A DNA stretch of 32,000 nucleotides from Kineococcus radiotolerans SRS30216 = ATCC BAA-149. GTDB taxonomy: Bacteria > Actinomycetota > Actinomycetes > Actinomycetales > Kineococcaceae. Both the position numbers and the translations under genes were made by a program. Position 1 is the first letter of the stretch. Every line of letters begins with the position of its first letter. The stretch is taken from NCBI RefSeq assembly GCF_000017305.1, contig NC_009664.2, positions 30,001-62,000 on the forward strand. The letters are read 5' to 3'. This document shows positions 1-32,000 of the stretch, piece after piece. The notes under the pieces are model-generated. The model saw only the letters and a list, made by a program, of their open reading frames with translations. It had not been told where the DNA came from and did not search any database.

Positions 1-258
1 CCGCGCCTGCGCAATCGCGGCCGCGGAGCGGTCGATCGCCAACACGAAGCCCGTCTCCAACCTCTGAGCCACCGCACGCGACGCAGCACCCGGTCCGCAC
101 CCCACCTCCAGCACGCGGGACGCAGGAGTCAACGGCAGCGCGTCCACGACCGCCGCCAACCGGGAGGACAACCTCGCCGTCACACCAAAAAGCGTAGGCA
201 CGACTGCAGTCGACGTCACCGGTGCAGGCCCACCCACGAGCGACGACTTCACGGTCAT
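1..258 (-). CDS. Class I SAM-dependent methyltransferase, N-terminal part only (gene continues beyond the left edge)
   Basis: Reverse-strand translation reads ...LPLTPASRVLEVGCGPGAASRAVAQRLETGFVLAIDRSAAAIAQAR, which contains Rossmann motif I (VLEVGCGPG). In-frame starts are ATG at 258 (MTVKSSLVGG...) or GTG at 183. It is absent from the ORF track because it runs off the window. Confidence 0.6.
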   Translation of the reverse strand, partial: MTVKSSLVGGPAPVTSTAVVPTLFGVTARLSSRLAAVVDALPLTPASRVLEVGCGPGAASRAVAQRLETGFVLAIDRSAAAIAQAR

Positions 259-266
259 CCCGCGAT
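245..266 (+). repeat. Interspersed 22-bp repeat, copy 1 (gacttcacggtcatcccgcgat)
   Basis: Read directly. Matches the consensus GACTTCACGGTCATCCCGCGAT. Its reverse-strand ATG (258) is in frame with the methyltransferase. Confidence 0.8.
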
Positions 267-310
267 GAGGGACTGTTACCCGCCCCAAAGCCGCCCCAAG
301 GGGGGTGCGC

Positions 311-357
311 GACCGCGCGGTCATCCCGCGGTGTGCGCGCTATCGCCGGCGGCAGAC
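311..357 (+). repeat. Interspersed repeat, copy 2 (core gaccgcgcggtcatcccgcggt plus B-type tail gtgtgcgcgctatcgccggcggcagac)
   Basis: Read directly. The core GGTCATCCCGCG is identical to the other copies. The tail matches 21/27 positions of the copy 9 tail. Confidence 0.75.
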
Positions 358-425
358 GACCTCACTCATCTGCCGATGACCATGCGATCACCAAAGACCG
401 ATTCGTCGTGGGAGGAGGCAGCTCC

Positions 426-444
426 GCGGCGTCCTCGACGCCGC
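426..444 (-). terminator. GC hairpin gcggcgtc-ctc-gacgccgc, candidate terminator downstream of the DUF1330 gene
   Basis: Perfect 8-bp stem with a 3-nt loop, about 160 nt past the stop at 602. On the minus strand a weak T-containing tract follows. Confidence 0.3.
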
Positions 445-520
445 GGGGCCGGCTCATCGCACCTTCTTGCGAACCGGCCGTACCCGCACCGCAGCTTCCA
501 TCACCTTTGCCGCGATGGAT

Positions 521-570
521 GAACGGGCGACGACGAACGGGCGACGACGAACGGGCGACGACGAACGGGC
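521..570. repeat. Tandem repeat, 14-bp unit gaacgggcgacgac x3 plus a partial 4th
   Basis: Read directly: units at 521-534, 535-548 and 549-562, partial unit at 563-570. Non-coding, just 3' of the minus-strand DUF1330 gene. Confidence 0.9.
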
Positions 571-601
571 ATTGGCGAGCGCGGCCCCCGCGTGATGGAG
601 G

Positions 602-934
602 TCAGGCCGCCGGGGCGGTCCCGGGCAGGAAGATCAGCCGGCGACGCATGGCGGTAGCCGCGATCTCGCGAGCCGGGGCGTACTCCGCGGAGTCGTACCA
701 GGCCTGCAGGGTTTCCATGTCCGGCCACTGGACGACCGCGGCCACGATCCCCGCCTCGCCCTCGGCGGCCGTGGGTGAGGCGCCGAGGACGACGAAGCGG
801 CCGCCGAACTTCTCCACCGTGGCCGGGGTCAGCTCGGCGTAGCGCTGGGCGCCGGCGGGGTCGAGGACCTGGAGGACCTCGGTGATGCTGTATGCGGGGG
901 TGCGGGTGGTGTTGGGGGCGGTGGTCTCGGACAC
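602..934 (-). CDS. DUF1330 domain protein
   Basis: C-terminal ~97 aa (AYSITEVLQVLDPAGAQRYAELTPATVEKFGGRFVVLG...WPDMETLQAWYDSAEYAPAREI) fits the DUF1330 pattern. GTG at 934 is preceded by AAGGAG with a 7-nt spacer. The track ORF extends to 1021, but that part is low-complexity. Confidence 0.75.
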   Translation of the reverse strand: MSETTAPNTTRTPAYSITEVLQVLDPAGAQRYAELTPATVEKFGGRFVVLGASPTAAEGEAGIVAAVVQWPDMETLQAWYDSAEYAPAREIAATAMRRRLIFLPGTAPAA

Positions 935-1054
935 GGGAGTTCTCCTTCGGGTGGCTTGCTCGGGTGTGGTGGTCGGGCGTGGTGGTTCAGGTGGGTTCTT
1001 CAGGTCCTGCGTCGGGTTCAAGGCCCGGGTGGGTGTTGCTGGTCCCGCTGTGTC

Positions 1055-1084
1055 CTGCTGGGTTCTGCTGGGTTCTGCTGGGTG
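1055..1084. repeat. Tandem repeat, 10-bp unit ctgctgggtt x3
   Basis: Read directly. It abuts the stop codon (1085-1087) of the minus-strand SDR gene. Confidence 0.85.
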
Positions 1085-1861
1085 TCAGATGCCGGGTAGT
1101 TCGCCGCCGTCGACGGTGAGGGTCACCCCGGTGACCCACTGGGCGCGGTCGGAGGCGAGGTAGGCCACCGCCTCGGCGATGTCGCGGGGGTCTCCCGGGC
1201 GTCCCAGCGGCACCCCGGCGGTGGTGTCGGCCAGGGAAACGCCCGTCGCGTCGGCGATGTCCTGGCGGATGGCGTCGGCGCCGGGGGTGAGGACGTTGCC
1301 GGGCACGATCGTGGCCACCCGGATGCCGGCGGGGGCGAGCTCGGTGGCCAGGGCCTTGCCGTAAGCGTTGAGCGCGGCCTTCGCTGCGGCGTAGTGGGCC
1401 AGTGGTGCTGGGGCGGTCAGGGCCGCGCCGGAGGAGATGTTGATGATGGCGCCGCCCTGCCCGGCTTCACGCAGCGCCGGGAGGAGGGCGGCGGTGACCC
1501 GGACAGCGGAGAGGTAGTTCAGGTTCAAGGCGTCGAGCCACTCCTCGTCGGGAATGGTGGCGATGCCGCCGAGGTGGGTGCGGGCGGCGCCGGCGTTGTT
1601 GACGACGATGTCGACGCCGCCCAGGGCGTCGAGGGCTGCGGTGGTGAAGGCCTGCACGCCGGTGGGGGTGCTGAGGTCACCGGCGATGAAGGTCGCGTCC
1701 CGGGGGGTGTCGTCGGTGGCGCTGCGGGCGGTGGTGACGACGCGGGCGCCGGCGTCGAGGAAGCGCTGGGTGATGGCCGCGCCGATCCCGCGCGAGCCTC
1801 CGGTGACGATGACGCGCTTGCCGGTGAATTCGGTGGGAGCAGGGGTGACGGTTCTGAACAT
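1085..1861 (-). CDS. SDR family oxidoreductase
   Basis: MFRTVTP...GKRVIVTGGSRGIG (TGxxxGxG), NNAG, YAAAK catalytic motif. ATG at 1861. The track ORF continues upstream to 2572, but that part is a shadow of the TetR gene. Confidence 0.9.
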   Translation of the reverse strand: MFRTVTPAPTEFTGKRVIVTGGSRGIGAAITQRFLDAGARVVTTARSATDDTPRDATFIAGDLSTPTGVQAFTTAALDALGGVDIVVNNAGAARTHLGGIATIPDEEWLDALNLNYLSAVRVTAALLPALREAGQGGAIINISSGAALTAPAPLAHYAAAKAALNAYGKALATELAPAGIRVATIVPGNVLTPGADAIRQDIADATGVSLADTTAGVPLGRPGDPRDIAEAVAYLASDRAQWVTGVTLTVDGGELPGI

Positions 1862-1863
1862 GC

Positions 1864-1911
1864 GGTCCACAATGGCACGTTCTGGACCGCTCGTCCAGAT
1901 GTTCTGGACCG
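1864..1911. promoter_or_regulatory. Candidate TetR operator cluster in the SDR/TetR divergent intergenic region
   Basis: Half-sites TCTGGAC(1881-1887)-cgctc-GTCCAGA(1893-1899)-tgt-TCTGGAC(1903-1909). The 11-bp direct repeat gttctggaccg occurs at 1879-1889 and 1901-1911. A further GGTCCA half-site lies at 1864-1869. Confidence 0.6.
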
Positions 1912-1939
1912 GAAGTTCAGATCGGCGTAGGATCGGGGA

Positions 1940-2548
1940 ATGGCCCGACCCCGCACCTTCGACGAGCACGACGTCGTCACCACCGCCCGCCGGCGGTTCA
2001 CCGAGACCGGCTACCACGGCACGTCCGTGGGGGACCTCTCGGCCGCCACGGGCCTGAGCAAGGGCAGCCTCTACGGCGCCTTCGGCGACAAGGAGGCCCT
2101 GTTCCGCCGGGTCTTCGAGGAGTACTGCGCAGCCGCCGACCAGAGCGCCGCCGCCCGGGTCGAAGGCCCCGAGGACGAAGCGCTGGACCGCTTGCGCGAC
2201 TGGCTGCACTCCCCCGACGACGTCGTGGGAGGAGACAACGGTTCCCGCCACCCGGGTTGCCTGCTGGCCAAGGGCACCGCGGAACTGGCCTGGACCGACG
2301 AGGCCGTCGCCGCCCGCTCCCGCGCGACGTTCCAAGTGCTGTTCGACAGTTGCCGCCAGCTCATCGAGCAGGCCCAGCGCGCCGGGCACGTCAACCCCAC
2401 CGCCGATCCCGCCGTGCTCGGTCAGCTCGTCGTCGCCACCCACCGTGGGCTCGAAGCCCTCACCGAAGCAGGCGTCGACGCGGGGACCCTCAACCGCATC
2501 GCTGACGCCGCCATCGACAACCTCACCCCCGGCTCCCGCCGTCGCTGA
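1940..2548 (+). CDS. TetR/AcrR family transcriptional regulator
   Basis: N-terminal HTH TSVGDLSAATGLSKGSLYGAFGDKEALF. Divergent from the SDR gene. Confidence 0.9.
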   Translation: MARPRTFDEHDVVTTARRRFTETGYHGTSVGDLSAATGLSKGSLYGAFGDKEALFRRVFEEYCAAADQSAAARVEGPEDEALDRLRDWLHSPDDVVGGDNGSRHPGCLLAKGTAELAWTDEAVAARSRATFQVLFDSCRQLIEQAQRAGHVNPTADPAVLGQLVVATHRGLEALTEAGVDAGTLNRIADAAIDNLTPGSRRR

Positions 2549-2601
2549 GCGACCACCCCACGGAGGCAGCACCCCCGCCGCTCGAGCACCTACAGGTCGC
2601 C

Positions 2602-2650
2602 GACCTTCCGGTCATCCTGGTCATCCCGCGATACGGGCGGGCAGCGGGCG
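2602..2650 (+). repeat. Interspersed repeat, copy 3 (core with internal 9-bp duplication GGTCATCCT/GGTCATCCC, A-type tail atacgggcgggcag)
   Basis: Read directly. It lies between the convergent 3' ends of the TetR and hydrolase genes. Confidence 0.75.
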
Positions 2651-2658
2651 TGGGGCAA

Positions 2659-3471
2659 CTAGCTACCAGGAGGCACGGAGCCGGTGTCGAGGTAGCTGCG
2701 CAGCAGCTGAGTCCACGCCTGCGGCTGATCGAGGTGGACGTCGTGACCGGCGTCGGGCACGACGACGTGGCCGGTGCCCGGCCGCAGCTCGAGCATCCGC
2801 TCAACTTCCGCAGCGTCCAGGTAGCTGCGCTCCGCTTGCACCAGCAGCGTCGGTGCCTGCACCTGCTGCCACTCCGCCCAGCGTGGGGTCTCGGCCACCG
2901 CCGCGATGGCGGCCTGCATCACGTCAGCGTCGAACCGGGGCCAGAACCCGTCCTCGCGTTCTTCCAGATCCTGCGCCCACCCCACGGCAGTCGCTGTTCC
3001 CCCGAGGTGCTCGACCGCTGCCTGCCGGGAGGGGAACGGCACCGGCCAAGCGGCGAACCAGCTCCCCAGCTGCGCCGAGGTTTCTTCCGCCCCGCCACCG
3101 ACCCCGCCCTCCAGCAGCACCAGGCGCTGCACCAGGTGCGGGTGCCAGGCGGCGAGCAGCAGCGCGGTGTGCGCCCCCATCGACTGCCCCACCACCGAGA
3201 CGGGCGCACCACCGGCCGCGGAGGTGATGAGGGCAGCGACGTCCTCGACGTAGGCGCGGCGCGAGACGTCACCCGGGCGGCGGGTGCTGTGCCCGTGGCC
3301 GCGCTGGTCCAGCGCGAGCACCCGGTAGCTGTCGTCGAGTGCGGCCGCGGTGGCGGCCAGCTCCTGCGCGCTGCCGGCCAGGCCGTGCAGCAGCACCACC
3401 ACCGGTCCGCAACCGCCGGAGTCCAGGTAGGACAGGGTCACGTCCTCGCGGCGGATCTGCAGGCGGCGCAC
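2659..3471 (-). CDS. Alpha/beta fold hydrolase
   Basis: VVVLLHGLAGS oxyanion region and the GQSMG nucleophile elbow. Preferred start is GTG 3471 (GGAG 7 nt upstream). The longest ORF starts at GTG 3546. Confidence 0.85.
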   Translation of the reverse strand: MRRLQIRREDVTLSYLDSGGCGPVVVLLHGLAGSAQELAATAAALDDSYRVLALDQRGHGHSTRRPGDVSRRAYVEDVAALITSAAGGAPVSVVGQSMGAHTALLLAAWHPHLVQRLVLLEGGVGGGAEETSAQLGSWFAAWPVPFPSRQAAVEHLGGTATAVGWAQDLEEREDGFWPRFDADVMQAAIAAVAETPRWAEWQQVQAPTLLVQAERSYLDAAEVERMLELRPGTGHVVVPDAGHDVHLDQPQAWTQLLRSYLDTGSVPPGS

Positions 3472-3548
3472 GGGCAAGCTCCGATCGATAGAGGTCTGGA
3501 CGTGGCCGACCGTGGACCAGCACCAGCCGCCCACCGCACGATGCACGC

Positions 3549-3570
3549 GACTTCACGACCATCCTGCGCT
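3549..3570 (+). repeat. Interspersed repeat, copy 4 (degenerate: gacttcacgaccatcctgcgct)
   Basis: Read directly. 18/22 match to the consensus. Lies just upstream of the hydrolase gene. Confidence 0.6.
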
Positions 3571-3621
3571 CCAGACGTTCGTGAGCAGCCGGGGACGTCC
3601 TCCCCCTCACGGTGAGCGCGT

Positions 3622-4218
3622 TCACGGCCGGGGCAGACCGCACCAGCCGGAGAGGCCGATGACGTCGGCAGCCACCTCGACGACGCTGCGCCGATCGGTG
3701 CCGACGCAGTGGGTATCCGCAGGTGCCCGCTCCTCGAGCAGGGCGGCTGTGCTCCGGCTGCGCTCGAGGTGGGCCCGCAGCCCGGAGCCGACCTCACGGA
3801 CACCGAGGCGGGTGCGGATCGTCTCATCGGTGGCGGTGAGCAGGACCGCGGTGACCTCCGCCCGGCCGCCTACGGCGCGGACGATGAGGTCGGGTTCGAG
3901 GACGCTGACGGTGTTGACGTAGATGAGCCGATGGTGGCCGAGAGCGGCGTAGTTGCCCCACAACGCGGCGAGGTTGGCTCCGGTGAGCCGAGTGCCGGCC
4001 GGGTCGTCGTCGGCTTTGGGGTAGGCGGCGTCGAGGTTGTCCCCTTCGACGTGGCAGTGCGCGACTCCTAGGGTCTGCAGCTGGGCGGAGACCTCGTGGG
4101 CGACGCTGGTCTTGCCCACACCCGCCCGGCCACCGATGAGCAGCACCTGCACGGCCTTGCCGTTCGCATCCGCCACGACGCACAGTCGGCCACGGACTGC
4201 GGGTGCTGTCCACCACAT
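3622..4218 (-). CDS. P-loop NTPase / kinase-like ATP-binding protein
   Basis: Walker A GGRAGVGKT. About 200 aa with small-molecule-kinase-like size. I do not recognise a specific family. The start is uncertain (ATG 4218 or an internal GTG). Confidence 0.7.
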   Translation of the reverse strand: MWWTAPAVRGRLCVVADANGKAVQVLLIGGRAGVGKTSVAHEVSAQLQTLGVAHCHVEGDNLDAAYPKADDDPAGTRLTGANLAALWGNYAALGHHRLIYVNTVSVLEPDLIVRAVGGRAEVTAVLLTATDETIRTRLGVREVGSGLRAHLERSRSTAALLEERAPADTHCVGTDRRSVVEVAADVIGLSGWCGLPRP

Positions 4219-4229
4219 TCTGCAGCGAA

Positions 4230-4251
4230 GACTTCACGGTCATCCCGCCGT
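4230..4251 (+). repeat. Interspersed repeat, copy 5 (gacttcacggtcatcccgccgt)
   Basis: Read directly, 12-33 nt upstream of the P-loop gene ATG. It shares extra bases with copy 1 (reverse strand ATGACCGTGAAGTCnTCGCT). Confidence 0.8.
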
Positions 4252-4282
4252 CCACGACGTCGCGGCACGGTCGACGACGGTC

Positions 4283-4561
4283 TCAGACCAGCTCCGCAGA
4301 CTCACCGACCTCTCCTCGGCACTCACCTACGGTGTCGAAGAACCGGTCCAGGTAGACCGTCGGCGGCAGGTCGCTCGTCCGCATCAGGCTGAACACCTCA
4401 GCCCCGTCCCCCGGCTCGTCGGGCAGCGCGTACGCCTGGGTCAGCCCCAGGTGCTCGGTCACCCGCTCCGGCGGCCAGGTCGTCTCGCTCGTGCAGGTCT
4501 GCGCCTCCGCTTCGGCCTTCTCGATGGCCTGGTCCATGTCGGTGTCCCACCAGAGCGTCAC
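4283..4561 (-). CDS. Acidic hypothetical protein, DUF4288-like; 5' end probably disrupted
   Basis: ...VYEERVTLWWDTDMDQAIEKAEAEAQ...GDGAEVFSLMRTS resembles my recollection of DUF4288. The frame stays open upstream to 4690 (WVAVRCIFRSQAEDSGEVVYEER) with no ATG/GTG/TTG before GTG 4561. Confidence 0.5.
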   Translation of the reverse strand: MTLWWDTDMDQAIEKAEAEAQTCTSETTWPPERVTEHLGLTQAYALPDEPGDGAEVFSLMRTSDLPPTVYLDRFFDTVGECRGEVGESAELV

Positions 4562-4680
4562 GCGTTCCTCGTAGACGACCTCACCGGAGTCCTCGGCCTG
4601 GCTGCGAAAGATGCAGCGGACAGCGACCCACCCAGAGCTCCCGTGCCGGCAGCGTCTCAGGGAGACCGCCTGACTCCCGC

Positions 4681-4702
4681 GACTCCACGGTCATCCCGCG
4701 GT
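4681..4702 (+). repeat. Interspersed repeat, copy 6 (gactccacggtcatcccgcggt)
   Basis: Read directly. Forms a tandem pair with copy 7. Confidence 0.8.
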
Positions 4703-4707
4703 GCGCG

Positions 4708-4728
4708 GACACACGGTCATCCCGCGAG
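4708..4728 (+). repeat. Interspersed repeat, copy 7 (gacacacggtcatcccgcgag)
   Basis: Read directly, starting 6 nt after copy 6. Confidence 0.75.
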
Positions 4729-4820
4729 GTTCACGCGTCCTCGGGCCCTCGGATGCTCCAGCGAGGTGACCTCCGCCCATCGGTCCCCAGGTTGCCGTCT
4801 GCTGCCTGCACACTGCAGGC

Positions 4821-5177
4821 ATGGTGCTGGACCACAGCGGCTACCCCCTGCGCCCCGGGGAGCCGGAGTACACCGACGACGACCGCTTCTGGGACGGCAC
4901 CCGCCTGCACCACCTCGTCCACGACGACATCGCCAAGCGCCAGGGCGTACTGCTGTCCACCGCCGACGTCGTCGTGCTCGACTCGATGGGCTGCTGCCCC
5001 GGCACCGGTCACTGCGGCTCGAAGGTCATCGCTAGCGAGAAGGTACGTCGTCGACTGGCCGCAGCCGGCTTCGTCCGCTTCGAGGAGTCTGAGGGCACCC
5101 TGCAGCACTGGGAAGCTGACGACGGCACCACCCTGGCCCTGCTCGTCGGTGAGGTCACCCGCCCCTTCCTGGGCTGA
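4821..5177 (+). CDS. Hypothetical protein (118 aa)
   Basis: ATG start, very high third-position GC (about 88% by eye) and a balanced composition (DDDRFWDGTRLHHLVHDDIAKRQG...). The overlapping frames look like shadows. No family recognised. Confidence 0.6.
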   Translation: MVLDHSGYPLRPGEPEYTDDDRFWDGTRLHHLVHDDIAKRQGVLLSTADVVVLDSMGCCPGTGHCGSKVIASEKVRRRLAAAGFVRFEESEGTLQHWEADDGTTLALLVGEVTRPFLG

Positions 5178-5238
5178 CAGCCCCTCGCCAAAGGGCCCCT
5201 CCTGGCGGTGCACCCACGGCACGGCGCCCAGAGCCAGC

Positions 5239-5274
5239 GACGTCGTGATCATCCCGCGATCCGGGCGAGCAGAC
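5239..5274 (+). repeat. Interspersed repeat, copy 8 (gacgtcgtgatcatcccgcgat plus A-type tail ccgggcgagcag)
   Basis: Read directly. The tail matches the copy 3 tail at 12/14 positions. Confidence 0.7.
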
Positions 5275-5411
5275 CTGACGCTGACGCCACGATCCACAGG
5301 GCGAGCCCTCCAACGAACGCCCGGCGGGCGGACTGCGGGGCCGACGGCGAGCCGCATGGCTGCCTAGCGCCTGCGCGCGCGCAGACCCAGCGCAACCGGC
5401 ACGCTGTCAGG

Positions 5412-5648
5412 ATGACCGAGCACCCCCAGCCGCCGGCCCCTCTCGCCGACCGCTTCACCGCCTTGAGCGGCAACCTCGACCAGCTGCTCGCCGCTGCGGA
5501 GAGCTCCAGCGACGAAGCCACCGCCGGCCTCGCCGGGGGTCTGCACGCTGCGGCCCTGGAGGACTTGCGCGCCATCGCCACCGCCTGCGGCCTGGACTGG
5601 GAGGAGGTCCTCGCCGAGCGGGACCGCCGCTCCGTCGTCGCCGAATAG
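5412..5648 (+). CDS. Hypothetical small protein (78 aa)
   Basis: ATG at 5412, GC3 about 90%, TAG stop. The C-terminal LEDLRAIATACGLDWEEVLAERDRR is faintly reminiscent of MazG-like all-alpha NTP-PPase ends. That similarity is weak and from memory only. Confidence 0.5.
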   Translation: MTEHPQPPAPLADRFTALSGNLDQLLAAAESSSDEATAGLAGGLHAAALEDLRAIATACGLDWEEVLAERDRRSVVAE

Positions 5649-6065
5649 CCACGGCGTCGGGTGCTCCTCCGGGGCGCTTGACCAGACGATTCCCCTGACG
5701 ACGTCGACGTCGAGGGCGGCGTAGACGTCGAGGGCGCCCTCTTCGCCACGCCGCACCCGACGCCGATCTGCGCTGCGTGAGGCAGAGCGGCACCGCACCG
5801 GACGTCGACGCCAGTCCTCGACGCCAGTCCCCAATGGCCCGCCTTCGGCGCAGTCCGCCTCGGCTGGCGCTGCACCGTCAGCACCCGCAGCAGTCCCGGG
5901 GAGGTGGGCGAGCTCGTGGGTGTTTCCCAGCGGTGCCGAGCACGACGACCGGTGGGACGGCCTCGACTGGGAGGTTCACCCCACGACGACGCCGGGTGCT
6001 ACTGCGGGGGCTGCCGCGGCGGCGTGAGCAGCGAGTGCTGCAGTCAGGACCGGTGCGGATCCAAC

Positions 6066-6112
6066 AACTCCACGGTCATCCCGCGTTGTGTGCGCTGTGG
6101 CCGGCGTCTGAC
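6066..6112 (+). repeat. Interspersed repeat, copy 9 (aactccacggtcatcccgcgtt plus B-type tail gtgtgcgctgtggccggcgtctgac)
   Basis: Read directly. About 33/39 identity to copy 2 from the core through the tail. Confidence 0.75.
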
Positions 6113-6371
6113 ACCTACCCAGCTCTGCGACTGGCACCGACGTCCTGACGCATCGACTGTCACCGGTCTCCTGGCGCAGAACCGTCACCGATGTCCTGAG
6201 ACAGGACAGCACGAGTCGCCTGTGCTTGCCTGGCACCCCCTCAGACGATGGCCGGTGGGACAGGCGCACCTCGGCTCACCCACCGACCGAGATGGTCTGA
6301 CTGACTGCTCCAGCGATGACCACACGGATTCGGGGGTGCCAGCACTCCGTACCCGTGCAGCTGCGCCCGGC

Positions 6372-7130
6372 TCAGGCGAGATTGGCGTCAGCCCACACCC
6401 CCATGGCCTCGCACAGCCAACCGGCGAGGCCCGTCTCGACGTCGTCGTAGAAGGAGCGGAAGCGCTGATCCTCGACGTAGGTGTCGGCCAGTCCGCGGTA
6501 GGCGGCGCGGTCCGGCGTCCAGTGCGCAGCGACGGCAGCGTAGTGCTCGGCGACAATCGCCTGGACACCCTCATCACCTGGAGCCGCGCCTCGCCGTTTC
6601 GCCGCGCCCATCCGCTCGGCGAGGTCGCGATGCTCACGCCCGCTACGTTCGAAGTCCTCCCGCTCCCAGCCGGCCGTCCGCTCACGCGCCTGTGCGAAAG
6701 CCACGCGGACGCTCTCGCCGTGCTGGGCCACGAGCTCCTCCTCGTAGCGGTCGCGGTCGCGGGCCAGCCCCTCGAAGAACTGCTGCTCGCTCATGTCGTC
6801 CCTTCCCTCCAGGTGGGCCGCGGTGCGACGGACTGTCGCGGCCAGGCGGGCCAAGCGGGCCCCCTCTGCCTCGAGCCGGTCGGCGTGGACGCGCAGAGCC
6901 GCGACCTCGTCGTGGTCCCCGGCCAGGACCTGCCCGACGACGGCCAGGGGCACCCCGAGCTCGCGCAGCACCATGATCCGTTGCAGCCGCAACAGGTGCT
7001 CTCGCTCGTAGAGCCGGACCCCACCCGCCCCGGTGCCGGCTGGTACGAGCAACCCCACGGCGTCGTAGTGCCGCAGCGTGCGCGCCGTCGTTCCCGACAT
7101 CCGCGCCACCTCAGCTGTCGTCCACGTCAC
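6372..7130 (-). CDS. MerR family transcriptional regulator with a TipAS-like C-terminal domain
   Basis: N-terminal HTH TTAEVARMSGTTARTLRHYDAVGLL. The long C-terminal domain (EHYAAVAAHWTPDRAAYRGLADTYVEDQRFRSFYD) resembles TipAS antibiotic-recognition domains. GTG start at 7130. Confidence 0.85.
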   Translation of the reverse strand: MTWTTAEVARMSGTTARTLRHYDAVGLLVPAGTGAGGVRLYEREHLLRLQRIMVLRELGVPLAVVGQVLAGDHDEVAALRVHADRLEAEGARLARLAATVRRTAAHLEGRDDMSEQQFFEGLARDRDRYEEELVAQHGESVRVAFAQARERTAGWEREDFERSGREHRDLAERMGAAKRRGAAPGDEGVQAIVAEHYAAVAAHWTPDRAAYRGLADTYVEDQRFRSFYDDVETGLAGWLCEAMGVWADANLA

Positions 7131-7194
7131 CGGTCCACTCCTGCCTGCACCCGTTCACCACGGCGCCGGCAAGACGATCCCACCGACCCCAGGG

Positions 7195-7225
7195 ACGCTA
7201 GAGGCTGACGCAGCGTCAGCCGCAA
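7195..7225 (-). promoter_or_regulatory. MerR-type promoter: -35 TTGCGG, 19-bp spacer containing a perfect dyad, -10 TAGCGT
   Basis: The minus strand reads TTGCGG-ctgacgctgcgtcagcctc-TAGCGT. The palindrome GGCTGACGC(T)GCGTCAGCC spans 7203-7221. It lies about 65 nt upstream of the MerR GTG. Confidence 0.65.
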
Positions 7226-7405
7226 GACGAGGGGACGAAAGGACGAGACTGCCACCCGGGCCGGTGACAGCGAGGTCACCTGTCGAGGACCGCCCCCGGA
7301 ACGGACAGAGCAAACCGACTTACCGCTCACATCGATTCGCTGAGGGCGAACCGGAGGTCACGTCGGGCCCCACGGAACGCTCAGGAGGACTCGGGAGGAC
7401 TCAGC

Positions 7406-7963
7406 TCAGGCGAGGATCCCCGCCGTCGCCATGCCCACCCGGCGGCGGGTAGCCACCTCGTCGTCCTTGAACCGGTCCACGGCCCACGACAGCGCCAGGA
7501 CCAGTTCGTAGACCTCCTCAGCGCTGATCGTGCCGGGGGTGTTCTCGCCGACTCCCGCCCGGGCGAGGAGGGCCGCTGTCCGCTGCAGCAGGGGGTTGCA
7601 CGCCGACTGCACGGGCGAGGTGGTGTCCTCGTGGGCGGTGGCCAGGCAGTAGGGCAGGTCGTGCCAGATGCGCAGCCGCCACGTCAGCAGCACCAGCCAC
7701 TCCCCCAGCGCCGCGCGCGGGGTGAGCGTGCGGGAGAGCTCGTCCGCCTCCGCCAGGGTTTCGGTGATGCTGTCCTGGATGGCCGCGGCCAGCAGGTCAT
7801 CGCGGGTGGGGAAGTTGCGGTAGAGGGTCGCGTTGCCGACCCCGGCGCGGGCGGCGATGCCGTCCAGGGAGGTCAGCACACCCTCCACCTCGAAGGCCTC
7901 GCGGGCAGCGCGCAGGATCGCCTCGCGGTTGCGCCGGGCATCAGCGCGCAGCGGTCGCGTCAC
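7406..7963 (-). CDS. TetR/AcrR family transcriptional regulator
   Basis: HTH TSLDGIAARAGVGNATLYRNFPTRDDL. Start is GTG 7963, with an alternative ATG at 8071. The track ORF to 8902 is an upstream shadow. Confidence 0.85.
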   Translation of the reverse strand: MTRPLRADARRNREAILRAAREAFEVEGVLTSLDGIAARAGVGNATLYRNFPTRDDLLAAAIQDSITETLAEADELSRTLTPRAALGEWLVLLTWRLRIWHDLPYCLATAHEDTTSPVQSACNPLLQRTAALLARAGVGENTPGTISAEEVYELVLALSWAVDRFKDDEVATRRRVGMATAGILA

Positions 7964-8049
7964 CTCACCGGTGTCCGCGGTGCGCGATCGCTCACGTGCC
8001 CCACCAACTCCTCGCGGTACGGGGACCACGTGCCCTCCTCCTTGACCAA

Positions 8050-8093
8050 GTGGGGAGGTTCCCCACATCATGTGCAGCGGGGACAGTCCCCAC
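8050..8093. promoter_or_regulatory. Two related 17-bp palindromic operators in the TetR/SDR divergent region
   Basis: GTGGGGAggtTCCCCAC (8050-8066) and GCGGGGAcagTCCCCAC (8077-8093). They share 13/17 identical positions and their centres are 27 bp apart. Confidence 0.6.
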
Positions 8094-8110
8094 TTCACTG
8101 AGGAGTCTAG

Positions 8111-8836
8111 ATGAACCACCCCCTCACCGGCCGCACCGTCCTCGTCACCGGCGCCAACGGCGGACTCGGCGAGCAGTTCGTGCACCAGGCCCTGCAGCGC
8201 GGCGCGGCGAAGGTCTACGCCGCTGCCCGCACCCCCCGGACCTGGGACGACTCCCGCATCACCCCACTGAGGCTCGACCTGACCGACCCCGAGGCCGCCA
8301 CCCGCGCCGCGGCAGGCGCCCGCGACGTCGACGTGCTCATCAACAACGCCGGCATCGCCCCCGCCGGCGACTCCATCAGCGGTCCCGAGGACGACCTCCG
8401 CCAGATCTTCGAGACCAACTTCTTCGGCACCCTGCGCGTGGCCAACGCCTTCGCCCCCGTCCTCGCCATCCACGGCGGGGGCAGCCTGCTCAACGTCCTC
8501 TCCGCCGCGGCCTGGATCAACATCCCCACCGGCTACGCCGCCTCCAAGGCCGCGATGTGGTCCGCGACCAACGCCCTGCGAGTGCAGCTGCGCGCTCAGG
8601 GCACCCAGGTCATCGGCCTGCTCGTCGGCATGGTCGACACCCCCATGGCCGCGAGCTGGGACGTGCCCAAGGTCAGCCCCGCCAGCGTCGTCGCCCAGGC
8701 CTACGACGCCATCGCCGACGGCTCCTTCGAGGTCCTGGCCGACGACACCACGCGCCACCTGAAGTCGCGACTGAACACGCCGGCTGAGGAGCTCTACCCT
8801 TGGCTCGACCAGCAGCTCGCCTCCTTCGTTCCCTGA
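8111..8836 (+). CDS. SDR family oxidoreductase
   Basis: VTGANGGLG, NNAG and YAASK motifs. GAGGAG precedes the ATG. Confidence 0.9.
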   Translation: MNHPLTGRTVLVTGANGGLGEQFVHQALQRGAAKVYAAARTPRTWDDSRITPLRLDLTDPEAATRAAAGARDVDVLINNAGIAPAGDSISGPEDDLRQIFETNFFGTLRVANAFAPVLAIHGGGSLLNVLSAAAWINIPTGYAASKAAMWSATNALRVQLRAQGTQVIGLLVGMVDTPMAASWDVPKVSPASVVAQAYDAIADGSFEVLADDTTRHLKSRLNTPAEELYPWLDQQLASFVP

Positions 8837-9106
8837 ACGCCGGCTCGCGGCACGGAGAGGCCCAGAACGGACGGGTGCTCTCAGGCCAGCGGACTCCATC
8901 ACCCGCCCTCGCGAAGATCGCGGCCATACCGCGGTGAGGAACGTCCATCAAGAAGCCTCGGTGCTCGCCTCGTCCCGTACGTTCACGGCTGCCCGTGAGG
9001 AAACGATCGAGGGAGGACGTTGGCCCCAGCTCACTGGTGGGCATCGATCCGGAGACTTCCGCGCCGTCCGCCCCTTCCTCGAAGAACGCAGAAGCCTGCG
9101 CGGTGC

Positions 9107-9878
9107 TCAGGTACTCAATCCCCGGACTGGCGACCACGTTCGCTGCGCTCCGTGAGTCTGCGTCTGCGCATCGGCCCTCTCGATGGCGCAGGCGACGTCG
9201 GTCTCGCCACGGCGTGAGGGGCTCCAGTCGTGCGGTTCTCTGACGTGCTCGACCGACGATCTCCAGAGCCGGCGCTTCGACAGCATGATGGCGCCGCCGA
9301 CGCCGATCATCATCACCCCGCCGGTGGCGCCGAGGCGGGACAGGCGACGTGTGAGCCAACCGCGGGCAGCGCCGGTGGTCAACGCCCAGGCGGTGTCGAA
9401 GGCCAGTCCGATGAGGAGGTGAATGGTCCCGAGGACGAGGACCTGGCTCCGGACCGGCCCGGTGGCCGCGGCGGTGAGCTGCGGCAGGACCGTGACGAGG
9501 AAGATCGCCGGCTCGGGGTTGGTGCGCCCACGAGAAAGCTCTCGCGCAGCGACCTGCGCGCGGGCACCTCAGCGGGGTAGCGCGTGTCGGTCGTGGCAGT
9601 GGCTGCCGTCGTGGTTGGGGTCGGGGCCATGGTCGGCGCCGTGGTCGGAGCCGTGGGTATGGCCGTCGTGTGGTGGCGGTGCCGGATGGCTCGGACGCCG
9701 AGGTGGAGAAGGTAGAGGGCCCCCACCGTCTTCAAGACGGTGAAGGCAACCACGGACTGCGCGAACAGACCCCAACGCTGGCGGCGACGGCCAGCACCTG
9801 CGGCAGCATCCCCGAGGCGTTGCCGCGCACGATGAGCAGCCGCGCCCCGCTCCCCGCCGCCCGCCCGACGAGCCGGAG
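9107..9878 (-). pseudogene. LysE/RhtB family amino-acid exporter, decayed (5' truncated, at least two frameshifts)
   Basis: Three reverse frames together read GRAAGSGARLLIVRGNASGMLPQVLAVAASVG / LFAQSVVAFTVLKTVGALYLLHLGVRAIR / TNPEPAIFLVTVLPQL...GVMMIGVGGAIML, which aligns to the RhtB/LysE pattern. Frame changes lie near 9766-9775 and 9521-9530. No TM1-encoding 5' end is present. Confidence 0.6.
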
Positions 9879-10373
9879 TTACCTCCGCACCGCACTGGAC
9901 ACGGCCGAGGGACCCAGCCGGACAGGGCTCTGCTCCTTAACCGACCCCAACCGCAACATGGTCGTGGCCCGACGAGCACCGATGCGGGGCAGGGCCCGCA
10001 GGACCTCCTGCAGTTCAGCCGTCCCGGCCGCGGCCACGTGCAGGAGGACGTCGTCGGCTCCACTCACCGCGTCAGCCCGCAGCACCTGCGGCATCCGCGT
10101 CACGGCCTGAGCGAAACGCGCTGCGCTGTCCTCGTCGTGCTCCTCCAGCACCACCAGCACGAACGCCTGCAGACCGACACCGACGCGCTCGAGATCCACC
10201 CGGGCGTGCACCCCGGTGATCACCCCGTCGGCGCGCAGGCGCGCCACCCGCCGCAGCGTCGCCGCCGGGGACAGGCCCACCGCACGCGCCAACTCGACGT
10301 TCGGGACGTCCCCCTGACGTTGCAGGACGTCGACGATGGCGCAATCCAAGGGGTCCAAGTCGCTACTCAACAC
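9879..10373 (-). CDS. Lrp/AsnC family transcriptional regulator
   Basis: HTH DCAIVDVLQRQGDVPNVELARAVGLSPAATLRRVARL followed by a RAM-like domain. Start is GTG 10373 or TTG 10370. The track ORF extends to 10472. Confidence 0.85.
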   Translation of the reverse strand: MLSSDLDPLDCAIVDVLQRQGDVPNVELARAVGLSPAATLRRVARLRADGVITGVHARVDLERVGVGLQAFVLVVLEEHDEDSAARFAQAVTRMPQVLRADAVSGADDVLLHVAAAGTAELQEVLRALPRIGARRATTMLRLGSVKEQSPVRLGPSAVSSAVRR

Positions 10374-10374
10374 A

Positions 10375-10384
10375 ACAATATTGT
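10375..10384. promoter_or_regulatory. AT-rich perfect palindrome ACAATATTGT flanked by CAACAC direct repeats (candidate Lrp site)
   Basis: Read directly. It is the only AT-rich patch in the Lrp/M20 divergent intergenic region and abuts the Lrp start codon. Confidence 0.4.
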
Positions 10385-10447
10385 GCAACACGCCCGTGCC
10401 GATCCACACGGTTGCGTCCGCGAACGGTCCCGCCACATGGTGCCGCC

Positions 10448-11773
10448 ATGTCCTTCCCGCGTGAACGCCCACCCCGGCCAGCCGGCTCGGAGCTGTCTCC
10501 CCGCGAGGCCGCGGTGCTCGACGCCGTTGACGCGCCGTGGCTCCTCAACCGCCTCCTCGAGCTGGTCGCCATCCCCTCCCTCGGCGGCACGGCCGCCGAG
10601 TCCGAAGCCCAGCACCTGGTGGCCGGCTGGCTGGAGGAGCTCGACACCGACGTCGACCGCTGGGCCATCGACCTCACGGAGGCCGCGAGCGCCCCGGACG
10701 CCCCCGGCCAGGAGGTCCAGCGCAGCGAGGCGTGGGGCGTGGTGGGCACCCTGCGCGGCAGAGAGGGCAGGGAAGGCGAGGACAGCGGGCAGCCGGCGCT
10801 GGTGCTCTGCGGGCACACCGACGTCGTCCCCGCCGGCGACCCGACGCTGTGGCCCGGAGACCCCTTCAGCCCCCGCATCGAAGGCGGCGCCGTGCACGGG
10901 CGCGGCACCTGCGACATGAAAGGCGGCCTGGTCGCCGCCCTGGCCGCCGTGCGGGCCCTGCGGAGCGCCGGTGTGCGGCTGGTCCGGCCGCTGGCCGTGC
11001 ACAGCGTCATGGGCGAGGAGGACGGCGGCCTCGGGACATGGGCCACCCTGCGCCGCGGGCACCGCGGCGACGCCTGCATCATCCCCGAACCCACCGCCGG
11101 TGCGGTGATGACCGCCCACGCCGGCGCGCTGACCTTCCGCCTCACCCTCACCGGTCTCGCCGCCCACGCCGCCAACCGCCACCTCGGCGTCAGCGCCGTC
11201 GAACTCTTCGAGCACGTCCACACCGCGCTACTGGCCCTGGAGGCCGGCCGCCAGCCCACCGACCGCTCCCGCTTCGGGAACCACCCCTTCCCCTACGGCC
11301 TCTCCATCGGACGACTGCGCGCCGGCGAGTGGGCCAGCACCGTGCCCGACCGGCTGGTGGCCGAAGGGCGGTTCGGCGTGCGACTCGGTGAGCCGGTGGA
11401 AACGGCCCGGGCTGAGTTCGAGAGCTGCGTCGCCGCAGCGTGCGCCACCCACCCCTGGCTGGCCCAGCACCCCGCACAGGTCGAGTGGGTCGGGGGCATC
11501 TACGCCAGCAGTCAGATGCCGACCGGCTCCCCACTGCTGCCAGCACTTCAGCGAGCCGTCACCGACGCCGGTGGCGCCACACCCCCGGAGCGCGCATTGA
11601 GCGCCGGCACCGACCTGCGGTTCTACACGGGCGCAGGCATCCCCACCCTGCACCACGGCCCCGGTGACCTGCGCCTGGCCCACGGCCCAGGCGAGCAGGT
11701 GCCGATCGAGGACCTGCTGCTCTCCGCCCGAAGCCTCGCCCTGCTCGCGATGCGCACCTGCGGGGTGGCGTGA
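10448..11773 (+). CDS. M20 family metallopeptidase / ArgE-DapE-type deacylase
   Basis: LCGHTDVVP, GRGTCDMKGG and GEEDGG metal-ligand motifs. Start is ATG 10448, with an alternative TTG at 10412. Confidence 0.9.
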   Translation: MSFPRERPPRPAGSELSPREAAVLDAVDAPWLLNRLLELVAIPSLGGTAAESEAQHLVAGWLEELDTDVDRWAIDLTEAASAPDAPGQEVQRSEAWGVVGTLRGREGREGEDSGQPALVLCGHTDVVPAGDPTLWPGDPFSPRIEGGAVHGRGTCDMKGGLVAALAAVRALRSAGVRLVRPLAVHSVMGEEDGGLGTWATLRRGHRGDACIIPEPTAGAVMTAHAGALTFRLTLTGLAAHAANRHLGVSAVELFEHVHTALLALEAGRQPTDRSRFGNHPFPYGLSIGRLRAGEWASTVPDRLVAEGRFGVRLGEPVETARAEFESCVAAACATHPWLAQHPAQVEWVGGIYASSQMPTGSPLLPALQRAVTDAGGATPPERALSAGTDLRFYTGAGIPTLHHGPGDLRLAHGPGEQVPIEDLLLSARSLALLAMRTCGVA

Positions 11774-11957
11774 GCACGGCAACCCCTCAGCATGGCACCG
11801 CCTCACGCGCGACCCGCAGGCTGACCATGACCCAGTTCGCTGGGAAACCGGGTCAAGCTCCGCGTGAGCAGCTGATGGTCGCGCAGAGGGGGGCTCACCT
11901 CACCACTTGTCTCACCATGGATTGCGGACCCGCTGAGACCGTCCCAGCCTCATCGGC

Positions 11958-12571
11958 ATGACTGACGAGGCGGTGCCGCAGCGAGTCGTGGAGCTGGTGC
12001 CGGACGGGCTCCGGCTGCACCTGGCTCAAGTCCCCACCGAACAGTTCGGCTGCTCGGGCGTGACGTGCTGGCGACGACTGCGGGACTGGACCGAAGTCGG
12101 CGTCTGGCCGCAGCTGCATCAAGTCCTGCTCGAGGAGCTACGCGCCGCCGGCAAGCTGGACCTGGACACCGCGGTGGTGGACGGCTCGCACGTGCGGGCG
12201 CTCAAAGGGGGGCTCACACCGGCCCTTCGCCGGTGGACCGGACCCGCAACGGATCCAAGCACCACCTCCTCACCGACTCCGGCGGTGTTCCGCTGGTCGT
12301 GACCCTCACCGGCGGCAACCGCCACGACGTTCCCCCGCGAGCGGGAGGTGCCCCCACCCGACTGCTGCCGCTGATCGACGCTCCCCGTCGTGCGCGGTGT
12401 CCGCGGCCGACCTCGCCTGCACCCGGGCTACCTCTACGCCGACCGCTGCTGGCTCCGCCGGACGGATGGGTCAACGCATCCCCCCAGCTGTTCACGAGCT
12501 GGCACCAGCGGCGAACCTTGCCGGCTGCTCAGCAGTGCATCGACGGTCTTCTCGACAGCGGCATCGGCTGA
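11958..12571 (+). pseudogene. IS5-family (DDE) transposase relic with frameshifts and internal deletions
   Basis: Fragments lie in three frames: CWRRLRDWTEVGVWPQLHQVLLEELRAAGKLDLDTAVVDGSHVRALKGG / GPSPVDRTRNGSKHHLLTDSGGVPLVVTLTGGNRHDV / VRGRPRLHPGYLYADR. One frame change falls in the G6 run at 12207-12212. Confidence 0.7.
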
Positions 12572-12586
12572 CTCATGCCCTTTGCG

Positions 12587-13999
12587 TCACAGGGTCGGAA
12601 CCGCAGGCCGGGTGGCCTTCGTGGCCAGATCGCGCCGGTACACGGCGGCGGGGTGGTCCTTGCGGACCCGGCGCTGCCCCGGCCCGTACAGCTTCTCCCG
12701 CGCGGTGACCCCCTCGTCGTACTCGTCCCAGTACCGTCCTCGGCGCTGCAGCTCGGGCACGACCAGGTCGATGAAATCGACGAACGTGCCCGGGGTGGCG
12801 GCGTAGGCGAGGTTGAAGCCGTCGATGTCGGCGGCCTCCATCCAGTGCTCGAGCTCGTCGGCCACCGTCGCCGGCGATCCCACGAACACCGGCCCCATCG
12901 CGCCGATCCCCACGAAGTGGGCGACCTCACGCGGGGTCCACTCCCGGGAGGGGTCGGCTCCGGAGAAGATCTCCAGCGCGAAGCGGGCGGAGTCGGTCTC
13001 GACGTACTGCAGCGGCTGGTCGGGATCGAGGGCGGAGAGGTCGACGCCGGTGATGCCGGCGTAGAAGGCCAGCGCGCCTTCGTAGTCGGTCCAGGTCAGC
13101 AGCTCGGCGTACTTCGCCTGCGCCTCCTCATCGGTGGGGGCCACGACGGTGGTGATCTCGGTGAAGATCAGCAGGCTGCGCGGGTCGCGACCGGCCTGAG
13201 CGGCCTGGGCGCGGATGTCATCGACGTAGCCGCGGAGGACCTGCGCGGTGGGGGCGACGGTGAAGACGGCTTCGGCGTTGCGGGCGGCGAACGCTCGCCC
13301 GGTGCTGGAGGTACCGGCCTGCCAGATCACCGGGGTGCGCTGGGGGGACGGCTCCGCCAGGTGGATCCCGGGGACGGAGAAGTAGACGCCCTCGTGCTCG
13401 ATGGGGTGGACCTTGGCCGGGTCGGCGTACACCTTGGTGGCCCGGTCGGCCACGACGGCGTCCTCCTCCCAGGACCCTTCCCACAGCTTGTAGCAGACGT
13501 CGACGACTTCGGCGGCGAGCTCGTAGCGCTCGTCGTGGGACATCTGCCGATCCATGCCGAGGTTGCGGGCGGCGCCGTCGAGGTAGGAGGTGACGATGTT
13601 CCAGGCGATGCGCCCACCGGTGAGGTGGTCCAGGGAGCTGAAGCGCCGGGCCAGGGCGTAGGGCTGCTCGTAGGTCGCCGAGACGGTGATCCCGAACGAC
13701 AGCTTGCTGGTGACCGCGGGCATGGCGCTGACCTGCATGAGGGGGTCGTGCACGGGCACCTGCATGCCGGATCGGAGGGAGGCGTCGGCGGAGTCCTGGT
13801 AGGTGTCGTACACGCCGAGGACGTCGGCGATGAAGAGGCCGTCGAACTTGCCTCGTTCGAGCAGCTGCGCCAGCTCGGTCCAGTAGCTCAGGTCGTTGTA
13901 GCGGGTGGACTGGTCACTCGGGTGGGCCTACAAGCCCGGCGACTGGTGCATCACGCACGTCATGTCGAAGGCGTTGAGCCGGATGCGCGAAGGGGACAT
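12587..13999 (-). pseudogene. LLM-class flavin-dependent monooxygenase (NtaA/SnaA/DszA family) with an in-frame TAG
   Basis: ATG 13999 is preceded by GAGGAG. The protein reads MSPSRIRLNAFDMTCVMHQSPGL*AHPSDQS...GKFDGLFIADVLG, with TAG at 13928-13930. The intact paralog at 19865 has Trp at that position (HGQWRRPD). The track ORF 12587..13813 is the part after the stop. Confidence 0.8.
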
Positions 14000-14094
14000 C
14001 GGTTCTCCTCGTGATGAGCAGTTGCTGCTGCTGGCGCCGTCTCCCGGGACTCAGGCGTAGCGGCGAGCAGGGATCTCACGACCACAGCTGAGCG

Positions 14095-14124
14095 CGGTGG
14101 TGGCCGGTGGTGCCCGGTGGTGTC
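14095..14124. repeat. Tandem 10-bp repeat CGGTGGTGnC x3
   Basis: Read directly (cggtggtggc, cggtggtgcc, cggtggtgtc). It lies in the divergent control region between the LLM pseudogene and the riboswitch promoter. Confidence 0.85.
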
Positions 14125-14241
14125 CTGGGCGTGTCCCGATTCAACCACCGGGTACGTGCCTCACCCGTCGCGGCGGCTGATCAGCGTGGGCGGCGCAGGG
14201 ATGTTGCGCTGGCGCTCCGCCAAGGCGCCGGGTGGAGGTGG

Positions 14242-14271
14242 TTGACACCGGGCGGGGAAAGCTCCTAGCTT
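14242..14271 (+). promoter_or_regulatory. Candidate sigma-70-type promoter: TTGACA, 18 nt, TAGCTT
   Basis: -35 TTGACA at 14242-14247 and -10 TAGCTT at 14266-14271. The predicted start falls about 7 nt downstream, at the first G of the riboswitch P1. Confidence 0.55.
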
Positions 14272-14278
14272 CTTCCTC

Positions 14279-14390
14279 GGTCATGAGTGACAGCTGTAGG
14301 CCCTGGCTGGCTGTCCGGCAACCCTCCTTCCGTGGCGGGGTGCCCCAGGTGACGACCCGGCCGGGCGACGTGCCCGGCAAGTGCGGAGCT
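14279..14390 (+). promoter_or_regulatory. SAM-IV riboswitch
   Basis: GGTCATGAGTGACAGC...GCTGTCCGGCAACCCTCCTTCCGTGGCGGGGTGCCCCAGGTGACGACC...CCGGGCGACGTGCCCGGCAAGTGCGG closely follows the SAM-IV sequence I recall (GGUCAUGAGUGCCAGC..GCUGGCCGGCAACCCUCC..GGGGUGCCCCGGGUGAUGACC..GGCAAGCGCGG). There is a compensatory change in the P2 stem (ACAGC/GCTGT versus CCAGC/GCUGG). Confidence 0.85.
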
Positions 14391-14402
14391 GAGGAGAAGC
14401 AC

Positions 14403-14519
14403 GTGATCCCCACGTCGGAGCGGGTCCTGCAGTCGGTGCTGCTCGTCGAGCGTCGCCACGTGGACCTGGTGCGCACCGGCAGCGCGGCCTGTCGCCCCGG
14501 ACGCGCCTGCCCCGTCTGA
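14403..14519 (+). CDS. Small ORF (38 aa) immediately after the riboswitch
   Basis: GAGGAG (14391-14396), a 6-nt spacer, then GTG 14403. It encodes VIPTSERVLQSVLLVERRHVDLVRTGSAACRPGRACPV. GC3 is about 35/38. The TGA stop overlaps the palindrome at 14518-14534. Confidence 0.45.
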   Translation: MIPTSERVLQSVLLVERRHVDLVRTGSAACRPGRACPV

Positions 14520-14534
14520 CGCGCCTGGCGCGTC
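14518..14534. other. 17-bp palindrome GACGCGCC-T-GGCGCGTC at the sORF stop
   Basis: Read directly. The direct repeat gacgcgcctg also occurs at 14500-14509 and 14518-14527. No U-tract follows. Confidence 0.5.
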
Positions 14535-14619
14535 CCACGACGCCGTCACCTCTCCACCGTTCTCAGCTGCATCCCTTCTCTCCCCCACCCGTTTCCGGAC
14601 CGGCAGGAGTTCCGCCCGC

Positions 14620-16254
14620 ATGCCCGCACGCCCCCGAAGAACCCTCGTCGCCGGGTTCGCCGCTCTGCTGCTGACCGGTTGCGCCGGTTCGGCGGCCGCG
14701 CCGCAGTCGGCGCCCGGAGCCCGCCCGGTCAGCGGCGGGACCATCGTCTACGGCCATCAGCAAGAACCCGCCTGCGTCTTCGGGGGATGGATCGAGCAGG
14801 CGTACCTGTCCACCCAGGTTCTGGACGCCCTCACCTCCCTCGACGCCGACCGCGAGGTGGTGCCCTGGCTGGCGACGTCCTGGCAGACCTCTCCCGACGG
14901 GCTGACCTGGACCTTCCACCTGAAGGACGGGGTGAAGTTCACCGACGGCACCGACCTGACCGCGGCGGTCGTGGCCTACAACATCGACCACTGGATGGGG
15001 GGAGGGAACTCGACGGCGAAGGTGTGGCTGGACGGGTACTACGACCACTCCACCGCCGTCGACGAGCACACGCTGCAGATCCACCTGGCCAAGCCCTACC
15101 CGCGGCTGGCCGACAACCTGGCCCAGGGCTACTCCGGTATCCAGTCCCAGCACGCGCTGGAGACCCGGACCGCGGAGCAGAATTGTGAGCAGCCCATCGG
15201 CTCGGGTGCCTTCGTGGTGGACCACTGGGACCGCGGGGAGCAGATCGTGCTCAAGCGCAACGAGCAGTACACCTCCCCGCCGGCCAACGCCAAGCACACC
15301 GGCCCGGCCCACGTCGAGCAGATCGACTGGAAGTTCATCGCCGACGCGACCACCCGGGTCGCCTCGCTGCGCTCCGGCGAGACCGACGCGATCTACGACG
15401 TCCCGGCCATCGACTACGCCGGCCTCGGCGCCGACGGCTACACCGAGCTGAAGTACGTCACCGGCGGCCGTCCCCAGCAGTTGGCGTTCAACACTCAGCA
15501 GGGCCCCTTCACCGACGAACGCGTCCGCAAAGCGTTCGCCTACAGCCTGGACCGCAAGGCCCTGGTCGAGACGATCGGGCAAGGCGTCATCCCCTACGAG
15601 GGCAACGGCGCGGTCTCCCAGAGCACCCCCGGCTACAGCCAAGCGGCCGCCGATGCGTACTCCCTGGACCTCACCCGAGCCAACCAGTTGCTGGACGAGG
15701 CCGGGTGGACCGGACGTGACACCGACGGCACCCGCACCAAGGACGGCGAACGGCTGAGCGTGGTCCTGCCCTACAACTCCGGCACCATCATCAACGCCGA
15801 CGGCGCCTCGATCCTGCAGGGCGTCCAGGAACAGGCCAAGGCGAGCGGGTTCGCCGTCGACCTGGTCACCGTCCCCCCCAGCGGGTTCTTCTCCGGCCTG
15901 TACACCAAGCCCGACGAGCGAGACATCGCCGCCGGGTACTGGACGGCCGTCACCGCCGGGATCCTGTGGATCAACTGGCGCCCGGTGAGTGAGGAGTGGC
16001 CCAACGGCAACAACGCCGCCTTCACCACCGACGCCTTCCTCGGTGACCTCATCGACCGGGCCAACCAGACCGCCGACGTCCAAGCCCAGAACGCCCTGTA
16101 CGCGCAGGCGCAGGACTACATCGCCGATCACGCCCTGTCCATCGGCCTCTACGACCGGCTGAGCACCCTGGCGGTGACGCCGTCGCTGAAGGACGTGTGG
16201 CAGGAAAACGCCCAGGGAGGACCGGTGTTCTACGATGCCCACTTCGTCCGCTGA
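14620..16254 (+). CDS. ABC transporter substrate-binding lipoprotein, family 5 (DppA/OppA/NikA type)
   Basis: Signal peptide with lipobox LLLTGC. 544 aa with family 5 SBP features (KFTDGTDLTA..., WKFIADATTRVASLRSGETD). Confidence 0.9.
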   Translation: MPARPRRTLVAGFAALLLTGCAGSAAAPQSAPGARPVSGGTIVYGHQQEPACVFGGWIEQAYLSTQVLDALTSLDADREVVPWLATSWQTSPDGLTWTFHLKDGVKFTDGTDLTAAVVAYNIDHWMGGGNSTAKVWLDGYYDHSTAVDEHTLQIHLAKPYPRLADNLAQGYSGIQSQHALETRTAEQNCEQPIGSGAFVVDHWDRGEQIVLKRNEQYTSPPANAKHTGPAHVEQIDWKFIADATTRVASLRSGETDAIYDVPAIDYAGLGADGYTELKYVTGGRPQQLAFNTQQGPFTDERVRKAFAYSLDRKALVETIGQGVIPYEGNGAVSQSTPGYSQAAADAYSLDLTRANQLLDEAGWTGRDTDGTRTKDGERLSVVLPYNSGTIINADGASILQGVQEQAKASGFAVDLVTVPPSGFFSGLYTKPDERDIAAGYWTAVTAGILWINWRPVSEEWPNGNNAAFTTDAFLGDLIDRANQTADVQAQNALYAQAQDYIADHALSIGLYDRLSTLAVTPSLKDVWQENAQGGPVFYDAHFVR

Positions 16255-17272
16255 CCCCGTGCTGCACCTCGAAGACGTCAGGTTCTCCGCCGCGCCGTCC
16301 GAGGCGCCAGCCCACCGGGCCAGGCGCTGGGCCGGCAACGTGGTGCGCCGGATCCTCGGCGCGCTGCTCGTGCTCTGGGGAGCAGCGAGCGTCGCCTTCC
16401 TCGCCCAGGTCGCCCTGCCCGGGGACCGCGCCACGATCATCTTCAACATCCGCGCAGGGCAGCCCATCGAGCGGACCCCTGAGGAACTGGCCACCATCAA
16501 CGCCCAGTACGGGTTCCAGCACCCGGTGCTCCGCCAGTACCTGGACTACCTGTCCGGCCTAGTGCGCGGAGACCTGGGCCACTCCTACCAGCAGTTCCGC
16601 CCCGTCACCGCGATCATCGGTGAGCAGCTGGCGCCCACCCTGGTCCTGACCTTCTCGGCCATCGTGCTGGCCTGGGTGTTCATGGTGTTCTGGGTGACCC
16701 TGACCGCCGGGCGCTCGCGGGGCACCTCCGGCTTCGGCGCCGCGCTGGACACCGCCGCCGCCGGGCTGCCGCACTACTGGCTGGGCATCGTCCTGCTGCT
16801 GGTCTTCGCCTTGACGTTGCATTGGTTCCCCGTCATCAGCGGCAACTCCCCCGCCGGACTGCTGCTGCCGGCCCTGACCCTGGCCATCCCCCTGGCCGGG
16901 TTCATGGGGCAGGCCACCCGCAGCGAGTTCGAGCGCTCCCTGGCCCAGCCGTTCGTCCTGACCGCCCGGATGCGGGGGATGAGCGATGCGGGGATCCGCC
17001 TGCGGCACGTGCTGCGCCACTCCGCGCTGCCGGCGGTGACGCTGTCGGGGTGGGCGCTGGGCGCCACCATCTCCGGCGCCGTCGTGGTGGAGACCGTCTT
17101 CACCCGCGCCGGCATCGGGCGGGTGCTGGTGACCGCGGTCAACAACCAGGACCTGCCCATCGTCACCGGCGTCGTCGTGCTCGTCGCGGCCCTCTACGTC
17201 GTCGCGAACCTCCTCGTCGACGTCCTGCACGCCCTCATCGACCCCCGCCTGGCGAAGGGAACCGACTCGTGA
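16235..17272 (+). CDS. ABC transporter permease (DppB/OppB type)
   Basis: Multi-TM protein with an EAA-like loop TARMRGMSDAGIRLRHVLRHSALP. The start is uncertain (ATG 16235 overlaps the SBP gene; in-frame GTG at 16259). Confidence 0.85.
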   Translation: MPTSSADPVLHLEDVRFSAAPSEAPAHRARRWAGNVVRRILGALLVLWGAASVAFLAQVALPGDRATIIFNIRAGQPIERTPEELATINAQYGFQHPVLRQYLDYLSGLVRGDLGHSYQQFRPVTAIIGEQLAPTLVLTFSAIVLAWVFMVFWVTLTAGRSRGTSGFGAALDTAAAGLPHYWLGIVLLLVFALTLHWFPVISGNSPAGLLLPALTLAIPLAGFMGQATRSEFERSLAQPFVLTARMRGMSDAGIRLRHVLRHSALPAVTLSGWALGATISGAVVVETVFTRAGIGRVLVTAVNNQDLPIVTGVVVLVAALYVVANLLVDVLHALIDPRLAKGTDS

Positions 17273-18132
17273 GCGCCCTGCTGACCGACCCCGGCCTCAG
17301 CACCTCCCGCCCGCGTCGGAGCGTGGGCACCCGTCCCTGGGCGGTCCACCTGGCCGCGGTGGTGGCGGTGTTCTTCCTGGTCGCGGTGATCGCCCCCGGT
17401 CTGCTGGACACCACCGACCCCCTCGCCCTGCACCTCTCCCAGGCGCTGCAGGCCCCCGGGCCCGGGCACTGGTTCGGCACCGACGAGGCCGGGCGGGACC
17501 TGTGGAGCCGGATCGTGCACGGCACCCGTCCCTCCCTGGCCATCGGGGTGGGAGCCAGCGCGGTGAGCCTGAGCCTGGCGATCGTGCTGGGCTCGCTGGC
17601 CGCCCTCGGCGGGAAGATCCTGGCCCCGGCCGTGGACCGCGTCGTGGAGGTCCTCTTCAGCTTCCCCAGCCTGCTGCTGGCGCTGCTGCTCGTGGCGCTG
17701 CTGGGCCCCTCCGCGCTCACCCAGGCCATCGCGGTGGGAGTCGGCACCGCCCCCGGCTACGCCCGGATGGTGCGCGGGCAGATCCTGTCCGCCAAGGGCT
17801 CGGCCTACGTCGAGGCGGCGTTGACCTTGGGGCACTCCCCCGCGCGGATCCTGCGCCGGCACGTCCTGCCCAACGCTGTGCGCCCGCTGGTGGCGATCAT
17901 GGCGCTGTCGATCGGGCAGTCCATCGTGTGGGCCTCCAGCCTGTCCTTCCTGGGCCTGGGCGTGGCCCCGCCCAGTTCGGAGTGGGGGGCCCTGCTGGAA
18001 GCCGGGCGCCCCTACGTCGCCCACGCCTGGTGGCTGACCGTCCTCCCGGGTCTGGTCATCGTCGCCCTGGCGCTGGCCGCGACGACGCTGGGCAAGCACC
18101 TGCAGTCCCTGCTGGAGAGGAGCGAGGCGTGA
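17269..18132 (+). CDS. ABC transporter permease (DppC/OppC type)
   Basis: GTGA start/stop overlap at 17269-17272. HWFGTDEAGRDLWSRIVHG and EAALTLGHSPARILRRHVLPN motifs. Confidence 0.9.
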   Translation: MSALLTDPGLSTSRPRRSVGTRPWAVHLAAVVAVFFLVAVIAPGLLDTTDPLALHLSQALQAPGPGHWFGTDEAGRDLWSRIVHGTRPSLAIGVGASAVSLSLAIVLGSLAALGGKILAPAVDRVVEVLFSFPSLLLALLLVALLGPSALTQAIAVGVGTAPGYARMVRGQILSAKGSAYVEAALTLGHSPARILRRHVLPNAVRPLVAIMALSIGQSIVWASSLSFLGLGVAPPSSEWGALLEAGRPYVAHAWWLTVLPGLVIVALALAATTLGKHLQSLLERSEA

Positions 18133-19868
18133 GCGCCACCCGAAGCCCGAGGATCGACCCGGCCCCGAGCCCCGTCCACGACGCCGGCCCGGACGCTACC
18201 GTCGGCACCGTCATCGGTACCGCCGTCAGTACCGCCGCAGGGCCCGTCCTGAGCGTGCGCGGTCTCGACGTTGGCTTCGCCCGCCGCGGAGGCACCCGGC
18301 ACGTCGTGAAGGACCTCACCTTCGACCTGGCCGGGGGTGAGTGCCTGGCCATCGTCGGGGAGTCCGGGTCGGGCAAGAGCGTCACCGCCCGCACCCTCGT
18401 CGGGCTCACCGGTGGGCAGGCCGTGGTGGCGGCCGAACGCCTCGACTTCGACGGTGCCGACGTGCGCGGGTTCTCCGCCCGCGACTGGCGGGCCACCCGC
18501 GGCCGGCGCATCGGCTTCGTCCTGCAGGACGCCCTGGTGTCCCTGGACCCGCTGCGGCCGGTGGGAGCGGAGATCGAGGAGACGCTGCGCCTACACGGCT
18601 GGACCTCCCGCAAACAGCGCCGGGCCAAAGCCGTGGAGCTGCTGGAGGCCGTCGGGGTCCCCTCCGCCCGCACCCGCGCCGGGCAACGGCCGGACGAGCT
18701 GTCCGGGGGGCTGCGCCAGCGCGCGCTGATCGCCTCGGCCATCGCGCTGGACCCGGAACTGGTCATCGCCGACGAACCCACGACGGCCCTGGACGTCACG
18801 GTGCAGGCGCAGGTCCTGGACCTGCTGGAGCAGCAGAAGCGGCGGGGGGTGGCGATCGTCCTGATCAGCCACGACCTGTCGGTGGTGGCGCGCCTGGCCG
18901 ACCGGGTGCTGGTCATGGCCGGAGGCGTCGTCGTCGAGAGCGGCCCCACCGCCGACGTCCTCAGCGATCCGCAGCACGAGTACACCAGGGCCCTCATCGC
19001 GGCCGTGCCCGGTGAGCACAGCCGCGGGGAGCGGCTCAGCCCCGCACCGGTCGCGGTGCTGCCGGCCCCGCGCCGCGAGCAGCGCAGCGGGGTGGTGCTG
19101 CAAGCGGAGGGCCTGGTCAAGCGGTACGCCACCAGGCAGGGCACTCACACCGCCGTGGACGGGGTCTCGTTCGCCCTGCACGCCGGACGCACCCTCGGCA
19201 TCGTCGGGGAGTCCGGGTCGGGCAAGTCCACCACCGCCCGCCTCGCCCTGGCCTTGACCCGCCCCGACGCCGGCACCGTCCACCTGCTGGGTCAGGCGTG
19301 GTCGGAGGTGCCGGAGAAGGCGCGCCGGGCCCGGCGCCGAGAGATCTCGGTGGTCCAGCAGGACCCGTTGAGCTCCTTCGACCCGCGCTGGACGGTGGAG
19401 CGGATCCTGCTCGACGCCCTGCCCGGACAGTTCCAGGGCGATCGTGGGGTGCGGGTGCGCGAGCTGCTGCAGCAGGTGGGCCTGACCGAGGAGGTCCTGC
19501 CCCGCTTCCCGCTCACCCTGTCCGGCGGGCAGCGCCAGCGCGTCTCCATCGCCCGGGCGCTGGCCCCCGAGCCTTCGATCATCGTGCTCGACGAAGCCGT
19601 CTCGGCCTTGGACGTCTCGGTGCAGGCGCAGGTCCTGGACCTGCTCAGCGACCTGCAGCGCGAGCTCGGGCTGGCCTACCTGTTCATCTCCCACGACCTG
19701 GGCGTCATCTACCACGTCAGCGACGACGTCCTGGTCATGAAGGACGGCGTCGTCGTGGAGCGCGGCACCGCCACCGACATCTTCGAGCGTCCCCAGCAGC
19801 CCTACACCCGTGAACTGGTCAGTGCCCTACCCCGCCTGGGGCTGGCCACGCAGGAGGAGACCCGATGA
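18129..19868 (+). CDS. ABC transporter ATP-binding protein, fused double ATPase (DppD/DppF type)
   Basis: Two Walker A motifs (GESGSGKS twice) and two signatures (LSGGLRQR, LSGGQRQR). GTGA overlap with the upstream permease. Confidence 0.9.
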   Translation: MSATRSPRIDPAPSPVHDAGPDATVGTVIGTAVSTAAGPVLSVRGLDVGFARRGGTRHVVKDLTFDLAGGECLAIVGESGSGKSVTARTLVGLTGGQAVVAAERLDFDGADVRGFSARDWRATRGRRIGFVLQDALVSLDPLRPVGAEIEETLRLHGWTSRKQRRAKAVELLEAVGVPSARTRAGQRPDELSGGLRQRALIASAIALDPELVIADEPTTALDVTVQAQVLDLLEQQKRRGVAIVLISHDLSVVARLADRVLVMAGGVVVESGPTADVLSDPQHEYTRALIAAVPGEHSRGERLSPAPVAVLPAPRREQRSGVVLQAEGLVKRYATRQGTHTAVDGVSFALHAGRTLGIVGESGSGKSTTARLALALTRPDAGTVHLLGQAWSEVPEKARRARRREISVVQQDPLSSFDPRWTVERILLDALPGQFQGDRGVRVRELLQQVGLTEEVLPRFPLTLSGGQRQRVSIARALAPEPSIIVLDEAVSALDVSVQAQVLDLLSDLQRELGLAYLFISHDLGVIYHVSDDVLVMKDGVVVERGTATDIFERPQQPYTRELVSALPRLGLATQEETR

Positions 19869-21346
19869 GCGCGAGCAGCCCCGACCCCACCCCGCAGCCC
19901 CTCTTGCACGCGGCGCCGGGCTCAGCACGGAGGCCGTTGCGCTTCAACGCCTTCGTCATGAACACCACCTCCCACATCCAGCACGGGCAGTGGCGCCGAC
20001 CGGACGCTCAGCAGACCCGCTTCAACGACGTCCGCACCTGGATCGAGCTGGCGAGGACCCTGGAGGCGGCGAAGTTCGACACGATGTTCTTCGCCGACGT
20101 CAGCGGCCTCTACGGCGACGCCGACGCCGACTTCGACGTCTACGTCCGCGAAGGTCTGCAGATCCCCTCCAACGACCCCACCGTCCTGCTCTCCGCCCTC
20201 GCGGTGAACACCGAGCACCTGGGGTTCGCGACCACGTCGAACGTTTTCCAGAACCACCCCTTCAACTTCGCCCGCCAGATCTCGACCCTGGATCACATCT
20301 CCGACGGGCGCATCGCCTGGAACGTCGTGACCGGCATGCAGGACAACGGCGCCCGCAACTACGGCATGGACCGGGTGACCGAGCACTCCGAGCGCTACCG
20401 CTGGGCGCAGGAGTACGTCGACGTCGTCTACAAGCTGTGGGAGGGCTCCTGGGACGAGGACGCCCTGCTGCAGGACAAGGAACGCGGCCTGCACGCCGAC
20501 CCCTCCAAGATCCACAAGATCCACCACCGGGGCGAGCGGTACCGGGTGGAGGGGCCGCACCTGTCCTCCCCCTCCCCGCAGCGGACCCCGCTGCTCTTCC
20601 AGGCCGGCTCGTCGCTGTCAGGGCGGCGCTTCGCCGCCCAGCACGCCGAGGCGGTGTTCCTCGTCTCCCCCTCCCCCGCCCTGGCCGCCCAGCAGATCGC
20701 CGAGACCCGGGCCCTGGCCACCGGCTTCGGCCGTGAGCCGGGCGACGTGACGTTCTACCAGGGCCTCAGCTTCGTCATCGGATCCACCGAGGAGGAAGCC
20801 CGCGCCAAGGCCGCGGAGTACGACGAGTACATCAGCGTCGACGGCTACCTGGCTCACTCCGCGGTCGTGGACCGCGCCGGGCGGGTCTACCCCCCCGACA
20901 CCCCGTTGAAGGACGTGCAGACCGACGGTGCGCGCGGCTTCGCGGAGTGGCTGTCCAAGCACATCACCGACCGTGAGCCCGTCGTAGCGGACCTGGCCCG
21001 CCAGCGCGCCACCAGCCAGCGCATCGTCGGCACCCCGGAGCAGATCGCCGACCGTCTCCAGGAGTGGCAGGCGGCCGGCGTCGACGGCATCAACGTCATC
21101 AACTGGGTCATCCCCGGTTCCTTCGAGGAGTTCGCCGATCACGTCCTGCCGGGGCTGCGCGCGCGCGGCCTGGCCCAGTCGGAGTACGCGGAGGGGCCGC
21201 TGCGCCAGAAGCTGTTCGGTTCCCCCCGCCTCAACGACAGGCACCCCGCGGCCGGCTACCGCGGCGCCTACGGCGAAGGTCGAGCGGTGCTGCCGGCGCC
21301 CACTACCGCCCCGGACCGCCTCACCGTCAGCTCCGGAACTCCGTGA
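19865..21346 (+). CDS. LLM-class flavin-dependent monooxygenase (NtaA/SnaA/DszA family), intact
   Basis: ATGA overlap with the ATPase gene. 493 aa. Paralogous along its length to the interrupted gene at 12587-13999 (YKLWEGSW, SPQRTP, GRIAWN shared). Confidence 0.9.
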   Translation: MSASSPDPTPQPLLHAAPGSARRPLRFNAFVMNTTSHIQHGQWRRPDAQQTRFNDVRTWIELARTLEAAKFDTMFFADVSGLYGDADADFDVYVREGLQIPSNDPTVLLSALAVNTEHLGFATTSNVFQNHPFNFARQISTLDHISDGRIAWNVVTGMQDNGARNYGMDRVTEHSERYRWAQEYVDVVYKLWEGSWDEDALLQDKERGLHADPSKIHKIHHRGERYRVEGPHLSSPSPQRTPLLFQAGSSLSGRRFAAQHAEAVFLVSPSPALAAQQIAETRALATGFGREPGDVTFYQGLSFVIGSTEEEARAKAAEYDEYISVDGYLAHSAVVDRAGRVYPPDTPLKDVQTDGARGFAEWLSKHITDREPVVADLARQRATSQRIVGTPEQIADRLQEWQAAGVDGINVINWVIPGSFEEFADHVLPGLRARGLAQSEYAEGPLRQKLFGSPRLNDRHPAAGYRGAYGEGRAVLPAPTTAPDRLTVSSGTP

Positions 21347-21359
21347 CGGGCCTCGTCAC
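21343..21359 (+). terminator. Short hairpin gtgacg-ggcct-cgtcac overlapping the operon stop codon
   Basis: 6-bp stem and 5-nt loop with no U-tract. A weak candidate only. Confidence 0.3.
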
Positions 21360-21748
21360 CCGGCCCTCGGCGGCCGAGACGTGACGTCCGCGACTGACGT
21401 CGCCGCAGGCCCGGGACACGGCAGCGTCACCCGCGCCGTGGAAGCCGACGCCGCCGAGGCGCTCGCGATCGGTCTGCAGGGCACGACGACACTGCTCGAT
21501 CCCGGCGGCGAGGTCGTCCTGAGACACGGGCCGACGCACGCCGGGCCAGCGTTGCTGAGCCCGGTGACCACAGCGCACGAGCGAGGCCCATCGCCGCTCG
21601 TGGCGGCCGGCACCGCCGGGTGAGCGACTCCCGACTCGGCCCCGTCGCAGGACGAGTCGTCGCAGCGCTGCCGGGGGTTCGAAGAACGAGCCGGCCTCAC
21701 CCAGGCGCGGTCACTGCTCGAAGTCGGCGGACCGACGCCGCCCCTCCA

Positions 21749-21774
21749 CCCCCCAGCGCAGCGACGCTGGGGGG
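21749..21774. other. Strong GC hairpin ccccccagcg-cagcga-cgctgggggg
   Basis: Perfect 10-bp stem and 6-nt loop inside the gene-less convergent gap. Confidence 0.6.
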
Positions 21775-22140
21775 CGGCGGCCCCTACCCGACGACCTCGA
21801 GGGCACGGCTCGCCGGTGCAGCACCGGTCGGGACTGGCTCGTCCCGCGACACCTGCAGGTCGCATCGACCCCGTGGACCGGCGCATCCCTGAGGGTGACG
21901 ACACCGTGGGCGCTGGCGTCGAGCCGGGATCTCCCGCTCGTGGGGCTTGCCGCCCTTCCCATCACCCGGCCGTTGCGCAGCTTTACGCCCCCATCGCCCC
22001 CGGGAGGCGGCGTCACCGGCAGCGAGGACCTCACCTTCCTCGGCCGTCCTCCCGTGACCACCGCCGTGGAGAGGCACGTCCACGTCGACCCCGGTCTCGT
22101 CCTCGCGGTCGCTCCTTCGCGCGCTCGTGGTGGCGTGCCG

Positions 22141-23028
22141 CTACTTCAACCCGGAACTGGCCAGACCGTCGATCACCCGCCGTTGCAGCACGACGAACAG
22201 CACCAGGACCGGAGCCATCGCCAGCAGGCTGGCGGCCATGACGACGGGGTAATCGGTCGTGCGGTCGCTGATCAGGGTCGCCAGCCCCGCCGAGAGCGGC
22301 ATGCGTTCGCTGTAGGTGGACACGACCAGGGGCCACAGCAGCTCGTTCCAAGACCACAGCGTCGAGGTGATGGCTAGGACGCTGATCGTCGGTCGGGCCA
22401 GCGGGAGCATGACCCGCCAGAAGACCTGCCACGGGTTCGCCCCGTCGAGGCGAGCCGCCTCCTCCAGCTCGTCGGGCAGCCCCAGGAACGCCGTGCGCAT
22501 CAGGAAGGTGCCGAAGGCGCTGAACAACCCGGGCAGCACCAGGCCACCGAGGCTGTCGAGCAGGCCGAGATCGGTGATGATCTGGTACTGCGAGAGCAGG
22601 TAGACCTGAGAGGGCACCATGAGGATGGACAGCACTGCGGCGAGCAGCAGGTTCCGTCCGCGGAAACGCATGCGGGCGAAGGCGTACCCGGCGAGGGTGC
22701 AGAAGAGGATCTGCGCCAGGACCCGCACCAGCGTGATGACGATCGAGGTCCGGAACTGCTGGAGGAAAGGCAGCCGCTCGAACACCGCAGCGTAGTTCCC
22801 CCACTGCAGGGACTCCGGCCAGAACGTGGGGGTGACGCTCTGCACCTCGGCGTTGGTGGACAGCGACATGACGACCTGCCACAGGAACGGGAAGGCCATC
22901 GCGAGGGCCCCCAGGCCCAGCACGAGGTGGGCCACCGCGTGCGACCCGTGACGGCGGCGCTGGGCTCGTGCCCGGGTCCGGCGTTCGCCCGCCGGGCTGC
23001 GCGGGGGACGCGTCAACTGTTCAACCAC
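22141..23028 (-). CDS. Carbohydrate ABC transporter permease (MalG type)
   Basis: EAA loop EEAARLDGANPWQVFWRVMLPLARP. Six predicted TM-like segments. Confidence 0.9.
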   Translation of the reverse strand: MVEQLTRPPRSPAGERRTRARAQRRRHGSHAVAHLVLGLGALAMAFPFLWQVVMSLSTNAEVQSVTPTFWPESLQWGNYAAVFERLPFLQQFRTSIVITLVRVLAQILFCTLAGYAFARMRFRGRNLLLAAVLSILMVPSQVYLLSQYQIITDLGLLDSLGGLVLPGLFSAFGTFLMRTAFLGLPDELEEAARLDGANPWQVFWRVMLPLARPTISVLAITSTLWSWNELLWPLVVSTYSERMPLSAGLATLISDRTTDYPVVMAASLLAMAPVLVLFVVLQRRVIDGLASSGLK

Positions 23029-23928
23029 CGTGGACCCACCGCTTCTGGAGCCGGAACTGGACGAGGGTGGCCAGGGCCACCAGGAGGAGGATGACCATGG
23101 CGGTCGCGGCCGCGAGACCCTTCTCGTTGTCGACGAAGCCGGCGCGGTAGAAGTAGTAGACCAACGACATGCTGCGCGGCAGCGCAGGGTTCGTCGTACC
23201 CAGGATGGCGTAGAGCAGGTCGAAGAGCTGGAACCCGGCGATGACGGTGACGACGGCGAGGAAGGAGATGCTGGGGGTCAGCAGCGGGACCGTGACCGAG
23301 CGGAACTGCCGCCACCGCCCCGCCCCGTCCAGTTCCGCCGCCTCGTACAGCTCCGGGGGACGTTCTTCAGTCCCGCCGACAGGACGATGAGGGAGAAACC
23401 CAGCGAGGACCACAGCCCGACGACGGCGACGGCGACGATCGCCGCACCCGGGGTGCTGATCCAGTACGGCCCGTCGATGCCGACGAGACCGAGGACGTAG
23501 TTGAGGATGCCGAAGTCGCCGTTGAAGATGATGCGCCAGACCATGGCCACCGCGGTCGGCATGGCGACGTAGGGCAGGAAGTACATCACCCGGTAGAACG
23601 AGGCGAACCGCAGGCCGGGGAGGTTGAGCAGGCTCGCCAGGTAGACCGCGATCGGGATGTTCAGCAGGACGATCGCGGTGTAGAGCAGAGTGTTCCCCAG
23701 TGACCGGTACAGCGTCGGATCGGTCAGCAGTTCACGGTAGTTGTCGATCCCAGAGAACGTCGCGCCGCCGAAGACACCGAACGTGGTCAGGGAGTACCAC
23801 GCCGTCTGGGCGATGGGCCACAGGTAGAACACCGCGATGCCCAGCGTCAGGGGGGCGACGAAGAGCCACGGCCACCACCCGTCCCGTCGGATCCGCCGGG
23901 ACGGGTGGGAGCGTAGCGCCTCACTCAT
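23021..23928 (-). pseudogene. Carbohydrate ABC transporter permease (MalF type), frameshifted in a homopolymer
   Basis: ORF 23278..23928 ends ...LSAGLKNVP(RS...) and ORF 23021..23413 carries ...PELYEAAELDGAGRWRQFRSVTVPLL. One extra G in the G5 run at 23355-23359 would restore LKNVPPELYEAAELDG. Confidence 0.75.
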
Positions 23929-25228
23929 CGGCGAGGACCTCGTCCATCTCCGCGGCCAGTTCGGTCGCCACCTCGCCGACCGGACGCGTTCCGGAGAACG
24001 CGTCCGGCAGGAGCTCGGTCTCGAGCGCGTTCCACGCCGAGGTGTTGGCGCTGACCGGCAGCGGCTTGGAGTAGTCCACCGCGTCGAGGAACAGCTGCAG
24101 GTCGGCCCCGGGCATGGAAGCGGCGAAGGCGTCCTGGGTGCCGGTGAAGGCGGGGATCACGGCACCGGCGGCGCCCAGCTGACGTTGTGCCTCCTCGCCG
24201 GCGAGGTACACCTGCAGGGCCTGGGCGGCTTGCCGGTTCTTCGAGGAGGCGGCGACGACGTTGGCGACCCCGTGGATGACGGTGACCTGCTGAGCGCCCT
24301 TCGGCAGGGGCAGGACCTGCACACCGGTCGCGAGGTCGGTGTCGGTGAGCGCGGAGCGGAACCAGCTGCCCCCCCAGTACATCGCGAGCTTCCCGGAGGT
24401 GAACCACTGGTCCGCGGTGGTGTCGGTGAGCTGCTGGATGCTGGGGGAACCGCCGCGGGCGATGAGGTCGGCCCAGAACGTCAGACCCTCCTGGCTCTCA
24501 GTGCTCGCGTAACCGGACTTCCCCTCGTCGACGACCTCCCCGCCGGCCTCGAAGATGGTGTTGTAGTACGTCGTCTGCCCGTCCATGCCGCCGGCTGCGC
24601 CGAAGATGCCCTCTGCGGCCAGTGCCTGGGAGATGCGGACAGCGGTGTCCTGGAACTCGGCCCAGGTCCACTCAGCGGTCGGGAGCTCGACACCGGCGCG
24701 CTGGAAGAGCGAGGTGTTGCACCAGACGCCGATGGTGTCGAAGTCCTTGGGCACCCCGTAGCGGACGCCGTCGAAGGTGTAGAGGTCGACGAGGGCCTCC
24801 GGGTAGTTCGCGGGGTCGATGTCGCCCGCGTCGACGGCACCGGTGATGGGGGCGATCTGCTCGTTGGTGGCGTAGAGCTGGAAGTTCGGGCCGTTCATCC
24901 AGAACACGTCCGGCAGGGTGCCGCTGCTGGCCTGGGTCTGCAGCTTCGTCCAGTACTCCGAGTACGGGGTGACGTTGAGGGCCACCTCGACGTTCGGGTA
25001 CTTCTCGTTGAAGGCGTCGATGTTCGCCTGCAGGCCCGCGACCTGGTTCTTGTCCCACAGCCCGTAGGTGATCTTCGCGCTCAGGTCGGTCGCGGGAGCC
25101 GAGTACTCGGCGCTGCCCGGGGCTTCGTCGCCGCCGCCGCAGGCGGCTGCCGTGAACAGGGCACCGAGACCGGTCGCCGCGCCGGCCAGCGTGGTGCGTC
25201 GGGTGGGGCTGAGGGTGGGGGTGCTCAT
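23921..25228 (-). CDS. Carbohydrate ABC transporter substrate-binding lipoprotein
   Basis: MSTPTLSPTRRTTLAGAATGLGALFTAAAC (twin-Arg-like signal plus lipobox). Family 1 SBP features. ATG at 25228; the track ORF extends to 25615 as a shadow. Confidence 0.9.
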   Translation of the reverse strand: MSTPTLSPTRRTTLAGAATGLGALFTAAACGGGDEAPGSAEYSAPATDLSAKITYGLWDKNQVAGLQANIDAFNEKYPNVEVALNVTPYSEYWTKLQTQASSGTLPDVFWMNGPNFQLYATNEQIAPITGAVDAGDIDPANYPEALVDLYTFDGVRYGVPKDFDTIGVWCNTSLFQRAGVELPTAEWTWAEFQDTAVRISQALAAEGIFGAAGGMDGQTTYYNTIFEAGGEVVDEGKSGYASTESQEGLTFWADLIARGGSPSIQQLTDTTADQWFTSGKLAMYWGGSWFRSALTDTDLATGVQVLPLPKGAQQVTVIHGVANVVAASSKNRQAAQALQVYLAGEEAQRQLGAAGAVIPAFTGTQDAFAASMPGADLQLFLDAVDYSKPLPVSANTSAWNALETELLPDAFSGTRPVGEVATELAAEMDEVLADE

Positions 25229-26415
25229 CGGGGAACCCTTTCGGTGGTGGGCCTGGAGAAGTGCTGGACGACGTGGGGAGGCAGGTCGGGAACGGTGTGC
25301 GGCACGGATCCCGATCGCAGCGAGTCCGCGGCCAGGGCGCCGGCCGCCACCGCCTCGCGGGCCGCGACCGGGGAGACGAGGGTCGGCGCGCCCTCGGCCA
25401 CGTGGGCGAGGAACTCGGTCATGGTGGCGACGTCGGCGTCCTCGTGCCCGCTCACGACGCCGTCGACGGGGTACTCGTGGTCGCCCGCGGCGGCGTACTC
25501 GTGGCGACGGTTCCACACCTTCACGACGCCGCCGGCGGTGTCGCCGAAGTTCTCCAGCCGTCCCTCGGTGCCGATGACGGTGTAGTTGCGCCAGTAGTCG
25601 GGAGTGAAGTGGCACTGCTGGTAGCTGGCCTGCACTCCGTTGTCGAGGGTCATCATCAGCATCGACACGTCCTCGACGTCGACGACGGGGTTCAACCCCG
25701 TCTGAGCGGCCGGAGGCCAGTTGTCCATGGAGAACCAGTCCGGCATGCTCTCACCGCTGCGGTCGCGGCGGTCGCTGACGGAACCGTAGACCATGAGGTC
25801 GCCCATCCCGACGACGCGGCGCGCGTAGCCGCCGGCGAGGTGGTGGATGACGTCGATGTCGTGGCTGGCCTTCTGCAGCAGCAGGGAGCCTGTCCGGCGG
25901 CGGTCGGCGTGCCAGTCTTTGAAGTAGTAGTCCCCCCCGTGCCCGACGAAGTGGCGGACCCAGATCGCCTTGACCGCGCCGATCTCCCCGCGCTCGATGA
26001 TCCCGCGCATGGTCCGGACGACGGCGGCGTGGCGGAAGTTGTGCCCGACGTACAGGGGGGTGCCGGTCTCGGCCGCGGTGAGCAGGACGCGGTCGGCATC
26101 GGGCAGGGTCGTGGCCAGGGGCTTCTCGAGGTAGACCGCGATCCCGGCGCGCAGGAGGTCCACGGCGATGTCGGCGTGGGTGTGGTCCGGGGTGGTGACG
26201 ATCGCGGCATCCACCCCACCGGCGGCGATCAGCGCGCGGTGACCGGGGTGGACCGCGGCGCCGGGGAAGACCTCGGCGGCGCGCGCCCGTCCCTCGGGAG
26301 CGGTGTCGGCGACCGCGCTGATGCGGGCACCGGGTCGCGCGGCCGGGACGTGCAGCCCGATGACCGAGCGGGCCCCGGTCCCGATCACCGCCACCCGAAG
26401 ATCCGAAGTGATCAT
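25225..26415 (-). CDS. Gfo/Idh/MocA family oxidoreductase
   Basis: Rossmann motif RVAVIGTGARS and an EKP motif (VYLEKPLA). ATGA overlap with the SBP gene. Start is ATG 26415 (TTG 26418 in the track). Confidence 0.9.
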   Translation of the reverse strand: MITSDLRVAVIGTGARSVIGLHVPAARPGARISAVADTAPEGRARAAEVFPGAAVHPGHRALIAAGGVDAAIVTTPDHTHADIAVDLLRAGIAVYLEKPLATTLPDADRVLLTAAETGTPLYVGHNFRHAAVVRTMRGIIERGEIGAVKAIWVRHFVGHGGDYYFKDWHADRRRTGSLLLQKASHDIDVIHHLAGGYARRVVGMGDLMVYGSVSDRRDRSGESMPDWFSMDNWPPAAQTGLNPVVDVEDVSMLMMTLDNGVQASYQQCHFTPDYWRNYTVIGTEGRLENFGDTAGGVVKVWNRRHEYAAAGDHEYPVDGVVSGHEDADVATMTEFLAHVAEGAPTLVSPVAAREAVAAGALAADSLRSGSVPHTVPDLPPHVVQHFSRPTTERVPR

Positions 26416-26420
26416 CAACC

Positions 26421-26432
26421 CTCACCGGTGAG
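26421..26432. promoter_or_regulatory. Perfect 12-bp palindrome CTCACCGGTGAG over the RBS region of the oxidoreductase gene
   Basis: Read directly, 6 nt upstream of ATG 26415. Tandem heptads ACTTGTC/ACTTGTG follow at 26436-26449. Confidence 0.4.
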
Positions 26433-26567
26433 CGAACTTGTCACTTGTGGGCACCAAAAAAGCATGAAGCGACAGTAACCGTCTCGTCTGCGTTCGCCTA
26501 GGGGTTGCCGCGGATGAAACAAGCTCGCAACAACGGGTGCCGCCACGGCCGGTCACCCGAGGTCGGG

Positions 26568-27353
26568 TCAGGCGATGACGACGTCGACACCGGCAGCGGC
26601 GAGGTCCGCGGCGAGCTCCGGGGCGGGGGCGACGTCGGTCACCAGGACGTCGATGCGCTCCAGGGGGCAGATCCGGGCGAAGGTCGTGCGTCCCAGCTTC
26701 GTCGCGTCGGTGGCCACGACGACCCGACCGGCGACCGCGGCGATCTGCCGGCTCGCCTCGGCTTCCCCCTCGTGCACCGTCGTCGCCCCGAAGCGGGCGG
26801 TGAGACCGTCGACCCCGAGGACGGCGAGGTCGAGGCTGAAGTCGCGCAAGGACGACCCCACGAGAGGACCGACGAGTTCGTAGGACTGGCTGCGCGGCAC
26901 TCCGCCGGTCACGACGATCTTCACGTGCTCGCGCACCGACAGCTCGTAGGCGATGTTCAGCGCGTTCGTCACGATGGTGACACCCGCTGCAGCGCCCGTG
27001 GATCCGAGCCGTTCGCTGGATCCCAGCGTCCGGGCGACCTCCGTCGTCGTCGTGCCGCCGTTGAGGCCCACCGAGTCGCCGGGCGCCACGAGGTCGGCCA
27101 CGGCGCGGGCGATGGCCTGCTTGGCGTCGGCCTGGCGGACGATCTTGTACTGCAGCGGGAGTTCGTAGCCCGTGCCGAGCACCGCCGCGCCACCGTGGGT
27201 GCGCGTCACCAGGCGCTGCTCGGCGAGCAGGTTCAGGTCCCGGCGCGCGGTGGCGGTGGAGACGCCCAGGGCCTGGGAGACCTCGGCGATGGCGACGTTG
27301 CCGCGCTCGATGACGAGCTCGAGCACCTGGTTGAGGCGTTGCTGGGCGGTCAC
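26568..27353 (-). CDS. DeoR/GlpR family transcriptional regulator
   Basis: HTH IAEVSQALGVSTATARRDLNLL plus a DeoR C-terminal sensor domain. GTG 27353 is preceded by AAGGAGG. Confidence 0.9.
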   Translation of the reverse strand: MTAQQRLNQVLELVIERGNVAIAEVSQALGVSTATARRDLNLLAEQRLVTRTHGGAAVLGTGYELPLQYKIVRQADAKQAIARAVADLVAPGDSVGLNGGTTTTEVARTLGSSERLGSTGAAAGVTIVTNALNIAYELSVREHVKIVVTGGVPRSQSYELVGPLVGSSLRDFSLDLAVLGVDGLTARFGATTVHEGEAEASRQIAAVAGRVVVATDATKLGRTTFARICPLERIDVLVTDVAPAPELAADLAAAGVDVVIA

Positions 27354-27395
27354 GTCCGAGCCTCCTTCGCTGGGGAGGCCAGCATCGCACGCCGG

Positions 27396-27418
27396 GGATT
27401 GACGTCGTTGCTCAATCC
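27396..27418. promoter_or_regulatory. Inverted repeat GGATTGA-n9-TCAATCC (candidate DeoR operator)
   Basis: Read directly. It lies in the DeoR / amino-sugar operon divergent intergenic region and overlaps a TTGACG -35-like hexamer. Confidence 0.45.
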
Positions 27419-27503
27419 TGCTCAGATTGCGGGTGTATCACTCAAGACCGGTCAGGCACTCGCGCACTCAGCGCGGTAGCGGGCCGCCAGCGGGAAGAGA
27501 CCG

Positions 27504-28397
27504 ATGCCCTCCACGTTCGTCGACGCCGAGATCGCCTCCCAGCCGGACGTCTGGCGGCACGCCGCCGCCCTCGCCGCCACCGTCGCCGACGCCCTCCCCC
27601 GCCCGGGGGAACGCGTCGCCGTCGTCGGCTGCGGCACCAGCTGGTTCATCGCCATGAGCTACGCCGTCCTGCGCGAGCAGGCCGGTCAGGGCCTCACCGA
27701 CGCCTTCGCCGGTTCGGAGTTCCCCACCGGCCGCGACTACGACCGCGTCGTCGCCATCTCCCGCTCCGGCACCACCACCGAGGTCGTCGACCTGCTCGCC
27801 GCTGTCGAGGGGCCCACGACGCTGGTGACCGCGGTCGCCGACAGCCCCGCGGCCCACGTCGCCGCTGCCGTCGTCGGCCTGCCCTTCGCCGAGGAGGAGT
27901 CGGTCGTCCAGACCCGCTTCGCCACCACCGCCCTGACGCTGCTGCGCGCCGGACTCGCCCTCACCGACCCCGCCCTGCTCGACGTCGACGCGCTGGTCGC
28001 CGACGGCAGAGCCGCGCTGGACGTCGACCTCGACGACCTGCTCTCCGCTGAGCAGTGCACCTTCCTCGGCCGCGGCTGGACCGTGGGCCTGGCCCACGAG
28101 GCGGCGCTGAAGACCCGCGAGGCCGCGCAGTTCTGGGCCGAGGCCTACCCCGCGATGGACTACCGCCACGGCCCCATCGCCATCGCCGAACCGGGCCGCC
28201 TGGTGTGGTCCTTCGGGGTCGCGCCCGCCGGTCTCGACGACGACGTCGCCGCCACCGGCGCCCGCTCCGTGCAGCACGACCTCGACCCGCAAGCCGCCCT
28301 CGTCGTCGCCCAGCGCTTCGCCGTGGCGATGGCCACCCGTCGCGGGCTCGACCCCGACCGTCCCCGTTCGCTGACCCGCTCGGTCATCCTCGCGTGA
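27504..28397 (+). CDS. SIS domain sugar-phosphate isomerase/deaminase (AgaS-like)
   Basis: VGCGTSW and ISRSGTTTE SIS motifs. Two SIS-like halves. Confidence 0.85.
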   Translation: MPSTFVDAEIASQPDVWRHAAALAATVADALPRPGERVAVVGCGTSWFIAMSYAVLREQAGQGLTDAFAGSEFPTGRDYDRVVAISRSGTTTEVVDLLAAVEGPTTLVTAVADSPAAHVAAAVVGLPFAEEESVVQTRFATTALTLLRAGLALTDPALLDVDALVADGRAALDVDLDDLLSAEQCTFLGRGWTVGLAHEAALKTREAAQFWAEAYPAMDYRHGPIAIAEPGRLVWSFGVAPAGLDDDVAATGARSVQHDLDPQAALVVAQRFAVAMATRRGLDPDRPRSLTRSVILA

Positions 28398-29290
28398 GTT
28401 CCGCGGTCCTCTCCCACGGAGCGGGTCTCGGGATCGACGTCGGCGGCACGACCATCAAGGGTCTGCGCCTGGCCGACGACGGCGCGGTCCTGCAGGAGCA
28501 CCGCACCCCCACCCCCGTGCCCGACCCGACCGGAACCGGCGTGGTCGCTGCGGTCGCCGACGTCGCCGCCCGCCTGGGCCACCGGGCGGGGCAACCGCTG
28601 GGGGTCGCCCTGCCCGGCATCGTCGACGAGGCGAGCGGCACGGCGGTCCACGCGGTCAACCTTGCCTGGCACGACCTCCCGATGGGCCCGCTGCTGCGCG
28701 GAGCGCTCGGCCCCGCCGTGGTGCTGAGCCACGACGTGCGCGCCGGCGCCGTGGCCGAAGCCAGGACCGGTGCGGCGCGCGACGCCGCGGGGGTCGTGGC
28801 GTTCGTCGCCGTCGGCACCGGCATCTCCGCCGCCGTCCTCATCGACGGCGCTCCCCTCCTCGCCGGCGGCTGGGCCGGGGAGATCGGCCAGCTCGTCCTC
28901 GCCGACGGCCCCTTCCAGGGGCTGCGCGTCGAGGAAGTCGCCTCCGCCACCGCCACCGCCCGGCGAGCCGGGCGCACCGGAGCCCGGGAGACGGCCGCCG
29001 CCGCGGCCGCCGGTGACGCTGCCGCGCAGCAGGTGTGGCGGGAGAGCGTCGACGTGCTCGCCCAGGCCCTCGCCGGCCTCGTGGCCACCGTGGCGCCGAG
29101 CGCCCTCGTGCTCGGCGGTGGGCTGGCCCTCTCCGGCGACCTGCTGCTGGTCCCGCTGCGCCGGGCCCTGGCGGCTCGACTCCCCGGTCTGCGCCAACCG
29201 CGCCTCGTCCCCGCCCTGCACGGCGACACCGCGGCCGCCCGGGGAGCTGCGATGCTCGCCGCGGACCGCGTCGGGACCGGCGTCTCGTGA
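28394..29290 (+). CDS. ROK-family-like sugar kinase (lacks the Cys-rich zinc motif)
   Basis: GTGA overlap. ATP-binding motif GIDVGGTTIKG and VGTGISAAVLIDG...GWAGEIGQ. The CxCGxxGC motif is not seen. Confidence 0.75.
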   Translation: MSSAVLSHGAGLGIDVGGTTIKGLRLADDGAVLQEHRTPTPVPDPTGTGVVAAVADVAARLGHRAGQPLGVALPGIVDEASGTAVHAVNLAWHDLPMGPLLRGALGPAVVLSHDVRAGAVAEARTGAARDAAGVVAFVAVGTGISAAVLIDGAPLLAGGWAGEIGQLVLADGPFQGLRVEEVASATATARRAGRTGARETAAAAAAGDAAAQQVWRESVDVLAQALAGLVATVAPSALVLGGGLALSGDLLLVPLRRALAARLPGLRQPRLVPALHGDTAAARGAAMLAADRVGTGVS

Positions 29291-30414
29291 GCTGCCTGGT
29301 CGCAGCGCGCCGCCTGGTCTGCGGTGACGGCTCCGACGGGCCGGGGTGGCTGCACCTCGACGGCGCGCACGTCGTCGAGCGCGGCAGCGGGAGAGCCCCC
29401 CGCCCCGCGGACCTCGTCCTCGACACGGTGGTCCCCGGCTGCTTCGACCCTCACGTGCACGGAGCGGTCGGAGTGGACTTCGCGACGCCGGGCACCGACC
29501 CCGGGCCGGCCCTGCAGCACCACCACCGCGCGGGCAGCACCACCCTGCTCGCCTCCCTCGCCACAGCCCCGTGGGAGCAGACCCTGGCCCGCCTGGCCGA
29601 ACTCGCACCGGTGGTCGCCGCGGGCGACTTGGCGGGCATCCACCTGGAAGGACCCTGGCTGGCGCCCACGCACCGCGGAGCCCACCACCCCGCGCTGCTG
29701 CGCCACCCGCGACGCCGTGATGCGGAGGCGCTGCTCACCGCCGGTTCCGGGAGCGTGCGGATGGTGACGCTGGCCCCGGAACTGCCTGGGGCCTCCGACG
29801 TGGTCACCCACCTCGTCGAGGCCGGTGTCGTCGTGGCGATCGGTCACACCGGCGCCGACACCGACACCGTGCGGCGGTGCGTGGACGCCGGCGCCCGAGT
29901 CGCCACCCACCTCTTCAACGGCATGCCGCCGCTGCACCACCGCCGTCCGGGACCCGTGGGGATCGCCCTCAGCGACCCGCGCCTCAGCGTGGAGCTCATC
30001 GCCGACGGCCACCACCTGCACGACACCGTCCTCGACCTCGCGCTGAGCAGCGCCCGCGGTCGAGCCTGCCTCGTCTCCGACGCCATGGCCGCCACCGGTC
30101 TCGGCGACGGCGACCACGTGCTCGCCGGCTCCGCCGTCCGGGTCCGCGACGGCGTGGCCGAACTGGCCGACGGCTCCTCGCTGGCCGGGAGCACCACACC
30201 GCTGGCTCTCGCCGCGCTCCGCCTGCTGCGCCGGGGAACTCCCGTGCCCGACGTCGTGAACCTCACCAGCACGGTCGCGGCGCGCACGCTCGGGTTGCCC
30301 GTCCCCCACCTGCAGGCCGGAGAACCCGCCGACCTCGTGGAGTTCCACCTCACCGGGGGCGCCGAGGAGGCGACGCTGGGTCGCGTGGCGCGGAGGGGCT
30401 CATGGCTCGGGTGA
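29287..30414 (+). CDS. nagA: N-acetyl-hexosamine-6-phosphate deacetylase (NagA/AgaA family amidohydrolase)
   Basis: GTGA overlap. Motifs DPHVHG, HLEGPW, GHT, HLFNGM and SDAMAA. Confidence 0.85.
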   Translation: MSCLVAARRLVCGDGSDGPGWLHLDGAHVVERGSGRAPRPADLVLDTVVPGCFDPHVHGAVGVDFATPGTDPGPALQHHHRAGSTTLLASLATAPWEQTLARLAELAPVVAAGDLAGIHLEGPWLAPTHRGAHHPALLRHPRRRDAEALLTAGSGSVRMVTLAPELPGASDVVTHLVEAGVVVAIGHTGADTDTVRRCVDAGARVATHLFNGMPPLHHRRPGPVGIALSDPRLSVELIADGHHLHDTVLDLALSSARGRACLVSDAMAATGLGDGDHVLAGSAVRVRDGVAELADGSSLAGSTTPLALAALRLLRRGTPVPDVVNLTSTVAARTLGLPVPHLQAGEPADLVEFHLTGGAEEATLGRVARRGSWLG

Positions 30415-31385
30415 CGGTGGTGACGCCCAACCCCGCCGTCGACATCACCTACCGGGTGCCGCGGCAGCGGATCGGGGAGACGGTGCGCGTCCAGGACGTC
30501 CTGCGCCGGGCGGGGGGCAAGGGCCTCAACGTCGCCCGGGTCCTGCGCACGCTCGGGGTCGACGTCGTCGCCGTGCACCCCCTGGGTGGGGCTGCAGGGC
30601 AGTGGATCACCCGGGAACTGGCTGCGGAGGGCATCCCCGCCCACGCCGTCGAGCTCGCCGACGAGACCCGCAGCACCGTCACCGTCGTCGACGACGTCGA
30701 GCACCCCACCGTGCTCGCCGAAGCGGGACCGCACGTCCCGCCCCGGGCGTGGGCGCAGCTGAACGAGCGGGTGGCGCAGAGCTGCGAGGACGGCGACGTC
30801 CTCGTCGTCTCGGGATCGCTGCCTCCCCGCACCACCCCCGCATACGTCACCGACCTCATCGGCGCCGGCCGACGTGCGGGGGCCCGCGTCATCGTCGACG
30901 TCAGCGGCGCGGGCCTGCTGGCCGCTGCCGCCGCAGGGGCAGACCTGCTCAAGCCCAACGCCGAGGAGGCGCTCGCGGCCACGGGTGCCGCCGACCTCCC
31001 CGCCGCCGTCGCGCAGCTGCTGCGAGCCGGTGCCCGCGGCGTCGTCGTCTCCCGCGGCAGCGCCGGTCTGATCGCCGTGGGCCCCGACGGGCAGCAGGTC
31101 TACCAGGACGCCGTGCCCGGAGTCTCGGGGAACCCCACCGGAGCGGGAGACGCCGCCACCGCCGGGATCGCTGCGGCCTGGGCCCGCGGAGCACCGCTGC
31201 CCGTCGCGCTGCGCTGGGCGAGCCTGCTCGGCGCGGCCGCGGTACTGCGCCCCTCGGCGGGCGAGGTCGACCCGGACGACCTCACCGTCCTCGCCGCGCG
31301 CCTCCCCGACCTCCCCGCCGCGCTGCGTTCCTCCTCCCTCCTCCCCGCCACGACGTCCACCCCGCCCGGCACCCGTGCCGGCTGA
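30402..31385 (+). CDS. pfkB: PfkB family carbohydrate kinase (1-phosphofructokinase / tagatose-6-phosphate kinase type)
   Basis: GGKGLNVA and NPTGAGDA motifs. 13-nt overlap with nagA. Confidence 0.85.
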   Translation: MARVTVVTPNPAVDITYRVPRQRIGETVRVQDVLRRAGGKGLNVARVLRTLGVDVVAVHPLGGAAGQWITRELAAEGIPAHAVELADETRSTVTVVDDVEHPTVLAEAGPHVPPRAWAQLNERVAQSCEDGDVLVVSGSLPPRTTPAYVTDLIGAGRRAGARVIVDVSGAGLLAAAAAGADLLKPNAEEALAATGAADLPAAVAQLLRAGARGVVVSRGSAGLIAVGPDGQQVYQDAVPGVSGNPTGAGDAATAGIAAAWARGAPLPVALRWASLLGAAAVLRPSAGEVDPDDLTVLAARLPDLPAALRSSSLLPATTSTPPGTRAG

Positions 31386-31401
31386 GAACGGAGCCCCCCC
31401 C

Positions 31402-32000
31402 GTGTCGACCCTCCTCGACTCCCCCGTCGTCGCCGCTCTGCAGCACGCCCGCACCGGGCGCAGCGGGATCGGCGCCTTCAACGTCGTCCTGCTCGAGCAC
31501 GCGGAGGCCATCGTCGACGGCGCCGAACGGGCGGGCGTCCCGGTCATCCTGCAGATCAGCCAGAACTGCATCGCCTACCACGGCGCCCTGGAGCCGCTGA
31601 CGGCTGCGACCCTCGCCCTCGCCCGACGCTCCCCGGTGCCGGCCATCGTCCACCTCGATCACGCCGACGACGTCGACCTCGTCCACCGGGCCGTCGCCTC
31701 CGGGGTGGACAGCGTCATGTTCGACGGCTCCCACCTGCCCTACGAGGACAACGTCCGCGTCACCCGCGAGGTCGTCGAGCACTGCCACGCGCACGGCGTC
31801 CCCGTCGAAGCGGAGCTGGGAGAAGTCGGCGGCAAGGACGGTGTGCACGCCCCCGGAGCGCGCACCGATCCCGCCCAGGCCGCGGCGTTCGTGGCGGCCA
31901 CCGGCGTCGACAGCCTGGCCGTGGCCGTCGGCAGCTCGCACGCCATGACCGAGCGGGTCGCCACCCTCGACCTGGACCTGGTGGCCGCGCTCGCGGCCGT
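31402..32000 (+). CDS. Class II ketose-bisphosphate aldolase (tagatose/fructose-1,6-bisphosphate aldolase family), 3' end beyond the window
   Basis: My translation from GTG 31402: VSTLLDSPVVAALQHARTGRSGIGAFNV...HLDHADD...MFDGSHLPYEDN...EAELGEVGGKDG...VAVGSSHAM. It is not in the ORF track because no stop lies inside the window. Confidence 0.85.
   Translation, partial: MSTLLDSPVVAALQHARTGRSGIGAFNVVLLEHAEAIVDGAERAGVPVILQISQNCIAYHGALEPLTAATLALARRSPVPAIVHLDHADDVDLVHRAVASGVDSVMFDGSHLPYEDNVRVTREVVEHCHAHGVPVEAELGEVGGKDGVHAPGARTDPAQAAAFVAATGVDSLAVAVGSSHAMTERVATLDLDLVAALAA

Follow-up and report, generated by a model that had tools for sequence, protein, structure and literature searches.

Integrons are the textbook device for capturing and shuffling single genes. 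They pair an IntI-type tyrosine recombinase, defined by an integron-specific insertion in the catalytic domain, with attC sites, which are 57-141-nt imperfect palindromes of variable sequence with R''-L''/L'-R' boxes that fold as single strands. Promoterless cassettes are co-oriented downstream of a common promoter (Pc), next to attI and a divergent intI, and arrays can lack an integrase, as CALINs do. Surveys find no complete integron in Actinobacteria (PMC9024848). Related modular systems include the pdif (Xer) modules of Acinetobacter plasmids, which use the host XerC/XerD and 28-bp dif-like sites (11-6-11) in alternating orientation, and the tandem accretion of integrase-less elements (cis-mobilisable elements and tycheposon-type islands), in which a few large units are separated by direct repeats derived from a tRNA or other target gene and depend on an integrase supplied in trans. 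Short intergenic repeats of the REP/BIME and MIRU types are lineage-specific and present in many copies, but are palindromic or transcription-oriented, are dispersed, and do not mark the boundaries of exchangeable units.

A repeat family bounding small genes was examined in a 32-kb stretch of Kineococcus DNA (hereafter the window; other loci gathered for comparison carry L numbers). The original prediction described nine same-strand copies of a ~22-bp repeat confined to the left 6 kb, favored a strand-locked, cassette-delimiting site left by serial site-specific insertion as in integron-like arrays, and noted neither a hairpin, an attC, nor a recombinase. All nine copies, of consensus cGACyTCAC-GGTCATCCCGCG-gTGcGCGCG, were confirmed on the + strand between 245 and 6087. 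Searching for GGTCATCCCGCG with up to one mismatch gave 8 hits against 0.77 expected from shuffles, with 0 of 100 shuffles reaching 8, while the degenerate ninth copy was recovered by a weight matrix. Several details required correction: the exact 12-mer occurs six times rather than seven, with the 11-mer GGTCATCCCGC occurring seven times; the conserved unit is about 30 bp, running from -9 to +20 around the core; and a tenth, variant site was missed. No intact copy lies right of 6094, only a weak look-alike. The absence of a hairpin was confirmed, with DNA folding z-scores from -1.5 to +0.9 and no common structure, as was the absence of a recombinase in all 32 kb. Genes do lie in both orientations.

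Features of the array and its flanks in the window (R, repeat site)
Feature	Coordinates	Strand	Description	Support
Left flank	1..258	-	5' part of a small class I SAM methyltransferase gene; conserved chromosomal flank on the left of the array	Pfam methyltransferase domains; 98% identical to a 143-aa K. radiotolerans protein; homology to Kineococcus sp. DK001 stops at about 199, and DK001 has no sites there
R1	244..273	+	CGACTTCAC-GGTCATCCCGCG-ATGAGGGAC; leftmost site; on the minus strand its CAT reads as an ATG in frame with the methyltransferase	Matrix score 37.7
R2	310..339	+	The 44 bp between R1 and R2 are an empty unit	Matrix score 37.5
Variant dyad site	358..382	+	GACCTCACTCATCTGCCGATGACCA; GACCTCACTCAT-CTGCCG-ATGACCA, 27 bp after the R2 core (bipartite A+B arrangement); contains the exact 19-mer CACTCATCTGCCGATGACC at 363-381	19-mer also directly 3' of the recombinase stop codon in K. 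vitellinus (L083); same motif follows the recombinase gene in Jatrophihabitans; A+B pairs at a fixed 24-28 bp spacing in other loci
Cassette	383..2600	.	14-bp tandem repeat (523-572), DUF1330 (602-934, -), short-chain dehydrogenase (1085-1861, -), TetR regulator (1940-2548, +)	
R3	2601..2639	+	Internal 9-bp duplication (GGTCATCCT GGTCATCCCGCG)	Duplication absent from L002, a near-identical metagenome contig
Cassette	2640..3547	-	Alpha/beta hydrolase (2659-3471)	
R4	3548..3577	+	Degenerate (GACTTCACGACCATCCTGCGCT)	Matrix score 15.2
Cassette	3578..4228	-	P-loop NTPase/kinase-like protein (3622-4176)	
R5	4229..4258	+	Core ends in C	
Cassette	4259..4679	-	92-aa DUF4288-like protein (4283-4561); the same cassette, bounded by sites, occurs in Kineococcus sp. 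NPDC059986 with different neighbors	81% identity from site to site with L111 5954-6454; Pfam
R6 and R7	4680..4735	+	Doublet with 26 bp core-to-core spacing	Doublets of 26-29 bp make up 20 of 166 intervals in the genus
Cassette	4736..5237	+	118-aa protein with no known family (4821-5177)	
R8	5238..5267	+	GATCATCCCGCG	
Cassette	5268..6064	+	78-aa protein with no known family (5412-5648), followed by about 400 bp of non-coding DNA	
R9	6065..6094	+	Last intact site	Homology to L027 and L093 starts at its core while the left flanks differ
Right-end element	6095..6215	+	Conserved, with three direct repeats of about 25 bp (GTCACCGAnGTCCTGA at 6133, 6159 and 6184)	Follows the last site in L027 (twice), L093, L067 and L072, each time before unrelated DNA
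Possible decayed site	8913..8942	+	CGGCCATACCGCGGTGAGG, at the point where collinearity with L027 ends; uncertain	Matrix score only 9.1; L027 has a true site about 25 bp beyond the homologous point

The motif is specific to the genus Kineococcus, in which alone multi-copy clusters were retrieved, other taxa having single matches. In 314 kb from at least 14 species, the matrix identified 243 copies in dense arrays with a median spacing of 644 bp, and 206 copies are on the array strand against 4 on the other. Most of these loci were ascertained through the motif itself, with only L124, L126, and L131 chosen independently of it. The original prediction had also listed a lineage-specific intergenic repeat family as an alternative; this is true as well but is the weaker description, and the outcome named as refuting, a motif spread in both orientations, did not occur.

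Comparison of related loci supports the cassette interpretation. Many matches between species, and between arrays of one genome, run from one core to the next and stop there, and junction alignments show unrelated DNA on one side of the core and homologous DNA on the other. Among 234 sites, 60 pairs share only the right flank, 24 only the left, and none both, with left-linked identity holding through position -2 and right-linked identity beginning at core position 11. The units are therefore shuffled cassettes with the exchange point in the 12-bp core. Left and right flanks show no covariation, as expected if they assort independently. IS110-family elements are inserted at one fixed position inside the core, so the site is a discrete target. 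Cassette contents resemble those of sedentary integrons and include GNAT acetyltransferases, PIN/Phd and HepT toxin-antitoxin parts, small proteins of unknown function, and some defense proteins.

The likely enzyme, which could not be seen in the window, is a conserved, stand-alone Xer-like tyrosine recombinase found in soil Actinobacteria, whose role is inferred from association. All six residues of the catalytic R-K-H-R-H-Y set align with XerD, and the gene, whose neighbors are small accessory genes, lies inside arrays and is co-oriented with the sites in 7 of 7 loci: K. vitellinus, DHX-1, K. endophyticus, K. aurantiacus, Cellulomonas, Motilibacter, and Jatrophihabitans. In Kineococcus sp. 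DK001, two truncated copies lie on contigs that also carry arrays. The other genera carry related but diverged sites, two of which show inverted arms around a 6-bp spacer (GGTCA-TGCCGC-TGACG in Jatrophihabitans and CTGACA-TGCCGC-CGTCAG in Motilibacter), while Cellulomonas has the core GGTCATGCCGCG. In 37 of the 64 metagenomic homologue loci where the gene's end was found, a conserved site follows the stop codon, and further copies in those loci are co-oriented with the gene 35 to 4 and are about 5-fold denser than in control DNA. Many homologues, however, have only one or two sites nearby, and Spirillospora shows no array; the recombinase could therefore be the integrase of a small element that merely lands in arrays.

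Taken together, window 244-6215 is best explained, with fairly good confidence, as a complete chromosomal array of mobile gene cassettes in which each repeat is a site-specific recombination site. The proposed site comprises a conserved left arm, (GACnT)CACGGTCA, a 6-bp overlap region, TCCCGC, where strands are exchanged, and a right arm that belongs to the next cassette and therefore varies. The Kineococcus array site lacks a symmetric right arm, which is unusual for a tyrosine recombinase, and an alternative parse exists (arms CACGG/CCGCG around TCATC), and the data do not fix the cleavage points. By inference, a cassette is excised as a circle carrying one site and re-inserted at a site of any array; arrays therefore become strand-locked series of unrelated units, each with one to a few genes that carry their own expression signals, because genes face either way. 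The recombinase gene is followed by its own dyad-symmetric site, CGGTCa-TGCCGA-TGAcCG. All of this evidence is comparative, no recombination having been observed, and the circular intermediate and current activity remain inferences. With no recombinase of its own, the window's array would depend on a copy elsewhere in the genome, which could not be shown to exist, or is now frozen. K. radiotolerans, the closest named relative of the window, does not appear among the listed homologues, and all 23 public contigs that carry one of the window's cassette proteins show the same neighbors, so nothing has moved recently in this strain.

Among other explanations, tandem accretion of integrase-less integrative elements at an attachment site is possible but unlikely. 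In this view the recombinase would be the integrase of a small self-mobile element, and units would pile up only by insertion at the end of the array, without integron-style reshuffling. In some loci, such as L136 and L214, the recombinase gene is itself flanked by co-oriented sites, solo A+B sites that could be empty attachment sites exist in L022 and L052, and a conserved terminal element sits at one end of the array. This account differs from the favored one mostly in degree, but the lack of any pair of sites sharing both neighbors and the occurrence of the same cassette in two arrays of one genome (L113 and L120, 95% identical) argue for repeated excision and re-insertion rather than one-way accretion.

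Equally unlikely is a passive, lineage-specific intergenic family of the REP/BIME or MIRU type, spread through accessory DNA, with the mosaic arising from ordinary homologous recombination or gene conversion between the short repeats. The genus-specific and intergenic distribution, the lack of a recombinase in the window, and the stability of the strain's array are compatible with this reading, and twenty-one conserved bases could serve as microhomology. REP-type repeats, however, are palindromic and occur in both orientations across the genome, often with a RAYT transposase, whereas these sites do not fold, are strand-locked, and are confined to arrays, with none in 26 kb of the window or in 20 kb of L131, although whole-genome counts could not be made. 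Moreover, the core is almost invariant across at least 14 species while the flanks drift, which points to recognition by a protein; break points fall inside the core in every case; and related sites travel with one recombinase family across genera.

Still more doubtful is an operator or binding site of an unknown regulator or nucleoid protein controlling a set of small accessory genes. Several copies (R1, R4, R5, and R6) lie just upstream of minus-strand genes, and the near-invariant core implies that a protein binds it. Copies also lie between convergent genes (R3, R9) and as doublets or empty 44-bp units, site orientation is independent of gene orientation (64 genes co-oriented with the sites and 74 opposed), and regulation does not explain cassette-wise homology that ends in the core. 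That IS110-family (DEDD) recombinases create or move the cassettes, using the repeat as their programmed target, is very unlikely: such elements sit inside the core in L126 (twice) and L011 and also occur in the Cellulomonas array, but cassettes carry no IS ends, the IS copies bring their own termini and interrupt sites rather than bounding units, and most arrays, including the window, have no IS110. A classical integron or CALIN, suggested by the array of small, mostly single-gene units with integron-like contents, is all but excluded by the recombinase, the sites, and the gene orientations, as detailed below.

A broader reading, about as likely as not, is that soil Actinobacteria carry a second, independently evolved gene-capture platform that does the job of integrons, consisting of a dedicated Xer-like tyrosine recombinase, a dyad "home" site next to its gene, and short double-strand cassette sites, and grown in Kineococcus to hundreds of cassettes in several arrays per chromosome. 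This would explain how a phylum without integrons pools and shuffles small accessory, toxin-antitoxin, and defense genes. A functionally equivalent system built from other parts would show that cassette platforms evolved more than once, give a simple 12-bp marker for mining thousands of mobile actinobacterial genes (including acetyltransferases, phosphotransferases, toxin-antitoxin pairs, and defense genes), assign a role to a large family of tyrosine recombinases of unknown function, and could provide a compact recombinase-and-site pair for engineering high-GC bacteria.

Among known systems, the Kineococcus arrays resemble sedentary chromosomal integrons such as the Vibrio superintegron. They share long, strand-locked arrays of small units bounded by a repeated recombination site, cassettes found in different orders between genomes, a linked tyrosine recombinase with a distinct site next to its gene, and site-specific IS110/IS1111-type insertions in the cassette sites. 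The recombinase, however, scores 54 bits against a cut-off of 265 for TIGR02249 and 26-41 against 435 for NF011946, and its alignment with IntI1 shows no insertion. The sites carry no R/L boxes and no GTTRRRY box, there is no common Pc-driven expression, the recombinase gene lies inside the array rather than divergent at one end, and there are several arrays per genome. Like pdif modules, the cassettes are discrete, are found in different contexts, often carry toxin-antitoxin genes, and are bounded by short sites of Xer type (arms plus a 6-bp spacer); dyad sites of this form lie next to the gene and in arrays of Jatrophihabitans, Motilibacter, and Kineococcus, although the common Kineococcus array site keeps only the left arm and the spacer. 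Yet the sites do not appear to resemble dif and lie in direct orientation in chromosomal arrays, the recombinase is neither XerC nor XerD (116-126 bits against cut-offs of 330-335), and no plasmid carries it at E below 1e-40. In contrast to tRNA-targeted island accretion, the site is not tRNA-derived, as the only tRNA call lies at 12170-12265, 6 kb from the array, and Rfam finds nothing in 1-9000; the units are small and number in the hundreds per genus sample. Finally, CRISPR arrays have regularly spaced repeats with 26-72-bp non-coding spacers, whereas spacing here runs from 26 to 3621 bp and the intervals hold genes.

The nine same-strand repeat copies described in the original prediction were confirmed at their predicted positions, all on the + strand, and the core GGTCATCCCGCG with at most one mismatch occurs 8 times against 0.77 expected, a count reached by none of 100 shuffles. 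The ninth copy is degenerate. Small corrections apply, as the exact 12-mer occurs six times rather than the seven originally given for the invariant core, whereas the 11-mer occurs seven times, and copy 3 carries a 9-bp internal duplication that a near-identical metagenome contig lacks. Pooling 185 copies from related genomes extends the conserved unit to about 30 bp, cGACyTCAC-GGTCATCCCGCG-gTGcGCGCG. A weight matrix built from those copies recovers all nine, and elsewhere in the 32 kb finds only two weak hits scoring about 9 of a possible 43, one of which (8913-8942) could not be confirmed as a relic. The genes between copies are as originally described, and the remaining 26 kb hold ordinary chromosomal genes and no recombinase. 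Several other readings of the repeat were examined. An Rfam search of window 1-9000 at E up to 1 gave nothing, a hairpin or attC-like fold was not supported, a tRNA-derived attachment site was rejected, and a coding explanation (the repeat read as Met-Thr-Val-Lys-Ser on the minus strand) was disfavored because variation does not follow codon positions and only the leftmost site, R1, is in frame with a gene.

In a partial scan of genomes, every stretch with several matches came from Kineococcus, from at least 14 species, while other taxa had single matches, as chance predicts. Within 314 kb of Kineococcus DNA the matrix finds 243 copies, which form dense arrays of up to 15 per 8 kb, with 206 copies on the array strand and 4 on the other. 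Median spacing is 644 bp, and tight doublets 26-29 bp apart are common (20 in total). Genes inside arrays face either way, 64 co-oriented and 74 opposed. Most Kineococcus loci were found through the motif itself. A 20-kb Kineococcus locus chosen through the methyltransferase gene instead has no site at all. The methyltransferase of K. radiotolerans, the closest named relative of the window, is 98% identical, and the orthologue in Kineococcus sp. DK001 showed that this gene is the conserved flank of the array and R1 its first site.

The units between sites are exchangeable cassettes. An all-against-all comparison of the loci produced many matches that start a few bases before one core and end 10-14 bases into the next, with nothing shared beyond. 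Examples include a 459-bp unit shared by K. vitellinus, strain DHX-1, and NPDC059986, a unit that is 95% identical in two arrays 2.5 Mb apart in the DHX-1 chromosome, and the window's DUF4288-like unit, which recurs in NPDC059986 at 81% identity. Junction alignments show the pattern directly: at the left site of a shared unit, the DNA to the left is unrelated and the DNA to the right is homologous, with the reverse holding at the right site. The pattern also holds statistically, as among 234 sites, 60 pairs share only the right flank, 24 only the left, and none both. In left-sharing pairs identity stays at 0.75-1.0 through position -2 and falls to background at core position 11, whereas in right-sharing pairs identity rises at position 11. 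Rare core variants agree, with GCTCAT traveling with the left unit and the last core base with the right unit. The exchange point is therefore inside GGTCATCCCGC. Left and right flanks do not covary, and the site does not fold. At the window's right end, the last site (R9) and the following 120 bp are conserved in three other species while the unit to the left of R9 differs in each. This is the outcome that the original prediction named as support, namely discrete units with break points inside the repeat. The conserved element after R9 could be an array terminus, an entry site, or a set of protein-binding repeats. No recent mobility was detected in this strain, since all 23 public contigs share one arrangement.

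A tblastn search with XerD and IntI1 identified a tyrosine recombinase inside arrays of K. vitellinus and DHX-1, which is the likely enzyme. Its relatives, fetched by protein identity and independently of the motif, also lie inside arrays in K. endophyticus (9 sites in 17 kb) and K. aurantiacus (21 sites in 21 kb), where they are co-oriented with the sites. Homologues exist in most array-bearing Kineococcus species, and in DK001 two truncated copies lie on contigs that also carry arrays. No recombinase lies in the window's array, however, and the presence of one in its genome could not be shown. The protein has the full R-K-H-R-H-Y catalytic set and no IntI insertion, scores far below the curated cut-offs for XerC, XerD, and integron integrase, and has XerD as its best solved relative. 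No plasmid carriage of the recombinase was found.

The 120 best-scoring homologues are 68-94% identical and come from several actinobacterial genera. In Cellulomonas, Motilibacter, and Jatrophihabitans the gene again sits among small genes of unknown function, toxin-antitoxin pairs, and IS110 elements, and is flanked by co-oriented repeats related to the Kineococcus site. These repeats are GGTCATGCCGCG in Cellulomonas, CTGACA-TGCCGC-CGTCAG in Motilibacter, and a bipartite unit in Jatrophihabitans, ATCCGGTCA-TGCCGC-TGACGTGAT plus CGCACTCAT-CTGCCG-ATGAGCG. The Motilibacter and Jatrophihabitans sites have the classical layout of inverted arms around a 6-bp spacer. Among 80 metagenomic homologue loci (L135-L214), the end of the gene could be located in 64, and in 37 of those the stop codon is followed by a GC-rich hairpin and then CCGGCAT-TGCCGA-TGAGCG. 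The hairpin, which is strong in most metagenomic homologues (GCGTCTCCCGCGGC...GCCGCGGGAGACGC), may be a terminator or part of the site. Further matrix hits in those loci are co-oriented with the gene 35 to 4 and occur at 8.8 per 100 kb, against 1.8 per 100 kb in unrelated control loci. In Kineococcus the same position after the stop codon holds CyTCAC-GCTTCTGcCGAAGA or CTTCAC-TCATCTGCCGATGACCA, and the latter 19-mer occurs verbatim in the window. A+B pairs (A site, CACGGTCATCCCGCG) with this 24-28-bp spacing recur in other loci, and solitary A+B sites in two species could be empty arrays or primary attachment sites. Notably, many homologues have only one or two sites nearby, and Spirillospora shows no array, such that the recombinase could instead be the integrase of a small element that merely inhabits arrays.

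By analogy with the dyad sites, we read the Kineococcus array site as a left arm CACGGTCA, a 6-bp overlap TCCCGC, and a right arm supplied by the next cassette. A subset, GGTCA-TCCCGC-TGACC, is a perfect dyad. Excision would give a circle with one site, and insertion at any site would extend or reshuffle an array. These mechanistic steps are inferred, nothing was seen to move, and an alternative parse (CACGG/CCGCG around TCATC) is not excluded. The proposal fits the strand lock, the break points, the independent assortment of flanks, and the presence in K. aurantiacus of two spacer classes (TCCCGC and TGGCGC) that may not recombine with each other.

Coordinates of features in the window and in related loci
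Sequence	Position	Feature	Details
Window	363-381	Recombinase-linked 19-mer	27 bp after the core of R2, the second site
Window	523-572	14-bp tandem repeat, CGGGCGACGACGAA	About 3.5 copies, inside the first large cassette; the public short-read contig reaching furthest left in this strain starts at about 541, inside the repeat
Window	3549-3570	Ninth copy	Degenerate
Window	4230-4721	DUF4288-like unit	
Window	6095-6215	Conserved element of about 120 bp right after the last site	Three direct repeats of about 25 bp (GTCACCGAnGTCCTGA at 6133, 6159, 6184); also follows the last site of arrays in loci L027 (Kineococcus sp. DK001; twice), L093, L067, and L072, each time before unrelated DNA
Window	6211-7331	MerR/TipAS regulator gene and its flanks (1.1 kb)	Absent from the otherwise collinear locus L027, where 38 bp take their place; no site seen at the indel borders
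Window	12170-12265	ARAGORN call, 96-nt tRNA-Ala(GGC)	Unusually long; overlaps an ORF (11958-12302) with a weak match to an IS4/5 transposase N-terminal domain; may be a false call or a pseudogene
L126 (K. aurantiacus)	435-19171	Array with two mixed core variants	GGTCATCCCGCG and GGTCATGGCGCG; the change falls in the proposed 6-bp overlap
L126	1150-1290 and 4480-4600	IS110-family (DEDD) insertions inside sites	One fixed position (...CACGGTCATGG-TTCCTCTCTATGTCAAG...)
L011 (array locus)	about 6340-6400	IS110-family (DEDD) insertion inside a site	Same fixed position
L128 (Motilibacter peucedani)	14960-15560	Seventeen head-to-tail copies of a 34-bp unit	Derived from the local site; in Kineococcus, locus L120 has three tandem 28-bp copies
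L083 (K. vitellinus)	3577-3628	Head-to-head inverted pair of sites (GGCATGACCGCGACGTCGCGGTCATCC)	Near the recombinase cassette; one of only four opposite-strand copies seen
L022 (8-kb block)	2551-2640	Solitary bipartite (A+B) site	No other site in the block; right flank related to that in L052
L052 (8-kb block)	1390-1480	Solitary bipartite (A+B) site	No other site in the block; right flank related to that in L022

Of 133 array ORFs, the commonest families are GNAT acetyltransferases (7), GrpB (3), PIN (3), HepT, Phd, APH phosphotransferases, and NUDIX, while many have no family and a few match defense proteins, contents that resemble those of sedentary integrons. The IS110-family elements are inserted at one fixed core position, after GGTCATGG, which suggests that the site is their programmed target, much as attC appears to be for IS1111-type elements.

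Surveys report no complete integron in Actinobacteria (PMC9024848), and a preprint notes an actinobacterial subgroup of simple tyrosine recombinases of unknown function (10.1101/542381). No description of an actinobacterial integron-like system of this type was found in the literature searched, although coverage was incomplete, particularly of subscription journals, and prior description cannot be excluded. Site-specific cassette platforms are known, and the array is integron-like, but it lacks the features that define an integron, with no IntI, no attC, and no common orientation. Within the DNA examined, it likewise does not conform to the criteria for pdif modules, REP elements, CRISPR, or tRNA-island accretion.

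What the first reader, a model, noticed from the sequence alone, without database searches (positions are those of the whole stretch)
14242..21346. SAM-IV riboswitch heads a Dpp/Opp-type ABC importer plus an NtaA/DszA-type monooxygenase rather than a Met/Cys biosynthesis gene
A well-formed SAM-IV element (14279-14390) with its own TTGACA/TAGCTT promoter precedes a tightly coupled operon. The coupling shows as GTGA/ATGA overlaps at 17269, 18129 and 19865. The operon encodes a family 5 SBP, two permeases, a fused double ATPase and an LLM flavin monooxygenase. As far as I know, SAM-IV elements are typically associated with methionine/SAM biosynthesis genes. ABC importer plus NtaA-like monooxygenase modules are known from sulfur-scavenging operons in Firmicutes (ytmI and yxeK-type operons in Bacillus subtilis), under different regulators. 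SAM control here implies uptake and oxidative C-S or C-N cleavage of a sulfur-containing substrate, such as a Met or Cys derivative, a peptide or an organosulfur compound. The substrate cannot be read from the sequence.
Basis: partly seen in the sequence, partly recalled or inferred. Interest (0 to 1): 0.7.

Follow-up and report, generated by a model that had tools for sequence, protein, structure and literature searches.

The report
SAM riboswitch gating a cysteine-leader peptide
A genuine SAM-IV riboswitch in a Kineococcus genome sits directly in front of a 38-codon cysteine-type leader peptide, not the transporter gene, so a conserved import-plus-monooxygenase operon probably needs both low SAM and low cysteine to switch on.

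Summary
A full-length SAM-IV aptamer lies at 14279-14389 (104.8 bits against a threshold of 38) behind a conserved promoter. Downstream is a translationally coupled operon: SBP_bac_5, two permeases, a fused double ATPase and an NtaA/DmoA-family monooxygenase.

The ribosome-binding site at the aptamer's 3' end serves a 38-codon upstream ORF (14403-14519), not the binding-protein gene 230 nt away. That peptide passes NCBIfam NF042934 ('putative leader peptide'). Its core ARRHVDLxRTxSAxC is conserved in all Kineococcus orthologues with synonymous changes. Its Cys codon is the rare TGT in 17 of 18 family members, against a 14% background.

In a metagenome sample the family is abundant and precedes sulfur-assimilation genes; only about 3% of leaders have SAM-IV upstream. 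About 9% of sampled SAM-IV aptamers carry this leader, always before sulfur-acquisition genes.

After the uORF stop lies a C-rich, G-poor spacer at the 99.9th percentile of the strand, which looks like a Rho loading site.

Best reading: a two-input leader. SAM blocks uORF translation, and a ribosome pausing at the Cys codon relieves Rho termination. It is a new variant of the riboswitch-uORF-Rho designs known in mycobacteria. The substrate remains unknown.

The parts
14242..14271 (+). Putative promoter: -35 TTGACA (14242-14247), 18-nt spacer, -10 TAGCTT (14266-14271). The predicted start of transcription is about 14278, at the first base of the aptamer.
   Evidence: Sequence. The -35 hexamer and TAGnTT are invariant in five Kineococcus leaders. 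The generic consensus scan does not call it.
14279..14389 (+). SAM-IV riboswitch aptamer.
   Evidence: RF00634, 104.8 bits against a gathering score of 38, full-length. Orthologous aptamers score 99-104 bits in four Kineococcus species and Frankia QA3.
14391..14405 (+). Ribosome-binding site of the leader ORF: SD GAGGAG (14391-14396), 6-nt spacer, GTG start (14403-14405), beginning 2 nt after the aptamer model ends.
   Evidence: Sequence. The start lies 47 nt from the aptamer core, the same geometry as start codons of directly regulated MetX genes (49-70 nt, median 53).
14403..14519 (+). Leader uORF, 38 codons: VIPTSERVLQSVLLVERRHVDLVRTGSAACRPGRACPV*.
   Evidence: NF042934 'putative leader peptide', 30.2 bits against a cutoff of 27. 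Orthologous small genes are called upstream of the SBP in four Kineococcus genomes and pass the same cutoff.
14436..14492 (+). Conserved core of the leader peptide (VLLVERRHVDLVRTGSAAC), ending in the conserved Cys codon TGT (14490-14492).
   Evidence: Conserved residues vary only at synonymous sites. The motif-terminal Cys is TGT in 17 of 18 family members, against 14% TGT among 640 Cys codons in flanking genes.
14499..14534 (+). Lineage-specific extension of the uORF. GGA (14499-14501) sits where four orthologues have their stop codon. An 18-nt tandem duplication (14499-14516 and 14517-14534, 15 of 18 identical) adds six codons, including a second Cys (TGC, 14508-14510).
   Evidence: Alignment column comparison, sequence and codon listing.
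14519..14601 (+). C-rich, G-poor spacer between the uORF stop and the SBP RBS; a candidate Rho loading (rut) site.
   Evidence: C/G exceeds 3 in a 78-nt window, the 99.9th percentile of the + strand; only one other + strand region reaches this. The spacer varies in length and sequence but is C-rich in all five Kineococcus leaders (C 0.49-0.61, G 0.14-0.22).
14605..14622 (+). RBS and start of the SBP gene (AGGAG 14605-14609, ATG 14620).
   Evidence: Sequence. CAGGAGTYC and the ATG are conserved in five Kineococcus leaders.
14620..16254 (+). Family-5 solute-binding lipoprotein (Dpp/Opp/Nik type; signal peptide with an LLTGC lipobox).
   Evidence: PF00496, 267 bits. It falls below every NCBIfam equivalog cutoff. 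Orthologues of 67-87% identity occur in Kineococcus and Microbacteriaceae.
16235..17272 (+). ABC permease 1.
   Evidence: PF00528 and PF19300.
17269..18132 (+). ABC permease 2 (GTGA overlap with permease 1).
   Evidence: PF00528; junction.
18129..19868 (+). Fused double ABC ATPase (GsiA/YejF-like architecture; GTGA overlap).
   Evidence: Two PF00005 domains plus oligo_HPY. Full-length alignment to GsiA and YejF, but below their cutoffs. Junction.
19865..21346 (+). NtaA/DmoA-family FMN-dependent luciferase-like monooxygenase (ATGA overlap).
   Evidence: TIGR03860, 490 bits against a cutoff of 280. Nearest solved relatives are HcbA1, LadA and DmoA. It is 72-92% identical to the LLMs of the orthologous operons.

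Best explanation
The leader of this Kineococcus operon joins two cis-acting sensors in series.

Step 1 (aptamer shown; effect inferred). Transcription from the conserved promoter begins at the SAM-IV aptamer. When SAM is bound, the folded aptamer abuts and occludes the SD and GTG of a 38-codon leader ORF that starts 13 nt after the aptamer.

Step 2 (family membership shown; function inferred). The leader ORF belongs to a large actinobacterial family of short peptides placed in front of sulfur-assimilation and scavenging genes. A conserved nascent-chain motif (RRHVDLxRxxSAxC) ends in a Cys decoded from the rare codon UGU. The ribosome is proposed to pause there when charged tRNA-Cys is scarce.

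Step 3 (composition shown; mechanism inferred). A C-rich, G-poor spacer begins at the uORF stop and is proposed to load Rho. If no ribosome is on the leader (high SAM), or if the ribosome finishes and leaves quickly (cysteine replete), Rho terminates before the transporter genes. A ribosome paused near the end of the uORF would block Rho and let RNA polymerase run into the five-gene operon.

The operon is therefore on only when SAM and cysteine are both low. It then imports an unidentified, probably sulfur-bearing, substrate through a Dpp-type ABC system, and the co-conserved NtaA/DmoA-type flavin monooxygenase oxidises it.
For: - Aptamer: RF00634 at 104.8 bits, full-length.
- The uORF SD and start sit at the aptamer's 3' end at the same distance as the start codons of directly controlled MetX genes: 47 nt against 49-70 nt from the core.
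- The uORF passes NF042934 (30.2 bits against 27), as do the four Kineococcus and two L083 homologues.
- In five Kineococcus leaders the N-terminus varies in length and sequence, while the core is held with synonymous third-position changes. In four of them the stop lies exactly two codons after the Cys.
- The motif-terminal Cys is TGT in 17 of 18 members, against a 14% background. P is about 6e-14 naively and 1e-6 counting one member per lineage. Other Cys codons in the same peptides are mostly TGC.
- Within the SAM-IV sample, this leader occurs in 11 of 19 loci heading sulfur-acquisition or other non-Met genes and in 0 of 93 loci heading Met-type genes (Fisher P = 1.4e-10).
- Standalone leaders precede sulfite reductase (about 51 of 109), PAPS reductase, APS kinase, cysteine synthase-type enzymes, LLMs, FMN reductases, SsuA-like proteins, TauD and sulfatase.
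- The spacer's C/G exceeds 3, the 99.9th percentile of the strand.
- No consensus promoter or intrinsic terminator is predicted in the leader.
- The whole module (promoter, aptamer, uORF, operon) is conserved in four Kineococcus species and Frankia QA3 while the flanking genes differ.
- Published precedents: untranslated mycobacterial Cys leaders are more attenuated and respond to cysteine (bioRxiv 10.1101/834739). An Mbox controls a uORF by a translational platform plus Rho in M. tuberculosis (PMC12810186). B12 switches interact with uORFs (PMC11260477).
Against: - Nothing here is experimental. SAM binding, uORF translation, pausing and Rho dependence are all inferred.
- The leader folds no better than shuffled sequence (z = +1.9 and +0.3), so no structure-based expression platform is visible.
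- The window's own uORF is atypical. The ancestral stop is lost and eight codons follow the conserved Cys, against 1-4 in most of 122 relatives. A ribosome paused at UGU would therefore sit about 25 nt upstream of the C-rich spacer.
- In K. rubinsiae the uORF start lies about 37 nt beyond the aptamer, so simple steric occlusion is less obvious there.
- One or two Cys codons is a weak sensor compared with the poly-Cys tracts that were validated experimentally.
- C-richness could serve another purpose, for example CUCC anti-SD pairing.
Confidence: 0.6

Rival explanations
1. Same two sensors, different coupling. The uORF controls the operon at the level of translation. A leader fold hides the SBP ribosome-binding site, and a ribosome stalled on the Cys codon opens it, as shown for the mycobacterial Ms5788A leader. 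Any loss of transcript is secondary polarity.
For: The experimentally studied Cys leader works through translation rather than direct transcription termination (10.1101/834739). The spacer is full of CUCC-type anti-SD motifs, and the SBP SD CAGGAGTYC is conserved.
Against: Simulating a ribosome footprint on the UGU does not raise the predicted accessibility of the SBP SD in any of five Kineococcus leaders (0.45 to 0.44, 0.49 to 0.43, 0.40 to 0.31, 0.24 to 0.27, 0.40 to 0.40). The leader has no folding signal above shuffles. Spacer length varies from 47 to about 130 nt with no alignable structure.
Confidence: 0.2
2. SAM-only control. The uORF matters only as a stretch of translated RNA that shields the leader from Rho when the riboswitch is open. 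Its Cys codon and peptide sequence play no sensing role at this locus.
For: This is how the M. tuberculosis Mbox-uORF leader is described (PMC12810186). The window's uORF has lost the ancestral stop and spacing, which might mean the Cys-sensing part is decaying.
Against: The peptide core and the rare TGT codon are under strong, position-specific conservation, including in all five Kineococcus loci. The same leader family works without any riboswitch in about 97% of its occurrences, in front of sulfur genes, so it must carry its own signal.
Confidence: 0.12
3. One reading: SAM-IV directly controls the SBP gene and the operon, and the short ORF is a chance ORF in GC-rich DNA.
For: The aptamer and the operon are on the same transcript with no predicted promoter or terminator between them. 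GC-rich DNA is full of spurious ORFs.
Against: The SBP start is 230 nt from the aptamer, while directly controlled genes start 49-70 nt from the aptamer core. The ORF matches a curated leader-peptide model above its cutoff and is conserved at codon level across genera.
Confidence: 0.05
4. The operon has its own promoter downstream of the uORF, or the small ORF encodes a trans-acting small protein. In either case the riboswitch and leader are functionally separate from the transporter.
For: The 100-nt spacer could in principle hide a non-consensus actinobacterial promoter. Conserved small proteins with independent roles exist (rv1805A has an Mbox-independent homologue).
Against: The spacer contains no TA dinucleotide, hence no TANNNT -10 element. 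It is not conserved in sequence or length. The promoter, aptamer, uORF and operon travel together in five genomes whose flanks differ. The peptide's N-terminus is unconstrained, and its position is always 5' of sulfur genes.
Confidence: 0.03

Closest known systems
M. tuberculosis pe20 Mbox controlling uORF rv1805A through a translational platform plus Rho-dependent termination (PMC12810186)
   Same: An actinobacterial riboswitch whose regulated start codon belongs to a small conserved uORF, with a proposed or shown Rho step transmitting the signal to the operon. The uORF family also exists outside the riboswitch context.
   Different: A different aptamer class and ligand (Mg2+ against SAM). 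The role of rv1805A is unknown and it is not a codon-sensing leader, whereas the uORF here belongs to a Cys-type sulfur-regulon leader family and so adds a second input.
[quoted passage not shown]
   Same: A translational OFF switch combined with a uORF that modulates the downstream gene.
   Different: The ppe2 uORF acts by termination-reinitiation over a short distance. Here the uORF stop is 47-130 nt from the next start, so reinitiation is unlikely. The ligand differs, and those uORFs contain no amino-acid-sensing codon.
Mycobacterial polycysteine leaderless short ORFs (Ms5788A, Ms4527A and others), cysteine-responsive attenuators (bioRxiv 10.1101/834739)
   Same: A short ORF ending in Cys codons, upstream of sulfur and cysteine genes. 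The window peptide shows weak similarity to the Ms4527A model (28.4 bits). A non-translated leader is more attenuated.
   Different: Those ORFs are leaderless and carry at least two consecutive Cys codons. The window's ORF has an SD, a riboswitch in front, a single conserved Cys (plus a second, non-adjacent one), a long conserved non-Cys motif and a fixed rare codon. It scores below the Ms4527A cutoff of 45.
Salmonella mgtA leader: Mg2+-sensing RNA plus proline-codon uORF mgtL (from my own knowledge, not checked here)
   Same: One mRNA leader that reads a small-molecule or ion signal through RNA structure and an amino-acid signal through uORF translation.
   Different: In mgtA the uORF lies inside the sensing RNA and changes its fold. 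Here the two modules are arranged in series, and each also exists on its own elsewhere.
E. coli tnaC-rut-Rho attenuation (from my own knowledge)
   Same: A conserved leader peptide, a stall close to the end of the uORF, and a Rho loading site starting next to the stop codon.
   Different: TnaC senses free tryptophan in the exit tunnel and stalls at the stop codon. Here the proposed signal is tRNA-Cys charging at a sense codon. No homology.
   Same: An ABC importer next to an NtaA/DszA-superfamily flavin monooxygenase induced by sulfur limitation. The fused double ATPase and family-5 SBP resemble the Gsi and Yej transporter layout.
   Different: Those Bacillus operons use family-3 amino-acid ABC systems and protein regulators. 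The window's LLM is closer to HcbA1, LadA and DmoA than to YtnJ. The SBP and ATPase fall far below the GsiB and GsiA equivalog cutoffs.

Membership tests
SAM-IV riboswitch (Rfam RF00634) | Covariance-model score at or above the gathering threshold, over the full model. | tested here: met
   104.8 bits against 38, model positions 1-116 of 116.
SAM-IV riboswitch (Rfam RF00634) | 5' cis position on the coding strand, with an SD and start codon immediately 3' of the aptamer. | tested here: met
   SD at 14391-14396 and GTG at 14403. The geometry matches the 13 MetX loci.
SAM-IV riboswitch (Rfam RF00634) | Binds SAM and represses expression. | not testable with these tools
   Needs in-line probing or ITC, and reporter assays.
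NCBIfam NF042934 'putative leader peptide' (cis_reg_atten) | HMM score at or above the curated cutoff. | tested here: met
   30.2 bits against 27. Kineococcus orthologues score 29.6-38.4.
NCBIfam NF042934 'putative leader peptide' (cis_reg_atten) | A short ORF ending a few codons after the conserved Cys, upstream of sulfur-metabolism genes on the same strand. | tested here: met
   The ORF has 38 codons. 122 of 126 metagenome matches are short ORFs with a stop 1-7 codons after the Cys in most. Their downstream genes are dominated by sulfite reductase and other sulfur genes. The window's tail of 8 codons is at the long end.
NCBIfam NF042934 'putative leader peptide' (cis_reg_atten) | Translated, and attenuates the downstream genes in cis. 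| not testable with these tools
   Needs Ribo-seq, reporter fusions and uORF mutants.
Ms4527A-family Cys-rich leader (NF042936) / polycysteine leaderless sORFs | HMM score at or above the cutoff; at least two consecutive Cys codons; a leaderless transcript. | tested here: not met
   28.4 bits against a cutoff of 45. The two Cys residues (30 and 36) are not adjacent. The ORF has an SD and a 124-nt 5' leader containing the aptamer.
NtaA/DmoA family FMN-dependent monooxygenase (TIGR03860) | HMM score at or above the cutoff over the full length. | tested here: met
   489.9 bits against 279.7, profile positions 1-422 of 422.
YtnJ/YxeK-type sulfur-scavenging monooxygenases of B. subtilis | Closest characterised relatives are YtnJ or YxeK. 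| tested here: not met
   HcbA1 464 bits, LadA 386 and DmoA 372, against YtnJ 246.
Dpp/Opp/Nik-type (PepT family) ABC importer | A family-5 SBP, two BPD_transp_1 permeases, and ATPase domains with the oligo_HPY C-terminal region. | tested here: met
   PF00496, PF00528 twice, PF00005 twice and PF08352.
Glutathione importer GsiABCD / nickel NikABCDE / TIGR04028 SBP_KPN_01854 | Equivalog-level score for the binding protein. | tested here: not met
   TIGR04028 206 bits against 468.5; NikA 183 against 393; GsiB 132 against 594.
Rho-dependent attenuator | A C-rich, G-poor unstructured tract of about 80 nt in untranslated RNA upstream of the regulated gene. | tested here: met
   14519-14601 has C/G above 3, the 99.9th percentile of the strand. 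No stable fold is predicted.
Rho-dependent attenuator | Rho-dependent 3' ends in the leader. | not testable with these tools
   Needs Term-seq, and Rho depletion or bicyclomycin.

The most novel reading that the evidence does not exclude
SAM-IV riboswitches in Actinomycetota often do not regulate their operon directly. Instead they gate the translation of tiny 'sensor-codon' uORFs. These are a Cys-type leader (RRHVDLxRxxSAxC with an invariant rare UGU) before sulfur-acquisition operons, poly-Cys uORFs before some LLM and MetY genes, and a 6-codon V-S-K-R(CGA)-M-R-TAG micro-ORF before the SufS-like gene in Streptomyces. Each is followed by a pyrimidine-rich Rho-type spacer. This would make the leaders two-input RNA logic gates (SAM AND aminoacyl-tRNA status). 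It would also make the conserved nascent peptide plus rare codon a previously undescribed tRNA-Cys-charging sensor.
Probability: 0.35. Interest if true: 0.8.

Novelty: new variant of a known kind. Interest (0 to 1): 0.62.

Why it matters
Riboswitches are usually pictured as one ligand controlling one gene. This locus suggests that a SAM riboswitch has been bolted onto an independent, very widespread cysteine-type leader peptide. A sulfur-scavenging operon would then be expressed only when both the methionine/SAM branch and the cysteine branch report shortage.

If confirmed, it would matter in four ways:
- It would add SAM-IV to the small set of riboswitches shown to act through a uORF and Rho. 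It would also explain how a 'translational' riboswitch can control a five-gene operon.
- It would assign a function to an abundant leader family that NCBI annotates as a putative leader peptide and for which I found no published description.
- It would point to a codon-level design rule, an invariant rare UGU after a conserved nascent chain, that can be tested directly.
- It flags the SBP-LLM pair, conserved at 72-92% identity from Kineococcus to Microbacteriaceae, as a sulfur-regulated uptake and oxidation system whose substrate is worth identifying.

Tried and rejected
- Searching the big protein database with the leader peptide found nothing. The peptide is too short for the word index, which cost one search.
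- Folding the whole leader (14279-14640) and its 3' part gave energies no better than shuffles (z = +1.87 and +0.33). I therefore dropped the idea of a conserved terminator/antiterminator or a strong SD-sequestering hairpin.
- An apparent hairpin inside the uORF core (CUGCUG-CGCAC-CAGCAG in the consensus) is not maintained by compensatory changes in the window or in K. terrestris. I rejected it in favour of peptide-level selection.
- Simulated ribosome stalling did not change the predicted accessibility of the SBP SD.
- The generic promoter and terminator scan found no promoter at all, not even the conserved TTGACA/TAGCTT. It found only two weak terminator-like sites, inside a permease gene, so it was uninformative for actinobacterial promoters.
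- The original SAM-IV paper (Weinberg et al. 2008) is not in the library, so the published gene-context list could not be checked. I built my own from 110 loci instead.
- Literature searches for SAM-IV with uORF or leader peptide returned nothing relevant.
- P0012 could not be located on a contig.
- I considered termination-reinitiation coupling and rejected it because the uORF stop lies 47-130 nt from the SBP start.
- The GC3-based gene calls are heuristic. The antisense ORF 12575-14014 (+) has no family match and was rejected in favour of the minus-strand LLM.

Full report

Yes. Scanning the whole window against Rfam gives one hit: SAM-IV (RF00634) at 14279-14389 on the + strand. It scores 104.8 bits against a gathering score of 38 and covers all 116 model positions.

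The generic sigma-70 scan does not report them. However, both are invariant in an alignment of five Kineococcus leaders, and they would place the transcription start at the first base of the aptamer.

Pfam and NCBIfam confirm the gene content:
- a family-5 solute-binding protein (14620-16254)
- two permeases (16235-17272 and 17269-18132)
- a fused double ATPase (18129-19868)
- an NtaA/DmoA-family luciferase-like monooxygenase (19865-21346; TIGR03860, 490 bits against 280)

The GTGA, GTGA and ATGA overlaps at 17269, 18129 and 19865 are present.

**2.

The SBP start codon is 230 nt downstream of the aptamer. Two nucleotides after the aptamer model ends there is a GAGGAG (14391-14396). Six nucleotides later a GTG (14403) opens a 38-codon ORF ending at 14519: VIPTSERVLQSVLLVERRHVDLVRTGSAACRPGRACPV.

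This peptide matches NCBIfam NF042934, 'putative leader peptide', above its curated cutoff (30.2 bits against 27). It matches the Ms4527A Cys-rich leader family below cutoff (28.4 against 45).

The start codon lies 47 nt from the aptamer core. In 13 loci where SAM-IV directly precedes metX, the start codon lies 49-70 nt from the core, median 53. The start codon the riboswitch is positioned to control is therefore that of the small ORF, not that of the transporter.

**3. Is the small ORF real?**

The organism is a Kineococcus; the SBP is 87% identical to that of K. terrestris. The same five-gene operon is present in K. terrestris, K. sp. SYSU DK003, K. sp. T13 and K. rubinsiae. Each has a small gene (20-50 aa) called just upstream of the SBP, and the flanking genes differ between species. 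Each also has a SAM-IV aptamer of 99.8-104.5 bits.

In the alignment the N-terminal part of the peptide differs freely in sequence and length, while the core ARRHVDLxRTxSAxC is held. Conserved residues change only synonymously: CGT/CGC, GTG/GTC, CTG/CTC, GCG/GCC, and across the wider family GAC/GAT and AGC/AGT. The four orthologue peptides pass the NF042934 cutoff. This is the signature of selection on a translated peptide, not on an RNA helix. A candidate hairpin in the core is not kept by compensatory changes.

**4. A codon-level oddity**

The conserved Cys is encoded by TGT in 17 of 18 family members drawn from Kineococcus, Micromonospora, Streptomyces, Geodermatophilus, Trujillonella, Frankia and a MAG. 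TGT makes up only 14% of 640 Cys codons in the flanking genes of the same loci. Other Cys codons within the same peptides are mostly TGC. The naive binomial P is 6e-14, and counting one member per lineage gives 1e-6. A fixed rare, wobble-decoded codon at the end of a conserved nascent chain is what one would expect of a pause site tuned to tRNA-Cys availability. That last step is my inference.

**5. What does the leader family do elsewhere?**

I took two samples.

Of 110 with a callable first gene:
- 63 head a SufS-like class-V aminotransferase
- 18 head a MetY-type sulfhydrylase
- 13 head MetX
- about 17 head something else

Eleven SAM-IV loci carry this leader. All 11 fall among the 19 loci outside the three Met-type classes, and none among the 93 Met-type loci (Fisher P = 1.4e-10). 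Besides the window, their downstream genes are a NirA/SirA-type sulfite reductase with a CysN-like GTPase, a sulfate-binding protein with a permease, family-3 amino-acid ABC systems, a permease, an LLM, and in Frankia QA3 an orthologue of the window's SBP.

Of 126 matches, 122 are short ORFs of the form LLVxR[RL]H[VI]DLxRVxSAxC followed by 1-7 codons in most cases and then a stop. Only 3 of 112 with enough upstream sequence have a SAM-IV core in front.

The first gene behind 109 of them:

| First downstream gene | Count |
|---|---|
| Sulfite reductase | about 51 |
| PAPS reductase | 7 |
| LLM | 5 |
| ABC permease | 5 |
| APS kinase | 4 |
| PALP (cysteine synthase-type) | 3 |
| FMN reductase | 3 |
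| Cysteine dioxygenase | 3 |
| SsuA-like NMT1 protein | 3 |
| TauD, sulfatase, sulfate SBP, MetQ-like | 1 each |

The leader is therefore an abundant, free-standing cis element of the sulfur-assimilation and scavenging regulon. Putting SAM-IV in front of it is a rare combination from either side: about 9% of SAM-IV aptamers and about 3% of leaders. Full Rfam scans confirmed that five leaders found near my SAM-IV loci have no riboswitch upstream.

**6. The same operon without the leader**

Orthologous operons in Subtercola, Leifsonia, Cryobacterium and Agromyces have an SBP 67-75% identical and an LLM 72-76% identical. They have neither SAM-IV nor the leader peptide. The regulatory module was therefore attached to, or lost from, a pre-existing functional unit.

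In Agromyces and Leifsonia the operon continues with further LLMs. In Agromyces it also carries an Acyl-CoA_dh_2 gene, a family I recall as including DszC/SfnB-type organosulfur oxygenases. This fits a sulfur-scavenging role.

**7. How the signal may reach the operon**

The 83 nt that begin at the uORF stop (14519-14601) have a C/G ratio above 3 in a 78-nt window. That is the 99.9th percentile of the + strand, and only one other + strand region in 32 kb reaches it. In all five Kineococcus leaders the spacer differs in length (47 to about 130 nt) and sequence but stays C-rich and G-poor (C 0.49-0.61, G 0.14-0.22). Behind 120 standalone leaders the first 80 nt average 34 C against 23 G.

C-rich, G-poor, unstructured, untranslated RNA is the accepted description of a Rho loading site. 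In M. tuberculosis an Mbox riboswitch has been shown to control a uORF by a translational platform together with Rho-dependent termination (PMC12810186).

I tested the alternative, that a stalled ribosome unmasks the SBP ribosome-binding site. I computed SD accessibility with and without a footprint on the UGU. It does not change consistently in any of the five species, and the leader has no folding signal above shuffles. I therefore favour Rho, but only on compositional grounds.

**8. The proposed logic**

- High SAM: the aptamer is locked, the uORF is not translated, the spacer is naked, Rho terminates, and the operon is off.
- Low SAM, cysteine replete: the uORF is translated and the ribosome released at the stop. 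The spacer is exposed behind it and the operon is mostly off.
- Low SAM and scarce charged tRNA-Cys: the ribosome pauses at UGU near the end of the uORF, Rho loading is hindered, and the operon is on.

In the mycobacterial Cys leaders, start-codon and nonsense mutants are more attenuated (10.1101/834739). This supports 'untranslated equals off'.

Physiologically this would add a methionine/SAM veto to a cysteine-starvation response, which is sensible because methionine is itself a sulfur source. Every step after 'the aptamer is a SAM-IV' and 'the ORF is a member of this leader family' is inferred.

**9. Caveats specific to this window**

The window's uORF is not typical. Four orthologues have their stop two codons after the Cys. 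At that position the window has GGA (14499-14501), followed by an 18-nt tandem duplication (14499-16 and 14517-34, 15 of 18 identical). This adds six codons and a second Cys (TGC 14508-10). A pause at the conserved UGU would therefore sit about 25 nt upstream of the spacer, while a pause at the second Cys would sit next to it. Whether this is adaptive or a sign of decay cannot be told.

In K. rubinsiae the uORF start is about 37 nt from the aptamer, so occlusion may work differently there.

**10. The cargo**

The transporter has the Gsi/Yej-like layout, with a fused double ATPase, but fails every equivalog cutoff. The SBP has only distant solved relatives: nickel, opine and GsiB-type binders. 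The LLM is nearest to HcbA1, LadA and DmoA rather than YtnJ. No flavin reductase is encoded in the operon. The substrate cannot be named. The regulatory context says 'sulfur source', and the tight co-conservation of SBP and LLM says the two act on the same compound.

**11. Comparison with the known, and novelty**

The riboswitch and the operon parts are members of known families (see the membership table). A riboswitch acting through a uORF and Rho is known for Mbox and B12 in M. tuberculosis. Cys-codon leaders are known in mycobacteria. A leader that reads both a ligand and an amino acid is known for Salmonella mgtA (my recollection).

Three things appear to be new, and none was found in six literature searches:
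- SAM-IV as the gate
- its serial fusion to this particular, otherwise free-standing, sulfur-regulon leader
- the conserved peptide with an invariant rare UGU

I file it as a new variant of a known kind, with interest 0.62. It is a solid, well-replicated comparative pattern with a testable two-input mechanism, but there is no experimental support and there are close conceptual precedents.

Noticed in passing
L003, L006, L017, L019, L021, L027, L029, L031, L032, L041, L043, L047, L048, L055, L075, L077, L079, L081, L088, L091, L094, L096-L098, L105, L106, L108, L109, L111, L113, L118, L119 (50-100 nt after each SAM-IV core): 32 Streptomyces SAM-IV leaders carry a 6-codon micro-ORF right after the aptamer: an SD followed by GTG AGC AAG CGA ATG CGN TAG (VSKRMR*). 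The rare CGA, the Met codon and the TAG stop are each fixed in 32 of 32. The last Arg varies synonymously (CGA 19, CGT 7, CGC 6). A pyrimidine-rich, G-poor tract follows, and then the SufS-like gene. It has the same layout as the window's leader, but with a Met codon.
   Followed up: partly
L066 (Actinotalea caeni), L008 (Cellulosimicrobium funkei), L014, L099, L115, L078: Other SAM-IV aptamers are followed by short Cys-rich uORFs outside the VDLLR family. MAQAQVPGFGRSTRTTTGTCCMCMCLCTMA* and ...VACCR* precede LLM genes. VRRPIMCSCC*, VNCRMCC*...VCLC* and MHRRCRR* precede MetY-type genes.
   Followed up: partly
window 12587-13999 (-), stop at 13930-13928: A second NtaA/DszA-type LLM is transcribed divergently from the SAM-IV promoter. 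It has its own GAGGAG SD and an ATG at 13999-13997. It carries an in-frame TAG exactly where homologues have the conserved Trp of HQSPGLW. This is either a pseudogene or a sequencing error. It is 54-55% identical to the LLMs that sit directly behind SAM-IV in Arthrobacter and Kocuria.
   Followed up: partly
window 14095-14122 (+): Three exact copies of CGGTGGTG lie at a 10-bp period (TRF score 49) in the divergent intergenic region between the interrupted LLM and the SAM-IV promoter. It may be a protein operator. The octamer itself is common in this genome: 25 copies against 3.6 expected.
   Followed up: partly
window 14499-14534 (+): The window's leader ORF has lost the ancestral stop (GGA where four orthologues have TGA or TAG). 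It carries an 18-nt tandem duplication that adds six codons and a second Cys.
   Followed up: yes
L122 13028-13138 (+): In Kineococcus sp. SYSU DK003 a second SAM-IV aptamer (111.7 bits) sits immediately after the operon's LLM. It lies in front of a MetQ-like lipoprotein (Lipoprotein_9) and a MetN-like ATPase with a NIL domain, so two SAM-IV-led transport operons lie back to back.
   Followed up: no
L083 5459-5571 (-) and 5711-5823 (+); L191 both strands: Divergent pairs of SAM-IV plus leader modules share one intergenic region. In L083 one arm drives a sulfite reductase with a CysN-like GTPase, and the other drives a sulfate-binding protein with a permease.
   Followed up: partly
L001-L120 overall: In this sample the commonest gene behind SAM-IV is not a classical Met gene. 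It is a SufS/CsdA-like class-V PLP enzyme (63 of 110), which scores below all equivalog cutoffs, so its function is undefined.
   Followed up: partly
L125-L128 (Subtercola, Leifsonia, Cryobacterium, Agromyces): Orthologous SBP-permease-ATPase-LLM operons have no SAM-IV and no leader peptide. A tRNA gene lies in the upstream gap in L126 and L127. Extra LLM genes follow the operon in L126 and L128, and L128 also has an Acyl-CoA_dh_2 gene.
   Followed up: partly
L073: A contig labelled as an uncultured Gammaproteobacteria MAG carries a SAM-IV core followed by a MetY-type gene with GC3 of 0.84. It is probably a mis-binned actinobacterial contig.
   Followed up: no
window 14620-21346: The operon encodes no flavin reductase partner for the two-component-type LLM. 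Among standalone-leader loci, FMN_red and Flavin_Reduct genes are themselves frequent first genes.
   Followed up: no
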